In this document: positions 1 through 64,000 of the stretch, one piece after another
Layout of the letters: each line of letters opens with the position of its first letter
Numbering within the stretch: the stretch's first letter is position 1
NCBI GenBank assembly: GCA_965248435.1
Contig: OZ252100.1
Location: 2,080,001 to 2,144,000, forward strand
DNA from: Candidatus Latescibacterota bacterium
GTDB taxonomy: Bacteria; Latescibacterota; UBA2968; GCA-2709665
Length of the DNA stretch: 64,000 bases
Reading direction: 5' to 3'
Program-made: the position numbers and the translations under genes
The notes under the pieces: generated by a model
Seen by the model: the letters and a program-made list of their open reading frames with translations, nothing else
The model's database searches: none
Told to the model about the DNA's origin: nothing

Positions 1-230
1 TCGAATCGATCAATATACGCAGCGACAGCGTCGTCGATCTTGGCCGCATCAGCTTCCGGAAGGAGCGCCTGGAAAACCTCGCTCAATGGGGTGCCGATGA
101 ACGGTCGGAGAGAGTGCAGTGCTGGTGGGGTACCCCCCATAGCACGAACTGCGTATGCGAGGCAACGAGTGATGCCTGGCGCGGAGTCTGTAAGTGTGCC
201 ATCGAGATCGAACATGACGTGTTGCTTCAT
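1..230 (-). CDS. HAD-family hydrolase (phosphoglycolate phosphatase/nucleotidase-like), runs off window
   Basis: Manual translation MKQHVMFDLDGTLTDSAPGI...FIGTPL; HAD motif I DxDGT. Confidence 0.85.
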   Translation of the reverse strand, partial: MKQHVMFDLDGTLTDSAPGITRCLAYAVRAMGGTPPALHSLRPFIGTPLSEVFQALLPEADAAKIDDAVAAYIDRF

Positions 231-242
231 CTCGGACCGCCT

Positions 243-962
243 CTACGTTTTAGTCACCCGCCGCGGAAGTCCCTCAACTCCATCGATCAGATCAGACATT
301 GTCGTGAGTCGAGGGAATCCACCAGACCTCTCTTTGAGAGCATTCTCCAAATTCCAGTGGGGCCATCTTTCGAGATACCAGCTCGCCCAATAGGGCTTCA
401 TACCTGCTCCGTGCGCTCCCGATAGTTCGTCGTTTGCTCCGTCCCCGACGAAAAGACACTCACCAGGATTCACCCCGAGTCGCTGGCAACCCTCGTGATA
501 GATCTCGACACCAGGCTTTAGTAGCCCGACGTCACAGGAAAACACTGTAGCATCTACATGCTGTGCTAATCGGCACGCAGGCCAGGCGGCGACTTCCTCC
601 CGACGCGCGTTGCTTATCAAACCAATCAGTATGTTTTGATTTTTCAGAGTCTGGATAACATCAAGCACTTCGCACTCGATACTCTGAAAAGGAAGAGCCT
701 TAAGTGCGATCCTCTCAGACTCAAGGTGCACAAGGAGTTCCTCGTCAATATCTCTCCCCACAGCAATACATATTTCGCGAAGCAAACTCCGATAGTCTGG
801 AATCTCACCCAGCAGGCTTGGCCCTCTACGCTTGTCCCATTCGTGCATTACCGCTGAGATATCTACGCCGAGCCGTCTCGCAAGATCAGGTTTAGGGCTC
901 TTGTTGGTCTCGTGCTCCGTTATGAGCGTCTCGTAGAGATCAAAGACAACAGCTCTAACCAA
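243..962 (-). CDS. HAD-family hydrolase
   Basis: VVFDLYETL motif I, KP..IY motif III, FVGDG..DE motif IV. Confidence 0.85.
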   Translation of the reverse strand: MVRAVVFDLYETLITEHETNKSPKPDLARRLGVDISAVMHEWDKRRGPSLLGEIPDYRSLLREICIAVGRDIDEELLVHLESERIALKALPFQSIECEVLDVIQTLKNQNILIGLISNARREEVAAWPACRLAQHVDATVFSCDVGLLKPGVEIYHEGCQRLGVNPGECLFVGDGANDELSGAHGAGMKPYWASWYLERWPHWNLENALKERSGGFPRLTTMSDLIDGVEGLPRRVTKT

Positions 963-1017
963 CGGGCAGTGCCTCCAAGCTGTCTCGGTTCATGGGCCTC
1001 AATTCTTTACGGGTGGC

Positions 1018-1070
1018 GGCTAACGTTCTCCCCGTGCGCGACCTGCGAAGCAGGTTTATAGCGAGGGGCT
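1018..1070 (-). repeat. Truncated attC-like site
   Basis: GGCTAACGTTCTC.CCGTGCGCGACCTGCG matches the left half of the local attC family; other end missing. Confidence 0.5.
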
Positions 1071-1073
1071 TTG

Positions 1074-1457
1074 CTATTCCACAACGTTCTTATGCCGGTC
1101 CACCCGCAGCAATCCCCTAGATGTATCGAGGATAACGATATGATTTCCCCACGGATCTTTTAGGACCGCACACTTGCCGATAGCAATGTCAAAAGGACCA
1201 GAGACTACTGCCCCACCGGCTGCCTTGAATTTCTCGGCGGCATCGGTAACAGAATCAACAAGGAGATCTGTTTCTACTGGTCGAGTATCGGTATGAAGAA
1301 CAAGCTCCGAGTCCGATTCTGGGAAACGGAGTCCCGCTGCTTCTCCACTGCGCCAGATTAGCTCATGTCCCAGTTTATCTTGATAGAACTCAATAGCAGA
1401 ATCGAGATTTGCTACTGGCAAACTGTGACAATCAATTTTTCGGAATAGTCCAGACAT
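1074..1457 (-). CDS. VOC/glyoxalase/bleomycin-resistance family protein
   Basis: V.NLDSAIEFY...LG and GPFDIAIG..AVLKDPWGN motifs. Confidence 0.85.
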   Translation of the reverse strand: MSGLFRKIDCHSLPVANLDSAIEFYQDKLGHELIWRSGEAAGLRFPESDSELVLHTDTRPVETDLLVDSVTDAAEKFKAAGGAVVSGPFDIAIGKCAVLKDPWGNHIVILDTSRGLLRVDRHKNVVE

Positions 1458-1470
1458 TGAATACCTTCAC

Positions 1471-1526
1471 GCCTAACTTGTGATGGGGTTCTTGTGCGCG
1501 ACTTTTCGGGGTAGAGCTGTTGGGAC
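1471..1526 (-). repeat. Short attC-like site of a different family
   Basis: GCCTAAC...GTTGGGA ends, directly upstream of the VOC start. Confidence 0.4.
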
Positions 1527-1542
1527 TCCCTGCGCCGCTCGC

Positions 1543-1627
1543 GTGTAACGTTCTCGCGGGCAGCGAAGCTGCGAAGTAGGTTGGGCGAAAGAGCGAAAGC
1601 CCCGAGCCGCAGCCGGGCGTGTTAAAT
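1543..1627 (-). repeat. attC site
   Basis: GTGTAAC...GTTAAAT imperfect palindrome between cassette genes; family core TAACGTTCTC...GAGCCG...CGTGTTA. Confidence 0.75.
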
Positions 1628-1669
1628 GCTGTCGTGGCCTGAGGTGGTTTGGGCAAGACGAAAAGGGTG

Positions 1670-2473
1670 TCAGTTTGGCTTTATGTACTGTGTCCTATAG
1701 CTGATCTTTCCATTCTTGAATTCATATATTCTGAAAGTTGCTTGTCGTCCCCAATAGCCTGCAACGGGGGAGCAGACGTACAGCGGGACGTTTCCCAACC
1801 AATGATGTTCATCTCTGTGAAAGTGCCCAGCGATTACCGCTTTCACATTGTGGGTGTTGATGAACTTTTCCCATTTATCTCGGAATTTCCTCTTCCAGCC
1901 CTCATGGATTTTGTTCCTGTAGAAATCTTCAACTGATGGGGTGTGATGAAAGAGCAAAACCGGACGTCCATCTGCTCTTTGGAGGTATCCTTCAAGTTCC
2001 TTTAGGGGTTCAAATCCTTCAAGAATGAACGATTGCGCTAAAGGCTCAGTGCAGATAAAGATAAAGACTACGCCCTTATATTCTGCCTTTGAAATCAATG
2101 TTCCAAAGTTGCTCTCGTATGTGCGTCTAGTCTCCTCAAGCAGTTTTGGAAGGAAATCATGATTCCCGGGAACATAGTGGATTGGAACCTGGAGGTCGCC
2201 TAAAACAGACCTGGCATTGGTGAGAGTAGCTTCATCAAGAATTTTATTCATTGTTATGTCGCCAGTGTGAACAACGCATTCGATTTTCATAGGCAAGTTA
2301 TTTATACGATCCACAACTCTAGCGACACGCTTAGCATGATCGCCGTCTCCGAAGTGGGTATCAGAAATCTGAACGAAGTAGAAATGAACATCATCGGACT
2401 CGTCTGCACAGATCGGATAGGCTCTGAAGAAAGCGAGAGCAACAAGCAAACAAATGTGATATCTCTTTAGCAT
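1670..2473 (-). CDS. Secreted calcineurin-like metallophosphoesterase
   Basis: Signal peptide; SDTH, HTGD, PGNHD, HH, AGHFH motifs; ATG at 2473 preferred because the longer ORF overlaps an attC. Confidence 0.85.
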   Translation of the reverse strand: MLKRYHICLLVALAFFRAYPICADESDDVHFYFVQISDTHFGDGDHAKRVARVVDRINNLPMKIECVVHTGDITMNKILDEATLTNARSVLGDLQVPIHYVPGNHDFLPKLLEETRRTYESNFGTLISKAEYKGVVFIFICTEPLAQSFILEGFEPLKELEGYLQRADGRPVLLFHHTPSVEDFYRNKIHEGWKRKFRDKWEKFINTHNVKAVIAGHFHRDEHHWLGNVPLYVCSPVAGYWGRQATFRIYEFKNGKISYRTQYIKPN

Positions 2474-2530
2474 TGTTATTTCCTTCTGGGGCTTCCCAGG
2501 GCATGAGGTTTTGGGATAGGCCACGACTGC

Positions 2531-2611
2531 GTGTAACGTTCCAGACACTTGCGAACCCCGAAGGGGTTTGCCGAGGGCCGAAAGGCCTTAGGCGCAAGTG
2601 CCATGTTATCG
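2531..2611 (-). repeat. attC site
   Basis: GTGTAAC...CACTTGCG...CGCAAGTG...GTTATCG palindrome. Confidence 0.8.
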
Positions 2612-2626
2612 GAAGTGTGCGACCAA

Positions 2627-3199
2627 TCAAAGCTCCGGGTGGGTAAGTCTGTATCGTGTGACCAGCCTTTCACCACTGTGAACTGAATTTTCTAGAATTC
2701 CGCGTTCGTGGACTTGAAAGTCTAATTTCTCCAAAACTTTGATTGATGCAACGTTGTCTTCAATAGGACTCGCCTGGATTGTCTCAATTTCAAGGTCGTT
2801 GAAAGCAAACTCGACTACTCTATTTGCAGCTTCCGTGGCGTATCCTTTGTTCCACTCTTCCGGAATGATCGAGAACCCGAGGATCGCCAGATCCCGAAAC
2901 TTACTAAGCGAGACAAAGCCAACATCAACATGATTATCCTTTCTCTCGATTATCATGGAGAGAGCTTCTCCAACTTCATTTCCCGACATCACCCTTGAGA
3001 CAAATTCCTCTGCATGCTGGTGCTTAAAGGGAAATGTGACCTTTGATAAGTGCCTAGAAACCTCCCAATTCGAATACAGCTTGAACACAAAGTCAACGTC
3101 GCCAAGATCAAGCCGCCTGAAATAAAGACGTCTTGTTCCGGTTGACGGTGTCCGCCAATGCTTACTAGACGCCACTAATTGACTCCTGGACTTACGCAC
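2627..3199 (-). CDS. GNAT N-acetyltransferase (RimJ/RimL type)
   Basis: PEEWNKGYATEA and N.ASIKVLEKLDF motifs. Confidence 0.85.
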   Translation of the reverse strand: MRKSRSQLVASSKHWRTPSTGTRRLYFRRLDLGDVDFVFKLYSNWEVSRHLSKVTFPFKHQHAEEFVSRVMSGNEVGEALSMIIERKDNHVDVGFVSLSKFRDLAILGFSIIPEEWNKGYATEAANRVVEFAFNDLEIETIQASPIEDNVASIKVLEKLDFQVHERGILENSVHSGERLVTRYRLTHPEL

Positions 3200-3204
3200 A
3201 TTCC

Positions 3205-3270
3205 CGATAACGGTTGCGCCACGCGCGAGCCCCGCTAAGCGGCGAAGCCGTGAAAGGGCCTGCGTGGATA
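3205..3270 (-). repeat. Degenerate attC site
   Basis: CGATAAC end is exactly complementary to the R'' box (GTTATCG 2605-2611) of the downstream cassette. Confidence 0.55.
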
Positions 3271-3280
3271 ATTGAGCGCG

Positions 3281-3871
3281 CTAAAACGGTATTACGCCCA
3301 AAGCACCAAGGCGATAACGCCCATCGTCGTACTCGATAGTCGTAAGAGAACACCCAGGTATGACATCGCTGCTGTAAGGGTGCACGCGGAACTCAGGGCG
3401 GATAGGATCAAGTTCCTCCGATGAGAAGACATTGAGGAGGAAATCGGCCAGTACACCCCCGTGAGTCACCGCGACAACGGAGCCGAATGACTGAGTATGG
3501 CAATTCGAGACGAAGGCCTCGATGCGTCGGCCCGCCTCAATACTGGAGTCACCCGTGCTCGGCCGGTAGGCACGTTCACGGCTACAACGGTCCCAATCGG
3601 CTACAAACTCGTCGAATGATTGGCCCTCAACATCGCCCCAATTCATCCGCTCACGCAGACGTAAATCCTCTACAACTTCGAGGTCCAAGGCCGTGGCGAT
3701 AACCTCTGCCGTCTCTCTTGCTCGTGCGAGAGGGCTACTGAAGACCCCTGAGTTGCTCGACGACAGCTCGGTGGCGACCAAGTGAGCCTCTTCTCGCCCT
3801 TCGGGCGTCAATGAAGGATCTCCGACATGTCGGCCTCGTTTGCCATGTCGGATGAAGTGGACTCGAGTCAT
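3281..3871 (-). CDS. Histidine phosphatase (phosphoglycerate mutase-like)
   Basis: IRHG, SSPLARARETA, LRE, VTHGG motifs. Confidence 0.85.
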   Translation of the reverse strand: MTRVHFIRHGKRGRHVGDPSLTPEGREEAHLVATELSSSNSGVFSSPLARARETAEVIATALDLEVVEDLRLRERMNWGDVEGQSFDEFVADWDRCSRERAYRPSTGDSSIEAGRRIEAFVSNCHTQSFGSVVAVTHGGVLADFLLNVFSSEELDPIRPEFRVHPYSSDVIPGCSLTTIEYDDGRYRLGALGVIPF

Positions 3872-4003
3872 AGCTGATCCTTTCGCCAATTCTGCCGAAT
3901 GGGCTTGTTGGACGAGAACAACCTCTCTCTGACCTACAGACTCGCGAGGAACGGGATTAGTCCACTTGCACGAAAAGTCTGCTCCTGCTTTTGCGCCAGT
4001 TTC

Positions 4004-4070
4004 GCCTAAGGTTCTCGGTACCCGCGAATCCGCGCAGTAGGATGAGCCGAAGCGAGCGCTTGCAGGCTTG
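4004..4070 (-). repeat. Degenerate attC site
   Basis: GCCTAAGGTTCTCGGTACCCGCGAATCCGCGCAGTAGG closely resembles attC at 8720. Confidence 0.5.
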
Positions 4071-4073
4071 ATC

Positions 4074-4661
4074 CTATCCTGATGAACGTAGTTCCTTGAA
4101 CCAAACCAACTGAACTTCGTCGGGAAACTCTGTGTATGCGTACTGGTGAAAAATACCTAGTCTACATCCCTGCGCGACATAGAACCGGCAAGCGGGAACG
4201 TTGATATTCTGTGTCTCGATCTTCAGCAGGGTACAATCTCGACTTCTTGCCCAATTTTCTATACTTCTGAAAAGCAGTTTTCCAACCCCTTTCCTACGGT
4301 AATCAGGATGCACACGAATGTCCCACAAGGCAGCCATGTCGGTGCGCCCTTCTAAGAAGTTGACGCCGGGAGTATTATATGCCACGGTCGCAGCACCGAT
4401 ACGGTGGACCCCTTCGAATACTGAAAGGAATCCCCAGTTGGACAAGTCCCAGCGTTCGCGCCAGCGAGTAGGCGTCTCCCCGGCGTCTTCGTCGTATGCT
4501 TTGACGTAGGGAGGAACGACAGCCTCTTCAGTCAAGCGGATGCCACCAAGCCCATCTTCAATGAGTTCAACACTGAGCTTGGACTTGACCTCGAAGGCTA
4601 TTGAAATCTCGCCGTATTCTTCGAGTTTCTCTAGACTCTCTTCTTCTACTCTGAAATCCAT
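4074..4661 (-). CDS. GNAT acetyltransferase, streptothricin acetyltransferase (Sat)-like
   Basis: DIRVHPDYRRKGVG and ETQNINVPACRFY motifs. Confidence 0.8.
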   Translation of the reverse strand: MDFRVEEESLEKLEEYGEISIAFEVKSKLSVELIEDGLGGIRLTEEAVVPPYVKAYDEDAGETPTRWRERWDLSNWGFLSVFEGVHRIGAATVAYNTPGVNFLEGRTDMAALWDIRVHPDYRRKGVGKLLFRSIENWARSRDCTLLKIETQNINVPACRFYVAQGCRLGIFHQYAYTEFPDEVQLVWFKELRSSG

Positions 4662-4690
4662 GGATTTTACCACATGCCCAGAAAATTGCC

Positions 4691-4778
4691 GCCGAACGTT
4701 CCCGGCACTCCCCGAACCTGCCGCAGGCTGGTTAGGCAGAGGCCCTCATGGGCCGGAGCCGTGGGTGCCGTGTTATGA
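4691..4778 (-). repeat. attC site
   Basis: GCCGAACGTTCCCGGCAC...GAGCCGTGGGTGCCGTGTTATGA. Confidence 0.75.
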
Positions 4779-4801
4779 GGGGTTAGGGTGTCTACAGTTT
4801 T

Positions 4802-5610
4802 TCACTTCTTTTTGCCAACTGTCAAAAGATGCAGACTCACGCCTAGAAGGGCTGACTCTTCCTCTATCAAGCGAAGCGCTTCAAGAATAACCTGTTTCTG
4901 TTCTGGATCTGACCACCGCTCGTCGAAATCCCCCAAGAGCCATCCTGGTCTCTCCAGGCCCATCGTTTTTAAATGGATAAATCCAGCTTCTTCGATTTCC
5001 TCTTGTAACTCTTCTGGCCTGTGAAAGTATGCAGTGGTGAAATAATGGGGGGTTTCCTTCGGATTGAGGTGTTTCCCAACTTTCAAGTCTCTTTGGACAA
5101 TTTCACGGAACTCTGGATCGGACAGAAAACCCCGTTTCAATCCACTAGAAGGGATGCGAACCGTGAAATGGCACCACAAAAAACGAAGCCACCCTTCTTT
5201 AGGACTCGGCGAGCTTCCTTCAGCGACTGGATCCGATCCGAGCGATCTGGAAGGTGATAGAGCGGCCCGAGCAGGAGCACCACATCCATCGATTCAGACT
5301 CGAAGTCAAGCTCTCTGGCCTCTCCTTGGCCGATGCTGGCAAGAAGGGTACTACCTTCCCTGGTCTTGGCCTGCTCCAGGTGGAGGGGCACAATGTCAAT
5401 CAGGTGCACATTGTACGACTTTTCTGCCAGCCAGAAGGCGTAAGCACCCGCCCCGCCTCCAACGTCGAGAACTTGAGCTGGGGGAGGCGGTAAATATCTC
5501 AGTAAAACCTCCTTCGTCCGTTCGAACTCGAGGCGGGAAACTCCCTCGGCTAGGCGAGTTGCCTCGTCTTTGACTGTCTCGTAATGTCTGATCACCTTCG
5601 AATCCATCAT
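4802..5610 (-). pseudogene. Class I SAM-dependent methyltransferase, frameshifted near 5143
   Basis: VLDVGGGAG motif; ...SRFASLL continues as GLKRGFLSDPEF in another frame; one missing base restores LLDGLK. Confidence 0.75.
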
Positions 5611-5654
5611 TGCTCCCATACTGGACGTTCGCATACTGATAGCTTCTCTGAAAC

Positions 5655-6182
5655 TCAGTCTGGAGAGCCCATCGCTTCCCTAACTACGCGACGAATGAAC
5701 GAACCCTTTGCCCCACCGTACGCCTCACGGTCAAAACGAAAGCGTCGAGCCAGTTCGCCCTTTAAAGCAGCATACTCCTGTGCAGTATTGGGGTGCGAGC
5801 GCAAGTAATCGCGGAATGCTATTCGCTTGTTCCAGCAATTACTTCCATACGGAATAAGCTGAAGGTTATAAGGCTGCTTACCTTGCACCCTTTTGTCGAA
5901 GAAATGCATGTCATGCGGGCAAACAGAATCATAGCAGTATCTAACTGCCTCAAGAGACCCAAGAGCCGGTCGAGTTTCGTCGAGGCCAGCCACCCCAACT
6001 TGAATGTCGACTATAGGTTTTGCGGCAAGCCCGGGAACTGAAGTACTGCCAACGTGTTCAATGCTGCCAACCACGTACTCGCCGATCGCAGTGACGAGCA
6101 CTTCACGTTCTCTCTGGAATGCGGCGGGCCATGATTCGTCATAATCAACGATTTCAACTCTCTCCACTTCACGGGCAACCAT
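5655..6182 (-). CDS. GrpB/UPF0157 family protein
   Basis: IEHVGSTSVPGLAAKPIVDI and FRDYLR..Y..LK motifs. Confidence 0.9.
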   Translation of the reverse strand: MVAREVERVEIVDYDESWPAAFQREREVLVTAIGEYVVGSIEHVGSTSVPGLAAKPIVDIQVGVAGLDETRPALGSLEAVRYCYDSVCPHDMHFFDKRVQGKQPYNLQLIPYGSNCWNKRIAFRDYLRSHPNTAQEYAALKGELARRFRFDREAYGGAKGSFIRRVVREAMGSPD

Positions 6183-6271
6183 GCTGACTCCTGATAGGGA
6201 TCACATTCAAGATAAGTTTGATATAAGCTGGGCCGCCGTAAACGTAGTGACTACTCGACTTCTGCTCAGAA

Positions 6272-6871
6272 TTAATCCCCAAATAGGACGACCCCAACAG
6301 CGCCGAGTCCATAACGGTTCCCGTCATACGAAACGGTTGTAATCGAGCACTCACGCATGACTTCACCACTGTATGGGTCATCACAGAATTTCGAACTCAC
6401 GCGACCCAGTTCTTCAGATGAGAAAACGTTGAGAAGGAAGTCTGCCAGGACGCCGCCATGGGTCACCGCGATCACAGTGCCTTTGAATACCTGGTGGTAG
6501 CAATCGGAAACAAAAGCCTCAATGCGTCTGCCAGCCTCCATGCTTGAATCGCCAACACTGGGTCGGTAATCTCGTTCGCGGCTGCAACGCTCCCACTGCG
6601 CTACGAATTCGTCGAAAGATTGGCCTTCGATGTCGCCCCAGTTCATGCGTTCGCGCAGCCGTGAATCTTCGGTCATTTCAAGGTTCAAGATTGCAGCGAT
6701 GATCTCCGCTGTCTCTCTCGCTCGTGCCGGTGAACTGCTGAAAATTCGTGTGATGTCGTTTGAAGCTAACCTCTTGGCGAGCAGTCCAGCATCTTCTCGC
6801 CCCTCTGATGTCAATGATGGATCGCCCATCTTGCGGTCTCTCTTACCGTGGCGAATAAAGTGAAAGCGCAT
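6272..6871 (-). CDS. Histidine phosphatase, paralog of 3281-3871
   Basis: IRHG, RARETA, RLRERMNWGD, VTHGG. Confidence 0.85.
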   Translation of the reverse strand: MRFHFIRHGKRDRKMGDPSLTSEGREDAGLLAKRLASNDITRIFSSSPARARETAEIIAAILNLEMTEDSRLRERMNWGDIEGQSFDEFVAQWERCSRERDYRPSVGDSSMEAGRRIEAFVSDCYHQVFKGTVIAVTHGGVLADFLLNVFSSEELGRVSSKFCDDPYSGEVMRECSITTVSYDGNRYGLGAVGVVLFGD

Positions 6872-6942
6872 TAAGTCTACCTGCCTTCCGATCTTTCTTG
6901 TGCACAATTTGTCGGAGTGGGGGGAACTTTTGCGCCGCTTGC

Positions 6943-7027
6943 CGCTAACGTTTTCGCCGTGTGCGAACTGCCGCAGGCAGTTGAGCGAAGTCCCTTGCGG
7001 CCTGAGCCGCGCACGGACGTGTTATGT
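6943..7027 (-). repeat. attC site
   Basis: CGCTAACGTTTTCGCCGTGTGCG...GAGCCGCGCACGGACGTGTTATGT palindrome. Confidence 0.8.
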
Positions 7028-7038
7028 GCAGTGGACGA

Positions 7039-8088
7039 TCAGTCCGAAATTTCAGCCTTTCCGTACCATAGTCTCAAAACCTTCTCGGCAGGCTTCCCTT
7101 GGGGAGTAAAAGGCGCTTGAAATCGCCGCACTGCTTCATTGGACCGTGGGTGCCACTTCCAGATATACATCCCAGAAAGCCATTCGGCACGTGAAACTGC
7201 TTGGAAGAACGCTTCGTAGCAGTTGGCCTGCGTCTGTAAGCCCTCTTTTGTAAAACCGACCGTACTTGTCTTCAAACCCCGTTTTGGCTTCTCCCAATGC
7301 CAAGGGCGAATCGCAGCATTTGACTCGCTTCGATACCCAACTTCGGTAAACAGAATGGACTTTCCGTATGTTCGATGTACAGTCTGTATACGTTTGAGAT
7401 GGTTCTTCCACCCCTTTAGAAGTTCTGGAATCGATGGATTGTCATGCTCGGCTACTGGAAAATACGCCTGAATACCGATAAAATCGAGAGCGTCCCAAAA
7501 CCTGACTTGCTCAATTTCACTGTCCCAATTGGCCCCGTAAACTAACAAGCCTTTATACACTTTCCTGATAGCAGCGATAATTTTCCTCCAGTCACTTTCC
7601 CGCGTCGTCGTTCCCTGCAATTCCGTACCAATGCACAATGCTTCAATATCCGCCTCTTCAGCCAGCCGAGCGTAATGAAGTATGAAACGTTTGTAATTAT
7701 CGAACCACTGACGCCATTCAGCATCGTTGTCCATTTCTATGTCACCGCTCCAATGGCGGCCCCAAACTTGAGGCTTCAAAAGGGTTTTGATGCCCACCTG
7801 TCGGGCCAACTTCGCAGTTTTGGCGATTCCTAGATCATTCTCTCCCCACCAATCTGAATCAGCGTTAAGTTCGATTTCAGGTGAATGAGCATCGTGATGC
7901 CAGCCAAAGGTAGTCTGGGAGATCCAGTTGACATGATTGCGCAATAGTGGCTTGAGGTCATCCAACTCAACGGGTTCCGTTGCTGCGACCCAACAGACGC
8001 CTCGCTGCATGGTATCGGCTCTGGGGGAAGTGGAGACAGATGACACCAACACACAGGCCAATACGAAAATGCCATAGCGCGAGAACAT
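7039..8088 (-). CDS. Secreted glycoside hydrolase, GH113-like
   Basis: Signal peptide; LKPQVW, CIGTEL, YGANWD, FWDALDFIGIQAYFP, FTEVGYRS, FTPQGKPAE. Confidence 0.75.
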   Translation of the reverse strand: MFSRYGIFVLACVLVSSVSTSPRADTMQRGVCWVAATEPVELDDLKPLLRNHVNWISQTTFGWHHDAHSPEIELNADSDWWGENDLGIAKTAKLARQVGIKTLLKPQVWGRHWSGDIEMDNDAEWRQWFDNYKRFILHYARLAEEADIEALCIGTELQGTTTRESDWRKIIAAIRKVYKGLLVYGANWDSEIEQVRFWDALDFIGIQAYFPVAEHDNPSIPELLKGWKNHLKRIQTVHRTYGKSILFTEVGYRSESNAAIRPWHWEKPKRGLKTSTVGFTKEGLQTQANCYEAFFQAVSRAEWLSGMYIWKWHPRSNEAVRRFQAPFTPQGKPAEKVLRLWYGKAEISD

Positions 8089-8145
8089 CGCATTGCCGTT
8101 CAAAAGACTGCTCATCTTATCCGAGGTACAGTATTTGCCCATTGC

Positions 8146-8180
8146 AGGTATCGTTCTCGCCGTGCACGGACGTGTTAGGC
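8146..8180 (-). repeat. Internally deleted attC site
   Basis: CGTTCTCGCCGTGCACGGACGTGTTAGGC equals the two ends of the 6943 attC joined. Confidence 0.6.
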
Positions 8181-8186
8181 GATGTT

Positions 8187-8699
8187 TTACTCTCGCTGAA
8201 AATATGGTGCGCTCGATGCGTACGAGATCCTAGTGTGGTTCTCATCGAACACGCTAATACCAGAATAGAAGAATTTGCTGTCTTGGAGCATCTCTGGGAG
8301 GAACGCTCTTTGATAGCTGGTCAAATCTTCAAGGTCCGAAACGGACTCAATGTCGTGCCACGCGAGCGTTCCTTCGTTTGACTCCTCGAAAATCGTGCCT
8401 GTGTGCGATTTGGCGGTAATGAGGTGGGAAATCCCAGCTGAGCCAGACTCGATAAACCAGGCAAAAGTCCCTTGGAAATGCAGGTCACTAATGGATAAAC
8501 CAGTCTCCTCCAGAAACTCTCGCCTTGCGGCCTCAAACAGATCTTCGCCTGGCTCGATTTTCCCCCCGATCCCGATCCACTCATTAGGCAGCATCCTCGC
8601 GTCGTGTGGCTTCCGGAGTAGCAACACTTTTTCATCATCGACGAGATACACGACCGTAAAAGGCTGAATCGAGCAATTGAAAAGTTCGGGACTGAACAT
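8187..8699 (-). CDS. NUDIX hydrolase (8-oxo-dGTPase-like)
   Basis: Nudix box GGKIEPGE....AARREFLEETGL. Confidence 0.9.
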   Translation of the reverse strand: MFSPELFNCSIQPFTVVYLVDDEKVLLLRKPHDARMLPNEWIGIGGKIEPGEDLFEAARREFLEETGLSISDLHFQGTFAWFIESGSAGISHLITAKSHTGTIFEESNEGTLAWHDIESVSDLEDLTSYQRAFLPEMLQDSKFFYSGISVFDENHTRISYASSAPYFQRE

Positions 8700-8719
8700 T
8701 AAGACTCTCGAAGAATGTC

Positions 8720-8804
8720 GCCTAACGCTCTCGGCACCCACGAACCCGCGCAGCAGATTGGGCGAAGGGGCGAATGCACCGAGCCGTGGGTGCTCGTGTT
8801 AGCC
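8720..8804 (-). repeat. attC site
   Basis: GCCTAAC...GCACCCACG...CGTGGGTGC...GTTAGCC palindrome. Confidence 0.8.
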
Positions 8805-8838
8805 GTTGCCGGGGCCAGTAAGCTTCTTCACTTGAGAA

Positions 8839-9696
8839 TTATGTAGCCCCATTCTCCGCACACTCCACAGTATTGCGCAGAAGCATCGCGACGGTGGTCG
8901 GACCAACCCCACCACGTCTGGGCGTTATCCATCCGGCCACCTCGGAGACTGATTCCTCAACATCGGGCACAAGCCGCTTACCCTTCCAGGTGATTCCTCC
9001 GCTGATCACAACTGCCCCGGGCTTCACCATCTCTTTCTTAACGATACCAGGAACCCCTGCCGCAGCTATCACCATGTCGGCTCGTCTTGTGAATTTCCCA
9101 ATGTCAGGTACAGCACTATGCACGACAGTCACAGCCGCATTCGCCCCAGGACGTTTGAGGGATAAGAGAAGTGCTAAGGGACGTCCAAGAGTGGGTCCGC
9201 GGCCAACGATAGCGACTTCTCGACCCTCAATGGGAATCTGATAGTGTATTAGCATTGCCTGTATTCCCGCTGGAGTTGCGGGAACGGGGCCAGGTTCCTG
9301 CAATACTAATTTTCCGAGGTTCGATGGATGTAATCCGTCAGCATCTTTTTTTGGATCAATAGACCTGACCGCTTCTCCAAAATCGAAACCTTTAGGTACA
9401 GGAAACTGGATCAAGAATCCATGCACTTCCGGTCTCTCATTAAACTCCCTGACGACGTCTAGCAAATCTGCTTGTGTAGCATTCGCCGGGATGTGTTCGT
9501 CAAATGACCCAAAGCCCATCTTCTTGCAAGTCTCGTGTTTTTTTTGGATGTACCCAGCACTTTCGGCACTATCTCCAACCAAGATCGTACCTAGACCAGG
9601 GACAATTCCTTTGTCTTTTAGCCTCTTCACACGCTCGGAGACATCTGCCAAAACCGCATCTGCAACCGGCTTCCCTTCCAGCAATTGTGCTGACAT
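8839..9696 (-). CDS. folD: Bifunctional methylenetetrahydrofolate dehydrogenase/cyclohydrolase
   Basis: LEGKPVA, Y...K, KDADGLHP.N.G, PATPAG, TPRRGGVGPTTVAMLLRN. Confidence 0.9.
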   Translation of the reverse strand: MSAQLLEGKPVADAVLADVSERVKRLKDKGIVPGLGTILVGDSAESAGYIQKKHETCKKMGFGSFDEHIPANATQADLLDVVREFNERPEVHGFLIQFPVPKGFDFGEAVRSIDPKKDADGLHPSNLGKLVLQEPGPVPATPAGIQAMLIHYQIPIEGREVAIVGRGPTLGRPLALLLSLKRPGANAAVTVVHSAVPDIGKFTRRADMVIAAAGVPGIVKKEMVKPGAVVISGGITWKGKRLVPDVEESVSEVAGWITPRRGGVGPTTVAMLLRNTVECAENGAT

Positions 9697-9729
9697 ATCT
9701 CCTTCTCCGATACTAACCAATACGATCTG

Positions 9730-10167
9730 TTAGGCTCTTCGTCCTTCGTCAAAGTCATAGTAATCGAAGAGAGTTTGAATCTCTTCGCGATCTCCTAAGC
9801 CAATGCTATCTTTTTCGCGTTGAACAAGCTCACTATCATCGTCTCGCCAACCGCGTTTCTCCATGAAAAGGTTCCAAATAAGTACCTCCTCATCGTTTGG
9901 TCTTCGACCATTGGAGTAACACCAGTCTAGGACCTCCAAATCCGTTTTCCCCTCAGAAATGAGCCTTCTGATCTCCTGGTAGTCAACGTGAAGGAAACGA
10001 CAGCAACGCCTATCAAAGCCTACGCCAACAAATTCATGGTAGGCTTCTGGTAAGACACCGCGTTGCATTAACCTGGCCTTGCTGCACATTCTGGCAAAAT
10101 AGACTAGTCGCTCAGTCTTTTCGTAGCCGCTAGCTGGTAGATCATCGCTCATAATCTTCCGCTCCAT
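9730..10167 (-). CDS. DUF5069-like protein
   Basis: LVYFARMCSKARL...G.LP..Y, FD..CC.FL.VDY, FDYYDFDEGR pattern. Confidence 0.65.
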   Translation of the reverse strand: MERKIMSDDLPASGYEKTERLVYFARMCSKARLMQRGVLPEAYHEFVGVGFDRRCCRFLHVDYQEIRRLISEGKTDLEVLDWCYSNGRRPNDEEVLIWNLFMEKRGWRDDDSELVQREKDSIGLGDREEIQTLFDYYDFDEGRRA

Positions 10168-10254
10168 TTGATTTCTAGATTCTACAAAGCCGCGAGCACA
10201 ATGTCAGCTGGCCCAGCGAGTTCCTGTCCGAAATGCAGAATATCTCTGCTGTCG

Positions 10255-10722
10255 TCACTTGCCTCCCGGCGATCTCGTCATAATGGTATATGGTGCCACC
10301 TCGAAACCGCAGCGCCGGTATGCCCGGAGTGCGCGTTCGTTCGCATTGTGTGCATAAAGCCGGACATCTAATGCACCGTGCGCTTTTGCTACCACTGTTA
10401 TGTGATCCAACAAGAGTCTAACAAGCCCTGTGCCGCGGTGTTCGGGTAGGATAAAGAGACTCTGGATCCACCAGTAGTGTCCGCCGCGAAAGTCGCTCCA
10501 CTCGGTCACCACGGAAGTGCTCCCTGCGACGCAGTTGTTCGGCGCCTCGGCTACCCAGTAAGCAGCCAGCGGTGGATCCTCAAACGCCGCCTGTACACCA
10601 CGTCCCACGGCCACTGGGTCCAATTCGGTACCCTCGGCTTCGCGAGCTTCCTCCAGTGTGAAAGTGACAAGCGTGTCGATGTCTTCCTTGACTGCCTCGC
10701 GTATGATGTAAGTAGGTGCCAC
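10255..10722 (-). CDS. GNAT N-acetyltransferase
   Basis: EWSDFR..WWIQSLFILPEHRGTG, N.RA..AY...GF; GTG at 10722 avoids overlap with RidA. Confidence 0.8.
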   Translation of the reverse strand: MAPTYIIREAVKEDIDTLVTFTLEEAREAEGTELDPVAVGRGVQAAFEDPPLAAYWVAEAPNNCVAGSTSVVTEWSDFRGGHYWWIQSLFILPEHRGTGLVRLLLDHITVVAKAHGALDVRLYAHNANERALRAYRRCGFEVAPYTIMTRSPGGK

Positions 10723-10742
10723 AGAAGTTTCCCCGGATCGAG

Positions 10743-11087
10743 CTACTTCGCGGCTAACGCGACAATTTCGATCAACGTATCTCCCTCCAATTTCACTTCG
10801 ACGCAAGCCCGTTGTGGCCAGTGGTCCGGGCCGATCCAAGGTTCCCATATCTCGTTGACAATAGGTTTCTTCTCAATTTCTGTGATGTAGATGGTTGCGG
10901 AAATCAACCGGGTTTTGTCCGTGCCTGCCTCTGCTAGATTGTTATCCAACTGCGCAAGCGCCTGCTCGGTCTGGCTCCTCAGATCTCCTGACAAATCCAG
11001 TGCAATTACAGCCGTGTAGATCAATCCTTTGTGTTCGACTGACTCACTGCGGCCAACAGCCTTGCCAGGATATCGCTTGATTGTCAC
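10743..11087 (-). CDS. RidA/YjgF family protein
   Basis: QTEQAL...L..AGTDK, NEIW..W...P.RACVE.KL...LIEI. Confidence 0.9.
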   Translation of the reverse strand: MTIKRYPGKAVGRSESVEHKGLIYTAVIALDLSGDLRSQTEQALAQLDNNLAEAGTDKTRLISATIYITEIEKKPIVNEIWEPWIGPDHWPQRACVEVKLEGDTLIEIVALAAK

Positions 11088-11124
11088 GATCTACTCCTCA
11101 GCTCGCACGAGCAAGTTCAACATC

Positions 11125-11730
11125 TTAGAGATCTTCTGGCACATTCGTCTTCAGTTCCTCCATCGTCCTGCTGCTTTGAAGCGCCTGAAGCACACTCTCG
11201 TTAGGGTTCGTGAACACAACGGGGTAGTCCTTACCACCTCTCCTCTTGTCTATCTCGAATGCCAATCTCTCTTCGTCAACCGAGAACTGAGCATCTATTC
11301 CCGGTTTATTGCCACGCGCATCGACCCTGATCCATTTACCAGTCCCCTTGAGATATATGCCGTTCAAGCCGTGAAGAAACCTCCAAGGAGTCGTCTCAGA
11401 CCCACTTGCCAGAACCTGATAGCAGAATCCCGCAGGAATTCCTTGGGCACGAAGAATAGCGGCCAAAAGGTGAGACTTTGCCCAACAGATTCCTTCCTTC
11501 CTTTGCAGCACATCAGATGCCCTGCATGTGACTGTCTTTCCAACAATATCAAGCGAATGGCTGATACGGTCCCTCACGAACTCATATGCAGATCGGGCGA
11601 ACTCTCCATCAGAGCCTGCACTCTGCGCCAGTTCACGAGCAACGGTTTGAACCTCGGGATGCTCAAAGTCTATGACTTCTGAGCTTACCAGATAATCGTT
11701 GATGTCGTTTGATTCAGAACACAGATTCAT
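11125..11730 (-). CDS. Transglutaminase-like family protein
   Basis: GICWAKSHLLAAILRA.GIP, HGLN, W.RVDARGN (Cys-His-Asp triad). Confidence 0.85.
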   Translation of the reverse strand: MNLCSESNDINDYLVSSEVIDFEHPEVQTVARELAQSAGSDGEFARSAYEFVRDRISHSLDIVGKTVTCRASDVLQRKEGICWAKSHLLAAILRAQGIPAGFCYQVLASGSETTPWRFLHGLNGIYLKGTGKWIRVDARGNKPGIDAQFSVDEERLAFEIDKRRGGKDYPVVFTNPNESVLQALQSSRTMEELKTNVPEDL

Positions 11731-12532
11731 TTGTGCCTATTCTTCTCTTCCTGGCCTCAAATATTCCCGCAGCCTTGGTAATGTGGATAGGACCTCGTGA
11801 GGCAATTTCTGCTTCCAGGATCCTTCTGAACTCTGGCAACTTTGCTTCGTCAAGCCTGTTGCTCGAAAGAACGTAGGTTACTAAAGGTTCGACCTCTGGA
11901 ACGATCAAAGCGTCATCACGCAGGTGAACTTTGACTTCGTCAAACCATTCCGAAAGCTGTTCTGTTCCACTCTCAAGGTCAAAATGGAAGCCCGGCCTAA
12001 TCGGGTAGGCAGCCGGATCGGCCCTTTTGGCAAGATCGATAAGCTCCTTCATATGACCTTTCCCAACAGTCGATGCGAAAAAACGCCCGTTCGCCTTCAA
12101 GACTCGCCACATTTCCGAGAGTGCTTTGGGCCTATCGGGCACGTGATAGAGCATATGATTTGCAATCACTGTATCAAATGTCTCATCTGTAAAAGGAATT
12201 GCCTGAGCATCGATAAGTTTGAAATCGAATTTGCGTTGGCTCTCTCTAAGATTGTCCTGGGCTTCCTGAAGCATCCCCGATGAGAAGTCTGAAACCGTTA
12301 TGTCCCACCCATTAGGAAGACGGTCCAAATTCTTCCCCCACAACCAGGCAGGTCCGCAGCCCAGTTCGAGTATGCGATTGCTGGGAGGGAGCCTCAGATG
12401 ATCGAAGATCCATCGATTCCAACTACCCTTGTTTACACTGAATAGCCCATGTAGTTGCGAACGATCTTTGAGGTTGGTAGCATCTTTGTATTGATGCGTA
12501 AGAAGATGCTCTCGATCCGTTTTCTTATCCAT
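11714..12532 (-). CDS. Class I SAM-dependent methyltransferase
   Basis: ILELGCGPA, D.S.GML, FDTVIANHMLYHVPD. Confidence 0.85.
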   Translation of the reverse strand: MDKKTDREHLLTHQYKDATNLKDRSQLHGLFSVNKGSWNRWIFDHLRLPPSNRILELGCGPAWLWGKNLDRLPNGWDITVSDFSSGMLQEAQDNLRESQRKFDFKLIDAQAIPFTDETFDTVIANHMLYHVPDRPKALSEMWRVLKANGRFFASTVGKGHMKELIDLAKRADPAAYPIRPGFHFDLESGTEQLSEWFDEVKVHLRDDALIVPEVEPLVTYVLSSNRLDEAKLPEFRRILEAEIASRGPIHITKAAGIFEARKRRIGTNESVF

Positions 12533-12575
12533 AAGATCTATCAATGCTTGTAATGCTCACGCACAACTGATTGCA

Positions 12576-13256
12576 CTAGATTGTGACTATCTCCAATACC
12601 TCATCGAGTGAATCGATCTGATGCATCGGTTCAGGTTGCTCAGACGGCCAAGTATGATAGCCGCACTTCCATATAGGGGTCATTCGAACGGCGGCGGCTC
12701 CCAAGACATCGTTAACTGGATGATCCCCCACAAACCATGCCTCCTTCGCCGAAACTCCTACCTCGGAAAGACCAACTTCGAATATCCTAGCTTCAGGCTT
12801 TTTCACTCCAATGGCTTCTGATACTATGACACAAGACATCTGATCCCTAATGCCGAGGACGTCTATTTTCAAGTTCTGCCCAAATTCAGACCCGTTTGTT
12901 ATGATCCCAACCTTCAACCCTAGTCCTTTCAGACCCTTCAACGTCGTGCCGACTCCGGGAATAGGCTTGGCACATTTCGGAAATCTGGTCCTCCAGAAGT
13001 CACTTATCTCCTCAGCGGATGGACTAGGCTCCCAAGGAAGGATCCTTGTGAGTTCGGTGAAGAATTCATCTTTCGGCCTATAGCCGCCCTGGTCCGCATT
13101 GCGAATACTATTGAAAACTTCCTCATAGTCAGTCGAATCAAAGAGGTGCGAGAAGTGATCGTAGAAGACTTCCGCAAATGCCACTAAGGTGCCCTCTCTG
13201 TCTACCAGAGTGTTATCTAAATCAAAGAATACGCATCCATGACCAACAAGAGACAT
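12576..13256 (-). CDS. HAD-family hydrolase
   Basis: FFDLDNTL, ITNG, KKP...IF, FVGDHP.NDV; TGATG overlap with upstream gene. Confidence 0.85.
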   Translation of the reverse strand: MSLVGHGCVFFDLDNTLVDREGTLVAFAEVFYDHFSHLFDSTDYEEVFNSIRNADQGGYRPKDEFFTELTRILPWEPSPSAEEISDFWRTRFPKCAKPIPGVGTTLKGLKGLGLKVGIITNGSEFGQNLKIDVLGIRDQMSCVIVSEAIGVKKPEARIFEVGLSEVGVSAKEAWFVGDHPVNDVLGAAAVRMTPIWKCGYHTWPSEQPEPMHQIDSLDEVLEIVTI

Positions 13257-13984
13257 CACCATCCATCCTGTTCCTTTGTACCGCCAAATATCGCGTGACC
13301 GGCCTTCATCCAATAGACGTCAACATTCTCGAACCCTGCTTCCTCCAGCCACTTCAGCTGATCGAGCAGACTGGAGGGCTTATCAACGGGATCGGGATAC
13401 CGATAGAAATTCCATTTCATTTTCCTAAAAGCGTCGAAGGCCTTCTGATCGCCGTCAAACCTAAGGGCGCGCTCAAGCACAGCGTCATCCCAGGCCTTTG
13501 CTGCGTATTCGATTGCAGTTTTATCGACGGGCTGAATCAAGTCTGCAATCAGAAAATCGCCTCCCGGATCCAGAACTCTGCAAATGTCTTGAAAGAGCTG
13601 CTTCTTCTGCTCTCCATCCAAATGATGAATGCCTAGCGAGGAGACCACTACCCTAACAGAGAAGTCAACGGTTCGCCAAGAGCGATCTGCTAGCTCAAAG
13701 ATCCTCGTTTTGTATCGGCCTTTATACTGAGCAAGATTAGCCTCAGCACGTTTCAACATATCGGGCGAACCGTCGAATCCGCATACACTACAGTGTGAAA
13801 ATTTCTCAAGTAAAGCTCCTGCCAGGGTTCCATCTCCGCAGCAGATATCGAGTATGTTGATTTGCTCCTCACACTCTGGAATCAAAGCACAAATAGTCTC
13901 AATTTGTTCCTCACGATCAGGCACGAAGTATCGGCCGAAATCCATGAAAGTTTCAGAGTCTTGTTCGGTCCAGGTCTCTTCCAT
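13256..13984 (-). CDS. Class I SAM-dependent methyltransferase
   Basis: ILDICCGDG, SSLGIHHL, L.PGG. Confidence 0.85.
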   Translation of the reverse strand: MEETWTEQDSETFMDFGRYFVPDREEQIETICALIPECEEQINILDICCGDGTLAGALLEKFSHCSVCGFDGSPDMLKRAEANLAQYKGRYKTRIFELADRSWRTVDFSVRVVVSSLGIHHLDGEQKKQLFQDICRVLDPGGDFLIADLIQPVDKTAIEYAAKAWDDAVLERALRFDGDQKAFDAFRKMKWNFYRYPDPVDKPSSLLDQLKWLEEAGFENVDVYWMKAGHAIFGGTKEQDGW

Positions 13985-14004
13985 TGCAGAAATCTGCCCT
14001 TGGC

Positions 14005-14469
14005 TTATAGATCCAAGTGCATCCTCTGAGTCTCAGGCTCGAAGCCCTGGGATCTGAAGAGGCTTTGCGCCTCCTGATTGAAGCACCATACTTCGAGGTC
14101 CAACCGATGTATCCCTTTTTCTCTGGCTATCGCCTTCGCTTCTTCTACAAGCTTAGCCGCGAGTCCACGTCGACGGAAATCTCTAGCCACAGCAATCTGC
14201 TCGATATACAACGACTTGAAAGCAAACCGGAGTTGATTCTCCGGCCTCTCCCTCACGATGGCAACCATATACCCCACTAATTCGCTCTCTTCTGCAATAA
14301 GGATCACCGATTTCTCATCCTTTAGACGTTCTGCAAAATTCTCCCTTGAGGCTTCGGACACAAGAGGCTTGAAAAAGTCTGGTCGTGCCTCAACGTGGAT
14401 GTCGTGAACCCATCGCCTGAGATCAGCAAGAGCATCCAGATCCTTCTCTGTGGCCCGCCTGATTTCCAC
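14005..14469 (-). CDS. GNAT N-acetyltransferase
   Basis: IAV...FRRRGLA, N..A..LF...GF. Confidence 0.85.
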   Translation of the reverse strand: MEIRRATEKDLDALADLRRWVHDIHVEARPDFFKPLVSEASRENFAERLKDEKSVILIAEESELVGYMVAIVRERPENQLRFAFKSLYIEQIAVARDFRRRGLAAKLVEEAKAIAREKGIHRLDLEVWCFNQEAQSLFRSQGFEPETQRMHLDL

Positions 14470-14496
14470 TGTGGTTTCCCTTTATAATCCTCTTAG

Positions 14497-15285
14497 CTAC
14501 TGTGCAATTAGTCCGCCATCTACGACCATGGCGTGACCAGTAACAAAGGAGGCTGCGTCTGAACAGAGCCATACCACCGCTTCGGCAACCTCCTCAGGGG
14601 TCCCTATTCTACCGCTCGGCTCCTTCCGAATGTTATCTCTTTCTAGTTCTATTCTCGCTTCGGGACTACCGCCTGCAATGACTTCGCCTAATCGCTCATA
14701 CATCGGTGTCCGAATCGTGCCTGGGCACACGGCATTGACCCGAATGCCTGCCTGAGCAAATTCCAACGCTGCGGTCTTGGTCAGCCCAACAACACCATGC
14801 TTACTGGCAATATACGCTGGTAAACCCAGGTCATTTCCCACCAGCCCCATTGTCGAGGAGGTGTTCACAACCGCGCCACTCCCCTGCTCAAGCATCTGTT
14901 GGAGTTCATATTTCATGCACAGCCACACCCCTTTGAGGTTGACGCCAATGACTTGATCCCAATTCTCCTCTGAACATTTGTGAGTGCTGGCTTGAACGCC
15001 TTCGATTCCTGCGTTATTGTGTGCGCAGTCTAATCGACCGAACATCCCGATGGCGCTCTTGAATAGTATTTCTACATCTGAGCGTTTCGAGACATCGACT
15101 GGCACGAACAGCGCATCGGTTCCGGATTTCGAGATCAGATGCGCTGTCTCTTCTCCGCCTTCAGTGTCTATGTCACCAATGATGACCCTTGCTCCCTCCC
15201 TGGCAAATGCTAGAGCCGAAGCTCTTCCCATTCCAGAGCTCCCTCCGGTTACGAGCGCAACCTTGTCCACCAGGCACCCCGACAT
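14497..15285 (-). CDS. Short-chain dehydrogenase/reductase (SDR)
   Basis: TGGSSGMG, NNAG, Y.ASK, RVNAVCPG, VDGG. Confidence 0.9.
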   Translation of the reverse strand: MSGCLVDKVALVTGGSSGMGRASALAFAREGARVIIGDIDTEGGEETAHLISKSGTDALFVPVDVSKRSDVEILFKSAIGMFGRLDCAHNNAGIEGVQASTHKCSEENWDQVIGVNLKGVWLCMKYELQQMLEQGSGAVVNTSSTMGLVGNDLGLPAYIASKHGVVGLTKTAALEFAQAGIRVNAVCPGTIRTPMYERLGEVIAGGSPEARIELERDNIRKEPSGRIGTPEEVAEAVVWLCSDAASFVTGHAMVVDGGLIAQ

Positions 15286-16044
15286 CTAGGTCTCTCTCAG
15301 AGTCTTTTTGAACACGAACAGGTCTACGGGCTCGAGGATCGGCCCGTCGGGCTGGAAATCCTCGTCTCTGGCCATCGCTTCCAGTCCCTCTTCGAACTCT
15401 GAATCAGTGATGCTTGCCAGATCCGACAGAGCCCGTTGAGCGATTTTCTCTCTGTATTCACTGAAAGATACCGCAAACGCCTGATTGATCACTGTGTGGT
15501 CAACTAGACTAAATCCATTCGCTTGTATGGTCCCGATAAGCTCCGATTTTCCAGGCAGCATTTTCTTTCCCACACGTCGGGCACTTGGAAAATACTTTAG
15601 ATACGGCACGCGATCATGCAGATCCAAGGTCGAGTTCCGGATACATAGCTTGCCACCTGCTCTGAGCACCCGGAACCACTCACGAGTCGCTTCGATCGGC
15701 TCAGTGAGGTGATGGAACACCATTGAGAGAAAGACTAAGTCAGATGAATCATCTCTGATGGGGACAGCGTGAGTGTCTCCTCTGACAAATCTCACATTAT
15801 TTCCACCCGATCTGGCTTGGCTAAGCATTCTAAAGGAGGGATCGATCCCAATGAGCCTTGCATTGAACCTTTCGGCAAGGGCATCAGAGAAGCGTCCGGT
15901 CCCACATCCAACATCTACAATACACCTCACCGGTCCAACGATCAGATCTGCAATCGCATCCAGCCAGATCCTCAGTGTGGCTTCGGGGAGCTGCCTCGCT
16001 TTTACATAGGTGGCAGGTATGTCAGTGCGGTCGTACTCTAACAT
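15286..16044 (-). CDS. Class I SAM-dependent methyltransferase
   Basis: VDVGCGTG, RVLRAGG. Confidence 0.85.
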   Translation of the reverse strand: MLEYDRTDIPATYVKARQLPEATLRIWLDAIADLIVGPVRCIVDVGCGTGRFSDALAERFNARLIGIDPSFRMLSQARSGGNNVRFVRGDTHAVPIRDDSSDLVFLSMVFHHLTEPIEATREWFRVLRAGGKLCIRNSTLDLHDRVPYLKYFPSARRVGKKMLPGKSELIGTIQANGFSLVDHTVINQAFAVSFSEYREKIAQRALSDLASITDSEFEEGLEAMARDEDFQPDGPILEPVDLFVFKKTLRET

Positions 16045-16090
16045 TGGGATCCAGTATGCTTGCGACGCCTACCAAATCTAAGCGCTCACC

Positions 16091-16762
16091 TCATTCGATC
16101 ACATAACTGACTACAATTCTCAGACAATCCGGGAACCGAACGATATCGATCTCGTTCGAGTATGGACGAATAATTTCCCTTAGCTCCCCATCCGAGAGAT
16201 AATGCTTGATCACACGGTAACGTGACCCATCTCGCAGCTCACGCGTCTGTATGTGGTTTCCTGCCTCATCATATAGGCCGGTGATGTTGTGATTGTGGGG
16301 CAACTGATCGCAGAACACCACCCTTGAATTTGGCTTCAGTCGCTCGTGCAGCCCTTGAAGAAATCCGTTAAGGCGTGACTTAGGAACGTGTGCAAACCAG
16401 TCAACGGCAAATGCGGCGTCAAATGATTCACTCACCGATGTGAGATCGTACGCATCCACGGCTTGCAACGAAACCTTGTCCCAATCTAGGGATTTACGTC
16501 GCGCTTGCTCCAAAGCCGACTCATTATAGTCTGTGGCAAGAATGGAATCGGCAACCTTACTAACCAGGGCGGTCCAGAAGCAGGGGCCGCAGGCGACTTC
16601 AAGAACCCTCCTCTCCCTCAGCAGGTCCTGTACTTCCCTAATCACGGGAGCGAGAGCCTTGACCGTTTCTGGCTGGTCATACCCCATAGACTGATCGTAG
16701 CGGGGTGCCCTCTTCCCGTAGTAGGTCTGCATTTCCTCTACAATCGTTTCTTTCAATTTCAT
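16091..16762 (-). CDS. Class I SAM-dependent methyltransferase
   Basis: VLEVACGP, FDAAFA..WFAHVP. Confidence 0.85.
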   Translation of the reverse strand: MKLKETIVEEMQTYYGKRAPRYDQSMGYDQPETVKALAPVIREVQDLLRERRVLEVACGPCFWTALVSKVADSILATDYNESALEQARRKSLDWDKVSLQAVDAYDLTSVSESFDAAFAVDWFAHVPKSRLNGFLQGLHERLKPNSRVVFCDQLPHNHNITGLYDEAGNHIQTRELRDGSRYRVIKHYLSDGELREIIRPYSNEIDIVRFPDCLRIVVSYVIE

Positions 16763-16798
16763 GTTGCCCTTACCCCCTAACTGACCTTTGGGTGACAG

Positions 16799-17161
16799 TT
16801 AAACCACAATTATCATCTCCACTCTATTCCCGAACGGATCACGAAATTCGAAGCGTTCAAAGCCTGGGACAGGTACTGATTCGAATATCTCAACACCTTC
16901 ATCAGTTAGGCGCGACCGCCAAAATGCCAGGTCCGATACCTCATAAGCCAGATGCGCTTTTGTCGCTTGACGATCAACACCATCCTCTGTCCCGATGTGG
17001 ACTTCCCCATCCCCGACCTTGAGCCATAGGCCACCGCGTGCTTTCAGAATATCGGGCTTCTCCAACTCCTTTAGCTGCAGAGTTCCACAATAAAAGCTTC
17101 TCGCTTCCTCTTCAAAGCCTCTTGGGATTGTGATCTGTGCGTGATGAATGCCCTTTATCAT
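16799..17161 (-). CDS. VOC/glyoxalase family protein
   Basis: IHHAQITIP...ARSFY, HLAYEV, RDPFGNRVE. Confidence 0.85.
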   Translation of the reverse strand: MIKGIHHAQITIPRGFEEEARSFYCGTLQLKELEKPDILKARGGLWLKVGDGEVHIGTEDGVDRQATKAHLAYEVSDLAFWRSRLTDEGVEIFESVPVPGFERFEFRDPFGNRVEMIIVV

Positions 17162-17207
17162 CTTGCTATCTCTTGGCCTTCTACCGCTAAGGCCGTTGAA
17201 ATTTCCT

Positions 17208-17601
17208 TCAGGCATCGCCCTGTCCTCCGGTCAATCTTGCTGCCTTACGCCTCAATTCCTCGGTCTCGGCATCGCACAGCCGCTCCTCCGGGCTGATTTC
17301 AGTGCGCTCAACAAACGCCACGATTAGAGGACGGTTAATGAGCCATTCGAGACGATCCTCGTTGCCGGCAAAATCGGGGCAGTCTACATCATCATCGCTC
17401 TGCTACCTTGTAGAGGAACCCTTCTCCTATCTTGCCATCGTGCTTGACCCCTGAATTGGAAGCAGAAACGATAGTGGGTTTATGAGAGAATGCACGGGCT
17501 GCGTCCCTATTCTGCGTAATAGCACTACCCGGTTTAAGTGTGGTTAGGTCTTTGTAAGGCGACCCATGGTACCACGTGCCGTCATAGTCCCAGTCTTTCA
17601 C
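17208..17601 (-). pseudogene. Small protein split by frameshift near 17395, possibly ADP-ribosyltransferase fold
   Basis: WYHGSP...LKPGS...GFLYKVAE then DDVDCP...EWLINRPL in another frame to stop at 17208. Confidence 0.55.
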
Positions 17602-17604
17602 GAT

Positions 17605-18228
17605 CTACTCCCTATAAGGCCGACTTGGTGCAATCCTTTGGCCACTTTTCACCTTTTCAAATTTCTCTCGAGTAAGAATCAGATCATAGCAACTGCGTGC
17701 CTTTCGCCCTGGAGGTTGCGGCACTACTGAGTCCACTTCATATCCGTTCTTCTGAAACGCCTTTAGGCTCCGAGGATTATAATCAGCCACATCGCAAGCG
17801 AAGATCACGTCTGATTGTTCCTCTTCAAATCCCAATTCGCTTAGTAGACCAACGACTCTCGTCCCTATCCCATGCCCCCATAGATCCTTTTCGCCAATCG
17901 TGAGGTCAATTCGACGACAGTCTAGATCTGGATAGCTTTTAAGGATCCTCTCAAGATTCATTTGCTGAAGCCAGCACTCCCCGATCGACCGACCATCATA
18001 CTCCGCAATAAAGCAAAAGGCTGCTTGTGACACAGAGCGATAGATATTGTGAACTTCCTCGAGGGTTCGTCCTGTGACATTATCCCCTTCGGAAAAGTAG
18101 AGCACTTCTGGATCACTATTCCATTTCATTAATAAGTCCCAGTCTGCCTCGGTCATCGGACGCAAGATCAATTCTTCGTCCTCAAGTGTGACATCATGTA
18201 GTCTCAGCTTGTCCACACATATCTCCAC
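17605..18228 (-). CDS. GNAT N-acetyltransferase
   Basis: IGEKDLWGHGIGT, DYNPRSLKAFQKNGY. Confidence 0.85.
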   Translation of the reverse strand: MEICVDKLRLHDVTLEDEELILRPMTEADWDLLMKWNSDPEVLYFSEGDNVTGRTLEEVHNIYRSVSQAAFCFIAEYDGRSIGECWLQQMNLERILKSYPDLDCRRIDLTIGEKDLWGHGIGTRVVGLLSELGFEEEQSDVIFACDVADYNPRSLKAFQKNGYEVDSVVPQPPGRKARSCYDLILTREKFEKVKSGQRIAPSRPYRE

Positions 18229-18263
18229 AGGAGGCAGTCGATTGAGCTGCTCAGTTGTCGTCT

Positions 18264-19022
18264 TTACTTCGCTGAGTCGACGGGTTTCCTGGCGACTGCG
18301 ATCAGGCGGTCGGCTTTCCGCCCATATTCGACGCCCTCGAAGTTACCATAGAGCTTCACTTCATTAAAGCCCACATCGGCCAGTCTATCCTTCAACTCTT
18401 GGCCGGAATAGATTGTGTGATGGAAGCTGAAGCTTAACACTTCCGAGCCCTTGACCATCGTCCACTCGTTTCGGATCCGAGTCCATTCGTCAAAGATCTC
18501 ACGGCGGTACACCATCAGAGTCCCGTCATCCAGCTTCTCAGACGTCGTGGACAGAAATATCTTCGCCAATCGTTCCTTCCCAATGATATCGATCACGACG
18601 GCGCCCCCGGGCACGAGATTCGCCAAGACGTTCTGAAGCACTTTGAGGTCTTCTGCTTTGTCATCGAAGTATCCGAATGATGTGTAAGAGTTCAGTACAA
18701 GGTCGAATGCATTGGGCCGAAGGAACTCCCGCATGTCCTCCTGGACCCACTCGATATCTAGCCCCTCATCCGCTGCCCTCGTTTTGGCTTTGTTCAGCAG
18801 AAAGGGAGTTCTATCCACTCCAGTGACACGGAATTCACGTCGTGCGAAAGGGATGCAGAACCGACCGGGACCGCAGCACAAGTCGAGAACCGATCCAGAG
18901 CTTAGATTGACCAACTCCAGCAGCTTGTCGACCAGCTCCTCTGCCGCTTGAAACTTGCTTTCAGGAAATATGAAAGGATATGTTTCGATCCAGAAGGATT
19001 CATCTTCAAACCATTGTGTCAT
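18264..19022 (-). CDS. Class I SAM-dependent methyltransferase
   Basis: VLDLCCGPGR, DMR, TSFGYF, L.PGG. Confidence 0.85.
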   Translation of the reverse strand: MTQWFEDESFWIETYPFIFPESKFQAAEELVDKLLELVNLSSGSVLDLCCGPGRFCIPFARREFRVTGVDRTPFLLNKAKTRAADEGLDIEWVQEDMREFLRPNAFDLVLNSYTSFGYFDDKAEDLKVLQNVLANLVPGGAVVIDIIGKERLAKIFLSTTSEKLDDGTLMVYRREIFDEWTRIRNEWTMVKGSEVLSFSFHHTIYSGQELKDRLADVGFNEVKLYGNFEGVEYGRKADRLIAVARKPVDSAK

Positions 19023-19075
19023 TCCTGACCCCTACTGTCTGCTGTTATGAGCCGGCGACTGTGCGAAACTTGATC

Positions 19076-19897
19076 CTATGACCTGTTCTTTTCCATCCAG
19101 CCGGCTGCGAAATCGACCAACTGAGGCTGAGGTATATGTTGGCAATCAGCTTGACCAACTCGGCCACTAAGAACCACTTCCCTACCATCGGTTCGCACAA
19201 AGTCCTCTCCAATCTGCGCGAAGTCGGAACTATCGAGATCGATCTCTTCGAATGTCGTCCACTGCCTCTTGCCGTCCATCCAGACCGGTGCGCCCTCCTC
19301 CAGCACCTTCTTCGACGGGTATGTGGAGCGATATTCCGCCAAGTGCATAGAGGTGTTCCTGGCGTGATCCACACCCAGGAGCAGGACACACCCGTCGAGT
19401 TCATAGATTCGCGCCAAAGGGGATCCCTCGCCCAAACCGTTGGGCAAAGGATGATCTCCTGTTATTCGTCCCGCATATTCGCCCCAGGCACAGAAGGAGT
19501 GGTGTGGGTGTGCGCTTCGAAGTACGCCTGGCTGCTTTCGAAAGGTCTCTGGTATCGCACCTATGGCTCGAGTTGGAGTAAAATCAGGATCGAATGCCGG
19601 CATGCTCTGACGGATAACCTCCCACCAGGACTCCGGAACTGGAGGGTTCTCCCATCTGCTCGGTTCGGTCAAATCCGTTGAGTGTGCTGGCATAACTAAA
19701 GTTCCGGTCGATCCTAAAGCCTCTTCAAGAGCCAGAATCACTGCTACAGCCCCGCCACAGACCCACCCGATGGAACTCAAGGAAGAATGCACCAGGAGCA
19801 CCATGTCTGGCTGTACACCCAGCGCATGTAGATCGGCCTTCAGCGACTCGACAGTCGCTAGCGTTTCGGTCCTTTTGACAGTCTCAGCTTCTGGCAT
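19076..19897 (-). CDS. AAC(3)/YokD-family aminoglycoside N(3)-acetyltransferase-like protein
   Basis: VHSSLSSIGWVCGG, GTLVMP, RSAHP..SF, NTSMHLAE motifs. Confidence 0.9.
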   Translation of the reverse strand: MPEAETVKRTETLATVESLKADLHALGVQPDMVLLVHSSLSSIGWVCGGAVAVILALEEALGSTGTLVMPAHSTDLTEPSRWENPPVPESWWEVIRQSMPAFDPDFTPTRAIGAIPETFRKQPGVLRSAHPHHSFCAWGEYAGRITGDHPLPNGLGEGSPLARIYELDGCVLLLGVDHARNTSMHLAEYRSTYPSKKVLEEGAPVWMDGKRQWTTFEEIDLDSSDFAQIGEDFVRTDGREVVLSGRVGQADCQHIPQPQLVDFAAGWMEKNRS

Positions 19898-19935
19898 AGG
19901 AATCGGCCCTGTAAGAGCGCAGAAACAAGAGGTGG

Positions 19936-20733
19936 TTACACGACAATAACTTTGAACACCGTAATCGCCTTGCCCATGATCACATTGAAGTCCTTATCAA
20001 CCTGTACCCGGACCAAACCAGTCCTCCTCGATATCTGCTTCCCCGTTAGCTCCTTCCTGCCAAGTCTATCTGCCCAATATTGCCCAAGTGTCGAATGAGC
20101 AATGCCAGTCACCGGATCTTCGTCGATTCCTACGGGCGGTGCAAAGAATCTCGAAACGAAATCGATTCTGTTCTCATCAGACTTCGCGGTCACGACGCAG
20201 CTGTGTCCATTTCTCTTCATCCGAGAGAGATCGGGACTGAGGTCGCGTATTCCTGCTGGATCGTTCAACAGAACGATGTGGTAATCGAATCTGCTCCTAA
20301 AAATCTCCTCGCAGCGATCTATTCGCAATTCGTCCAACAACCCACCAGCATCTGTTACGCAGGTAATCTCATCCTTTGGGAACTTCATCGCAATCCAGTC
20401 ATCTTGTTTTCTCACCTTCAGCAGATCGTTTGGCGCTTCAAACAGGATTTCGGAACCTTCCTGCACAATGGCCGATTCGTACAGGATATGCGCCGAGGCC
20501 AGAGTAGCGTGGCCGCACAATGGGACTTCAGTTTCAGGAGTGAAATACCTGATGGCATACCGATCTACTTTGGGGATCACGAACGCTGTCTCTGACAGAT
20601 TCATTTCTCCGGCAATTTGCTGCATCCATTGCTCATCGGCAGGCCCAGGCAACACGCACACCCCCGCCGGATTCCCCTTGAATTTGGTCTCTGCAAATGC
20701 ATCAACCTGATAGAGCATGATCTCTTTGGCCAT
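19936..20733 (-). CDS. PhzF family isomerase
   Basis: VDAF..KGNPAGV, EMNLSETAF, EVPLCGHATLA, EDPVTG. Confidence 0.9.
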   Translation of the reverse strand: MAKEIMLYQVDAFAETKFKGNPAGVCVLPGPADEQWMQQIAGEMNLSETAFVIPKVDRYAIRYFTPETEVPLCGHATLASAHILYESAIVQEGSEILFEAPNDLLKVRKQDDWIAMKFPKDEITCVTDAGGLLDELRIDRCEEIFRSRFDYHIVLLNDPAGIRDLSPDLSRMKRNGHSCVVTAKSDENRIDFVSRFFAPPVGIDEDPVTGIAHSTLGQYWADRLGRKELTGKQISRRTGLVRVQVDKDFNVIMGKAITVFKVIVV

Positions 20734-20754
20734 ATTCTTTCCTTGGATTACCGT

Positions 20755-21501
20755 TCACGGCTTCCTGGCTACAAAAAACATCCTGCCCTCGTGCCTTGAG
20801 AGTCCTTCTGCAATCGGATCCTTCCCATCAAACGTCAGAATCGCATCAAAGCCTGCCTTCTGAAACGCTGATTTCACCTCGCTCTCTGAATACCATCTCT
20901 GGAGCAGGGTTGAATCGCTCCGGTTCCAATTTCCTCGATCCAGTTCAAAGATCGTAAATTCAGTCTTCCCAATCCGTTGCTTTTCATCCCTGCTTGTACG
21001 TACCACAAACACGTGGTCATCTTCGACATGGCCACGCGATCCGCCCCACCTGGCCAGGTAAGCGTCCTCCATGTTCAAATCGAACTCGAAGTATCCCCCA
21101 CCTTCGAGGGCTTCGTATACGCTTCGGAAAACCCTCTCTAACTCCTCCAAAGTCATGACATGGTTCAAGCTGTCAAAGGTTGAGAAGGCGGCATTGAATT
21201 TCTTGGGCACAGAGAACTCACGGGCGTCTGAGACAAGAAACTCTGCATCTGGTGCCTTCTTGCGCGCAATCTCAATCATCTGCTCAGAGCCATCGATCCC
21301 CGTTATCTTGTATCCCTGCTCTACCAGTCTTGCGGCCAGCTGCCCTGTGCCGCAGCAGAGGTCAAGCACAGCACAATTCCTGGGCAGATGTCTCAGCACC
21401 AGGTGATCTGCGATCGCATACGCTTTGGTTGCAAAGAAGCTCCAATGCCGGTTATACACTTTGGCAAAAGGGTCATAGTCACTGTAACGAGTCACTGACA
21501 T
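20755..21501 (-). CDS. Class I SAM-dependent methyltransferase
   Basis: VLDLCCGTG, FDSLNH, GGYFEFDLN. Confidence 0.85.
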   Translation of the reverse strand: MSVTRYSDYDPFAKVYNRHWSFFATKAYAIADHLVLRHLPRNCAVLDLCCGTGQLAARLVEQGYKITGIDGSEQMIEIARKKAPDAEFLVSDAREFSVPKKFNAAFSTFDSLNHVMTLEELERVFRSVYEALEGGGYFEFDLNMEDAYLARWGGSRGHVEDDHVFVVRTSRDEKQRIGKTEFTIFELDRGNWNRSDSTLLQRWYSESEVKSAFQKAGFDAILTFDGKDPIAEGLSRHEGRMFFVARKP

Positions 21502-22105
21502 GGAACTCCCCTGCTGAATGTTTGCAACATGTCGGACTTTCGTTCATTTGATCGTGGGGCCGACTTTCTGCAACAGCCTTGGAAATGATACTCCCTACAT
21601 TGATATTCCCACCCTTCAAGATTCTCGCATATACCCCTCGTAAGTGCAATCCTTGTCTATCGGCCGCGTTGACGAAGTTAGAGGCTTCCTTTCCATAACG
21701 CGCTAGGAACTTCCTGCAACCATTGTGCGCCAAATCGGTGACTTCCAGAATTACATCATCAATAGCGAGCAATTGCCCTGCAGGCAAATTCTCTTCTCTG
21801 AGATCTAAATCAACAATCAGATTATCCCCTGCCAGGGACCATCTCTCTTTAGTTACAGTTATGAGGTCGAGCATGCGCACGTTTATGAGAGAGACCTGGT
21901 TACGAGTGCCATACTTACTGGAGGTAGTCCACCTATCACCTTGAATTCCTTCTTCTGGGGACAGATAGGCGCTCTCGAGTAATTCGCGTTCGCCCTCTTT
22001 TGGACGAATGAGTATGGCTTCCAGCGTTCCCCGATCCTCTGGAGACTGAAGAACTTGAGAAAGTCCACTTTCAATATCTGACTCGGTAACGAACAATTCT
22101 CCCAT
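21479..22105 (-). CDS. MOSC-domain protein
   Basis: GI.GDRW, LAGDNL.VD, H.GC.KF, LRGVYARI..GG.I.VG. Confidence 0.8.
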   Translation of the reverse strand: MGELFVTESDIESGLSQVLQSPEDRGTLEAILIRPKEGERELLESAYLSPEEGIQGDRWTTSSKYGTRNQVSLINVRMLDLITVTKERWSLAGDNLIVDLDLREENLPAGQLLAIDDVILEVTDLAHNGCRKFLARYGKEASNFVNAADRQGLHLRGVYARILKGGNINVGSIISKAVAESRPHDQMNESPTCCKHSAGEFHVSDSLQ

Positions 22106-22198
22106 GTCATTTCTCCAGGAACGCAAAATTCTCCTAGGTATCTCAGTTAAGCGGCTTCATTTCTTGATTTGTCTAGTCTTCCTGAGGCTCCGCTTGGA

Positions 22199-22288
22199 TC
22201 ACCTGCCTCGTCTCGGTCTCCTCCGGACGCCACTTTTTAAGTGGCTTAGCTCCTCCTTCCGGCTCAATACATCTCTGAAGGTCTGCAT
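22199..22288 (-). CDS. 29-aa basic small ORF (MQTFRDVLSRKEELSHLKSGVRRRPRRGR)
   Basis: AAGGAG RBS 7 nt before ATG, just after the attenuator terminator. Confidence 0.35.
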   Translation of the reverse strand: MQTFRDVLSRKEELSHLKSGVRRRPRRGR

Positions 22289-22335
22289 CCTGGACTCCTT
22301 TCTGCAATTTCTTGTATGACGACGGAATTTTGGGT

Positions 22336-22375
22336 AAAAGAAAAACCCGCTGTCGAGAGGTCTCAACGGCGGGTT
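22336..22375 (-). terminator. Attenuator terminator at the head of the gene array
   Basis: AACCCGCCGTTGAG-loop-CTCGACAGCGGGTT followed by TTTCTTTT on minus strand. Confidence 0.85.
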
Positions 22376-22400
22376 CAGGTTCTGGCGCAAGTTGTCTTGC

Positions 22401-22538
22401 TCAAGGCCACAAACGATCCCGCCGCTCCATCTTAAGGGAATGCCAGTTAATAACGGCGTAGGCTTCTACCCTCTGATGCGAATGGGCAGGTCCCTTAGTT
22501 AGTGCGATTGTGAAGCATGAAGTTCGGCGGGTGATCAT
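22401..22538 (-). CDS. Leader peptide L1, 45 aa (MITRRTSCFTIALTKGPAHSHQRVEAYAVINWHSLKMERRDRLWP)
   Basis: AGAGGT RBS; homologous to leader at 29000-29122; internal GCGGCGGG complementary to the terminator 5' arm. Confidence 0.7.
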   Translation of the reverse strand: MITRRTSCFTIALTKGPAHSHQRVEAYAVINWHSLKMERRDRLWP

Positions 22539-22586
22539 TAGATTTTACCTCTTCTGTTCATTAGTAGTGTGCATCCAACTGGTGAG

Positions 22587-22616
22587 AATATATAAACAGG
22601 CACCCTTTGGAGTCAA
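22587..22616 (-). promoter_or_regulatory. Sigma70-type promoter for leader L1 and the array
   Basis: TTGACT-18 nt-TATATT. Confidence 0.6.
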
Positions 22617-22685
22617 GGTTTTTCTCTTTTTTGGACGACCAGCCCTGCTCGAACATCACCCTTGCTGTGTAACGCTGATACGCGA

Positions 22686-25600
22686 TCACTGGATATGCTT
22701 TTCCAGGAAAGCTTCACTGATCCGCCCTGTCTGTAGATACGTCCCGTCTTTGAGAACAAGGATATTCGTCGGCCAGCTCTTGACTTTGAGGGCTCCGATC
22801 AGTGTCGAATCTGCCAATACTTGAGGCCAGTCCATTTCGAACCTCTCGACCACCCGCTTGGCATCGGGGAGTTTGTTGACCTTCACAAAACTCACCATCT
22901 TCAGCTTATCCTTCCGGATCTTCCGATTCATTATCACCAGGGAGGGTATCTCCTGAATACAGGGTGGGCACCACTCGCCCCAGAAATTTAGCAAAGCATA
23001 CTGACCTCGCAGGGATTCTAAGTCGACAGTCTCACCGGAGATGGACTCGTAGTGGCCTTCCCAGAAAGACGCGGGAATCTGTCCAGTTTCCTGGACGGGA
23101 CTCGGCACCTTACTTCGCGCTTCCCGCCTGACTGAATCTCGTTCTGCCATCTCCTTTTGATGATAGAACGTCGGCGCCTCGCCCGTCTTGCTAAGGGTCA
23201 TCCTCTCACCATATGGATGAACGAACGAAAGTTTGTAGTTCTCTTCCCCAATCGTGAAGACGTCGTTCAGCTTAAACACTTCTACCTCCGTGGGTTCCAG
23301 TGACGGACCCCTGGCCCAACGCTTCAAGCCGCCTTCGCGATCTAGGTCGATGATGAGGAAGTCCCCCTCATCGTTGTAAAGTCCATTTCCGCTGAGATCC
23401 CACAGCCCGATCTCGTAGTCGGACTGATTAACCGTAACCCGGCCTCGACGCATGGAGAGATCGCCCCGGAAGTAGTACGTCCCAACCTCGCCGGTGAAGT
23501 CAGGGTAAAGTCTCTTCCAGAACCCCGCTGGACCTGCAAGCAGATCTCCACTAACTGTGTCTATGTACGAAGCCAGCATCTCTGATATTCTCTTGTTAGA
23601 AGGATGGTCATCTGGAAGGTGTCTAAGATGTGGTCTCCGCTGCCAGAGCCTCGCCGTCTTCTGTTTCGGATCTTCTCTGTCAGCTAGCCAGATCACAAAA
23701 TCGTTCTCATCGCGCGGAAAGAATCCCGGACTTCCGTCGTTCGTAAGGTCCTCGTCGTTGTTCAGATCGACATAGAACCGATCCCCATCCTTTTGTGGAA
23801 TCACCATCACGGAAATAATGCGATCTTCTCCAACTGCGGGCCGGTGACCCGTTTCGTAGAAATAGGCGGGGCGATCGGTAGCGGGAAGTTTCAGCTTTTC
23901 CCTCGGTTCCCTGTGGGACCCGACTATACTCACTCCGATACCGTCCAACCCGGTCAAATCAGGAAGCAGGACCTCTATCTCCTTCTTCTCGACAACCACC
24001 GGCTTCTTGCGTTCGCCCACAGGATCACGCGGTGCGCTGAGAACCGTAAGGGTCTTCTCTATGTCCTTCTTACCATCGAGATAGACTTCGAATCTCCACT
24101 TTCCGGGTTTGTCCAACGACCGGTCGAATTCATACTCAAAGATCGTCTCTTTCGGCCAACGCTCACCTTGAAGATCGTGCTCGGCGACTAACCTTCCTGC
24201 GCCGTCGTAGATCTTGCAAGCGATGTCCGCCTCTTCTCTGGGAACACCCCAGTTCACGAAGGCATAGACCTTACCTTTGGCGATCGAGATCTCTTTTATC
24301 TCGTCCATAGGTTTGTTCCCGCCGGGGCCACCCAGTCGAGTCGTGAGAACCGCGTCGCCCCGCCTGATCCTTGTCGGGACAAACCGGAGTCCCTTGATCG
24401 ACTCACCCGCCTCGACTGCGAATTCCAAGGGCTCCACGCCCTCGCCGTACACGACTGAAACTCTGATCTGTCCGGGAAAGACCGGGGCGCGGAAGCTGCC
24501 ATCAATCGACGTGGTCGCGCCCGACCTCGCCCATCCCTCTTCATCCTCGACGCGGATGCCCGCACCGGGCCAGGGCGATCCATCTTCGCGAGTCACCCTG
24601 CCCGAAACGCTGCCCAGGTTGTCCAGACTGGGTCGATAGGGAACCCACCCGACGTATCTGACACCCAGCAGAAGCCTGCCGTCATTCAACTCTCTGATAC
24701 CGTTGACGTGTCCTGCGGGTAGACCATCCTCACTCGTGATGAGCAGCCACCCACCGTCCTGATAGCGCAACAGACCGCCACGGCTTTCGAGGCCGTGATG
24801 GTGGTAAGATGTGCCCATCCAGATCGTGCCGTCCTTTATTTGGCAGATGGCTGAAGCCCCGCCTGCCGGCAGGCCGTGAACCTCGTTCAACGTCTTCCAG
24901 GACGCTCCATCAAACACGGAGATTCCGTTGCGGTACGAGTGCGTCCCCCAGACCTTTCCGTCCTGAGCGACGAGGATCTCGTAGGTCTTTTTGCCACCCA
25001 ACCCGTCCTCTCGAGTGTAGGAGGTCCACTGTTTTCCATCGAAGCGGCTGATCCCCAACCGTGTCCCAACCCAGACCGATCCATCCCTCCCGTCTGCGGC
25101 GCTGTAGACGCGGTTGTGCGAAAGCCCGTCCTCCACTCGAAAGTTTCGCCAGTTCTTTCCATCAAAACGTGTGACGCCGTGACCCTCATCTCCGACCGGG
25201 TGCGCCCTCATCCATATGTTCTCTTTGCTGTCGAAGCACAGTGCGTACACGGCAGGCCCGATGCTCCTGTCGTGGGTGGTGATCTCCCAGTCCTTTCCAT
25301 CGTAGCGCGCGAGCGCAGGATTGGTTCCCGCCTCGTGGCTTCCCGAAAACCACAATGTTCCGTCCTCGGCCTGGAGCATGGATGTAGTCCATCCATCCAT
25401 CAAGCCGTCCGCAGGACCGTAGGTCGTCTTCTCTTTACCGTCGAATCGGATGATCTCTCCATGCATCGAAGACCGGCCCCAGACGCTGCCGTCTTTGGCA
25501 AATAGAGGCAGGAGCAGGCCTCCCATCTCCTGAATCGCGGTATCGATGCTCGCGCTTAACGAAACCGAATCAGTCCCCCTATTTCCGAAAACGGTCGCCT

Positions 25601-26735
25601 TGACCGTTCCAAGGGTCACTGCCGCGAGCACCACGGCAGCTGCGACCGAGATCCACATGCCGCGGCTGATATGCGGAGAGACGCGTTTTCCGATGCTCAC
25701 AATCCGGTCGATGCGATCCATCACACCGCCCTGCCTGGCCATATCCATACCCATCGAAACGGCTGGGATTGGCTGCATCGCGGAAGTTACATCCAACAAG
25801 ACACCCGCGTAACTATCTGAATCGCCCGTGGTCACGATCGACCAGTCGTCGCAAGCCTGTTCCTGCGCTACGGACAGGCGACGACTGGCTATCCACACGA
25901 GTGGATGGAACCAATAAAACGCCAGCGAGAGTGAGGAGATGAACTTGAAAAGGCAGTCAAGGCGGCGGACATGAACTAGCTCGTGAATGAAAATCACATC
26001 AAGGGCTTTCTTCTCGATTAGATTCTCTGGAATCACAATGATCGGGTCCAAAATCCCGATCTGCGTGGGGCTCCCGATTCGATCGCTGCTTGCTAACGCT
26101 ACTTTGCGTCTGATGCCAAGCCGCTGCTTTATCTTATCCATTCGAAGTTTGAGAGACGAATCATTGAGATCGGTCAGGGACCTTCTTAGGGTGAAGACAT
26201 ACAACACTGCTCCGACTAACCGAATCAGCATCACCACTAGACCTGCCAGGTAGATTGACACACCAACAGCCAGAACAATCGGTAATCGATCAGCGGCAAC
26301 AACCGAAGATGCCGGGACATTCCGAGCAGACGGAGGGTAGGCTCTTGTCGACAACGCAGGAGATTGAAGATTCCGGTCTGACGGCCGCATCGGCCTGGTC
26401 GCAGGCGAGACGGTCGTCTCCATCTTGTTTTGACTCAGGGCAGCGGGCGCTTCATCATTTACACCTGACAGTTCTGTGAAGGCCTTCAGAACGAGAACCG
26501 ACGACGGCTTTGGGAGGATGGGGAGACGCAGTGAGGGCATCAACCCAGCAGCCAGCGGGATCAACAACAGACCCACCATGCCGAGGTTCAACAGCAAGTT
26601 CCGCCACGCAGCCCGATTCGCGCTACACAGTCGGACTGCCAGGAGGACGAGTGCGACCAGGACCGTTGCTTTGATTGTAGTATCCAGCAGAAAAAGCCCA
26701 ACAGTTTCCGTGAGATCGAACCATAGCTCTGTCAT
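22686..26735 (-). CDS. BlaR1/M56 peptidase fused to beta-propeller repeats and a C-terminal TlpA-like thioredoxin
   Basis: HELVHVRRLD, WFHPLVW, EQACDD; repeated YDG..W..Y...DGL units; NFWGEWCPPC. Confidence 0.85.
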   Translation of the reverse strand: MTELWFDLTETVGLFLLDTTIKATVLVALVLLAVRLCSANRAAWRNLLLNLGMVGLLLIPLAAGLMPSLRLPILPKPSSVLVLKAFTELSGVNDEAPAALSQNKMETTVSPATRPMRPSDRNLQSPALSTRAYPPSARNVPASSVVAADRLPIVLAVGVSIYLAGLVVMLIRLVGAVLYVFTLRRSLTDLNDSSLKLRMDKIKQRLGIRRKVALASSDRIGSPTQIGILDPIIVIPENLIEKKALDVIFIHELVHVRRLDCLFKFISSLSLAFYWFHPLVWIASRRLSVAQEQACDDWSIVTTGDSDSYAGVLLDVTSAMQPIPAVSMGMDMARQGGVMDRIDRIVSIGKRVSPHISRGMWISVAAAVVLAAVTLGTVKATVFGNRGTDSVSLSASIDTAIQEMGGLLLPLFAKDGSVWGRSSMHGEIIRFDGKEKTTYGPADGLMDGWTTSMLQAEDGTLWFSGSHEAGTNPALARYDGKDWEITTHDRSIGPAVYALCFDSKENIWMRAHPVGDEGHGVTRFDGKNWRNFRVEDGLSHNRVYSAADGRDGSVWVGTRLGISRFDGKQWTSYTREDGLGGKKTYEILVAQDGKVWGTHSYRNGISVFDGASWKTLNEVHGLPAGGASAICQIKDGTIWMGTSYHHHGLESRGGLLRYQDGGWLLITSEDGLPAGHVNGIRELNDGRLLLGVRYVGWVPYRPSLDNLGSVSGRVTREDGSPWPGAGIRVEDEEGWARSGATTSIDGSFRAPVFPGQIRVSVVYGEGVEPLEFAVEAGESIKGLRFVPTRIRRGDAVLTTRLGGPGGNKPMDEIKEISIAKGKVYAFVNWGVPREEADIACKIYDGAGRLVAEHDLQGERWPKETIFEYEFDRSLDKPGKWRFEVYLDGKKDIEKTLTVLSAPRDPVGERKKPVVVEKKEIEVLLPDLTGLDGIGVSIVGSHREPREKLKLPATDRPAYFYETGHRPAVGEDRIISVMVIPQKDGDRFYVDLNNDEDLTNDGSPGFFPRDENDFVIWLADREDPKQKTARLWQRRPHLRHLPDDHPSNKRISEMLASYIDTVSGDLLAGPAGFWKRLYPDFTGEVGTYYFRGDLSMRRGRVTVNQSDYEIGLWDLSGNGLYNDEGDFLIIDLDREGGLKRWARGPSLEPTEVEVFKLNDVFTIGEENYKLSFVHPYGERMTLSKTGEAPTFYHQKEMAERDSVRREARSKVPSPVQETGQIPASFWEGHYESISGETVDLESLRGQYALLNFWGEWCPPCIQEIPSLVIMNRKIRKDKLKMVSFVKVNKLPDAKRVVERFEMDWPQVLADSTLIGALKVKSWPTNILVLKDGTYLQTGRISEAFLEKHIQ

Positions 26736-27118
26736 GACTCCTGCTCCTTCTTTCGCTGCTCCAGTCTTTTTTGAATCTGCTCGAGTTCATCCAAATCCAC
26801 CTGCTCGTCTTCAACCAGACGTGCAAGAAGCATTTCCCCGGACCCGCCAAAAACGCGCTGGATCATCTGCTTCACGGCAGACTTCTGGACTTCCTCGCGT
26901 TTGATCAGGGCGCTGTAGATGTTCGCGCGCCCCTGCTTCCGGCTTGCCACATACTTCTTATCCTCCATGATCTGCAGCATAGTCCGAATCGTGGAATCCA
27001 CGAGCGGATCAGGGAGGGTCTTCTGAACCTGCTCGACACTCGCTTCCCCTTCGTCCCAGACAACCTGCATAATCTGCATCTCCCGGGGAGTCAGTCCATC
27101 CAGACGTGATCTCGCCAT
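26732..27118 (-). CDS. BlaI/MecI/CopY family repressor
   Basis: LTPREMQIMQVVW, STIRTML..ME.K.YV, VFGGS. Confidence 0.9.
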   Translation of the reverse strand: MARSRLDGLTPREMQIMQVVWDEGEASVEQVQKTLPDPLVDSTIRTMLQIMEDKKYVASRKQGRANIYSALIKREEVQKSAVKQMIQRVFGGSGEMLLARLVEDEQVDLDELEQIQKRLEQRKKEQES

Positions 27119-27225
27119 ACACTCCTCCAACCTCCAAAAAGGGCTTGTCGCCCGGCTCTAAGCAAGACAGGAATGGTTGATGGGCCAATGATTCCGCTTC
27201 GGTTCCACGGAAAGGGTCGCCTATC

Positions 27226-27282
27226 CGCTAAATTTCTAGCGATTTAACGCTAATAAAATAGCGTATAAATTTCGGGTGTCAA
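27226..27282 (-). promoter_or_regulatory. blaI-like promoter with twin palindromic operators
   Basis: CGCTA-N6-TAGCG at 27226-27241 and 27248-27263; TTGACA-16 nt-TATTTT with the -10 inside one box. Confidence 0.7.
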
Positions 27283-27363
27283 GCAAAAAGTTCAAAACTA
27301 CATTTTGCCCGGATCGCCCTCAACAGTATGAAGTGGTGGCGCAGGCTTCCCGGACCTATCATT

Positions 27364-28677
27364 TCAAGGATGGAGCCTGTTAGGAGTACGTGGCAGGAAC
27401 GTGGTCTCCCGTATGTTGGGACGATCGAGCAAGACCATGAGGAGGCGGGAGAGACCCAAACCGAAGCCGCCGTGAGGAGGGCACCCGCACTTGAAAAAGT
27501 CTAGGTAGAACTGGATGGAGTCGAGGCTCATGCCAGTTTCTCGGGCCTGAACTACTAACCGCTCCAAGCGGTGTTCTCGCTGGGCGCCTGTGGTGATCTC
27601 AAGACCCTTCCAGAGAAGATCGTAGCTTTTCGTGATGTGCGATGCTTCCTCGTATCGCATGTGGTAGAAGGGACGTACCGATACTGGATAGTCGGTCACA
27701 AATACAAACTCATGGCCGAACCTGCCGTGCACGTGCTCCCCTAATAGCCTTTCTCCTTGAGGATCTAGCTCACCCGAGTAGGGCACCTCGTAGCCTTCCT
27801 GTTCAAGATAGCCGATGGCCTCACTCAAGGTGACCCGCGGAAAGGGAACAGAAGGGACAATCATCTCCAAACCAAAGAGATTAGCGATTTCATGCCCATG
27901 TTTCTCGCTAACAGTCTGAAGCGCATACGACAGCCACCTTTCCTCGAAGGCCATCACATCCTCGTGAGACTCGATCCAGCCGATTTCCACGTCCACGCTT
28001 GTGAACTCGGTGGTGTGCCGCGAAGTGAATGATGGGTCTGCCCGAAAGACGGGTGCGACTTCGAAAACCCGATCCAGGCCCCCAGCAATGGCCATCTGCT
28101 TGTAGAACTGCGGCGACTGAGCCAGGTATGCCCGTTTCTTAAAATACTCAAGTCCGAAAAGCTCGGAACCTGACTCACTAGGGCTACCCATCAGCTTGGG
28201 GGTATGGATCTCGATGAAACCCTCCCTGATCCAGAAGTCCCGCATCGCTTGTTCAAGTGTGGTCTGCACTCGGAACAGAAGATGGTTCTCCGGACGCCGC
28301 AGATCGAGGTAGCGCCAGTCGAGCCTTAGATCCTGACCAGGGAGTGGTGTGGCAAAAGGATCTATCGGTAGAGGAGACACCGCCAGGTTCTCTATCTGAA
28401 GACCGGTCAGGCAAAGTTCGATTCCTCCAAGCTTCACCTGCGGGTTTTCTACCAACTCTCCTGTCACAATCACGGCGGACTCGCGAGTGAGGTCAGACGC
28501 ATGTTCTGCTAGAGAGGGATTTCCCTCCTTTTCTATCACAGCCTGTGCACAACCTGTGTGGTCTCGCAAGATGAGAAAGATCATGTGCTTCTGGTCACGG
28601 ATGGTCTGAACCCACCCCTGCACTGTAACGGTATGACCAGCCTTACTAGGCAGCTCAGAGATTAAAGTGCGTTCCAC
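27364..28677 (-). CDS. aspS: Aspartate--tRNA(Asp/Asn) ligase, short archaeal-type, probably non-discriminating
   Basis: OB fold GWVQTIRD..LRD.TG; RLDWRYLDLR; LAQSPQFYKQ; FRAD...RH..EF; GAQREH; PPHGGFGLG..R; 437 aa without GAD insert. Confidence 0.9.
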   Translation of the reverse strand: MERTLISELPSKAGHTVTVQGWVQTIRDQKHMIFLILRDHTGCAQAVIEKEGNPSLAEHASDLTRESAVIVTGELVENPQVKLGGIELCLTGLQIENLAVSPLPIDPFATPLPGQDLRLDWRYLDLRRPENHLLFRVQTTLEQAMRDFWIREGFIEIHTPKLMGSPSESGSELFGLEYFKKRAYLAQSPQFYKQMAIAGGLDRVFEVAPVFRADPSFTSRHTTEFTSVDVEIGWIESHEDVMAFEERWLSYALQTVSEKHGHEIANLFGLEMIVPSVPFPRVTLSEAIGYLEQEGYEVPYSGELDPQGERLLGEHVHGRFGHEFVFVTDYPVSVRPFYHMRYEEASHITKSYDLLWKGLEITTGAQREHRLERLVVQARETGMSLDSIQFYLDFFKCGCPPHGGFGLGLSRLLMVLLDRPNIRETTFLPRTPNRLHP

Positions 28678-28700
28678 AGTAGTATCCTCCTATCTGAGAG

Positions 28701-28740
28701 AAAAAAGAAAAAGCCCGTCGCAATGCATCAACGACGGGCT
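28701..28740 (-). terminator. Attenuator terminator 2 upstream of aspS
   Basis: AGCCCGTCG-loop-CGACGGGCT followed by TTTTCTTTTTT. Confidence 0.85.
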
Positions 28741-28761
28741 CTGAAATTGAACGCGGGGTTA

Positions 28762-28902
28762 TTAACTGCCAAACCACGGTCCTGCCCGCCGTTGGATGGG
28801 ATTATTATCGTCGTTCGGATTGGGATTCAGATTCAGGTAGACTTTGGTCACGATCGGCTCCTTCACGATAAGTTGAGAAGCAATTGAATGGATCCTGATC
28901 AT
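28762..28902 (-). CDS. Asn/Asp-rich leader peptide L2, 46 aa (MIRIHSIASQLIVKEPIVTKVYLNLNPNPNDDNNPIQRRAGPWFGS)
   Basis: AAGGAG RBS; 6 Asn + 2 Asp in 11 codons; CAACGGCGGGC pairs with terminator arm GCCCGTCGTTG. Confidence 0.8.
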   Translation of the reverse strand: MIRIHSIASQLIVKEPIVTKVYLNLNPNPNDDNNPIQRRAGPWFGS

Positions 28903-28934
28903 TTCAGTTGATCTCCTTAGGGGGCAATGTTCTG

Positions 28935-28975
28935 AAAAAGAAAAAACCCGCTGTTGATTGGCTCAACGGCGGGTT
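28935..28975 (-). terminator. Attenuator terminator 1 upstream of aspS
   Basis: AACCCGCCGTTGA-loop-TCAACAGCGGGTT followed by TTTTCTTTTT. Confidence 0.85.
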
Positions 28976-28999
28976 ATTGTTTGCGTGTAGGTTATCTGC

Positions 29000-29122
29000 T
29001 CAGGGCAATACAAGATCCCGCCATTGGATGCCATAATTATTGGGGTTGGAATCAGGATTGAATCCCTTGGCTCCGTTCATCAATGCTATCGAAGACAAAC
29101 GGGGTTTACGGCGAGTTATCAT
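29000..29122 (-). CDS. Asn-rich leader peptide L3, 40 aa (MITRRKPRLSSIALMNGAKGFNPDSNPNNYGIQWRDLVLP)
   Basis: AAAGGAG RBS; NPDSNPNN cluster; CAATGGCGGG pairs with terminator arm CCCGCCGTTG. Confidence 0.8.
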   Translation of the reverse strand: MITRRKPRLSSIALMNGAKGFNPDSNPNNYGIQWRDLVLP

Positions 29123-29331
29123 CAGTCAGAATCTCCTTTGGATTGATCGGTTACGGTATACGTACAATAATCGACAAAAATTGTGTAGAGTCAAGATTTT
29201 TCTCAGGACGGGTAGGATTTCGGAGCCTCGGCGTTATATTGGGCCCGGTCTTACGCATTATAGTGCAAGTGCACTGAAAGGAAACGCCCGTGATCGATGA
29301 TCGCCAGCTTGTCGAAGCGAGGTGTTTCTGC

Positions 29332-30198
29332 TTACGAGGTGGTTCTCTGCTTGCGTTGTTGCATCCTAGAATACGACCAGTGACTGAATGTACCTACAAA
29401 CTCGAAGCCGAGATGGGGATACAGATACTTCCCTTGGCCGGAAGCGAATAGTGTCGCAATGTGATAGCCCAATTCATAAGCGAAAGAACATGCGGCAAAG
29501 GTCACAGCGGTTCCTATACCTTGGCGTCGTGCCCTCTTTACGACCCCGACCCCGTACAAACCAGCAACCCCGCCACCGATACACAGCGTAGCGACCCCCA
29601 ATGGCTCGCCTCCCATAGAGGCAACAAAATGCCAAATCCGTCGGGGCTTTTGAGCTGCCATCATTTTAAAACTTTGAAGGCGAGCCCTCCGAAGAGGCGT
29701 CGATATTCGACCTATATCCGGATGTTCATAGTGCTCAAAGATTTCAAATTCGTTCTGGACACCAACCTTGAGCTTCTTTGGGAGGTTGTGGTCCATTGCA
29801 AGACGACTCAAGTCACAAATCATCGGCGATGAACGCGAGTAACAATGGAGCCCATAACTTCTCAAACAATCCTCTATATTGTGGGGCCGCGTACTCGGAC
29901 CTAACATGATATTCAGGAACTGCTCCGCCTCAGCATAGCATCTGAGTATTTCATCGAGGCGCTGTTCCGCTGTCTCACGCTTGAATCGAGGCGATACAAT
30001 CTGGTTGGCTCCTCCTGGTTGTGTCGATAATACCCAGGTAGTATCAGATTCTTTATGAACTTGCCCACCTACAGACCGCGCAGTATGGATGGCGAATTGT
30101 TCGCAGTTCACTTCAGTCGCCCTCGCCAGTTTTTGGGGCGATATATCAACTAAGGGCTTAGGTAGCCGGAATCTGCTTCTTGCGGTCTGGGTAGACAT
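29332..30198 (-). CDS. GNAT N-acetyltransferase
   Basis: VAGLYGVGV...ARRQGIG, L.AS..G..LY..LGF. Confidence 0.8.
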   Translation of the reverse strand: MSTQTARSRFRLPKPLVDISPQKLARATEVNCEQFAIHTARSVGGQVHKESDTTWVLSTQPGGANQIVSPRFKRETAEQRLDEILRCYAEAEQFLNIMLGPSTRPHNIEDCLRSYGLHCYSRSSPMICDLSRLAMDHNLPKKLKVGVQNEFEIFEHYEHPDIGRISTPLRRARLQSFKMMAAQKPRRIWHFVASMGGEPLGVATLCIGGGVAGLYGVGVVKRARRQGIGTAVTFAACSFAYELGYHIATLFASGQGKYLYPHLGFEFVGTFSHWSYSRMQQRKQRTTS

Positions 30199-30313
30199 TA
30201 CTTCTCATTCGATAATGACGCCTAACGGGCTTCGGCCCAACCTGCTGTCGCAGGTTCTCTTACATAATATCACCGGCATCTAGAACTTGCCTGTCCAATT
30301 GTCCCATCTATCG

Positions 30314-31759
30314 CTAAGAATTCACTGCAAGTTCCTCAAGCAGCTTGGCTGTTTCCTTCTGGCCAAAGTATAACGCCCAACCCTTCGGGGTGCTATCATG
30401 GGAACCGTCCTTGAGGGTCAAGTCCGCGTCGCATTCCACCAAGAACTTTACGATTTCGTCATGACCGTTTACTGTGGCAATATGAAGAGGCGTGCCGCCG
30501 GCATACATGTCCTTGTCGTGAGGACGTGCTTGGATGAGTGACGGGTCAGATTTGATAAACAGCTTGACCGCTTGGAGGTCGCCAATAAGAGTAGCTGTGA
30601 AAATGTCGTCAACAACCGCGCCATTCCCCAAAAGTAGATCTACCATCGCACGATCCCCTGCTTTCCAAAAGAGGGGTGTGCGTTTGTGAAACTCATCGCG
30701 AGCGTTGACGTCTGCACCTCGCTCGATGAGAAGCTTCGCTATCTCAGTCGTTTTAGCGTAGTGAAGTGGCCGAGCACCTTCAGGGCCTTTCGTATTAACA
30801 GCATTGGGGTCAGCGTCTAGGAAAGCCTTTACCCGATCAAAGTCGCCCATTTGTGCTGCAGCACAGATGTCTATCTCCGCACCCTTCTCGATGAGGTAGT
30901 CGATCAGTTCGGAGTTTCCCGCTATGATCGCCAGCGATAACGGCGTGAGACCTGCGCTACCCTTGACGTTTACATCTGCCCCGCTTTCGACGAGCTTCTT
31001 GACCACCTCCACGTGACCCTTCCCGCAAGCGACGTGTAGCGCCTGGAAATCCTCATGGTACCACTCAGGCACCGGTCCCTCGGCGGTCGCAAGAGACGGA
31101 TCTCTTGCCAAAAGCGAAGTTACTTTTCCGACGTCCCCTTTGTCTGCTGCAGAGATAATATCCATTACGCGATCCGCGAAAGCCTCGTCTCGGGAAGGTC
31201 TACGTTCGTGAAGCGATTCTTTGACCATTCTAATCATCCTTTGTTTCAATCGTTTTCGTCCCACATGAAGCCGGTTCTTTACACTGCTCAATGGAATGTC
31301 TAGGAACGATGCGATGCTTTTCTGCGGGATCTCAGAGATGTAAAAGAGAGTAATGACTTCTCGCTCTTGCACAGGGAGATTGCCGATCTCCATTCGGATC
31401 CTGCTATGGACTTCCTGCCGGATTAACCTCTGTTCGGGATCGAGATTGTTAGCGGCTACAGCATCCGTCTCAGCAAGAGGAACGATATTGAACCGTTTCC
31501 TTCGAGTAATACGGTCGCATTGCTTCAATGTTATCCGCTTAAGCCATCCGGGAAAAGCAGCCGGTTCTCGAAGTGCTGAGAGGTCCAAATAGGCTGCTAA
31601 GAAGGCCTCCTGCGCCGCATCTTCAGCAAGGTGCAAGTCGCCTAGGACCGTGATAGCGTAGCCTACTACAAGGTCTTGGAACTGACGAACCAAGGACTCG
31701 AAGGCCTTGCTGTCACCAGCCTGAGCACGCAGCACAGTTCTACTTATCGATTCTTGCAT
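30314..31759 (-). CDS. ECF sigma factor with C-terminal ankyrin repeats
   Basis: AEDAAQEAF, FPGWL, SSVKNRLH; ALHVA..GH, TPLSLA, TPLHIA..GH ankyrin motifs. Confidence 0.9.
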   Translation of the reverse strand: MQESISRTVLRAQAGDSKAFESLVRQFQDLVVGYAITVLGDLHLAEDAAQEAFLAAYLDLSALREPAAFPGWLKRITLKQCDRITRRKRFNIVPLAETDAVAANNLDPEQRLIRQEVHSRIRMEIGNLPVQEREVITLFYISEIPQKSIASFLDIPLSSVKNRLHVGRKRLKQRMIRMVKESLHERRPSRDEAFADRVMDIISAADKGDVGKVTSLLARDPSLATAEGPVPEWYHEDFQALHVACGKGHVEVVKKLVESGADVNVKGSAGLTPLSLAIIAGNSELIDYLIEKGAEIDICAAAQMGDFDRVKAFLDADPNAVNTKGPEGARPLHYAKTTEIAKLLIERGADVNARDEFHKRTPLFWKAGDRAMVDLLLGNGAVVDDIFTATLIGDLQAVKLFIKSDPSLIQARPHDKDMYAGGTPLHIATVNGHDEIVKFLVECDADLTLKDGSHDSTPKGWALYFGQKETAKLLEELAVNS

Positions 31760-31972
31760 TGGTTATATCTAGAAATCCTTACAAAAGGCGCCTTCACGAA
31801 TATAGCCCCACTTAGAAGCGAAAAGGTTTGCAGAAATGTGCTAATTGAAGATCGAAATTCCTAATCCATAGAGCGAGGCGTTCAGAAGAAGATGGAGGAT
31901 AAATGACATAACAGAACCCCTACTGTCTGGCAAAACAGAAGGGGCAGAGGGGAGATCTGAGTCAATCACGCT

Positions 31973-32416
31973 TTATTTCGTCGTTTCGCCCCGCAATCTC
32001 CCACCGCTGTAATCGGGGTACTCGTAGCTCTTCAGAACGTTGTCGACTGTATCGGGGCGTGTCCTTCGCTCAGACCTTGCCCGAGGAGGTTGAACTAATC
32101 GCCTCTTCTTACACTTACTTGCCTTTTCAAGGGCCGCCCTCGCCTTCCCAAATACGACCCGGCCGATCGGCTCGTGTTCCCCTTTTATCTGAATGTCACC
32201 ATTCTGGACCACGCCAATATGGAAGTCGTTGGTGAGCATATCGTGTAGGGCCTGCCATGAGAATGGCTTCCCCTTCCGGTTCCTGACGTCCATAATCTTG
32301 AGATATCGCTCGAGCGCCCTTATCTGCCCGAGCTTCAAGAAAGCCCTGAATATCGTCTTCACCTGGGGGGCTTCTTCTGGATGGGGTTTCGATGAATTTC
32401 TGAACGTTCCTTCCAT
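31973..32416 (-). pseudogene. Remnant of a large serine recombinase (recombinase domain only)
   Basis: EEA..VK.IF..F, G.R.R.G..F....L..ML.N..H.G, GEHEPI; no N-terminal catalytic domain. Confidence 0.65.
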
Positions 32417-32474
32417 CTATCTGGTGGCCTCACTGAGCGCCCCCCTCTTGGCAAAAGGCTTCTCGGCTTACTGG

Positions 32475-36255
<3,781 letters not shown>

Positions 36256-36371
36256 AAGAGGTCCCCTTACGGAATTGACACCGGCCAAGGCGTGTGGGTT
36301 CATATGAATGTGCAAGACAGTCAAAGAAATTCGAGTCCCATCTGCCCCGCGGTCACTTCAAGGTTCTGAAC

Positions 36372-36400
36372 TTGACTTTGCTCGGAGCTATCCTTACCAT
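36372..36400 (+). promoter_or_regulatory. Sigma70-type promoter for the ABC-F gene
   Basis: TTGACT-17 nt-TACCAT. Confidence 0.6.
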
Positions 36401-36452
36401 TTACAACAAGAGCAAGTTCTTTCCTACCTAGAAATCGAAAAGAGGTCTTGGG

Positions 36453-36473
36453 ATGGGTATCAGGATTAATTGA
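36453..36473 (+). CDS. Putative uORF/leader peptide MGIRIN
   Basis: AAGAGGT RBS; lies in a ~320-nt leader that also contains a terminator. Confidence 0.4.
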   Translation: MGIRIN

Positions 36474-36625
36474 TTCCTGGAGGTTCTTAGACTCCCTGGA
36501 ATGGCTCTGTCGGAGGGCTCGGCAGATCCGGTCTTTGGGGGGTTGATCTCCTCCGGGAAGTTCGGCTAGTCAGACGGCCTTCTTACGTGCTGGGGAGATG
36601 GAACCTCTTTTAGATATAGCATCCA

Positions 36626-36652
36626 AGCCATCCTCACCTGGATGGCTTTTTT
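36626..36652 (+). terminator. Leader terminator upstream of ABC-F
   Basis: AAGCCATCC-loop-GGATGGCTTTTTT. Confidence 0.75.
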
Positions 36653-36720
36653 GATGTTTCAGAGGATAGACCACTGCATTGAGAAGGGAGCAGTGGTCTT
36701 TTCTTTTAGGAGATGGGCTT

Positions 36721-38283
36721 GTGCTTCAGGTAAACAATCTATCCTATTCGTTCGGGACACTCAAGCTTCTGGACTCCGTGTCTCTCGGCTTGAACGCGGG
36801 CCAGGTGATCGCAATTGTCGGACCAAACGGCTCTGGCAAATCGACCCTGCTCAAATGCATCGTTGGCGAAATAGCAGACTACGATGGAAATGTGGTCTTT
36901 CAACGAAATGTGGAGGTGTCATACCTTTCCCAGAAGCCTGACCAGAATTTCGACGAGAGCGCTTTTCAGCGGATTCTTTCGTTCTCTCCTGGGATCTTGA
37001 ATATCTATCGTGAAATGCAACAAGGAGACTACGGGAGCGTTCAAGATTACAGCGAAATGGGAGGATACGCGAAGGAGGAAATGGGAAGGCTCTATGCCGA
37101 GAATTTTCAACTGGTCGATATCCTGGAAGAACCTTATAACACCCTATCGTTGGGACAAAGGAGGAAGGTAGATATCGTTGGCGTCTTGGTATCAGATGCT
37201 GACTTAGTGCTTATGGACGAACCCATAAACTTCCTTGATATACGGGGCATCACAGCATTTGAAGAAACCTTGTTACTGAAAAAGGAGAATGGCAAGGCCT
37301 TCGTCATCATCAGCCACGATAGAGAGCTTATCGATAGCCTCGCCGACACTACAATCTTCTTAGAACGAGGGAAACTGTTCAAAGTCCACGGGGGCTATTC
37401 ATTGGCCCTCGAGCACAAAGAGAGAGAATTCCAGGCAAGGTTTGATAAGGCAAACGTTCTGCGGAATAAGATCCAGGCGCTCCAGGAGGATATGAGGAGA
37501 AAGATGGGATGGGGTATTCAACGTGAGAATGAGAGCATCGACTCCTCAAGCCGCAGACTCGCCCGAAAGATGATGAAACGTTCAAAGGCTGTTGAAGGGC
37601 GTATGCAGAAGAAGACCGAGGAGCTGGAACAAGAAAAGCCCTGGATCGAGAAGGAGGTCGCGCTGAGTTTTCCAGAGTACCCTATCGCTAATCGGTCGGT
37701 CGCGGCGTTAGAGAATGTTTCAAAATGTTATGGAGAAAATGTGGTGCTTACGAATTTGACGCTCTCTTTAAGAACCACGGACAGAGTATCGGTTATTGGC
37801 CCAAATGGATCAGGAAAGACCACCCTACTCCGCATTCTTGCTGGGGAAGTCACTCCGGACTCTGGCCTGCTTCGACCTAGCAGAAACAGAAATATCGGAT
37901 ATGTGCCTCAGGGCTTAGCAGGATTTTATGACCACAACATTTTCCTGAATAACTTCCAAATCTCGGGGGTAGACCAAAGCGTGATCAGACAGTTCCTTGG
38001 CGGGGCGAAGTTAAGCGGAGAGAAGGTACTCCAGTCGATTAAGACTCTGAGCTACGGAGAACTGATGCGGGGTGCAATCGTAAAAATGATTTTGGAGAAA
38101 GTAGAGTTCCTCCTTCTAGACGAGCCGACTGCCCATCTGGATATTGAGTCAGTAGAGGTGCTCGAGAAATTGCTAACAGCATTCGCCGGGGGGTTTGTTC
38201 TCGTGAGTCACGATAGACGGCTCATCTCCAATGTATCCGATGAGATCTATCAACTGAGTTCGGGTCGGCTGGAGAGGATGTAG
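36721..38283 (+). CDS. ABC-F family ATPase, candidate ribosome-protection protein
   Basis: Two NBDs (GPNGSGKS, GPNGSGKT; LSLGQ, LSYGE; DEP; SHDR), no TM segments, long helical inter-NBD linker; AGGAG RBS before GTG 36721. Confidence 0.88.
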   Translation: MLQVNNLSYSFGTLKLLDSVSLGLNAGQVIAIVGPNGSGKSTLLKCIVGEIADYDGNVVFQRNVEVSYLSQKPDQNFDESAFQRILSFSPGILNIYREMQQGDYGSVQDYSEMGGYAKEEMGRLYAENFQLVDILEEPYNTLSLGQRRKVDIVGVLVSDADLVLMDEPINFLDIRGITAFEETLLLKKENGKAFVIISHDRELIDSLADTTIFLERGKLFKVHGGYSLALEHKEREFQARFDKANVLRNKIQALQEDMRRKMGWGIQRENESIDSSSRRLARKMMKRSKAVEGRMQKKTEELEQEKPWIEKEVALSFPEYPIANRSVAALENVSKCYGENVVLTNLTLSLRTTDRVSVIGPNGSGKTTLLRILAGEVTPDSGLLRPSRNRNIGYVPQGLAGFYDHNIFLNNFQISGVDQSVIRQFLGGAKLSGEKVLQSIKTLSYGELMRGAIVKMILEKVEFLLLDEPTAHLDIESVEVLEKLLTAFAGGFVLVSHDRRLISNVSDEIYQLSSGRLERM

Positions 38284-38371
38284 CGCCCGCGGATATTGGA
38301 TATATTGATATGACGCTGGCTTAGAGTCGTCCAGATGTGTGCTTTTTCGAAATACGAGATACGGATTCAGG

Positions 38372-39178
38372 CTATCTAATGCCGAGCACGTCACGCATAT
38401 CGTAAAACCCGGGCGCAGCCTTCGCCGCGAATCTGACTGCCCGAAGCGCGCCGACACCGAACGCATCGCGACTCTGTGCGCGATGCACCAGCTGGATCAC
38501 CTCGCCGATCCCTCCCATCGTCACGATGTGCTCCCCGACGATGTCCCCGGCGCGGATCGCGTGCACCCCGATCTCCTTCTGTGTCCGCGCGCCCGTATCT
38601 CCGTGACGTCCATACACGCCCACTTCGTCCAGGTTTCGGTCCAGCCCCGCGGCAGCCGCCTTTGCGAGTGCGAGTGCCGTCCCGCTCGGCGCGTCCGTCT
38701 TGAACCGGTGATGGGACTCCACAATCTCGACGTCATACTCTGCACCAAGAATTCGCGTTGCCTCCTCTACCAGCTGAGTAAGCAGCGTCACGCCCACCGT
38801 GAAGTTCGGGGCGAGCACACACGCGACATCCCGGACGGCCTCCTTGAGCGTCCCCAGCTGGGCCTCCGACAGGCCGGTCGTTCCTATGACCATTGCCTTA
38901 CCTGCTGCCCCGGTCACTTTCGCGGCCTCGACCGTGCCGTCCGGCGGCGCGGTGAAGGCCACAACGACGTCGGCCTGCCCCACCACCTGCTTTGGGTCTT
39001 CCACGACCTGGAAGCCGAGAGGCTTCGCGCCGATCACCTCGCCCGCATCACGTCCCACCGTCGGGTTTCCCGCCGCCTCGACGCCTCCCGAAACATCGAT
39101 ATCGTCAGACTCCAACGCAAGGTGTGCGATCCTGCCGCACATCCGCCCGGCGATTCCACAGATTGCGATCTTGATCAT
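38372..39178 (-). CDS. dapB: 4-hydroxy-tetrahydrodipicolinate reductase
   Basis: G..GRM, IGTTG, APNF.VG, ESHHRFKTDAPSGTA, RAGDIVGEH. Confidence 0.97.
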   Translation of the reverse strand: MIKIAICGIAGRMCGRIAHLALESDDIDVSGGVEAAGNPTVGRDAGEVIGAKPLGFQVVEDPKQVVGQADVVVAFTAPPDGTVEAAKVTGAAGKAMVIGTTGLSEAQLGTLKEAVRDVACVLAPNFTVGVTLLTQLVEEATRILGAEYDVEIVESHHRFKTDAPSGTALALAKAAAAGLDRNLDEVGVYGRHGDTGARTQKEIGVHAIRAGDIVGEHIVTMGGIGEVIQLVHRAQSRDAFGVGALRAVRFAAKAAPGFYDMRDVLGIR

Positions 39179-39206
39179 AGCGACACCTCATCGAATCAGT
39201 CGATCG

Positions 39207-40997
39207 CTAACCCTTCAACCTCTTCTCCAGCGCGTCGACTTCCGCTCTCATCTCGGCGGGCATCCGGTCACCAAACTTCGAGTAGAATTCACGGATTTCG
39301 GGCAGCTCGGGTAGCCAGTCCTCCGCCCGGACCCTCAAAAGCTCATCCAGGTATTCGTCGGGAAGGTCCAGACCATTTAGATCCAGCCCCTCCCGGCTCG
39401 GCAGCAACCCGATCGGAGTTTCCACAGCCTCGGCTTCGCCCTCGATCCGTTCGCAAATCCACTTGAGCACACGGCTGTTCTCGCCGAATCCGGGCCAGAG
39501 CCAGCTCCCCTCCGAGTCTTTGCGAAACCAGTTCACGAAGAAGATCTTTGGCGCGAGGTCTCCGAGCGTGTTCCCCATGTCCAGCCAGTGATGGAAGTAG
39601 TCACCCATATGGTAGCCGCAGAACGGAAGCATCGCGAAAGGATCCCGGCGGAGCTTTCCGACCGCTCCGGCCGCGGCGGCCGTCGTTTCGGAGCCCATCA
39701 CGGAGCCCATGAAGGCCCCGTGCGTCCAGTTGAACGCCTCGTAGACCAGAGGGACCACACTCGATCTCCGTCCGCCGAATAGGAACCCGGAGATCGGGAC
39801 CCCATCCGGGTTTTCCCAATCCGGGTCGATCACCGGACACTGGGCGGCAGGTGCTGTGTAGCGCGCGTTGGGATTGGATGCAGGCTCACCCAATCCTGTG
39901 TTCCACTCACGGGCCTTCCAGTCCACCAGACCGGAAGGGGGATCGGGCGTCATGTCTTCCCACCAGACATCTCCCTCAGGCGTTTGCGCCGTATTCGTAA
40001 AGATGCTGTTTTCACGCAGCGCGGCCATCGCGTTTCCGTTCGACGTATCGTTCGTTCCGGGAGCCACGCCGAAAAATCCATACTCCGGGTTGATGGCGTA
40101 GAGCCGGCCATCTGGCCCCAAACGCATCCACGCGATGTCATCGCCGACGCATCGCACCTCCCAGCCAGGAATCGTCGGTTGAAGCATGGCCAGATTTGTC
40201 TTTCCACACGCGGAGGGGAACGCGCCGCCCAGGTAATACTTCTTGCCCTCCGGCGACGTCAGACCAATAAGCAGCATGTGTTCCGCCATCCACCCCTCCC
40301 TGCGGGCCAGGCAGGAGGCAATCCGAAGCGCAAAACACTTCTTTCCCAGAAGCGCATTTCCCCCGTAGCCGGACCCGTAAGACCAGATCGAGGGATCCTC
40401 CGGAAAGTGAACGATGTATTTGTTATCTGCATCACACGGCCAGGCCGAGTCTTCTGCCCCGGGTTCGAGAGGGGAACCGACCGAGTGAAGGCAGGGAACG
40501 AACTCGCCTTCGCCAAGTGCCTCCAGCACCGGATCCCCGATTCGCGTCATAATCCGCATACTGCACACCACGTAGGCAGAGTCGGTAATCTCCACCCCGA
40601 CCTTCGAAATCGGCGACCCGATGGGTCCCATCGAGAAGGGGATGACGTACATCGTGCGGCCTCGCATCGCTCCCTCGAACAGACCGTGCAGCATCCGCTT
40701 CATCTCTTCAGGGTCGCGCCAGTTGTTCGTGGGACCGGCATCCTCCTCCTTGAGAGAACAGATAAACGTCCGGTCCTCCACACGTGCCACATCCCCAGGG
40801 TCGGACCGGCACAGAAAACTGTTTGGCCGCAGGTCTGAATTCAGACGAATAAACGTGCCCTTCTGACAGAGCTTCTCTGCAAGACGATCGTACTCTGCCT
40901 GCGAACCGTCGCACCAGTGAACCCCGGCGGGCTTGCAGAGTTGGGTCACTTCATCGACCCAGGCCTTCAATTTGGTATTCGCAGCCATCCATTCCAC
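39207..40997 (-). CDS. pckG: Phosphoenolpyruvate carboxykinase (GTP)
   Basis: [51 protein letters not shown]. Confidence 0.97.
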
Positions 40998-41003
40998 CCT
41001 TGA

Positions 41004-42035
41004 TTATGTGTAGGCCAGACCTTCAAGGACCGAACGGTCCCCCAGCCGATTGGCGATATCCACTTTAAAAAACCCCTCGATCGGGGCAAACACTTCAGGG
41101 CTATTCGACTGCACCGTTCGGGCAATGCCAAGCACCTTTTCCAGCCCCGCACGGTTCATCCTTCCGAGCGGCCGTCTACAGGGCCCGGCAGGCATCCCGA
41201 GCAGCATCATCAATGTCTTCACGGGAAGAGGATTCCGAGCCTTCACCTCTGTGTTTCCAAACGGCGTCTCCTCTTCCGAAAGCACGCCCACCATCCCGAA
41301 GAGCGGCTTGAGTGCACCTCCGAGTCGCTCCCCCTCTTGCCGGTTCCCCTCGAGAAGGGCCTGCGTGAACTTCTGAATCGGACCTGGAGTGACATTCGAC
41401 ATCACCGAGATCACGCCCGATGCCTTGATTCGATCGTCCGTCATCATGTCGAACGTCTTGTCGTCATCACCTGAGAGGATCGCGAACGCCTCCCCGCAGC
41501 ACTCCCGCGTACGGGCCATGTTCTCCAGGTCTCCCGTCGCCTCCTTGACAGTCGCGACGTTCGGATACGATCGGTTGAGCAGGGCAAGGTCCTCCGGAAG
41601 GAGCTTCGTTCCCGTCCGGCCCGGAATCACGTAGGGGATCATCTGGATCTCTGGGAACGCCTTTGCCACCGGCGCGACGTACTCTTTCCGGATCTCGAGC
41701 GAGCTCGGTCCGTTGTAGTAGGGGTCCACAAGCAGCGCCGTGTCCGCTCCGACGTGCGCGGCGTGCTCCGTTGCCTTCAGGGTCTCCTCCGTCGAATTGC
41801 TCCCCGTACCTGCGATCGCCCTCCCGTGTCCTTTGACGAGCTCGCAGACACGTTCGACCACCTGGTTGTGCTCTTCCCAATTCAGCGTCGGGCTCTCCCC
41901 GGTCGTACCGACTGCCAGGACCCCGCTTACGCCCTCCGAAACCTGAAATTCCACGAGCTTCTCGAGGCCCTTTTCGTCGACGCCCTTGCCAGGGGTAAAC
42001 GGCGTGATCAACGCGGTGTAACATCCACTGAACAT
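41004..42035 (-). CDS. dapA: 4-hydroxy-tetrahydrodipicolinate synthase
   Basis: TALITPF, GTTGESPTL, AGTGSNST, PYYN, KEATG, LSGDD, NPLPVK. Confidence 0.95.
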   Translation of the reverse strand: MFSGCYTALITPFTPGKGVDEKGLEKLVEFQVSEGVSGVLAVGTTGESPTLNWEEHNQVVERVCELVKGHGRAIAGTGSNSTEETLKATEHAAHVGADTALLVDPYYNGPSSLEIRKEYVAPVAKAFPEIQMIPYVIPGRTGTKLLPEDLALLNRSYPNVATVKEATGDLENMARTRECCGEAFAILSGDDDKTFDMMTDDRIKASGVISVMSNVTPGPIQKFTQALLEGNRQEGERLGGALKPLFGMVGVLSEEETPFGNTEVKARNPLPVKTLMMLLGMPAGPCRRPLGRMNRAGLEKVLGIARTVQSNSPEVFAPIEGFFKVDIANRLGDRSVLEGLAYT

Positions 42036-42070
42036 GCTACAACCTCCTCAAAAATATCATATCTCGTCAA

Positions 42071-42190
42071 GCGTATCTCGTCCGATGTATCCCGTCTTTC
42101 AAAAAGACGATCACGAGAATATGACACGAATTCTTCGGAACTAGGAACTGGCGAGGTGACGAGCCCGCGAGATACGATACGAGATACGCT
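42071..42190. repeat. ~120-bp MITE-like element, copy 1
   Basis: Terminal inverted repeat GCGTATCTCG...CGAGATACGC; diverged copy at 49946-50061. Confidence 0.6.
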
Positions 42191-42285
42191 TTTCCCGTGA
42201 CTAGCTCGGTGAATAAAAAAAAGCCTGCAGCCAGAAGGCAGAGGCATCGCCGGCATCGGGTCCAGACACCTGGACCGAAAGATGC

Positions 42286-42460
42286 AAGAGAGCGCTCCAC
42301 AGGTCATCCCCGTGACAGTCCAGTAGATCTTATCCCCTGGACCAGCCTTTCACCGCGGCGGAACGGATGAACGACTTCGGCAACCCTCCCCTTTCGCACG
42401 ACAGGCCCGCATCCGCCTACTTCCCGCCGTCTACTCTTGGTGGGCTGCGCCTCTACCCTT
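42286..42460 (-). ncRNA. Lysine riboswitch (L-box)
   Basis: GGTAGAGGCGC...AAGAGTA...GAAAGG...TGCCGAA...GGACTGTC...GGAGCGCTCT upstream of dapA; U-tract at 42215-42222. Confidence 0.9.
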
Positions 42461-42472
42461 GCTGCGGTTTGG

Positions 42473-42502
42473 AAGTTACACAAACGCCGGTTACAATGTC
42501 AA
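42473..42502 (-). promoter_or_regulatory. Promoter for the lysine riboswitch/dapA operon
   Basis: TTGACA-18 nt-TAACTT. Confidence 0.55.
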
Positions 42503-42529
42503 GCTGAAAAGCTTCCAGCGGATCGGTTT

Positions 42530-42915
42530 TGCGGTACCCGTGTTCTGCTTTCCCCCCGGGCGACCCGTGCGTCGCCCCTACACCGCCGATCTCCTATGAT
42601 ACCCGGTACCCGTGTTCTGCATTCCCCGTACCCGGTTCTCCTCTGCGCCCTCTGCGTCTCCGCGTGAGGTATTGAGTTTCGAACGACGGAAAAATCCCTC
42701 CCCACCCCAATCCGGCCATCATGAATGCGCGAATTGTATCCGGTAGGAGCCAGCTCCTGCTGGCGAAAAGAGAATCGCGGTCTGCGGTCGCTAAACCGAT
42801 CGCCGCAGACCCAACCCAACTCATCATTCGTGGAGGTTATGGGGTTTCATGCTTTTCGTGGACTTTCGTGTTTCTTTCGTGATCCAGCCTTCCGCAATCC
42901 AAAATCCGCAATTGG
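42530..42915. repeat. Mosaic of short intergenic repeats
   Basis: CGGTACCCGTGTT x2, GTAG-type REP GGGCGACCCGTGCGTCGCCCCTAC, CTCTGCG units, AATCCGC units. Confidence 0.55.
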
Positions 42916-42925
42916 TGCGCTTGAT

Positions 42926-43615
42926 CTATTCCAGGATCGCCTCACTTACTCGCCCAGTGTCGGACAGATCATCGAACAGATAGTCCGGTTCATGCACGGC
43001 CAGTTCCTCTCGCGAGAATTCCCCGGTTGCCACGGCTACGGTCTTCACATCCAGATGTCGCCCGCAGAGCACGTCGTTCGGCGTGTCCCCGACGATGACA
43101 ACATCCTTGCCCTCAAACGTGTGGCCAGACACGGACGCCGCGTTTTGAATCGCAACCCCTGGAAGCTCACTCCGATTCAGGGCCTGATCCCCGAACGCCC
43201 CGACCCGAAAGGGCCCGTCTAGCTCGACCCGCCCCAATTTGATCCAGGCAACTTCCTCGATGTTCCCCGTCAACAGGCCAAGCAGCGCTTCGGTCGCTTC
43301 CGACAGTCGGTTCACTAACTGCCGAACGCCCGGAAACACATCAGGCGCTCGGGCCCCTATCTCTTTCCGCATCCCCTCGGCGTAGCGATCCCACACATCC
43401 TGGAGCCGTTCAAGCGTCTCTTCTCGACTCACGCCCGACCGCTCCATCAGCTCAACCACAATCTGCGCGTCGGTCTTCCCGCTCATCGAATACCCGTCTC
43501 CTGCTTCCACATCCCGCTCGAAAACCGCACTCAACGCCGCCATCACGGATCGTGTCCCCGCGCCGAAGCTACTCAAAATCGTCCCATCAATGTCGAACAA
43601 AACGAGTTTCTTCAC
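42926..43615 (-). CDS. HAD-family hydrolase (phosphoglycolate phosphatase-like)
   Basis: LFDIDGT, LTGN, VGDTPND. Confidence 0.9.
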   Translation of the reverse strand: MKKLVLFDIDGTILSSFGAGTRSVMAALSAVFERDVEAGDGYSMSGKTDAQIVVELMERSGVSREETLERLQDVWDRYAEGMRKEIGARAPDVFPGVRQLVNRLSEATEALLGLLTGNIEEVAWIKLGRVELDGPFRVGAFGDQALNRSELPGVAIQNAASVSGHTFEGKDVVIVGDTPNDVLCGRHLDVKTVAVATGEFSREELAVHEPDYLFDDLSDTGRVSEAILE

Positions 43616-43617
43616 GC

Positions 43618-44589
43618 CTAGAGGCTCCCCAACTCTTCCAGGAGTTCGTCCTCGACACCGATCCCCTCCTGCATTCGCATCTCCCGCTCACGAAAGGCCC
43701 GTTCACCCGGGATCAGAATCTCTCCTACCCCTTCGGCCGGCCGCGCCCCTTTGATACGATCGATCAGTTCTTTTACCCCCGCTTGAAAGAGTTCCCTGCT
43801 CAAAAAAATCGACGAATTGATCGCCAGGACAAAGATGCCGTAGTTCTTTCCCGGTTCAGGCACAGGAGCAGCTCGGACGAGCACTCCGGAAAGAAGCTGG
43901 ATCATCAACGCCAACGCGTAACCTTTGTGTCCGCCCGAGGGAAGGATCCCCCCCTTCCGACCGGCTTCAGGGTCTGTCGTCAGGAGTCCATCCTCGTCGA
44001 GTACGGTCCCTTCGGGCAGCGGGTGCCCGTCTTTGATCGCCATCAGAATCTGCTCGTGCGTCACGCTGGCTGGAGAAAAATCGACCAGCACCTGCCCCTT
44101 TCCTGCTGGAAAGCAGGCGGACATCGGATTTGCGCCCAGCACCGGCTCAACCGAGCCCCAGGCTACGATACGAGGGCCGGAATCGCACATCGCCACACCC
44201 ACCATCCCGGCATCTGCGATCATTGAGGTGTAGTAGCCGAGCATCCCGCATTGACCCGTGTTGAATCCCCCGATGACCCCGACCCCCCGTGCCTGCGCCT
44301 TGCCGACAGCCGTACGCGTGCATCGATGCGCGACCAGGTACCCGAGGTTCTCCTGTCCGTCGATCAGTGCATAGGCACCTCCGTCCCGCGCCAGCCGCAT
44401 CGGTTTTCTACCCGAGCTCTTACACCGCTCCACAATCGCGGGCAGGCGAATCACCCCGTGGGCCGGGCGGCCGCGCAGTTCTGCCTCAACAAGAATGTCC
44501 GTAACGATGTGGGCATCCTCTTCACCCAGACCGCCTCGAATCAACACGCCCTGACAAAGGTCCTGCAGCTGTTTCACGTCTACGATCAT
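43618..44589 (-). CDS. Ldh_2 family oxidoreductase (malate/sulfolactate/ureidoglycolate dehydrogenase-like)
   Basis: AELRG..HG..RL, LG.NP, GGHKGYAL, IPGER. Confidence 0.9.
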   Translation of the reverse strand: MIVDVKQLQDLCQGVLIRGGLGEEDAHIVTDILVEAELRGRPAHGVIRLPAIVERCKSSGRKPMRLARDGGAYALIDGQENLGYLVAHRCTRTAVGKAQARGVGVIGGFNTGQCGMLGYYTSMIADAGMVGVAMCDSGPRIVAWGSVEPVLGANPMSACFPAGKGQVLVDFSPASVTHEQILMAIKDGHPLPEGTVLDEDGLLTTDPEAGRKGGILPSGGHKGYALALMIQLLSGVLVRAAPVPEPGKNYGIFVLAINSSIFLSRELFQAGVKELIDRIKGARPAEGVGEILIPGERAFREREMRMQEGIGVEDELLEELGSL

Positions 44590-44710
44590 GGGTGTTCCCC
44601 ACTACTTTAGTGCAGCGATCTTACACCCCAACCCGGTGTCGATAATAGCAACCGGCTCCATCAGGGTCAAGACCTAAAAACCCGTCGATCGTCGTTCGTG
44701 GATCGTAGAC

Positions 44711-45090
44711 CCCTCCCTCGATCCCTCCCCTAAAGGGGAGGGAAGACCGAAGCGGTGCTTTTGGCTTTCGACCAAAAGAAATCACGCTCCCCCCTTCCAT
44801 TTAGGGAAGCGCTTGCCGAGGGAAGGGGCCGGGGGGCTTAGGTCGTTATTCGTTCTTTTTCAATCCGCGATCCCAAATCCGCAATCGACCAACGATCCAC
44901 GATTCACTATTCCCGGGATCTAGCCCGTGTTTTGATTTCCCGGTACCCGTGTTTTGATTTCCCGGTACCGTGTTTTGATTTCCCGGTACCCGTGTTTCGG
45001 TTTCCCGGTCTTCCGTGTCCTCCGCTTTTTTTCTTTTTATTTCCGTGATCCCGCCTTTCAATCCGCAATCCCAAATTCGCAATCCGCAAA
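44711..45090. repeat. Intergenic repeat mosaic with tandem ~22-bp units
   Basis: CCCTCCCC..GGGGAGGG hairpin; about four tandem CCCGTGTTTTGATTTCCCGGTA units at 44924-45008; AATCCGC/AATCCCA heptamers. Confidence 0.6.
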
Positions 45091-45192
45091 TCGAACGACC
45101 GCCTTCAGGCACTTGACTTCACCTCGACCCGTCTCCATATTTCACTCATATACAGCTGCTAGGCATAACCCAGTCAGCGAGGCGTTAAGCCC

Positions 45193-45576
45193 ATGCCCAA
45201 CCTTCCCCAGCGGCGTCAAAATTCGCCTCTTTCTAAGACAGAGAGGCAGGTGATCATCTCCAGTCTGAACGCTGTCCAGGGTCCAGCACGTTCATTCGTG
45301 TCGGAGCTCGCCCGAAAGGCGCTGGACGCCCGCGGCCGTCTTGATGACGATGTGTATGGGATCGTCAAGGTCACGCTGGAAGCCCTGGATGAGAACCGGG
45401 GTCTGCCTCCCCCTCTGATATTCGCCGTGACACATTACCAGACCGGAAAGGTCGAGCAGGTCGGATTTCTCCCCAAAGGGTCTAATCAGGTCCCCCGCGG
45501 GGGACGATTTGTCAGCAACGATCCACGATTCAAACCAAAATTGCAGGAAGGAACTCGGCGTCGGATCGAGGAGTAA
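45193..45576 (+). CDS. Hypothetical protein
   Basis: 127-aa ORF after TTGACT-17-CATATT (45113-45141), ending 4 nt before the next gene. Confidence 0.55.
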   Translation: MPNLPQRRQNSPLSKTERQVIISSLNAVQGPARSFVSELARKALDARGRLDDDVYGIVKVTLEALDENRGLPPPLIFAVTHYQTGKVEQVGFLPKGSNQVPRGGRFVSNDPRFKPKLQEGTRRRIEE

Positions 45577-45580
45577 TCGA

Positions 45581-48500
45581 GTGTCGGCAGAAACCCTCTC
45601 TATCAAGACCTATTCCCCTGAAGAGCTCCGGCTTCTCGCCGCTGAGGGCCGGCTCAAAGGTCGGGACATCGATCGGTTGATCAACCTGCGTCCCCACGTA
45701 GCTCGAAGAGATCGGGTGGTTGGCCGCGAGGCGTTCGAGCTCCACGCAAGTCGGCTTCCCTGCTGGACGGACCCCCTCCTCGCGCTCCAGACCTTTCTCG
45801 ACCTCGTGGAAATCCACAGCCCCTCCGGAGAAGAGGACCAGGTCGCGGATTACCTGACGCAGCGACTTCGCGAGATCGGAATTCACGATCAGGAACGCGA
45901 CGACTTCGGTAACCTTATCGCCACCCTCCCCGCAACCGCTTCGTCCGCCCCGAATCTGCTCTTTACGGCCCACATGGACTGCGTCTACCCCGGCGACGGC
46001 GCGCCCGTCAACCCCGTTTTCTGCGCTTCGGGTGAAATCCGTACTGACGGAGCCAATTCTCTGGGCGCCGACGACAAGGCCGGCATCACGGCCATCCTCT
46101 CCACCCTCCGTTATCTCAAATCTGCCCCCATTCCCCGAGGCGAAGTCCGGGTCTTATTTACCGTCCAGGAAGAGATAGGCTACCGCGGCATCAAACAGGT
46201 CCTGGCGAGCATCTTGAACGGCATCCACTTCGTGATCAGCATGGATCCTCCCGTGCGTGTCGAAAGGGGAGAATCCGCACACATGGCCGTGCTCCACGTG
46301 CGCCCGGGTCATCCGTTCATCTCCGAGGTCGAGGCCGCGGCCTCAGACTGTGGCCTCCGGCCTCAGACTGTGGCCTCCGGCCACAGATCCTCTTCGCCGA
46401 GGACGGCTACGTCGGCGGGGACACCATCTGTCTCTCGCCCCTGGGCGCGCAAGTCATCGACCTTTGTTCCGGCAGCCGCTACCCCCATACGCCCCACGAA
46501 CACCTGAACATTCGCGACCTGCTCGACCAGACCAGTTGGATGATGGCCGTGACAGAGCGGGCGCTCAACTTCAGTGCGAAGGACCTGGATCTCCACGCAG
46601 TCTACGGGGGGGAGCCGATCGGCGCGCTCACGGGCGCGCGCAAACAGGTGCCGCTTCCGGAGGACCTCTTAAGAGAAAAACTTGCTTTGGCCGGGACGGT
46701 CCACCTGCGTCCGGGACCGAGCATGGCCCCTGCCCTCGTGCACCTGTCCGCCGTAGCCCCGAAGATGGGGGATGCGGGCCTGATGCGAGCCGTCGGAGAT
46801 GCCTATCGCCGATGCCTTCGAATTCAGCACGTGCCGCAGGTCCTCCGTGACCTGAGCGCCTCTCTCGTCCACTTCTCCTCCAACGTGGCGGACGTCAGGT
46901 ATCTCGAGCCCTTGATCCCCGTCTGTCAGGACGTAATCGAGCGGGGAGGCGATGAAAAGGCCCAGCTCAATGCCCTCCGTTTCCTTCTGGATCTCTTCGA
47001 GAAGGGGCGCCGCGCTGACCTCCGCGCGAGACTCCTTCGCATCATCATCCTCTGCCTCCAGAGTAATGCACGCGCCCTTGTCGATGCCGCTACGCAGTTC
47101 CTCCGCGAGCATATGGAAGAGACCGTGCACGCTTTGACGGTCGCTTTTTGCAACAGGAACAGATCGGGCTGGGAGCGGCTCCTCTCCCCCGAAGGCGGCC
47201 GCATCGTCGGCGGACGAAGCCGTGGAAGAGTGCAATTCGCACGGTGGACACTCATCCGGCAGCGCATTCTTCAGCTGTTGCTGGAAGAGGACCGAATCCT
47301 GCCGGAGATGCTCGAGTGGATCTTTGCGAACGACGAAGCGGCCACCCAGAAGATCGCGATCGGTTTCATCGACCCGGACCACACGCCTCACATCGTGGAG
47401 CGTATTCTGCGAAACTTGACGAGTCGTGAGCGAGGCGTGCAGGAAACAGCGGTCCATTTTGTCGGTACGAACCGACTGCTTCAAGGTATAGGGCCTCTGA
47501 TCGATCTCCTCCTCACGCCCTATCTCTGTCGAAATCGAAGTCTCGTCGAATGGGCCCTGGATGCCATTGGGCGGCCCGCTTTGGACGAAGTCGTGAGCCG
47601 CCTCAGCTCCGAGGAGGAGTATGCGGCCTTCGTCCGAAGGATATTCAACAAATACGACCTGTCCACCGATTCTGATTTCGCCCTTACGCTCCAGGACCTG
47701 GAAGAAGCCTACGGTACTGATTTCCGCGTGGACGACCCACCTCACCTGTCCATGGTCGGCCTTTACATCGGTCGCCCGGAGTTAAGTCGCTTAAGAGACC
47801 TTACGCAATGGGACAAACGACGTGCGGTCGTATTTTTCGACCATCTCCTGAGACTCTATCCGGCCAGAAGAGACCTGGACAGACTCACAGAAGTCCTGGA
47901 TGATGCCGAGGATGGAAACAGGCCTCACTTTGTCCGGATGGCGCTTCAGAAGAATGTCTTTGAAGACTCTGAATTCCTGGACCTCGTCACCAAAGAGAAT
48001 TCGCGCTTCCTCGCCCATTACACCAGCCTTGAAAATCAATTCCCGCGCAACGTGATCCTCTCGCGCTTGAGACAGTTCATGGGCGGCGTGCAGCTCGATA
48101 TGTCGGACTTTAGAGACATAGAGATTTACTATCTCTACCTGCTCAAGCAGAGTCCCAAAATGCCGGACCGGACTCGCTATCTCAAACACATCGATCAGGC
48201 AAGCACAAGCCTGTTCCCTCCACTCAAACCCTACTGCAAGGCCTTTACGATCGAGGGAGACAGAATCGAGGAAGTCGGGACGGTCGATCGAGCGCGAGTC
48301 AAATCCCTTATTGCAGAACTCCCACAGAAGTCGCAGCGCGAAGACAAACTCCGCACCCTCCTCCTATCTGAATCGCTTGCCAGACGGGAGCGGCAGCGGC
48401 TGATCAACAGCCTGGCTGAAACGTTCAGCATAGATGTCGCGCAATACAACACGCTGCAGCAGAGGGCAGAGGCCGTTTTGAAGGAGATCGATTTCGATTT

Positions 48501-49824
48501 CGATGCCGCCTACCGTCCCGTACCTCAAGTCATCTTCCCTCACCTTCTGCGCATCAGAATGAAGCATCGCAGTAAGGCCATCGTGGATCCAATGACCTCC
48601 TACGCCCTTGAATACGCCCTCATCAATCACCCGGAGATAGCCGATGGTTTCGATTCCGGCGAGCTCGACCTCATTCTGGACAGTGTAAACGACCTTCTCA
48701 CAGACCGTGTCTACGAAGCCGAGCGCGACCTCTCCGAAGCGGTCTTTGGCGAACTCAGGCAAAAGCATGTGTCTGCGCTTTCTCAATTCTATACCGTCCA
48801 ATGGCGCGGTATATTCCGTAGCCTTAAAGCGCATTTTCGGTCGGGCCGTCCTGCCGAGTTGATCGAGGCGACGGAACTGGCCATGCGCGGTTATAATGTA
48901 GAAGATGAAGATGGCGCTGACTTGCTCGACACGAATCTGAATCGTCTAATTCATATCCTGAGGCCCAGAGACCCCGAACTGGTCGCAGGCCACCTTCGAC
49001 ACCGCGAGTTTTATAAGGTCTATTCTGCCGTCCTTCGAGTACGCAACATTCGGCAGCTCAAGCGGATCTACCAGGAGGTCTCCAGGGTCCTCCAGGACTT
49101 GATCTCCTACGCAACACGTCAGCACGATCAAGGGAACCGGAAGATCACCAACAAAGCGTCTGTCTCGCCCACGAATACGCAACTTCGCAGACCTGCACCC
49201 CCGGGATATCTCTCCTATTGTCGCAAGGAGCTGGGCAAGCTGGGCAAACTCCAGAGTGATTTCGTACTGGAGCGTGCATTGGAAAAGTGGGTCAACGCTG
49301 TACAATCAGAAATCACCAAACTCCGTCAGATCGTGATCGGGACGTCACAGATCCTTTGTGTTCCCAGCAAGGATGTGAGCATCGTCTACCGAAGCTGGCC
49401 TGGTAACGACTGCAATACCGGAGACATTCGGCAGGTACTCTGCCCGGACTGCTCATTCTATAAAATCATTTCCAACGGCGCCTGGAAGGGATATTTCACC
49501 CTGGTGGAGCTCCACCGAAAGAACGAACGCGCCCTCCTCCTCGATGTGCTCAACTACAGCGGACTCAAGATGGAAAATGAGAACTTCATTCGGGTCCTCA
49601 TACACCACATCATCCAGATCGCAAAGGCGGAGGGTATCAATTATGTCCTGACGAGCAGCTACGAAAACCACCTCTCCAACCGGGATTATATCCGTCGATC
49701 CTTCCAAAAGGCCTTTCCCTCCCGCGGCACGGTCCAGGGATTCTCTCTCACAAGCTCTCCGTCGGCGGCGTTCCAATCGCTTGTGGCCAACCTCTCGTTC
49801 ATCTGGAAGCGCGAACCTTCCTGA
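45581..49824 (+). pseudogene. ~1400-aa protein: N-terminal M20/PepT-like peptidase plus large helical (HEAT-like) region, frameshifted by a 20-bp duplication
   Basis: SPSGEE, AHMDCV, LGADDKAG, TVQEEIG; removing one CCTCAGACTGTGGCCTCCGG copy restores GGDT...HTPHE and joins ORF 46540-49824. Confidence 0.8.
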
Positions 49825-49827
49825 AGT

Positions 49828-49856
49828 TGACACGCCTTCCTCAACTGCTTATTTTA
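49828..49856 (+). promoter_or_regulatory. Sigma70-type promoter
   Basis: TTGACA-17 nt-TATTTT. Confidence 0.5.
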
Positions 49857-49945
49857 GGTTCTTCGCCGAGTGGTCGGGGTTAGCTCCATTGGACCGCTGA
49901 ATGCCATCGGGGCCGCGGTGTGCGACTCCCGTGCAACAACACGGA

Positions 49946-50061
49946 GCGTATCTCGTTGGATGTATCCTGCCGTTCAAAAAACCGACCACGAAAATAGGAC
50001 GTGAATTCTTCGAAGCACCAGGGAACAGGCGAGATAACTAGCCTCGAGATACGAGATACGG
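49946..50061. repeat. ~120-bp MITE-like element, copy 2
   Basis: GCGTATCTCG...CGAGATACG, colinear with 42071-42190. Confidence 0.6.
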
Positions 50062-50236
50062 CCTTTCGAATCAGGTTGAACCGTCGGGGCCGCGGTGTGC
50101 GACTCCCTTGCAACTAAATCCGTTCCTCCTCCCAGGGGGTTGGGGCCCTCTGTGGGACGGTGGGAGGTGGGGGGGTGGAGGTGTGGGCGAATGGAAATTC
50201 GCGGGGTGATGTGGCCTTGAAAAAGTGGACGGTGAA

Positions 50237-51082
50237 CTAAGCCGCTTTTTGGTGTTCGAAGGCGGCTGGAGATACGTAATCCAAAGACGCGTGCAGCCGC
50301 TGGTTGTTGTAGAAGACCTCGATGTATTCGAAGAGTTCTGGCTCGGCGTGCTCGAGGTCGTCCAGGTCGATGTGGTAAGCCCACTCGGTCTTGAGGGACC
50401 GGAAAAGGGACTCGGACACTGCGTTGTCCCAGCAGTTCCCCTTTCGGCTCATGCTCTGGACGAACCCATATTCGGCGATCTTTTCCCGGAACCCCTCGCA
50501 GCAGTATTGGATGCCGCGGTCGGAGTGGATCATCAGCCCCTTTGGCGGACGCCGGGCACGGATAGCACGCGAGAGCGCCTTGAGGACCATCTCGTGCCGC
50601 AGGCTGGTGCTCACGCACCACCCGACGATGCGCCGCGAGAACAGGTCGATGAAGACCGCCAGATACAACCAGCCAGCCTTGCTCGGCAGATACGTAATGT
50701 CGCTGGCCCACACCCTGTTCGGCGCGTCGATGTCAAAATTGCGATCCAGCAGGTTCGGCGCCGCAGCCAGATGGTGATTCGAGTCCGTTGTGGCCCTGAA
50801 CTTCCGTGCGACCTTCGACCGCAGGCCCTGCCGGCGCATCGATTGGGCAACTCGCGTGCGGCTGCACGGATGGCACTGGCCGGTCAAATACCGGGCGATC
50901 TTCGTGCTGCCGTAGCGAGCTTTGTGCGCCTCGAACGCCGCTCTGACTCGGGCGTCCAGAAGCCGCCGGGCCCTCTTTCTGGCGCTCTCGGGCCGCAGCA
51001 GCCAGGCATAGAAACCGCTCTTGGATACCTCCAGGACCTTCGCCATCCTCTCCACCGAAAATTCCCAGCGGTGGTCCCTCAT
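50237..51082 (-). CDS. IS3 transposase OrfB (DDE integrase core)
   Basis: WASDITY, HSDRG.QY, SRKGNCWDNAVSES. Confidence 0.95.
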   Translation of the reverse strand: MRDHRWEFSVERMAKVLEVSKSGFYAWLLRPESARKRARRLLDARVRAAFEAHKARYGSTKIARYLTGQCHPCSRTRVAQSMRRQGLRSKVARKFRATTDSNHHLAAAPNLLDRNFDIDAPNRVWASDITYLPSKAGWLYLAVFIDLFSRRIVGWCVSTSLRHEMVLKALSRAIRARRPPKGLMIHSDRGIQYCCEGFREKIAEYGFVQSMSRKGNCWDNAVSESLFRSLKTEWAYHIDLDDLEHAEPELFEYIEVFYNNQRLHASLDYVSPAAFEHQKAA

Positions 51083-51393
51083 GAACCGGAACCGGCTTTC
51101 GGTGTCTTTGAAAAGATGGCGACTGCTTTTTTTAGGATGTCCCGTTCCTCACGAGCGATCTCCAGCTCGCGACGCAGACGGCGGTTCTCCTCCTCCAGGG
51201 GCTTCTGGTGCCCCGTACCCGGGAAGGACTCTTCAGGGTCGGCTTCAAGTTCCTTGCGCCACGTGCGGATCGCTCCCTGGTACAGCCCCAGGTCTCGCTC
51301 TACCTGCCGATCCGTCACGTCGCCGGCATCCGCGATCCGGACTGCTTCACGCTTGAAATCGGAATCAAATGTCCGTTTCGGTTTCCCTTTCAT
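51079..51393 (-). CDS. IS3 transposase OrfA (HTH)
   Basis: F..DFKREAV, LRRELE...EERDILKKA; A7G slippery site near 51126-51133. Confidence 0.92.
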   Translation of the reverse strand: MKGKPKRTFDSDFKREAVRIADAGDVTDRQVERDLGLYQGAIRTWRKELEADPEESFPGTGHQKPLEEENRRLRRELEIAREERDILKKAVAIFSKTPKAGSGS

Positions 51394-51467
51394 AGACACA
51401 CCTCCTGACGGAAGATACTTTGGTTCTCGGTGTGTCCACAATTTCAAAACGCCTCAGGGTGGGGGTG

Positions 51468-51874
51468 GGTCCCACAGCGGGCATCAGGCGGGGGGAGGAG
51501 TTAGCCCTTTTGCTGCGCGCGTCTTCTCCACTGAGGGTAAGGTGCCGCGGCCGAGCCTCCCCGGCGTTTGAGGGGCGCCTTTCTTTTGCCTTCGGGCGCG
51601 GCACGCCGCGCCCCTACGGCGAAATATTTGAGTGTAGGGGCACAGCCGCGCTGTGCCCAAGGGTAGCGGTTGCGGTAGGCCTTTTCTTGTGGCGAGACAA
51701 GAAAAGTAGGCTGCCGGAGGCATGATTTTGTGAACATGCTTCACCTCCCATGCGGTTAGGCCCTCTGGGCCGGTCCCATAGTGGGCGTCAGGCGGTGCAG
51801 GAGTCCCGCCCTGATTGCCGCCACCGTCCTTTTCACTGAGGGTGAGGGGCCGCGGTGTGCGACTCCCTTGTAAC
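51468..51874. repeat. Two diverged ~95-bp repeats flanking an inverted GTAG-type REP pair
   Basis: GGTCCCA..G.GGGC.TCAGGCGG...CACTGAGGGT.AGG.GCCGCGG at 51468 and 51772; ...GCCCCTAC / GTAGGGGC... at 51594-51658. Confidence 0.55.
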
Positions 51875-51940
51875 CAGCCAAATTCTCTTCCCGCGGGTTG
51901 CTCCTAAGCTGAACTAGACTCCCGATACGAAAGGGATGAT

Positions 51941-53182
51941 GTGTCTTCAACCCCAGAACTTCACCGTCTGAAGAACGGTATACGAGTCGCAGTGGAGCCC
52001 ATTCCGGGTGCCCAATCGATCGTCCTCGTCTTCCGGTTCGCCTTCGGGGCGAAGGACGATCCTCTGGACCGCCTCGGTATGGCGTGCGTGGTCGAAGAGA
52101 CACTGTTTAAAGGCACACCTTCGATGGACGCCCGATCGGTCTTTGACGCCTTCGATAACCTGGGTGTTCGACGGGGCTCGGCGGCCGGCGTCGAGTACAC
52201 GGAATTCAGAGCCCAGCTCCTGCCAAGACACTTCCCCGCTGCCATCGAGCTCTACTCAGAAGTCTTCAGAAGTGCTTCGTTCCCCGATGAAGCGGTTGAG
52301 GCTGCGAAGGCCCTGACCCTGGAGGAGATCAAGCGGCTGGAGGATAATCCGATACAGCAGGTCCTCTATCTCACCTATCAGGCCGGCCTGGGCGACCCGA
52401 TGGGCCGAATGCCCCTGGGAAATCCAGAGACCGTATCGGTGATCACCCCCCCCGGGGTGCGCAACTGCTGGACTACATACTGTAATCCGGAAAGACTCCT
52501 GATCTCGGTCGCTGGCGGCCTGGGCCTCCCGGAAGTAATGGAAAAGATCGACGAGATCTTCGGGCAATGGTCCTCCGGAGAAGACGGCCCGGACGAAGTG
52601 CATCGCGTATCCGTTGCCTCCCGGACCCTCCATCAGGAAAAACAGTCCGAGCAGCAGCACATCGGGATGCTCTTTTCGGCAGTGCCCAGAGGTCACGATC
52701 TTTACTACCCCGGGCAGCTGTTCGTGACCATCCTGTCGGGAGGCGGCTCCAGCCGCCTCTTTACCGAAGTCAGGGAGAAACGCGGACTTGCATACAGCGT
52801 GGCCGCCTTCTACCGCGCGCGCAGGGGCGGAGGTCTTATCGCCCTTTACGCCGGAACGACGCCCGACCGGGCCGATGAGACGCTTGCCGTTTGCCAGAGA
52901 GAGATCAAGCGCGTGGCAGAAGATCTGTCACCTGAGGAGCTGGAGCGGGCGAAGACGATCGTGAAAGGTCGCATCATGACCACCGGGGATCTTCCCGAGG
53001 GAAGAGCCGGCAGTCTTGCTGAGGACCTCTTTTTGGAAGGGCGCCCGCGCTCCCTGGATCAACTGACTCGCAGGATCGATGAAGTAGCGTTGGATCAGAT
53101 TCCGGCCTACCTGGAGGCCTTTCCGCCTGACCCGCTCACCCTTGTCACCCTCGGACCGCGTAGCCTTAAAGCGCCATCTTAA
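51941..53182 (+). CDS. M16 family peptidase, inactive subunit
   Basis: L.NG.RV, CVVEE in place of HxxEH, SSRLF.EVREKRGLAY. Confidence 0.88.
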   Translation: MSSTPELHRLKNGIRVAVEPIPGAQSIVLVFRFAFGAKDDPLDRLGMACVVEETLFKGTPSMDARSVFDAFDNLGVRRGSAAGVEYTEFRAQLLPRHFPAAIELYSEVFRSASFPDEAVEAAKALTLEEIKRLEDNPIQQVLYLTYQAGLGDPMGRMPLGNPETVSVITPPGVRNCWTTYCNPERLLISVAGGLGLPEVMEKIDEIFGQWSSGEDGPDEVHRVSVASRTLHQEKQSEQQHIGMLFSAVPRGHDLYYPGQLFVTILSGGGSSRLFTEVREKRGLAYSVAAFYRARRGGGLIALYAGTTPDRADETLAVCQREIKRVAEDLSPEELERAKTIVKGRIMTTGDLPEGRAGSLAEDLFLEGRPRSLDQLTRRIDEVALDQIPAYLEAFPPDPLTLVTLGPRSLKAPS

Positions 53183-53328
53183 TTGCGGATTTGGGATTTC
53201 GGATTTCGGATGGAAACTCAAGGTCCGCTTCTCAACAATCAATTCAACTTGAGATCACGATTCAGCGCTTTTGACCTTCATTCCGCAATCCCCAACCCGC
53301 AATCCGCAATTTCTTAGGAGTGTGTGAA

Positions 53329-54567
53329 ATGCAGTCTGCTTTCTCCGAGCATACACTGAAAAATGGCCTTCGTCTCGTCTTCGAATCCATCCCACGTATC
53401 CGATCTGCTGCAGTCGGCTTTTATGCCCATACCGGATCCCGGGACGAACCCGCCGACTGGTTGGGCGTTTCACATTTTCTTGAACACATGTGCTTCAAAG
53501 GAACAGCGAAAAGAGACTGGCGACAGCTTTCGGTGGACGTGGATGATCTGGGGGCCATGTGGAATGCCTACACGTGGTGGGAAGGCACGGCCTACTATCA
53601 TTGGGTTCAGAGCGACCGAGTCGTCGAATCCGTCGAGATTCTGAGCGATATGATGCGCTCCACGATTCCCGAGGAGGAGTTTAACGTGGAGAAGAAAGTG
53701 ATCTTGGAAGAGATCGCGATGTACAAGGATCGTCCGGATGCCCTCATCGTCGACGAACTGATAAACGACGTCTTCTCAGGTCACCCGCTCGGGCAGAGCG
53801 TGATCGGCACGGAGGAAACCGTTGGAAACCTGGCACGCGACCAGATGGCGGACTACTTCACGCGGCGCTACGCCTCAGACAACTTGACCTTTATCATCAC
53901 GGGCAGCTTCAACAAAGATGAAGTAATTCGTGTAATAGAACAAAACTGCGGTAAGTGGGAGTCCTTGGAGGCAACTCGGGAACAGCCCAAGCCCGGGTTT
54001 AAGAGGGGAACTCGGTGCATCAGACGGGACGAGGTCGCTCGAGAGCACATCGCCCTTGCGTTCCCTTCTCCGCCGGCGAATGACGACTGGGCGACCACCG
54101 CCGACTTACTCGCTTCCTATCTGGGGGCCGCATCGAACAGTCGGCTATACTGGTCGATCGTGGAAAAAGGTCTGGCCGACGAAGCCTCGGCAGATTATTT
54201 CGGTTTTAGTGACGCCGGGTTGTTCTACGTTTACATCTCGGTTGATCCAACAAAGGCCGGCCATGTCCTGGAGATCGTCCGGGAAGAGGTGGAGGCACTG
54301 AAGGAGGGTGTGGACCCAGAGGCCCTGGCCCGTGCGCGAACGAAGCAGGCCACGTCTCTCCTCTGCAGCGGGGAACACGGACTCCACAGATTCTCCCAAA
54401 TTGTGGGCGACCTGAGTACGAATACGCCTCCAAAGACTTTGGAAGAAGAATTGGCCGAAATCGATGCCGTGACACCTCAGCGCATCGCAGAATTCCTGGA
54501 GGCCTACCCTCTGGACGGCGAACCTGCCCTTGTCGCCGTAGGTCCGATGGGATCCCTGGACCAATAG
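53329..54567 (+). CDS. M16 family zinc peptidase, active subunit
   Basis: GSRDE, GVSHFLEHMCFKGT, NAYT, VILEEI. Confidence 0.92.
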   Translation: MQSAFSEHTLKNGLRLVFESIPRIRSAAVGFYAHTGSRDEPADWLGVSHFLEHMCFKGTAKRDWRQLSVDVDDLGAMWNAYTWWEGTAYYHWVQSDRVVESVEILSDMMRSTIPEEEFNVEKKVILEEIAMYKDRPDALIVDELINDVFSGHPLGQSVIGTEETVGNLARDQMADYFTRRYASDNLTFIITGSFNKDEVIRVIEQNCGKWESLEATREQPKPGFKRGTRCIRRDEVAREHIALAFPSPPANDDWATTADLLASYLGAASNSRLYWSIVEKGLADEASADYFGFSDAGLFYVYISVDPTKAGHVLEIVREEVEALKEGVDPEALARARTKQATSLLCSGEHGLHRFSQIVGDLSTNTPPKTLEEELAEIDAVTPQRIAEFLEAYPLDGEPALVAVGPMGSLDQ

Positions 54568-54589
54568 CCCCTTCGACCTGCACCAGACA

Positions 54590-54622
54590 AAAAAATTACG
54601 CCCCCGCTTCGGAGGCGCAATC
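54590..54622. terminator. Hairpin terminator between convergent genes
   Basis: A-tract + ATTACGCCCCCG-CTT-CGGAGGCGCAAT. Confidence 0.45.
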
Positions 54623-54654
54623 AAGCAAATAAAATTCCTCAAAGAAACACCCTC

Positions 54655-55930
54655 TTACCCAGACGATTCCTCCAAAATCACCCTCCCACTCTCCTGCGTC
54701 TCTAACTGGGATGGGTAGGGTTCCAGAACCGATTCCACAGTCCGGGTCTTCTCGAAGAAGGACAGCACCCGGGTTAACACCCCATCAACGATCGCATCGG
54801 GACACGATGCCCCGCAAGTGAGTACCACGCTCAAAGGCCGCTTTTCCGGAAGCCAGCCTTCCGTCGGCGTGACTTGACGCGTCTCCAGAACAAAGTGACG
54901 AATCTGGTCCGGGTTAATTTCGTCCGCATTCTTAATGAAGTAGGTGGGCATCGCGTCCTCGCATAGCTCTACAATGTGCGAGGTGTTGGAAGAATTATAA
55001 CCTCCCACGACAAGCGCGAGGTCGGCGCCGTGATCGATGAGTGCATAGGTTGCGTTTTGATTCTCGTTCGTGGCATAACAGAGCGTATCTGAGGTGTCCG
55101 CGAAGTGGTTTTTGATATTCGCCTCACCATAACGATCTTTGAGGGCTTCCCGAATCACGCGAGCAATCTCCCGCGTCTCTGACGCAAGCATGGTCGTCTG
55201 ATTCACGACGCCGATCCGCTCCAGATCCCTGTCGGGATCGAAGCCTGCAGAACAGTACTCCTCGAACAGCTCAAAGAAGTCATCGCGAGACAGTTTTTTT
55301 CTGATGACATCCGCGAGACGATTCGCCTCATCTAAATTCAGTACAATAACTGTCGGAGCGCTTCTGATACTGTGCGAAAACGTGGCTCGGGTCTCTTCGT
55401 GCACGGCCTTCCCGTGGACCACGACGGTGTATCCCTCTTGACCCAGGTCGGCGCTCCGATTCCAGACCTTCTCCACGAAGGGACAGGTCGTATTATATGT
55501 ATAGGGATCGATGCCTCGGTCCGACAATTCCTGTTGGATTTCAAGTGTCGTGCCGAACGCCGGAACGACCACGATATCTTCGGACTGGAGCTTGTCCCAG
55601 GAAATGAGTTGCTCCCCAGTGGGCGTAAAAATGAACCGGACGCCCCGCCCAGTCAGATCCGCGTTCACGTCAGGATTGTGAATCATCTCACTCAGGAAGA
55701 ATATCCGGTGCTTCGGATATTCTTCGAGGGTCTTGTAGGCAATCTCTATGGCATTCTCCACCCCGAAACAAAACCCGAAATGGCGCGCAAGAATAAATCT
55801 CACGGGACCAAAATCGATCACTGACGGCGACAGGTCTCGTTTCTTGGTATCCTGCGTCTGTCTGGCCTTTTTCACCCGGGAAATGATTGGACTTTTGTAG
55901 AATTCCGGAATATCGAACTGTCGGGCCATC
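54655..55930 (-). CDS. ispH: 4-hydroxy-3-methylbut-2-enyl diphosphate reductase (long form)
   Basis: FGFCFGV, IHNP.V, TCPFV, H.ET, NQTT, TLCYAT..NQ, NSSNT, GASCP. Confidence 0.95.
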
Positions 55931-55933
55931 GAC

Positions 55934-56371
55934 TCAAGTACCCCCTGTACTTCCGAATCCACCTCGGCTCTTCTCACTCAACGCTTGGGACTCTTCCCAC
56001 TCTACCTTGTCCACACGCACCAGAATCCCCTGAGCGATGCGCTCCCCTTTTTCCACGTCTACCGGCTGCTTGGAAAAGTTGTAGACCTGTACCTGAATCT
56101 CGTCCTCAGGCCCGCAGTAGTCCTGGTCAACAATCCCAACACCGTTCGGAATCATCAGCCCTTTTCGAAGGGGCAGACTACTGCGCGCCGCAATCATCAA
56201 CATGTACCCGGGCGGAACGGCGACGACAACGTTGGCGGGGACCAGGCGGATCTCGGCAGGGTGCACGGTGATGCGCTCTCGGGAGAGCAGGTCGAACCCG
56301 ACCGAACCTGGAGTCTCGTGCCGCGGAAGCGGGAGAGACGGATCGATCCGCCTAACGCGAACTTTTAACGT
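55934..56371 (-). CDS. dut: dUTP diphosphatase; N-terminus lacks a canonical start codon
   Basis: GSVGFDL, ARSS, GIVDQDY.G, GERIAQ, RGGFGSTG; frame open upstream of the GTG at 56266. Confidence 0.9.
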   Translation of the reverse strand, partial: TLKVRVRRIDPSLPLPRHETPGSVGFDLLSRERITVHPAEIRLVPANVVVAVPPGYMLMIAARSSLPLRKGLMIPNGVGIVDQDYCGPEDEIQVQVYNFSKQPVDVEKGERIAQGILVRVDKVEWEESQALSEKSRGGFGSTGGT

Positions 56372-56745
56372 GGTATCACCCAGGTCAATTGCCTTTCGCT
56401 ATAACACCAATCAGCCGGTTGGTCCTCGATTGGCGCTTGACGATCAACGATGCCAAATCTACGGACCCGGTACCCGTGTTTTGATTTCCCGCAATCCGGT
56501 CTTTGCGCGATCTTAAGTTTAGTAGGGACGTTCACACCTGTCAACCGCTTTCCCGATACTTGGCTTTCGAGTCTGCCGTCTGCGGTCTCTGATGCGAGAT
56601 TTTTCTTGTCTTTAGGTCGGGTTCTCATCTAACTTTTCGAGATTTGCTTTGCGGTTAGCATTCCAGAAGTTGATGACACGATCCACGAAAGACGAATCGG
56701 TCGTGTCCCACAGGACGCGACCTGAGACGAACGACGAGGTTCTAA

Positions 56746-57789
56746 ATGCCGACCCTTTCCCATACCTCCCTCCGCCGGCTCGGCTATGCGATTTTTGAGG
56801 CCGCCGGTTTACCTGCCGACCAGGCGAGGATTGTCACAGACCATCTCGTAGATGCCAACCTCACAGGGCACGATTCCCACGGCGTAATTCGGATACCTTT
56901 CTACACCCGCGACCTGCGAAGCGGGGCGATTCGGTCCGTCGAGAATCTCAAAGTCGTTCGAGAAACACCCGCCTCCGCGGTCATCGACGGAGATCTCGGC
57001 ATGGGGATCGTCCTCGCGCAAAGGGCGATGCAGGCGGCCGTCGACCGTGCGCTTAAGCACACCTTCGGTGCGGTTGCGGTTCATCGTGCCGGCCACATCG
57101 GAAGGCTGGGAGATTTCCCGCCACAGGCGGCGGAACGAGGCTGCATCGGAATCTTGATTCTGAACGGCGGGAGCCGCTTTACCGTACCCTTCGGGGGCAC
57201 GGCACCCCGTCTCCCACCCAACCCAATCGCGATAAGCGTGCCGTCAAACGACGGGTTCCCCTGGGTGTTGGACATGACCACCAGCGTCACCGCGGGCGGG
57301 AAGATAGACCTTTTCAGCGTTCGGAATCAGCCAATTCCCGAAGGCTGGCTGATCGATCCTGAAGGTCATCCCGTTACAGATCCAGATCTCTTCCGTAGAG
57401 GCAAAGCCTTCATGCTTCCGCTGGGCGGTCACAAGGGCTACGGCCTCTCCGTAATGATCGATGCCATCGCCGGGGCCCTTTCCTGGGCCGGATGCAGCTG
57501 CGAGCAGCCCACGAGGGGCGGAAGCGGATTCCTGGCGCTTGCGATCAAGATCGAAAGCTTTATCGACTTGGAAGATTATAGAGGGGAGGTCCAGAACATG
57601 GCGGAATGGATCAGATCTTCTCCCACACAGGCCGGCGTGGAAAAGATCTATTTGCCGGGGGAAGTTGAGGAGGAGACCCGAGGGAAGAGAGAGATAGAAG
57701 GAATCGCCCTGGAAACGCCGACCTGGCTCGAAATCGGAAAAGTGGCAGAGGAACTAGGGGTCAACCCGGAGGAATTTTCGGAAGCTTGA
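56746..57789 (+). CDS. Ldh_2 family oxidoreductase
   Basis: ANLTGHDSHG, H.GRLG, NPI, LDM.TS, GGHKGYGL, LPGE. Confidence 0.9.
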   Translation: MPTLSHTSLRRLGYAIFEAAGLPADQARIVTDHLVDANLTGHDSHGVIRIPFYTRDLRSGAIRSVENLKVVRETPASAVIDGDLGMGIVLAQRAMQAAVDRALKHTFGAVAVHRAGHIGRLGDFPPQAAERGCIGILILNGGSRFTVPFGGTAPRLPPNPIAISVPSNDGFPWVLDMTTSVTAGGKIDLFSVRNQPIPEGWLIDPEGHPVTDPDLFRRGKAFMLPLGGHKGYGLSVMIDAIAGALSWAGCSCEQPTRGGSGFLALAIKIESFIDLEDYRGEVQNMAEWIRSSPTQAGVEKIYLPGEVEEETRGKREIEGIALETPTWLEIGKVAEELGVNPEEFSEA

Positions 57790-57851
57790 AATGTGTGATC
57801 CGCGCGGCACCTTTTATCGCGAGCTTTCCGGCTGGCTAACAGCCCTCGTGC

Positions 57852-58076
57852 TCATTCACCGGTGATCTGTGCCGATATAGAAGGATAGATCTTCCGGAGT
57901 TTCACGGGTCTTTTTCGGCTGAAGAGTAGCAGCACGCAGGCCAGAGCAAGACCGCCCAGCAGGGCCCCGGCAAGGAACCATGGTTCGGCCTTCTGCTTCG
58001 CCCCGAAGGCCACCGAGGCGCAGAGAATGCCGATCACAAGGTGTGAGCAAACCATACTTAGAGGCACCCATTCCAT
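57852..58076 (-). CDS. Small membrane protein
   Basis: Two hydrophobic segments, WF..G.LLG pattern, AGGAAG RBS. Confidence 0.55.
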   Translation of the reverse strand: MEWVPLSMVCSHLVIGILCASVAFGAKQKAEPWFLAGALLGGLALACVLLLFSRKRPVKLRKIYPSISAQITGE

Positions 58077-58350
58077 CTTCCTGACCCTGTGCTTGGATTT
58101 TGGCCAACATAGTACTACTTATTATAGGTATCGGCAGAAATCCTTATTCCTTTAGCCCGGGATGGCCTTGCCTGGAGCAGATTTGACCCGACACTCGCAC
58201 GTTCCGGGCAAACTCAATTGCGCTGGATTTCATTGAATTTTGATGCTATTATTCTTTATATTCTTTCGAGATTTTTCCGAATCGTTAGGTATCTAAAGCT
58301 CACATTCCGCTCCGTCAGGGGATAGGGCGCATCGAGAACACGCCTCAGCC

Positions 58351-59598
58351 ATGCGATTGATCAACATAGATAAGCTTGAAGAAGGGATGGAGGCTGGAGA
58401 CGCCCTCTACGACGAGCACAATCGCATGCTGCTCGCCCGCGGGGCCTCTATTAAGGGAGCCTATGTAAAGCGGCTCAAGCAGATCGGCCTGCCGGCACTC
58501 TATGTCCAGGATGCGGATACGGCAGACATCACAGTACCCCAGACAGTTCCTCCCGCGCTCCGCATAAAGGCCGTCAAGAACCTCACAGAAAACTTCGACG
58601 CGATCTCCAAGGCCACGGACGAGTTCCGGAAGCTCTCGATCGAAGAAGCACACAACAACATCCAGTCCAAGAAATTCCTAGACACGTTCAAGTCCCTCAC
58701 ACGCAACAAGGGGATCGATCAGCTTGTCGGAGACGTGGGCAGCCTCATCGACCCGTTGATGGGCAAGGACGTGGTACTGGGTCTTAACTCGATCAAGACG
58801 CACGATGGGTATACTTTCCAACATTCCCTGGATGTCACCATTATGGGCCTCCTGCTGGCGAAAAAGCTCGGATGGGATGAGCAGCGGCTCCAGGACTTCG
58901 GGGTAGGCTGCCTCCTGCACGACATGGGGAAAATCTTTATCGATCCAGAGATTTTGAACAAACCCGCAAGGCTTTCGGAGGAGGAGTTCGATCGGATGAA
59001 GGCCCACCCGACACTGGGCTACGAGCTCGTAAAGACCATCGCTCCGACCATCAGCTACCTTATCCCCCACGTCGCCTTTCAGCACCACGAACGTCAGAAT
59101 GGGACCGGATATCCCAGAGGCATCGAGGGCGACAATACCCTGGGAGAGAACAAGGCGAATATGATTCACGACTTCGGAGCCGTAGCCGCGGTAGCAGACA
59201 TCTATGACGCGACGGCTTCAGACCGCCCCTACAGGCCGGGATGGCCGCCCGACAAGGTGGTCGGCCTGATCCGAGACCTGTCTGAAACCCAGCTGAACAG
59301 CAAGGTCGTCGACATTTTCCTCAAAACCGTTGCGCCCTATCCCATTGCCACTTCGGTCAGGATTCTGAACGGGACATATGAAGGCCATGAAGCGGTCGTG
59401 GCCGATATAGACGAAAAGTTCTTGGACCGTCCCAAGGTCCGTATACTGTTCGACAGCGAAGGTGTACGGATCGATGCCGTGGAGATCGATCTCAAGGTCG
59501 AGGAGGACATCATGGTTGAGTCGGTCCGGAGCGGCGTGCCGGAGATGGAGCCTCTGGGGAGTTCAAAGGCCGTTGTCGAAGTCGGGAGCAACGACTGA
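58351..59598 (+). CDS. HD-GYP domain phosphodiesterase
   Basis: YTFQHS, LHDMGK, HHER.NGTGYP, ADIYDA...DRPYR. Confidence 0.92.
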   Translation: MRLINIDKLEEGMEAGDALYDEHNRMLLARGASIKGAYVKRLKQIGLPALYVQDADTADITVPQTVPPALRIKAVKNLTENFDAISKATDEFRKLSIEEAHNNIQSKKFLDTFKSLTRNKGIDQLVGDVGSLIDPLMGKDVVLGLNSIKTHDGYTFQHSLDVTIMGLLLAKKLGWDEQRLQDFGVGCLLHDMGKIFIDPEILNKPARLSEEEFDRMKAHPTLGYELVKTIAPTISYLIPHVAFQHHERQNGTGYPRGIEGDNTLGENKANMIHDFGAVAAVADIYDATASDRPYRPGWPPDKVVGLIRDLSETQLNSKVVDIFLKTVAPYPIATSVRILNGTYEGHEAVVADIDEKFLDRPKVRILFDSEGVRIDAVEIDLKVEEDIMVESVRSGVPEMEPLGSSKAVVEVGSND

Positions 59599-59616
59599 TC
59601 ATCCAGGAGAGTTGAC

Positions 59617-59991
59617 GTGGCGCGAATCATGGTCGTTGACGACGAACAGCAAGTACGCGTAGCCCTGCGCAAGTTTCTGGAACACTCAGGGCACGAGGTC
59701 GTCGAGGCCGCCGACAGTGAAGAATCTATTACGCTCTTTAATGAACATCCTCAGGACCTCGTCATCACAGACCTCTTCATGCCCAAAAAGGGGGGGGTCG
59801 AAGTCGTCAGGCAACTCAAGCGAACGAATCCCGATCTCAAGATCATCGTCATCTCCGCCTACGGTATTCGGGACGAACTCGACCTCGGCTCACTGGCAGT
59901 GCAACTCGGCGCGGACTGCGCATTTGAGAAGCCGATGGATCTAAACGAACTCCGGAAAAAGATAGACGAGCTCCTTTCTGAAGCACAATAA
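59617..59991 (+). CDS. Single-domain response regulator (CheY-like)
   Basis: VVDDE, DLVITDLFMP, ISA, KP. Confidence 0.92.
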   Translation: MARIMVVDDEQQVRVALRKFLEHSGHEVVEAADSEESITLFNEHPQDLVITDLFMPKKGGVEVVRQLKRTNPDLKIIVISAYGIRDELDLGSLAVQLGADCAFEKPMDLNELRKKIDELLSEAQ

Positions 59992-60024
59992 GGCCACCAC
60001 CAATCCGTCTTTTTTTGAAAGCGC

Positions 60025-60053
60025 TTGACATCACTTTGGCATTGTCGTAAACT
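60025..60053 (+). promoter_or_regulatory. Sigma70-type promoter
   Basis: TTGACA-17 nt-TAAACT. Confidence 0.65.
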
Positions 60054-60133
60054 GATTTTTAGTGATTTCTTTAGGCTAGAAAGATCACGATTCGCCTGAA
60101 AATAAAGAGCTTATAGTCTTGGGGTCTGAATCC

Positions 60134-60886
60134 ATGGGAAAAGACGCAGAGCAAAAAAAGGATATCCAAAATCTATTGGAAGACTGGCCTTATGACTCTG
60201 AAAAACTCTGCGTCCGAAAGATTCGGGGGAAGGACGGGAAAAAGAAAATTCAACTTCGCATTGAAATGGGCGTTCTGCAGATGGAGATAACCGGCCGCCC
60301 CGATGGCAAGCGTCCGAACGGCCACGCCTCCCTACTTGATTTTTATAAGGCCGAGGCAAAAAAGGAATCCAACTTTTCACTCGATAGTGAGACCTGTATC
60401 GCGCTTCAGATGGAAGCGCTTCAATATTATCACCGAAGAATCAGTTTCCTGGAACTGGGCGAGTACGATAAGGCCCGAAAGGATGCTGAGCGAAACCTGG
60501 AGCTCTTCGACTGCGTCAAACAATATGCCTCCGAAGAGGAAGATCGAATGGCCCTGGAGCAATATCGGCCATTCGTCATTGGTCATCGCATCAGAGCCTC
60601 GGTACTGCAGAGCCTGGAGGATGGTGCCCACGACAGAGCCCTGGTTGATATAGAAGATGGAATTGAAGAGATTCAGAAATTTTTCAAGGAATTTGATCGT
60701 CCCGACCTGGTTGAAGAGAGCGAGGAGATCACTTTTCTGAAGGAGTGGGCAACTGAGATCAGGAAGGACCGCCCAAAGTCCTTGCTCCAGGATCTTAAGG
60801 ATCAACTGCGCGAAGCCGTAGCATTAGAAGACTTCGAGCGCGCTGCCGAACTTCGGGATCGCCTCGGTACCCTCCCTGGAAATTAG
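60134..60886 (+). CDS. UvrB/UvrC (UVR) motif-containing protein
   Basis: Q.R..MGVLQME..GRPDG.RP; C-terminal L..AV..EDFERAAELRD. Confidence 0.85.
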   Translation: MGKDAEQKKDIQNLLEDWPYDSEKLCVRKIRGKDGKKKIQLRIEMGVLQMEITGRPDGKRPNGHASLLDFYKAEAKKESNFSLDSETCIALQMEALQYYHRRISFLELGEYDKARKDAERNLELFDCVKQYASEEEDRMALEQYRPFVIGHRIRASVLQSLEDGAHDRALVDIEDGIEEIQKFFKEFDRPDLVEESEEITFLKEWATEIRKDRPKSLLQDLKDQLREAVALEDFERAAELRDRLGTLPGN

Positions 60887-60900
60887 ATTCCACAGACACG

Positions 60901-62202
60901 ATGAACCAGCTTGAAGAAATTGCGCCGACAGCGGAAAGTGCGATCCTCGTGGGTCTCCGCCTTCCTGGAATGTCCCGTTTCGAAGTGCAGGAGACCATGA
61001 ACGAGCTCGCGCTATTGGCCGATACGGCGGAGGCAAAGGTCGTTGATCGAGTTGTGCAGGAACGCAAGAGCGTCGACCACACCTCTTTTATCGGTCGTGG
61101 GAAGGCAGAAGAACTGGCAGCTCGGACGAAAGAGCTGGGGGCCGAGCTCCTCATCTTCGACGATGATCTATCGCCCGCGCAGGTCCGGGTACTGGAGGAT
61201 TTGACGGGTGTCAAGATCATCGACAGAAGTCGACTGATCCTGGACATCTTCGCCAAACGTGCAAGGACGCGAGAATCCCAGACCCAGGTGGAACTTGCAC
61301 AACTGAACTACCTGCTTCCCCGTCTCACCCGCCAGTGGACTCACCTCTCTCGTCAGCAGGCCGGTCACGGCGGGGCAACGGGTGGTATTGGGACCCGAGG
61401 TCCCGGAGAGACACAGCTCGAAGTCGACCGTAGGGCGATCCGGAGCCGTATCGGTACTCTGAAGAAGGCGCTGGATCGAATTCGCCGCCAGCGCGAGGTC
61501 GGCCGAAAGAGCCGGATTCACGAAACGTGTGTTGCGCTCGTTGGCTACACAAATGCCGGAAAATCGACCTTGTTACGCGCCCTATCGGGCGCCGATGTCC
61601 TCATCGAAGACCGGCTCTTCGCCACGCTCGACTCAACGACACGAAGCATTGCAGTCGGATACAATCGAGAGATTCTCCTGACAGACACCGTCGGATTTAT
61701 TCGAAAACTCCCACATCACCTCATTGCCTCGTTCAGAAGCACGCTGGAAGAAGCGCTGCAGGCGGACCTGCTTTTGCACGTCGTCGACGCGAGCCATCCT
61801 GCCTGTGAAGACCAGATCGCGGCCGTTTTCGAGACGCTTGAAGAACTGGGAATATCAGAGAATCCAACTCTCATGGTCTTCAACAAGACGGACCAGTTTG
61901 AAGACAGGGCAAAGGAGACAGACCTGAGGAGTGCGTATCCGAACAGTGTCTGGATTTCTGCCCTCACAGGTCAGGGTCTTGCCGATCTTAAGCGGGCCAT
62001 CTACGATTGGCTCGGAAGCGAACGAGTAACCCTGAGTCTCCGCATCCCGCAGGCCGAGGGGAAACTCCTTTCAGAACTCCATCGACTCGGCGAGGTCCTG
62101 AGTACACGATATTCCGACAACGACGTCCTCATCCGCGTCACGCTCAGGGCCCCGGATGCACGTTCCCTCCTGCCTGACGGTCGCTACCAAATCACCTCTT
62201 GA
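60901..62202 (+). CDS. hflX: GTPase HflX
   Basis: IG.GK, LILDIFA.RA, GPGETQLE.DRR, GYTNAGKST, LFATLD, DTVGFI, NK.D. Confidence 0.97.
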   Translation: MNQLEEIAPTAESAILVGLRLPGMSRFEVQETMNELALLADTAEAKVVDRVVQERKSVDHTSFIGRGKAEELAARTKELGAELLIFDDDLSPAQVRVLEDLTGVKIIDRSRLILDIFAKRARTRESQTQVELAQLNYLLPRLTRQWTHLSRQQAGHGGATGGIGTRGPGETQLEVDRRAIRSRIGTLKKALDRIRRQREVGRKSRIHETCVALVGYTNAGKSTLLRALSGADVLIEDRLFATLDSTTRSIAVGYNREILLTDTVGFIRKLPHHLIASFRSTLEEALQADLLLHVVDASHPACEDQIAAVFETLEELGISENPTLMVFNKTDQFEDRAKETDLRSAYPNSVWISALTGQGLADLKRAIYDWLGSERVTLSLRIPQAEGKLLSELHRLGEVLSTRYSDNDVLIRVTLRAPDARSLLPDGRYQITS

Positions 62203-62216
62203 TGCGGTAAAAGACA

Positions 62217-62247
62217 AGCGCGCCCGAGATCACCCCAGGGCGCGCTT
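62217..62247. terminator. Hairpin between convergent hflX and bactofilin genes
   Basis: AAGCGCGCCC...GGGCGCGCTT. Confidence 0.55.
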
Positions 62248-62300
62248 TCGCTTTACTTTCAGCAACAACGCATCCTCTCCTTTTTGGAAGGACGCGGTTC

Positions 62301-62690
62301 CTATTCCTGCAAAGTTCTTTCGACTTCCCGATCTGTCTCGATCGAAGGATCAGATTCACCCAGGAACCCGCTCATGGCCGCCCCTTCTTCAATCACCAGC
62401 AACTTCGCCTTGATGTCTCCAACCAGAACGGCGCTCGATTCGAGTTTGACCTGATCCGCTTCCAGGTTACCCTCCAGCCTGCCCGCAATCACGGCAGCCT
62501 TCGCCTTTATGCGCTCTGCCGCTACCACGCCGGACGGACTGACTTCCAACGTCCCCGAGGACGTCAGCCGGCCAACGAGTGACCCATCCACGCGAATATT
62601 CTCTCGAACCTGAATGTTCCCTTCCAGGACCGAGCCTTCTCCGACGATGGTGTTCAGAGTGTCCTTCCTCGAACCATTCATCCCGGCCAT
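62301..62690 (-). CDS. Bactofilin (polymer-forming cytoskeletal protein)
   Basis: TIVGEG..LEGNI...IRVDG...G.L, I.G..EGN, GDI....LVIEEGA. Confidence 0.9.
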   Translation of the reverse strand: MAGMNGSRKDTLNTIVGEGSVLEGNIQVRENIRVDGSLVGRLTSSGTLEVSPSGVVAAERIKAKAAVIAGRLEGNLEADQVKLESSAVLVGDIKAKLLVIEEGAAMSGFLGESDPSIETDREVERTLQE

Positions 62691-62725
62691 CTTAATCTCC
62701 GCGCCTCAATCGATGGACAAACGCA

Positions 62726-63556
62726 CTACTCAGGCAAGAAATACCTCGGATCGCGTTGGTTCCCCCCCTCCATCACCTCATAGTGAAGGTGAGGCCCACT
62801 GCTTCGACCCGAGCTGCCTACCAGGGCAATAGGTTGCCCCTTTCGAACCTCCTCGCCTTCCAGAACCAAAGTCGATGAATTGTGACCATACCGGGTCATA
62901 AAGGCGCCAAAATGGTCGATCGATACCACCTGCCCAAGGACCTCATCCAGTCCCACAAAGACAACCTCGCCGTCCGCAGTTGCCTTTATGACCGTACCCT
63001 CGGGGGCAGCGACATCAACGCCCAAATGCTTGTTCTGAAGAACGCCCGAGCGGTCTACGAACTCGGCGGTTACCCATCCAACAGATCTGGAAACTGGCCA
63101 GATAGAGGGAATCCACCGTGGATCGACCTCCCCACGAAGTCTGGAACCGCCACGTCCTGACACCGTGGTGATCTGGCCGGTTGCCTCCGTGCCGCTCATG
63201 GTCCGCGGCGAAAATGGAACTGTGTAGGCCGCGGAACTGAACGTTACTTTGGAGGACAACATGTCGCGCAATTGCTGATCCACCCGCTTCATTCGCGTAA
63301 CAACCTGAGCCAGTTCCTCTACACGTTCCACATCCTCCCGCATCCGACCATTCTCTCGCTGCAGGCTTCTCGCAAGTCTTTCCCAGTCCTGTGCCCTCCA
63401 GTAGAAGGTTCCGCCAATTACCACAAGCCCAAGGAGGAGACAAAGAACAACAAGAAGCGCCCAGGGGAGCCAGTAAACCACCTTGAATTCCAGCGTGCGC
63501 GAACCGTCGTCAGGAATGACTAAGACAGAGAGCTGCTTTCGGGGTCTTTTGGCCAA
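62726..63556 (-). CDS. M23 family metallopeptidase, membrane anchored
   Basis: TM segment, coiled coil, PSIWPV, HLGVD, YGH, GRSSGPHLHYE. Confidence 0.92.
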   Translation of the reverse strand: MAKRPRKQLSVLVIPDDGSRTLEFKVVYWLPWALLVVLCLLLGLVVIGGTFYWRAQDWERLARSLQRENGRMREDVERVEELAQVVTRMKRVDQQLRDMLSSKVTFSSAAYTVPFSPRTMSGTEATGQITTVSGRGGSRLRGEVDPRWIPSIWPVSRSVGWVTAEFVDRSGVLQNKHLGVDVAAPEGTVIKATADGEVVFVGLDEVLGQVVSIDHFGAFMTRYGHNSSTLVLEGEEVRKGQPIALVGSSGRSSGPHLHYEVMEGGNQRDPRYFLPE

Positions 63557-63598
63557 TTCGTTTGAACTCCTAAGTGCTTCAGATCTAAAGGGCTACGA

Positions 63599-63627
63599 AA
63601 TATAAATGACGCAATCCCGGAAGTCAA
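63599..63627 (-). promoter_or_regulatory. Promoter for M23-bactofilin genes
   Basis: TTGACT-17 nt-TATATT. Confidence 0.6.
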
Positions 63628-63640
63628 CTCCCTGCAGAGC

Positions 63641-64000
63641 TCAAAACCCGAACAGGGAACTTCGGATCTCCGGGCCGGATCCCAATCTGCCGGTGACACC
63701 GGTAAGGAGCCTCGTGTCCGAATGACGGCCTTTCAGGAATAAAAGGCCCGTGAGTCCCACACCCTCACGTCCCGACCCCCTGAACCGAAGTTCTCTATGA
63801 TCTGCGTCGAAGTACCAGATTTGTCCACTCGTCGAGCCGACACCAAGGAGACCTGGATTGCCCGGAAGAAGAGAAAGATTCAGTGCGCGTACTCTTCCCT
63901 CCGTAGCCGTTGCTCTATGGGCTTCGTTCCAGTGTCCCCAACTCGATCGGTATACGATCACTTCTCCACCCTCTTCTCCCGAACCGGTCTCCAGTAGGAG
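63641..64000 (-). CDS. C-terminal part of a hypothetical protein entering from beyond the window
   Basis: Frame open from the window end to stop at 63641. Confidence 0.5.
   Translation of the reverse strand, partial: LLLETGSGEEGGEVIVYRSSWGHWNEAHRATATEGRVRALNLSLLPGNPGLLGVGSTSGQIWYFDADHRELRFRGSGREGVGLTGLLFLKGRHSDTRLLTGVTGRLGSGPEIRSSLFGF

Follow-up and report, generated by a model that had tools for sequence, protein, structure and literature searches.

The locus designated L1 raises the question of what a leader peptide with no run of regulatory codons could sense when it is placed, with a promoter and a terminator of its own, at the head of a long row of co-oriented genes. L1 occupies positions 22616-22336 of the minus strand of the window (the whole 64,000-nucleotide stretch of DNA which was analysed). 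A sequence-only reading had proposed a promoter, a ribosome binding site, a 45 amino acid leader and a terminator here, and all four were recovered on that strand. The sigma-70-like promoter (22587..22616) consists of TTGACT (22616-22611; a box shared with leader L3, described below) and TATATT (22592-22587) separated by 18 nt, with 10 of 12 positions matching, and was the joint best of the 12 promoter-like sites found between 3000 and 22700; as shuffled sequences gave 15.5 +/- 3.4 such sites, the match is by itself no proof of a promoter. A Shine-Dalgarno sequence, AGAGGT (22547..22552, with GAGG at 22551-22548), is read 9 nt 5' of the ATG of the leader ORF (22401..22538), which comprises 45 codons and a TGA stop and is predicted to encode a peptide of the form MITRR...LWP. 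Region 1 (GAUCACCCGCCG, 22525..22536, codons 1-5) pairs in the MFE structures of the terminated state with region 2 (CGGCGGGAUC, 22415..22424, codons 39-42), which was placed by masking, covariation and folding as the 5' strand of an antiterminator. The intrinsic terminator (22336..22375) is composed of a 5' arm, AACCCGCCGTTGAG (22375-22362; region 3), and a 3' arm (22357-22344) followed by TTTTTCTTTT, with the T tract at 22345-22336; its GC-rich stem of 13 bp was predicted to be worth -18 to -20 kcal/mol. Between the L1 terminator and the first of the long genes, a 29-codon ORF (22199..22288, minus strand) preceded by a strong Shine-Dalgarno sequence (AAAGGAG) was also read from the sequence. 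No terminator was seen between the stop codon of the upstream gene (22686) and the L1 promoter, and the L1 hairpin is therefore also the first terminator of the upstream BlaI/BlaR1-like operon.

Translation of the ORF bore out that it has no single-amino-acid run and that all 20 amino acids are present. The chance of all 20 residue types occurring in a 45-mer was estimated by simulation (P 0.010-0.017), and the composition was rejected as a signal on account of that modest figure (approximately 0.01-0.02), the post hoc choice of the property and the count of 19 (no tyrosine) in a second copy of L1, par1. When the whole window was screened against Rfam 15 at gathering score, the sole match was a lysine riboswitch elsewhere in the window (42282-42463), with none at L1, and at E <= 1 no match was found in 12.8 kb around four leader units (L1 and its paralogs).

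Two leaders in tandem, L3 (ORF of 40 amino acids) and L2 (46 amino acids), are located on the minus strand at 28700..29200; both are Asn-rich and lie 5' of a gene for aspartate--tRNA(Asn) ligase (27364-28677, minus strand; NCBIfam PRK05159, 489.6 bits against a cut-off of 353). The terminator 14-mer of L1 occurs exactly twice in the window, in L1 and in L3 (28975-28962), so the two arms are identical as had been claimed, and when up to 2 mismatches were allowed there were 4 matches compared to 0.67 expected, a number reached in 0 of 100 shuffles. The common segment was likewise present, L1 and L3 sharing GGCGGGATC and TGAGCA with 76% identity over 88 nt (E 1.9e-8), and the frame xGG CGG GAT, with a stop 14 nt past GGCGGG, is common to L1, L3, par1 and a leader of the same-genus genome G001. 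Comparison of sequences and models thus agreed with the proposal that L1, L3 and L2 are members of a single attenuator family. Leader-plus-terminator units were detected with model R1 in 21 of 22 genomes of the bacterial family (E <= 0.01) and in 28 of 132 genomes of the class (E <= 1e-5). The units inspected were found 5' of ilvB (TIGR00118, 651.7 bits, above cut-off; leaders Val-rich), valS, aspartate--tRNA(Asn) ligase genes (leaders Asn-rich), asd and genes for DrrA-like ABC ATPases. Judged by these sequences, this is a lineage-specific family of leader-peptide attenuators which stands mostly before ilvB, valS and aspartate--tRNA(Asn) ligase genes, and with it a lineage that had none in Rfam gains well-sampled Asn, Val and Ilv attenuators, several of which precede genes for aminoacyl-tRNA synthetases. 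Runs of Asn or Val codons are present in L3, L2 and the ilvB and valS leaders and absent from L1. A G056-type ABC-transporter leader (MTVRRTS...) was considered as the ancestor of L1 and discarded, its likeness being limited to the codons of region 1; the homologue of that ABC gene in the genome under study (40% identity) has no leader.

The 231-nt L1 region was predicted to fold at -79.5 kcal/mol (z -4.35), and none of 200 shuffled sequences was as stable. Its GGCGGG strand is complementary to the CCCGCC arm of the terminator, giving an antiterminator of 7 bp (CGGCGGG/CCCGCCG). Across 42 distinct sequences of the family, 93.8% of 258 cells at these 7 pairs were paired, compared to 30-80% in slid controls, and 12 cells were altered on both sides (C-G to U-A in 8, G-C to A-U in 3), a covariation score attained in 0 of 500 shuffles. 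The terminated state of L1 was predicted at -77.9 kcal/mol versus -72.6 kcal/mol with the antiterminator enforced, while the antiterminator segment by itself reached -30.1 kcal/mol versus -19.9 kcal/mol for the terminator.

Folding with a masking ribosome at successive codons left the antiterminator of L1 intact for positions from codon 1 to approximately 34-35, and positions from codon 36 to the stop disrupted it (pairing down to ~0.3). In L3 and L2 the permissive window stopped exactly at the last Asn codons (29-30 and 34, respectively), which validates the masking model on amino-acid-specific relatives. It had been suggested that any stall upstream of the antiterminator strand would permit read-through, and for L1 the modelled permissive positions are consistent with this, such an outcome following from the structure. 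The placement of the stop codon fits, in the predicted fold, with masking of the antiterminator strand by a terminating ribosome. L1 thus possesses a leader ORF with a start signal, a terminator, a mutually exclusive antiterminator and a suitably placed stop; the feature of an attenuator which it lacks is the codon run for the amino acid of a controlled pathway.

These observations led us to a reading to which we would give an even chance, namely that L1 is a leader-peptide transcription attenuator which gauges the general speed of translation and gates at least the first genes of the row. Its basis in silico is the anatomy of L1, its family membership, the covariation of the antiterminator and its position relative to the arrays described below. 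We infer that the ORF is translated, and the nature of the signal and the reach of the transcript would follow from the model. Transcription would start at the L1 promoter and the first 45 codons of the transcript would be translated. A ribosome keeping abreast of the polymerase at codons 36-45 or the stop would cover CGGCGGGAUC, so that the terminator would form and transcription would stop at 22336-22345. A ribosome lagging in codons 1-35, with region 1 occupied or bypassed, would leave region 2 free to bind the 5' arm of the terminator, resulting in read-through. If no ribosome were loaded, codons 1-5 (CCCGCCG) would pair with region 2 and the terminator would form too; when the nascent transcript was folded at equilibrium with no ribosome on it, the antiterminator was already at P = 1.0, so this last state depends on kinetics. 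L1 would be a copy, minus the single-codon run, of the lineage's Asn, Val and Ilv attenuators, and with no such run it would report the general speed of translation, that is, starvation for any amino acid or inhibition of the ribosome. If so, an amino-acid-specific attenuator can become a general sensor by the mere loss of a codon run.

A second L1-type copy, par1 (~86-87% identical), was found at the head of a second array in the same genome, where it would play an equal role. The promoter, codons 1-5 and the 3' platform were 93-100% identical between the two copies (28/30, 15/15 and, for the terminator, 30/31 positions), and the 5' UTR and codons 6-30 were 75-79% identical; the conserved blocks together matched at 115 of 119 positions versus 95 of 123 for the rest (Fisher P 5.6e-6). 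Frame, length and start were retained in par1, which has a weaker Shine-Dalgarno sequence (TAGGT); the chance of the ORF staying open by accident was put at 48%. The ORFs differ by 18 substitutions, and 13 of 45 codons change the residue (12.3 expected if neutral) while 3 show silent change only, so by this count the predicted peptide is not conserved between copies, as neutral change predicts. In a third copy, par3, the ORF is missing, the terminator is weakened and the platform is fused to a different, GC-rich and structured 5' part. Duplication of a whole array was rejected as the source of par1, as similarity between the arrays is only scattered (segments of 1.6 kb at 88%, 405 nt at 92% and the 300-nt leader at 86%) and the proteins upstream of the two copies are 24% identical.

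L1-type units were also sought in other genomes. A blastn search of 41 relatives gave none, the matches being terminator-sized pieces of other leaders, and model R1 run over the 22 and 132 genomes gave other leader types only, with no comparable score outside the genome under study. A pattern scan of genome contigs returned 52 loci, of which two (L104 and L127) had the platform; both are Asn leaders and none is L1-type, the other 50 being chance matches, mostly in GC-rich genomes. Two pattern scans of metagenome contigs returned 0 and then 44 loci, with the platform in 0 of the 44. As no other genome searched holds an L1-type unit, the conservation rests on two paralogs of one genome.

The strongest rival to a general sensor is that L1 is a decayed or constitutive copy, a duplicate of an Asn/Val-type leader without its regulatory codons, whose promoter and leaky terminator give a low fixed level of transcription, which also ends the BlaI/BlaR1-like operon and which senses nothing. 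L1 would then be an ordinary duplicated promoter-terminator module beside a decaying cassette array. The neutral evolution of the peptide, the example of decay offered by par3, the second duty of the hairpin as the first terminator of the upstream operon and the restriction of L1-type units to one genome among those searched all agree with this. Against it, the interior has drifted between the two copies, yet each still has its start codon, its regions 1 and 2 and the same spacing to the stop (the 115/119 versus 95/123 above), and a mere terminator would need neither region; in addition, a module of ~300 nt was copied precisely to a second array head whose flanking upstream proteins are so dissimilar. 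We consider decay unlikely, if a serious contender.

The C-terminus, INWHSLKM.RRD.LWP-stop, could alternatively be an arrest peptide for one drug or metabolite, as in Erm, Cat and TnaC-type leaders. Codons 31-45 are 96% identical between L1 and par1, with 2 of 15 residues changed, and in the related Asn leaders the motif NPI(Q/R)RRAGP is strongly conserved while its Ala, Gly and Pro codons vary synonymously, which argues that the family can encode signals at the level of the peptide; known arrest motifs include RAGP and RAPP-like sequences (PMC10987492 and PMC12992588, each in part). In L1, however, no known arrest motif was recognised, and the nucleotides of codons 31-45 also constitute region 2 and the helix UAAGGGA/UCCCUUA, so constraints on the RNA explain their conservation; par3 retains these nucleotides without an ORF, and in masked folding a stall at codons 36-45 favoured termination rather than induction. 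A specific sensor of this kind is, in our view, distinctly improbable.

That the ORF is incidental, L1 being an RNA switch controlled by a protein or ligand on the same terminator/antiterminator platform, is very improbable: the central hairpins (22440-22500) are kept in par1 by one-sided changes, the fold has the low z-score given above and par3 joins the platform to another structured 5' part with no ORF, but no Rfam family matches at L1 units, the central region varies more than any other part and has no compensatory changes on both sides of a pair, and the frame, the start over region 1 and the stop spacing agree with those of translated relatives.

If L1 is a general sensor, the genes it would gate are those of the row downstream. 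Between 243 and 22126 there are 30 minus-strand ORFs of at least 90 amino acids, in keeping with the approximately 30 co-oriented genes for acetylation, methylation and dephosphorylation which had been reported. They include 7 class-I methyltransferases, 5 GNATs, 2 glyoxalase-family proteins, 2 HAD proteins, 2 histidine phosphatases and 1 metallophosphoesterase, one each of MOSC, PhzF, SDR, transglutaminase-like, DUF5069, FolD, NUDIX, GH113 and GrpB, and 1 protein without a family. The label of a detoxification array which had been given to the row is at most tentative, as FolD, NUDIX, GH113 and GrpB are in it too. Of the suggested AAC(3)/Sat-like genes, one encodes a protein of the AAC(3) family (PF02522, 313.8 bits), while the Sat likeness was weak (Sat3 model 53.9 bits against a cut-off of 360, AAC_3 model 200.6 against 270). 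The 18 co-oriented genes from MOSC to FolD form a proximal block (8839..22126, minus strand) without attC sites; of its 17 junctions, 10 are gaps of 9-53 nt, 4 overlap or abut and 3 are longer (87, 276 and 389 nt). Gaps in the array as a whole include those of 389, 276, 212, 184 and 131 nt, and a promoter-like site with 10 of 12 matches lies inside it (10207-10179). Full read-through from L1 would give a single transcript of 22 kb. Synteny of the MOSC gene was set aside: homologues of ~40% identity occur in 17 of 21 other genomes of the family, and the three contexts inspected were not co-oriented arrays.

The distal block (1536..8814 in the window, minus strand) consists of cassettes split by attC sites at 8713-8814, 8139-8190 (collapsed), 6936-7037, 4684-4788, 2524-2621 and 1536-1637, and the array runs past the window start to at least C1:2058779. 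Recognition of a site required an imperfect inverted repeat bearing an R'' (..TAAC) and an R' (GTTRRRY) core and following a cassette on its coding strand. In ten aligned sites TAACACG and CGTTA were invariant, with compensatory changes in 11 of 20 stem pairs, and at least 77 matches in the genome were obtained at E <= 0.01 (150 of 3845 candidates scored). In 8815-22700 an unfiltered search with attC model R2 found nothing better than E 0.8. The earlier idea of a capture array consequently stands for the distal part, with its cores and covarying stems, and not for the proximal 13.5 kb, and neither an attI nor a first cassette is recognisable at L1. No protein of the genome exceeded the 265-bit cut-off for the integron integrase (TIGR02249), and the head of the array holds L1 instead; the best candidates (191 bits) belong to a 2.5-kb repeat present in six copies, of which one lies within the array. 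Genome G001 of the same genus has a divergent IntI-like gene at the head of its array (240.9 bits). An IS, a mobile recombinase element and truncated attC sites were also found in the array, which from window position 8814 down is an attC cassette array with no integrase at its head. The two largest arrays with attC sites each have one of the intact L1-type copies at their upstream end, with 13.5-14 kb between it and the first attC.

A wider proposal, which is tentative and on balance doubtful, is that of an integron gated by translation stress: the two largest arrays would have lost the integrase/Pc head and each gained a generic attenuator, and the stored genes, most of them for modifying small molecules and including former cassettes fused into an operon without attC sites, would be transcribed when antibiotics or starvation slow the ribosomes. 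The gated block of small modifying enzymes would continue, with no terminator detected, into the attC array. The distance of 13.5 kb to the first attC, the long gaps and the promoter-like site leave control of the cassettes by L1 unproven. Were the proposal true, the state of the ribosome would control the expression of cassettes as a counterpart to the SOS control of integrase expression (a subject among the keywords of integron review PMC8876359, in part), and there would be another way to hold a store of genes silent, to be opened by translational stress. A literature search joining integron, attC and Latescibacter* found no paper.

Among known systems, the trp, leu, his and ilv attenuators share with L1 the four-region logic, a leader ORF and a terminator with an overlapping antiterminator. 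Attenuators of the pheST type act on aminoacyl-tRNA synthetase genes. Such classical attenuators include the relatives of L1 (L3, L2 and the leaders of ilvB and valS), in which the permissive window has Asn or Val codons at its border. L1 differs: it has no cognate codon run, its downstream genes are non-biosynthetic and its region 1 coincides with codons 1-5 and not with regulatory codons. The toiL uORF of E. coli topAI-yjhQ is described as 'multipurpose', at least five classes of ribosome-targeting antibiotics causing position-specific stalls which remodel the downstream RNA (PMC12121999, in part). The targets of toiL are a ribosome-binding site and Rho-dependent termination instead of an intrinsic terminator, and toiL is not known to be linked to a gene array.

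The closest functional parallel is the whiB7 uORF of mycobacteria. With its rho-independent terminator it is a general sensor of translation stress, efficient translation giving termination and slowing by ribosome-targeting drugs or many starvations giving read-through; single Trp or His codons set which starvation is sensed, the M. smegmatis uORF contains every amino acid except Cys, and the trp and leu attenuators are cited as models (PMC10274678, in part). L1 is similar in being a short uORF without a strict single-codon run 5' of an intrinsic terminator, with an antiterminator and a broad residue content (20/20 in L1, 19/20 in par1). Genes ultimately under whiB7 include drug-modifying enzymes. 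whiB7 differs in working through a transcription factor with positive feedback and in its Ala-rich uORF, while L1 would act in cis on a row of enzymes; L1 descends from Asn, Val and Ilv attenuators within an uncultured lineage, where it heads an integron-like array, and the two have no sequence relationship. If the reading is correct, whiB7 would have a parallel acting in cis in a phylum without cultured members.

Leader peptides inside integrons, namely the 9 amino acid leader of cmlA and ORF-11 in attI1, serve in translation attenuation or enhancement of single cassettes, Pc being constitutive (PMC8876359 and PMC4889954, each in part). The L1 promoter resembles Pc in standing at the head of a co-oriented row, but L1 would attenuate transcription, neither intI nor a recognised attI adjoins it, and the first attC is 13.5 kb away. 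A CALIN is defined by two or more attC sites which no integrase adjoins, and it is severed from Pc (PMC4889954, in part). The array 3' of L1 is like a CALIN in bearing attC sites without an adjoining integrase and unlike one in having a predicted regulated promoter at its upstream end, and the term CALIN names the array rather than L1. On the present model, what may be new in L1 is a whiB7-like attenuator acting in cis at the head of integrase-less arrays, in place of the known constitutive Pc.

The L1 unit lies on the minus strand and comprises a promoter with 10 of 12 matches (TTGACT at 22616-22611 and TATATT at 22592-22587, 18 nt apart), a Shine-Dalgarno (SD) sequence GAGG (22551-22548), a 45-codon leader ORF (MITRRTSCFTIALTKGPAHSHQRVEAYAVINWHSLKMERRDRLWP; 22538-22401) and a terminator hairpin with arms at 22375-22362 and 22357-22344, followed by TTTTTCTTTT. 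These elements had been described in the sequence-only reading, and both coordinates and description proved correct when examined with sequence features and shuffle controls; the L1 region fold had a z score of -4.35 and was more stable than 200/200 shuffles. The terminator arm AACCCGCCGTTGAG, said to be common to L1 and the Asn-rich leader L3, was found exactly in both and nowhere else in the window (2 occurrences), and an equal number of near-matches was reached in 0/100 shuffles. No Rfam match was obtained for L1 or its relatives in the source genome. A 29-codon ORF (MQTFRDVLSRKEELSHLKSGVRRRPRRGR) preceded by the strong SD AAAGGAG was also observed at 22199-22288 (minus strand), between the L1 terminator and a MOSC gene; it has no counterpart at par1, the near-complete copy of L1 elsewhere in this genome.

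The 5' arm of the terminator contains CCCGCCG, the complement of the strand CGGCGGG at 22424-22418. In 42 distinct family members, aligned by fitting to the terminator only, the 7 antiterminator pairs were formed in 93.8% of 258 cells (30-80% in slid controls), with both-sided changes in 12 cells, and neither the score nor the percentage paired was attained in any of 500 shuffles. The heptamer CCCGCCG recurs in codons 1-5 (GAUCACCCGCCG; region 1), which pair with the CGGCGGG strand in the minimum-energy fold, where the terminator is also present. The terminated state was at -77.9 kcal/mol compared to -72.6 kcal/mol when the antiterminator was enforced; as isolated segments, the antiterminator (-30.1 kcal/mol) was stronger than the terminator (-19.9 kcal/mol).

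The nascent transcript was then folded with a 29-nt ribosome footprint placed at each codon. For L1 the antiterminator was kept for A-site codons 1 to approximately 34 and lost from codon 36 to the stop, so a stall anywhere upstream of the antiterminator strand is predicted to favour read-through, as had been proposed. For L3 and its tandem neighbour L2 the boundary coincided with the final Asn codons, the position needed for a functional Asn attenuator. The antiterminator was present in the ribosome-free equilibrium fold of the nascent L1 transcript too, and termination of untranslated L1 would therefore depend on folding order.

The ORFs of L1 and par1 (C1:1006821-1007103; 87% identity over 282 nt) differ by 18 substitutions, with 13 codons changing residue and 3 silent, while random substitution is expected to give 12.3 residue changes and to keep an open frame in 48% of cases. 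On this comparison, the L1 peptide as such is not under selection. Identity was high in the promoter (28/30 positions), codons 1-5 (15/15), codons 31-stop (46/48), spacer (24/25) and terminator (30/31), pooled as 115/119, compared to 95/123 for the 5' UTR (36/48) and codons 6-30 (59/75) (Fisher P = 5.6e-6), an uneven pattern of the kind that a four-region model predicts. Conservation of L1 was thus found for the control segments but not for the peptide. The drift of the peptide would suit the main rival, that L1 is a constitutive, decaying copy, and retention of the control segments argues against it; we consider this rival unlikely. The reading that we rank first, though at about even odds, is that L1 is a derived leader-peptide attenuator lacking a codon run and would sense translation speed on behalf of an integron-linked gene row, or at least of the first genes in it. 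The presence of all 20 amino acids in L1 (P approximately 0.01-0.02) is suggestive only; the par1 leader has 19 residue types, and the composition is not kept.

Relatives in the source genome, whose contig C1 includes the window at 2080001-2144000, were sought using blastn and R1, a covariance model of the leader 3' platform. As well as par1, L3 and L2, these included par3 (C1:2316425-2316539), where only the 3' platform is copied, without an ORF and with a weakened terminator stem, upstream of an LLM-class oxidoreductase, and a leader rich in Val that precedes acetolactate synthase (TIGR00118, 651.7 bits). A leader-like unit with a 53-codon ORF containing NHAHDHITGTSGS and a terminator (C1:1406864-1406968, plus strand; R1 E = 0.14) directly precedes an ISL3 transposase (330.8 bits) and is perhaps an attenuator severed from its operon. 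The likeness of L1 to L3 noted from sequence was borne out: the two units are on one strand, with L1 6.5 kb downstream, and have in common the start MITRR, IAL, the platform and the terminator arm, so the simplest account is that L1 arose locally from an Asn/Val-type leader. The L1-type element is confined to one genome. There, the sole long similarity at the two array heads is a 300-nt module (contig positions 2102336-2102634 and 1006821-1007120, 86%); the genes upstream of L1 and par1 both have a terminal thioredoxin-like domain, yet share only 24% identity, and the first downstream gene is MOSC at L1 versus GNAT at par1. The module was therefore copied or converted alone. Upstream of L1 (22686-27130, minus strand) are a BlaI/CopY-like repressor (132 aa) and then a BlaR1-family protein of 1349 aa that carries a ResA/TlpA-like thioredoxin domain at its C terminus; par1 is likewise preceded by a thioredoxin-domain gene.

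R1 matches were found in 21 of 22 genomes of the bacterial family (E <= 0.01) and, with stricter filters, in 28 of 132 genomes of the class (E <= 1e-5). In the loci read, the units have SD-preceded ORFs of approximately 30-55 codons, ending 8-20 nt past a GGCGGG-like strand, and lie upstream of ilvB (Val-rich leaders), valS (Val/Asn-containing leaders), aspartate--tRNA(Asn) ligase (Asn-rich leaders; the window gene at 27364-28677 scored 489.6 bits on PRK05159, cut-off 353), asd, and DrrA-like ABC transporter ATPases (TIGR01188, 207 bits, below cut-off), where the leaders have no obvious codon run. The last group (L138 in G056, L140 in G116 and L041 in G015), with its terminator/antiterminator platform, possibly represents further generic or drug-responsive members; one such leader starts MTVRRTS (MITRRTS in L1).

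The Asn-rich leaders of aspartate--tRNA(Asn) ligase have a conserved NPI(Q/R)RRAGP ending across the class (L2 at 28700-28900, L050, L051, L054, L047, L133, L134, L144, L145, L147 and L027). All or several synonymous forms of its Ala, Gly and Pro codons are used (GCA/GCC/GCG/GCT, GGA/GGC/GGG/GGT), which indicates selection at the peptide level. The arrest motif of SecM has RAGP at its core. RAPP-like motifs are described as arrest sequences (PMC10987492, PMC12992588). A ribosome arrested at NPI(Q/R)RRAGP would cover the antiterminator strand and so enforce termination.

Downstream of L1 are 30 minus-strand ORFs. The enzyme functions previously assigned to this row were upheld by Pfam/NCBIfam in summary, but the AAC(3)-family and Sat-like matches fell below NCBIfam resistance cut-offs, and FolD, NUDIX, GH113 and GrpB are not obviously detoxification genes. 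A second, similar row is headed by par1, where 26 scanned ORFs included 7 GNATs, 5 methyltransferases and one each of SDR, glyoxalase, histidine phosphatase, HAD and RidA. Comparison of the two rows by blastn gave dozens of 50-100-nt intergenic repeats, which on the coding strand are attC sites, with TAACACG and CGTTAG cores around stems showing compensatory changes in 11/20 pairs. The attC model R2 detected at least 77 sites in the genome, in several clusters, and six in the window (8713-8814, 8139-8190, 6936-7037, 4684-4788, 2524-2621 and 1536-1637). From the order of the cores on the coding strand, R'' and then R', L1 falls on the upstream (Pc/attI) side of the array. No attC was found between 8815 and L1 with filters off, and genes in this proximal block are mostly 9-53 nt apart or overlapping. 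Collapsed or half attC remnants occur on the minus strand at 8143-8186, 3890-4073, 3200-3280 and 963-1073; in the 44-nt remnant R''/L'' is joined directly to L'/R', and several others are 3' halves only. This suggests that attC sites are undergoing deletion with fusion of cassettes, and the proximal block may consist of former cassettes. Two attC-less proximal segments, 14443-16045 and 10694-11098, are 88% and 92% identical to C1:999846-1001445 and C1:1002175-1002579, and include a methyltransferase and SDR pair (proteins 97% and 82%), which indicates that single genes were exchanged recently between the two arrays. A lysine riboswitch (RF00168, 86.7 bits) was also identified at 42282-42463 (minus strand).

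No integrase was found at the array head in the source genome. Its best IntI-like genes belong to a 2.5-kb repeat present in six copies, one of them inserted in the array alongside a multi-copy IS. In the same-genus genome G001, a divergent IntI-like gene does stand at the array head, and that array has FolD (93% identical) in common with the window. The 2.5-kb repeat (C1:2070466-2072962 and five other places, 97.6-99.9% identical) encodes a tyrosine recombinase resembling IntI (TIGR02249, 191 bits, below cut-off), with 47-48% identity to the array-head integrase of G001; at least four copies have same-strand attC sites immediately downstream, and the repeat could be a mobile integrase unit. 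The IS-like element (approximately 1.06 kb, C1:2073845-2074905; approximately 35 near-identical genome copies) explains one of the few plus-strand ORFs in the cassette array.

Overall, the original observation was confirmed and its interpretation partly supported. L1 is notable for its tie to cassette arrays in an uncultured lineage. The Pc promoter is described as constitutive, and the only leader peptides known from integrons are those of cmlA (translation attenuation, single cassettes) and ORF-11 in attI1 (PMC8876359, PMC4889954); our literature search on integrons turned up nothing comparable to a transcription attenuator heading an array. Functionally closest is the whiB7 leader, in which a uORF and a rho-independent terminator are described as sensing general translation stress, the residue content of the uORF tuning the response and being able to decide what is sensed (PMC10274678). 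The toiL leader is described as a second 'multipurpose' uORF, but it is Rho-dependent in action (PMC12121999).

Follow-up and report, generated by a model that had tools for sequence, protein, structure and literature searches.

A predicted tandem attenuator with asparagine and aspartate codons upstream of the gene for an archaeal-type non-discriminating AspRS

Leader-peptide attenuation is a textbook mechanism, and the cases described in the literature searched cover a limited set of amino acids. In the trp, his, leu, thr and phe operons its logic rests on regulatory codons in a short upstream reading frame (uORF) and on the RNA arms 2, 3 and 4, with arm 2 lying just past the codons; to our knowledge, the peptides of these leaders are not conserved beyond the codon run. 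In Firmicutes, aspS and asnS are preceded by T-box riboswitches, which read the tRNA directly, without translation, and tandem T-boxes are also known.

Classical attenuators have been described upstream of aminoacyl-tRNA synthetase genes as well, namely pheST of gamma-proteobacteria and, as candidates, trpS and leuS of Streptomyces (PMC1262725). The same source gives a word of caution: mutation of the putative regulatory codons in the ilvB leader of S. coelicolor had no effect (PMC1262725). Two uORF-controlled structures in series are found in the Salmonella mgtCBR leader, where the two ORFs respond to different signals (PMC3641672). Other uORFs encode arrest peptides. RAGP is the arrest core of SecM (PMC12992588), and in SecM as in YwcI, which is encoded upstream of sacT in B. 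subtilis, it supports arrest with Gly in the P site, Pro being essential in YwcI (PMC12992588, PMC10987492). The motif is under-represented in proteomes (PMC12992588, PMC10987492), and when natural RAPP/RAGP-like segments were tested in E. coli and B. subtilis, most gave no efficient arrest (PMC10987492). The known members of this SecM/RAPP-like group are for the most part monitoring substrates, carry localisation signals themselves, and act through exposure of a downstream RBS.

The leader considered here precedes an aspS gene within a 64 kb stretch of DNA from a Latescibacteria-like host, hereafter called the window. From its sequence and from folding models, the reading that fits best is ribosome-mediated attenuation of the classical type, but with Asn plus Asp as a new specificity and with a new target; that the leader, with its two paralogous units in series, is such a transcription attenuator is, in our judgement, quite probable. 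In silico, the leader contains uORFs with start signals, Asn/Asp (N/D) codons, intrinsic terminators and competing antiterminators. The original prediction had proposed ribosome-mediated attenuation by two consecutive units before aspS, each with an AAGGAG, a short ORF and a terminator. All of these elements were found, and the proposed mechanism is supported by conservation, by covariation, by folding with the ribosome at different positions, and by the lack of a T-box or other Rfam match to the leader. The prediction gave no strand; the elements it listed are present on the minus strand, to which every coordinate below refers.

How does this locus compare with the systems above? It shares with the pheST, trpS and leuS leaders the uORF with cognate codons, the intrinsic terminator, the competing antiterminator and the synthetase target (PMC1262725). 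In contrast to them, the codons are those of Asn and Asp, the target is an archaeal-type non-discriminating (ND) AspRS, and the host is Latescibacteria-like; moreover, no conserved 1:2 hairpin was found, the C-terminal peptide motif is invariant, and the unit is duplicated. The trp, his, leu, thr and phe leaders have the same arrangement of codons and arms, but of the Rfam families that exist for them none matches the aspS leader. The T-boxes of aspS and asnS resemble it in their input (uncharged versus charged tRNA), in their terminator/antiterminator output and in the type of gene controlled; they sense tRNA without translation, and the leader described here has no T-box match. Unlike mgtCBR with its two signals (PMC3641672), it has paralogous units with the same kind of codons. 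Finally, it has in common with SecM, YwcI and the RAPP-like peptides that a small uORF before a regulated gene encodes an R-A-G-P core a few residues from its C-terminal end. Here, however, the RAGP motif, a putative arrest core, overlaps the antiterminator arm, follows a run of hungry codons, and precedes an aminoacyl-tRNA synthetase gene.

The regulated gene, aspS, occupies 27364-28677, with a GTG start at 28677, and encodes 437 aa; its RBS, GGAGGA, was recognised by sequence at 28690-28685. As anticipated by the original prediction, the product is an Asp/Asn-tRNA ligase by annotation, scoring 489.6 bits against NCBIfam NF003483, aspartate--tRNA(Asn) ligase (cutoff 353), and 400.9 bits against TIGR00458 (cutoff 368.4). 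Its Pfam domains are tRNA-synt_2 (PF00152) and the OB anticodon-binding domain (PF01336), and among solved structures it is closest to 3nel/1b8a and to the ND AspRS2 1n9w. The class II core, the OB anticodon-binding domain and scores above the equivalog cutoffs place it among the archaeal-type ND AspRS enzymes (AspRS2), and its annotated role (NF003483) is the charging of both tRNA-Asp and tRNA-Asn. A leader mixing D and N codons matches this annotation. Because the codon mix mirrors a dual tRNA specificity, it provides an independent, sequence-only hint that the enzyme truly serves both tRNAs. Within the 64 kb window there is no gatCAB, asnS, asnB, second AspRS or tRNA gene. As for the anticodon domain, residues W26 and K85 of the Thermococcus enzyme are, we assume, relevant to the distinction between discriminating and non-discriminating AspRS. 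The aligned residues in the window enzyme are Q and K, and in the ND Thermus enzyme the first of the two is H; no paper with W26H or K85P was found in the literature searched. No conclusion was drawn from this comparison.

Ahead of the upstream copy, unit A, lies a promoter-like site at 29167-29194, located by a consensus scan with 9/12 matches: TTGACT (29194-29189), 16 nt, and GATTAT (29172-29167). TTGACT likewise stands upstream of the uORF in two of the three related Latescibacteria loci discussed below (L001 and L003; the third is L002). The AAGGAG at 29133-29138 lies 10 nt 5' of the ATG of uORF A, which occupies 29000-29122 with its ATG at 29122 and 40 codons plus TGA; the peptide is MITRRKPRLSSIALMNGAKGFNPDSNPNNYGIQWRDLVLP, with the C-terminal end ...GFNPDSNPNNYGIQWRDLVLP. 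Its regulatory codons, AAT CCT GAT TCC AAC CCC AAT AAT, stand at 29036-29059 and read N P D S N P N N, as the original prediction had it for its leader L3. Also within the uORF lies antiterminator arm 2, CCAATGGCGGG (29017-29027), which pairs with 28973-28964 over 10 bp, one of them G-U; this helix is present in the minimum free energy (MFE) fold of the truncated unit as well as of the full unit. Intrinsic terminator A (28935-28975) has the form AACCCGCCGTTGA-GCCAA-TCAACAGCGGGTT, with 13-nt arms, one C-A mismatch and the loop GCCAA, followed by the T-run TTTTTTCTTTTT; alone, it folds at -18.1 kcal/mol.

Unit B is the copy proximal to aspS, and unit A is its recognisable paralogue, with AAGGAG at identical spacing. 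In unit B this Shine-Dalgarno sequence is found at 28913-28918, 10 nt 5' of the ATG of uORF B (28762-28902; ATG at 28902, 46 codons plus TAA), which encodes MIRIHSIASQLIVKEPIVTKVYLNLNPNPNDDNNPIQRRAGPWFGS with the C-terminal end ...NLNPNPNDDNNPIQRRAGPWFGS. Its codon cluster (28801-28833), AAT CTG AAT CCC AAT CCG AAC GAC GAT AAT AAT, holds 8 N/D per 11 codons and encodes the NLNPNPNDDNN predicted for leader L2. It runs into the codons of an invariant tail, N-P-I-Q-R-R-A-G-P, at 28777-28803, of which RAGP alone is 28788-28777; arm 2 of this unit, CCAACGGCGGGC (28784-28795), falls within uORF B on the codons I-Q-R-R-A. It pairs with 28739-28729, and the helix belongs to the MFE fold of a transcript ending after arm 3. 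The terminator scan placed intrinsic terminator B at 28701-28742, as GCCCGTCG...CGACGGGC plus a T-run, the arms being AGAGCCCGTCG / CGACGGGCTTT, followed by TTCTTTTTT; alone, it folds at -20.0 kcal/mol. The segment ATCCAAYGGCGGG is present in both units, and the 5' terminator arm of each pairs with its own copy.

How might such a leader work? Transcription probably starts near 29160, and in each unit the short uORF would be translated by a ribosome that closely follows the polymerase. Given an ample supply of Asn-tRNA(Asn) and Asp-tRNA(Asp), this ribosome would pass the N/D cluster and move onto the next 11-12 nt, which are arm 2, ATCCAAYGGCGGG; as it would then cover arm 2, arm 3 would pair with arm 4, and the resulting terminator would stop transcription before aspS. 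The cluster ends 8 nt before arm 2. If either charged tRNA is scarce, the ribosome is expected to stall within the cluster, leaving arm 2 free to pair with arm 3 once this is made; no terminator would form, and the polymerase would read on. Both of the charged tRNAs presumably sensed would be products of the aspS enzyme, Asn-tRNA via GatCAB. The original prediction spoke of a double AND-gate. The two units in series are indeed there, and since read-through to aspS must pass both, the response would be multiplicative; because both carry the same kind of codons, this would be a serial multiplicative gate on one signal, not an AND of two inputs.

This scheme was followed by folding the five available units, two from the window and one from each of L001-L003, with a ribosome represented by a mask of -15 to +12 nt around the A site, an assumed footprint. 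In transcripts ending after arm 3, the helix between arms 2 and 3 is in the MFE fold of four of the five units, the exception being L003, whose truncated MFE is a different fold. Wherever the A site is placed among the N/D codons of a cluster, at least 7 arm 2:arm 3 pairs form in 4/5 units; the MFE of L003 has them for one placement only, the A site being at the first N of the terminal NN. When it is moved to the intervening codons Y or P, the number left is 0-7. From I in the units of type B, or G in unit A, through the next 9-11 codons, R-A-G-P included, the count is 0: a modelled ribosome three to four codons past the N/D cluster blocks the antiterminator. The mutually exclusive folds that the original prediction called for are thus seen, in truncated transcripts, as a position-dependent switch in four units out of five.

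Full-length units behave less uniformly. Unit A turns cleanly from antiterminator to terminator just past NN, at the G codon, which is the cleanest switch of the five, and in unit B the antiterminator prevails chiefly when NPNPN occupies the A site, but also at the early codons A and S. The full-length equilibrium folds of L001, L002 and L003 show no switch, with the terminator present at every ribosome placement; the switch there must therefore be kinetic, and for this reason the truncated, co-transcriptional folds were relied upon. Folds up to arm 2 in the five units revealed neither a conserved partner for arm 2 (an anti-antiterminator 1:2) nor a conserved pause hairpin. A local 6-bp hairpin over arm 2 occurs in L001 and L003 only.

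The comparison with other genomes used the best 80 of at least 596 confirmed loci, from at least 600 stretches, that encode relatives of this AspRS on genome contigs; the source genome and the closest AspRS relatives, P0002-P0006 (72-76% identical), are outside this set. Three of the 80, L001-L003, are from Latescibacteria, with AspRS 63-64% identical, and all three have one homologous uORF unit each: uORF, arm 2, and a hairpin with a T-run upstream of the orthologous aspS. The strict terminator scan scored the hairpins of L001 and L003; that of L002 has an internal mismatch and only 5 T. In the 77 loci from other phyla among these best 80 of at least 596, a uORF with at least 5/8 N/D was found in none (4/8 in 3, far upstream), and the arm-2 motif, present in L001-L003, was found in 0/77. 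The N/D-rich uORFs expected before homologous aspS genes are accordingly seen in 3/3 Latescibacteria. Start signals vary: L002 has GGAG, 9 nt and ATG, and in L001 and L003 there is no clear Shine-Dalgarno, the signal being weak or absent. Around leader and aspS, the window, L001 and L002 carry unrelated genes and show no further synteny, and since these neighbours differ, the leader element can be said to travel with aspS. Among the four genomes in which the element could be read as DNA, two units occur in this one only, L001-L003 being single-unit, so that the tandem copy is specific to this genome among the four.

At the peptide level, uORF B has homologues before the aspS genes of L001-L003 as well as in protein databases. 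Compared with L002, both indels in uORF B are in frame, and the similarity stops after the stop codon. A peptide-profile search of 1.84 billion representatives returned 7 matches at E up to 0.001, a figure that is not a measure of the true distribution because small uORFs are rarely predicted as genes. Five of them were already in the query alignment, one (P0128) is new, and one (P0129) was rejected as a leader-peptide homologue, being a spurious N-rich stretch in a 1885-aa protein. The database search that included unit A as a query returned no peptide like that of unit A.

Covariation points the same way. Across the five units, the antiterminator helix between arms 2 and 3 has 51/55 cells paired, with 2 pairs changed on both sides, and slid controls are 31-65% paired; the terminator helix has 39/40 cells paired and 3 pairs changed on both sides. 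The complementarity of the segment after each cluster to the 5' terminator arm, noted in the original prediction, thus holds in all the units and comes with compensatory changes. These counts rest on about three independent lineages and one paralogue, because only four genomes are involved and L001 and L003 are near-identical; with the covariation tool, moreover, sequences may score above shuffles simply by being related, even if no structure exists. All 5/5 units have a hairpin with a T-run, at -18 to -25 kcal/mol, the run of L002 being only 5 T. In four of the five, at least 7 T follow a stable G+C-rich hairpin, with a single C interruption in the two units of the window.

The tail of the conserved unit, NPI[Q/R]RRAGP, had been overlooked by the original prediction. 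The columns NPI.RRAGP are invariant in 9/9 aligned peptides, as well as in P0128, and among the window, L002 and L001 all differences in the codons of N, P, R, A, G and P are synonymous; the database peptide P0127 reads the tail region in another frame and has no RAGP. RAGP is located 1-4 residues from the stop, and upstream of aspS a RAGP-like motif so near a stop is seen only in L001-L003 among the 80 loci (best 80 of at least 596). Units of type B thus share with the SecM/RAPP-like group a core of the R-A-G-P or R-A-P-P type close to the end of a small uORF-encoded peptide. A Sec-monitoring role does not apply, because the downstream gene is a cytoplasmic aminoacyl-tRNA synthetase. An RNA-level reason for the A-G-P codons, either a longer arm 2 or a local hairpin shared by the units, was considered and rejected as a general explanation, the 6-bp hairpin being confined to L001 and L003.

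The invariant tail suggests that there is more than plain codon sensing in the conserved unit. By analogy with SecM, the RAGP core of unit B and its orthologues may cause a pause when the Gly codon has reached the P site; a ribosome paused there would cover arm 2 exactly and would so preserve the OFF state long enough for the terminator to be transcribed. We put forward tentatively, as a possibility of some weight rather than as the expected outcome, a hybrid or "arrest-assisted attenuator", in which an N/D hungry-codon sensor is followed at fixed spacing by a RAGP core that parks the ribosome on arm 2, leading to termination when charged tRNA suffices. Hungry-codon sensing and SecM-type arrest have hitherto been described only separately. 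If true, no RAGP arrest peptide before it would have acted on intrinsic termination, and none would have controlled an aminoacyl-tRNA synthetase; RAPP-like arrest motifs would then be used beyond protein localisation and metal homeostasis, and the invariant tail offers a simple, testable case in which arrest and codon starvation may cooperate on one RNA switch.

Do both copies take part? One could suppose that only unit B works and that unit A is a decaying tandem duplicate that has lost its tail and is now at most a leaky constitutive terminator, or nothing. Unit A is indeed a paralogue without RAGP, has 5 N/D codons in its cluster versus 8 in cluster B, and lacks both a counterpart in the single-unit loci L001-L003 and a similar peptide in the database search in which it served as a query. 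We nevertheless think this unlikely, if worth keeping in mind, for unit A retains the AAGGAG spacing, the open frame, the N cluster, a perfect 10-bp helix between arms 2 and 3 and a strong terminator, and its fold switch is the cleanest of the five units.

The tail also invites a reading in which codon starvation plays no part. In this case the N/D tract and NPI[Q/R]RRAGP would form one nascent-peptide sensor, similar to TnaC or SpeFL, with a ligand or factor, e.g., free Asn or Asp, stabilising or relieving the arrest at RAGP, and the arrested ribosome would decide whether arm 2 is free. Such a switch would explain a peptide that stays invariant despite synonymous codon changes and a RAGP whose distance from the stop, 1-4 residues, resembles that in known arrest uORFs (PMC12992588); while the ribosome is at RAGP, the upper exit tunnel would hold the N/D residues. 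However, the N/D tract is variable in order, length and interspersed residues (NLNPNPNDDNN, VNPYNDNNNHN, GNNNDDNN, GNPNPNHNDGN), and codon counting therefore fits better than precise tunnel contacts. Since unit A has N codons and arm 2 but no RAGP, and since no ligand-sensing arrest peptide with such a motif was found in the literature searched, we regard this explanation as improbable.

Two further explanations were weighed. Instead of on intrinsic termination, control could be exerted on translation, Rho-dependent termination or mRNA stability, with the ribosome on the uORF altering the structure around the aspS RBS or exposing Rho loading sites. The end of terminator B is only ~10 nt from this RBS, and the T-run of L002 is short, which would suit such a scheme; yet the RBS at 28690-28685 lies beyond both helices and is part of neither, and 4/5 units have the intrinsic terminator signature of a G+C-rich hairpin with at least 7 T, so that we consider it very improbable. 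Hardly credible at all is the idea that the uORFs are small-protein genes with their own terminators, or that the hairpins end the GNAT gene, their position before aspS having no regulatory meaning: a small ORF equipped with RBS and terminator may be a gene in its own right, and the peptides are conserved, but in four genomes with otherwise different neighbours the uORF-terminator unit immediately precedes aspS, the 5' terminator arm is complementary to a uORF segment in 5/5 units with compensatory changes, which an independent gene does not need, and the GNAT gene upstream ends at 29332, ~360 nt before terminator A, with the promoter-like site in between.

Returning to the preferred reading, attenuation at Asn and Asp codons, the original prediction knew of no earlier description, and this agrees with the literature searched. 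No Asn-codon leader peptide or attenuator was found in the main texts of the open papers searched, and term look-ups in PMC2965389, PMC2659441 and PMC4833913 gave no Asn leader; PMC2659441 does list an unspecified 'tRNA synthetase leader' before Shewanella aspS. Nor did the literature searched yield a genetic system or gene-regulation data for this uncultured phylum. If the reading is true, attenuation extends to Asn/Asp, to the indirect tRNA-dependent route to Asn-tRNA, and to an uncultured phylum. Further copies in metagenomes can be sought with two handles: at the RNA level the motif ATCCRRYGRCGGG, and at the peptide level NPI[QR]RRAGP preceded by an [N/D]-run.

How easily could such features arise by chance? 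Asn makes up 2.8% of the residues across the 37 ORFs of the window. When all small ORFs of 8-90 aa on both strands of the window are counted, 2/1310 have at least 5 N/D in any 8 residues, and these two are uORFs A and B; in the other 77 loci (among the best 80 of at least 596), the number is 14/8051. The peak N/D density is 5/8 and 6/8 in the uORFs of the window and 6-7/8 in L001-L003. The shared motif ATCCRRYGRCGGG has 2 matches in the window versus 0.02 expected, and two matches were obtained in 0/100 shuffles. T-boxes were detected neither at E up to 10 in 27000-31000, nor at gathering score across the window, nor in the 20 loci scanned out of the 80 related ones (best 80 of at least 596). 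No Rfam family explains the leader, the best matches being terminator look-alikes of 16-21 bits with E >2; the top one in 27000-31000 is a match to the rnk-leader terminator, at 21.1 bits versus a gathering score of 55. The sole Rfam match at gathering level in the window is a lysine riboswitch, located elsewhere than the aspS leader.

The original prediction placed two successive units 5′ of aspS, each with a ribosome binding site, a short ORF and a terminator, and this arrangement is indeed present; the leader and aspS lie entirely on the minus strand of the window, as do all features in this paragraph. The most 5′ part is a promoter-like site (TTGACT, 16 nt, GATTAT; 29194–29167). Unit A opens with the Shine-Dalgarno sequence AAGGAG (29138–29133) and a 40-codon uORF (29122–29000) holding AAT CCT GAT TCC AAC CCC AAT AAT, i.e., the predicted cluster NPDSNPNN. 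Three codons past this run of Asn and Asp (N/D) codons comes arm 2, CCAATGGCGGG (29027–29017), and 3′ of the stop codon a terminator (28975–28935), a 13-bp hairpin with one mismatch and then TTTTTTCTTTTT; its 5′ and 3′ strands are called arms 3 and 4. Unit B repeats the plan: AAGGAG (28918–28913), a 46-codon uORF (28902–28762) with 8 N/D in 11 codons, arm 2, CCAACGGCGGGC (28795–28784), two codons past the cluster, and a hairpin with a T-run (28742–28701). This second N/D-rich run, and a terminator-competing segment shortly after each cluster, had likewise been foreseen. The RBS GGAGGA and the GTG start of the 437-aa gene (aspS, 28677–27364) follow. The alignment of units A and B covers the whole unit, Shine-Dalgarno sequence through T-run, and judged by sequence they are clearly paralogues. 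A further 35-codon ORF (MRKTGPNITPRLRNP..., 29151–29258), preceded by TATAAT (about 29262–29257), lies upstream of the TTGACT site; it shows no N/D enrichment and lacks its own terminator.

How often would such runs arise by chance? Among the 1310 small ORFs of the window (8–90 aa, both strands), two have at least five N/D in any eight residues, and both are the adjacent uORFs A and B; the background in 77 loci of other phyla is 14 of 8051. Asn accounts for 2.8% of the residues of 37 window ORFs. The shared arm-2 segment ATCCRRYGRCGGG occurs twice in the window vs 0.02 expected, and no Rfam family matches the leader region.

The AspRS search returned many relatives, and the genome scan covered the best 80 of at least 596 loci, with AspRS 53–64% identical; the closest relatives, at 72–76% identity, lie outside these 80. 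If the prediction holds, N/D-rich uORFs should recur before homologous aspS genes. Within the 80, they do so in all three Latescibacteria loci (L001–L003) and in none of the 77 others (Solirubrobacterales, Anaerolineae, other Actinomycetota, others), where neither a uORF with at least five of eight N/D nor the arm-2 motif was found; four of eight occur in three of the 77, far upstream. L001–L003 each carry one homologous unit directly 5′ of the aspS gene, in which a uORF with 6–7 N/D in eight residues is combined with the arm-2 motif and with a hairpin and T-run. Peptide searches added the homologous leader peptides P0122–P0126 and P0128, and the source AspRS and leader are nearest to Latescibacteria among the best 80 of at least 596 loci. 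Rfam detected no T-box or other leader in the 20 of 80 loci scanned. The genes flanking leader and aspS differ between genomes (a GNAT gene and a BlaI/BlaR1-like pair in the window; gamma-glutamyltranspeptidase, methyltransferase and PfkB kinase in L001; a class I aaRS in L002), and therefore the element belongs to aspS. Elsewhere, L005 has a 6S RNA (4469–4652, +) immediately 3′ of its non-discriminating aspS homologue, and in L075 a 5S rRNA (5441–5557, −) lies near the gene.

In all five units (A, B and those of L001–L003) arm 2 resembles arm 4, and either can pair with arm 3. In the five-row alignment, 51 of 55 cells of the antiterminator (arm 2:arm 3) are paired, against 31–65% in slid controls, and two of its 11 pairs have both partners changed (A-U to G-C). 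For the terminator the count is 39 of 40 cells, with both partners changed in three of eight pairs. These covariation counts, from few and related sequences, are supportive of both helices, not decisive. When the transcript ends just past arm 3, the minimum-energy fold contains arm 2:arm 3 in four of five units. The ribosome was modelled as a masked 28-nt footprint (−15 to +12, counted from the first base of the A site), assumed from standard footprints. With the A site on a cluster N/D codon, arm 2:arm 3 forms with at least seven pairs in four of five units; once the A site has reached I (unit B types) or G (unit A), and over the next 9–11 codons, it has no pairs, again in four of five, and codons in between leave 0–7. 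At full length, folding of both window leaders gave antiterminator or terminator according to ribosome position, as predicted: in unit A the antiterminator is favoured unless the ribosome is past the N cluster, and in unit B mainly with the A site on NPNPN, plus two early codons. For L001–L003 the terminator is favoured at every position; there, as in classical attenuators, kinetics must decide. The folds of the five units revealed no conserved 1:2 hairpin.

The aspS product passes the curated cutoff of each NCBIfam aspartate–tRNA(Asn) ligase model (NF003483, 489.6 bits vs 353; TIGR00458, 400.9 vs 368.4) and stays below cutoff for AsnRS and bacterial AspRS. It has a class II core and an OB anticodon-binding domain, and its closest solved structures are archaeal AspRS (3nel, 1b8a) and Thermus non-discriminating AspRS2 (1n9w/3kfu). 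A leader mixing N with D codons fits an enzyme predicted to make Asp-tRNA(Asp) and Asp-tRNA(Asn), the precursor of Asn-tRNA(Asn), into which the GatCAB step converts it. The 64-kb window holds no gatCAB, asnS, asnB or tRNA genes. Directly downstream of aspS are a BlaI-like repressor (26732–27130) and a 1349-aa BlaR1-like M56 protein (pair 22686–27130, −), the latter extended at its C-terminus by a long additional region whose last part is a ResA/thioredoxin-like domain; a promoter-like site of the pair's own lies at 27282–27255.

If neither Asn-tRNA(Asn) nor Asp-tRNA(Asp) is limiting, the ribosome would advance onto arm 2, where it may also pause at the RAGP of the unit-B-type peptide; with arm 2 covered, arms 3 and 4 would pair and transcription would end. 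Were either charged tRNA scarce, the ribosome would stall in the N/D run, at least 8 nt before arm 2, which could then capture arm 3 and let the polymerase read on. Read-through probabilities of two units in series would multiply, giving a lower basal level and a sharper response. Of the double AND-gate originally proposed, the two units in series stand; an AND of distinct signals does not, as both units carry the same kind of codons.

Another question concerns the peptide itself. NPI[Q/R]RRAGP is invariant in all nine aligned unit-B-type peptides and in P0128, followed by 1–4 variable residues and the stop. Arm 2 partly forces this tail (codons I-Q/R-R-R-A). Its N, P, R, A, G and P codons differ only synonymously between the window, L002 and L001 (N AAT/AAC, P CCC/CCT/CCG, R CGG/CGA, A GCA/GCT, G GGA/GGC, P CCG/CCA), the two indels that separate uORF B from its L002 counterpart preserve the frame, and similarity ends past the stop codon, which together points to selection on the unit-B-type peptide. 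The SecM arrest sequence has RAGP as its C-terminal core, with an irreplaceable Arg; RAGP sustains arrest in a number of contexts and is strongly depleted from bacterial proteomes (PMC12992588). YwcI, a small RAGP-containing protein of B. subtilis, causes a stall in which Gly occupies the P site and for which the Pro is required. The majority of other natural RAPP-like segments assayed in that source gave no stall (PMC10987492). With GGA in its P site, a ribosome would cover the 12 nt upstream, exactly arm 2. The stop codon lies 4–5 codons beyond the Pro codon (window, L002), and a ribosome terminating there would leave arm 2 exposed; we infer that an RAGP pause would fill this gap. Two cases count against the proposal: unit A, without the motif, and the database peptide P0127, which has the same region in another frame. 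P0127 (34 aa), a variant of the L001-type leader, keeps NNNDDNNPI and continues as PATGWTG... without RRAGP; it may be genuine, or else the product of a single-base error in the assembly. The window also encodes an ABC-F protein of ribosomal-protection-like type (36679–38283, +; NF000355, 362 bits, just under the cutoff of 380). ABC-F factors are reported to free some arrested ribosomes; PMC13249984 describes a structure of YheS-mediated release of SecM-arrested ribosomes.

With uORF, regulatory codons, terminator and competing antiterminator all in place in the sequence, the element is filed as a putative leader-peptide attenuator. Among aaRS genes, PMC1262725 describes classical attenuators before pheST and reports proposals for trpS and leuS; it also offers a caution, since the candidate regulatory codons of S. 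coelicolor ilvB could be mutated with no effect. Tandem uORF attenuators exist in mgtCBR (PMC3641672). A search of mostly open-access literature yielded no leader built on Asn codons, in line with the original prediction, and none for a non-discriminating AspRS. Three traits set the element apart from the leader-peptide attenuators described there: specificity, target gene, and a conserved tail that resembles an arrest sequence.

Other features of the window deserve mention. A 1098-aa ORF (32475–35771, −) has an RpoB C-terminal-like stretch (residues 396–564; TIGR02013, 185 bits, far below the cutoff of 801) and an RpoC-like one (residues 702–896; TIGR02386, 115 bits), and looks like a short fused beta/beta′-like protein; an ECF sigma factor fused to ankyrin repeats (30314–31759) adjoins it. 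A lysine riboswitch (Rfam RF00168, 86.7 bits; 42282–42463, −) lies upstream of dapA (41004–42035) and a GTP-dependent PEP carboxykinase gene (39207–40997). Finally, SAM-methyltransferase-like genes are densely packed in 11714–22126 (−), and scattered among them are genes for AAC(3)- and AAC(6′)-like acetyltransferases, a PhzF-family isomerase and an SDR oxidoreductase.
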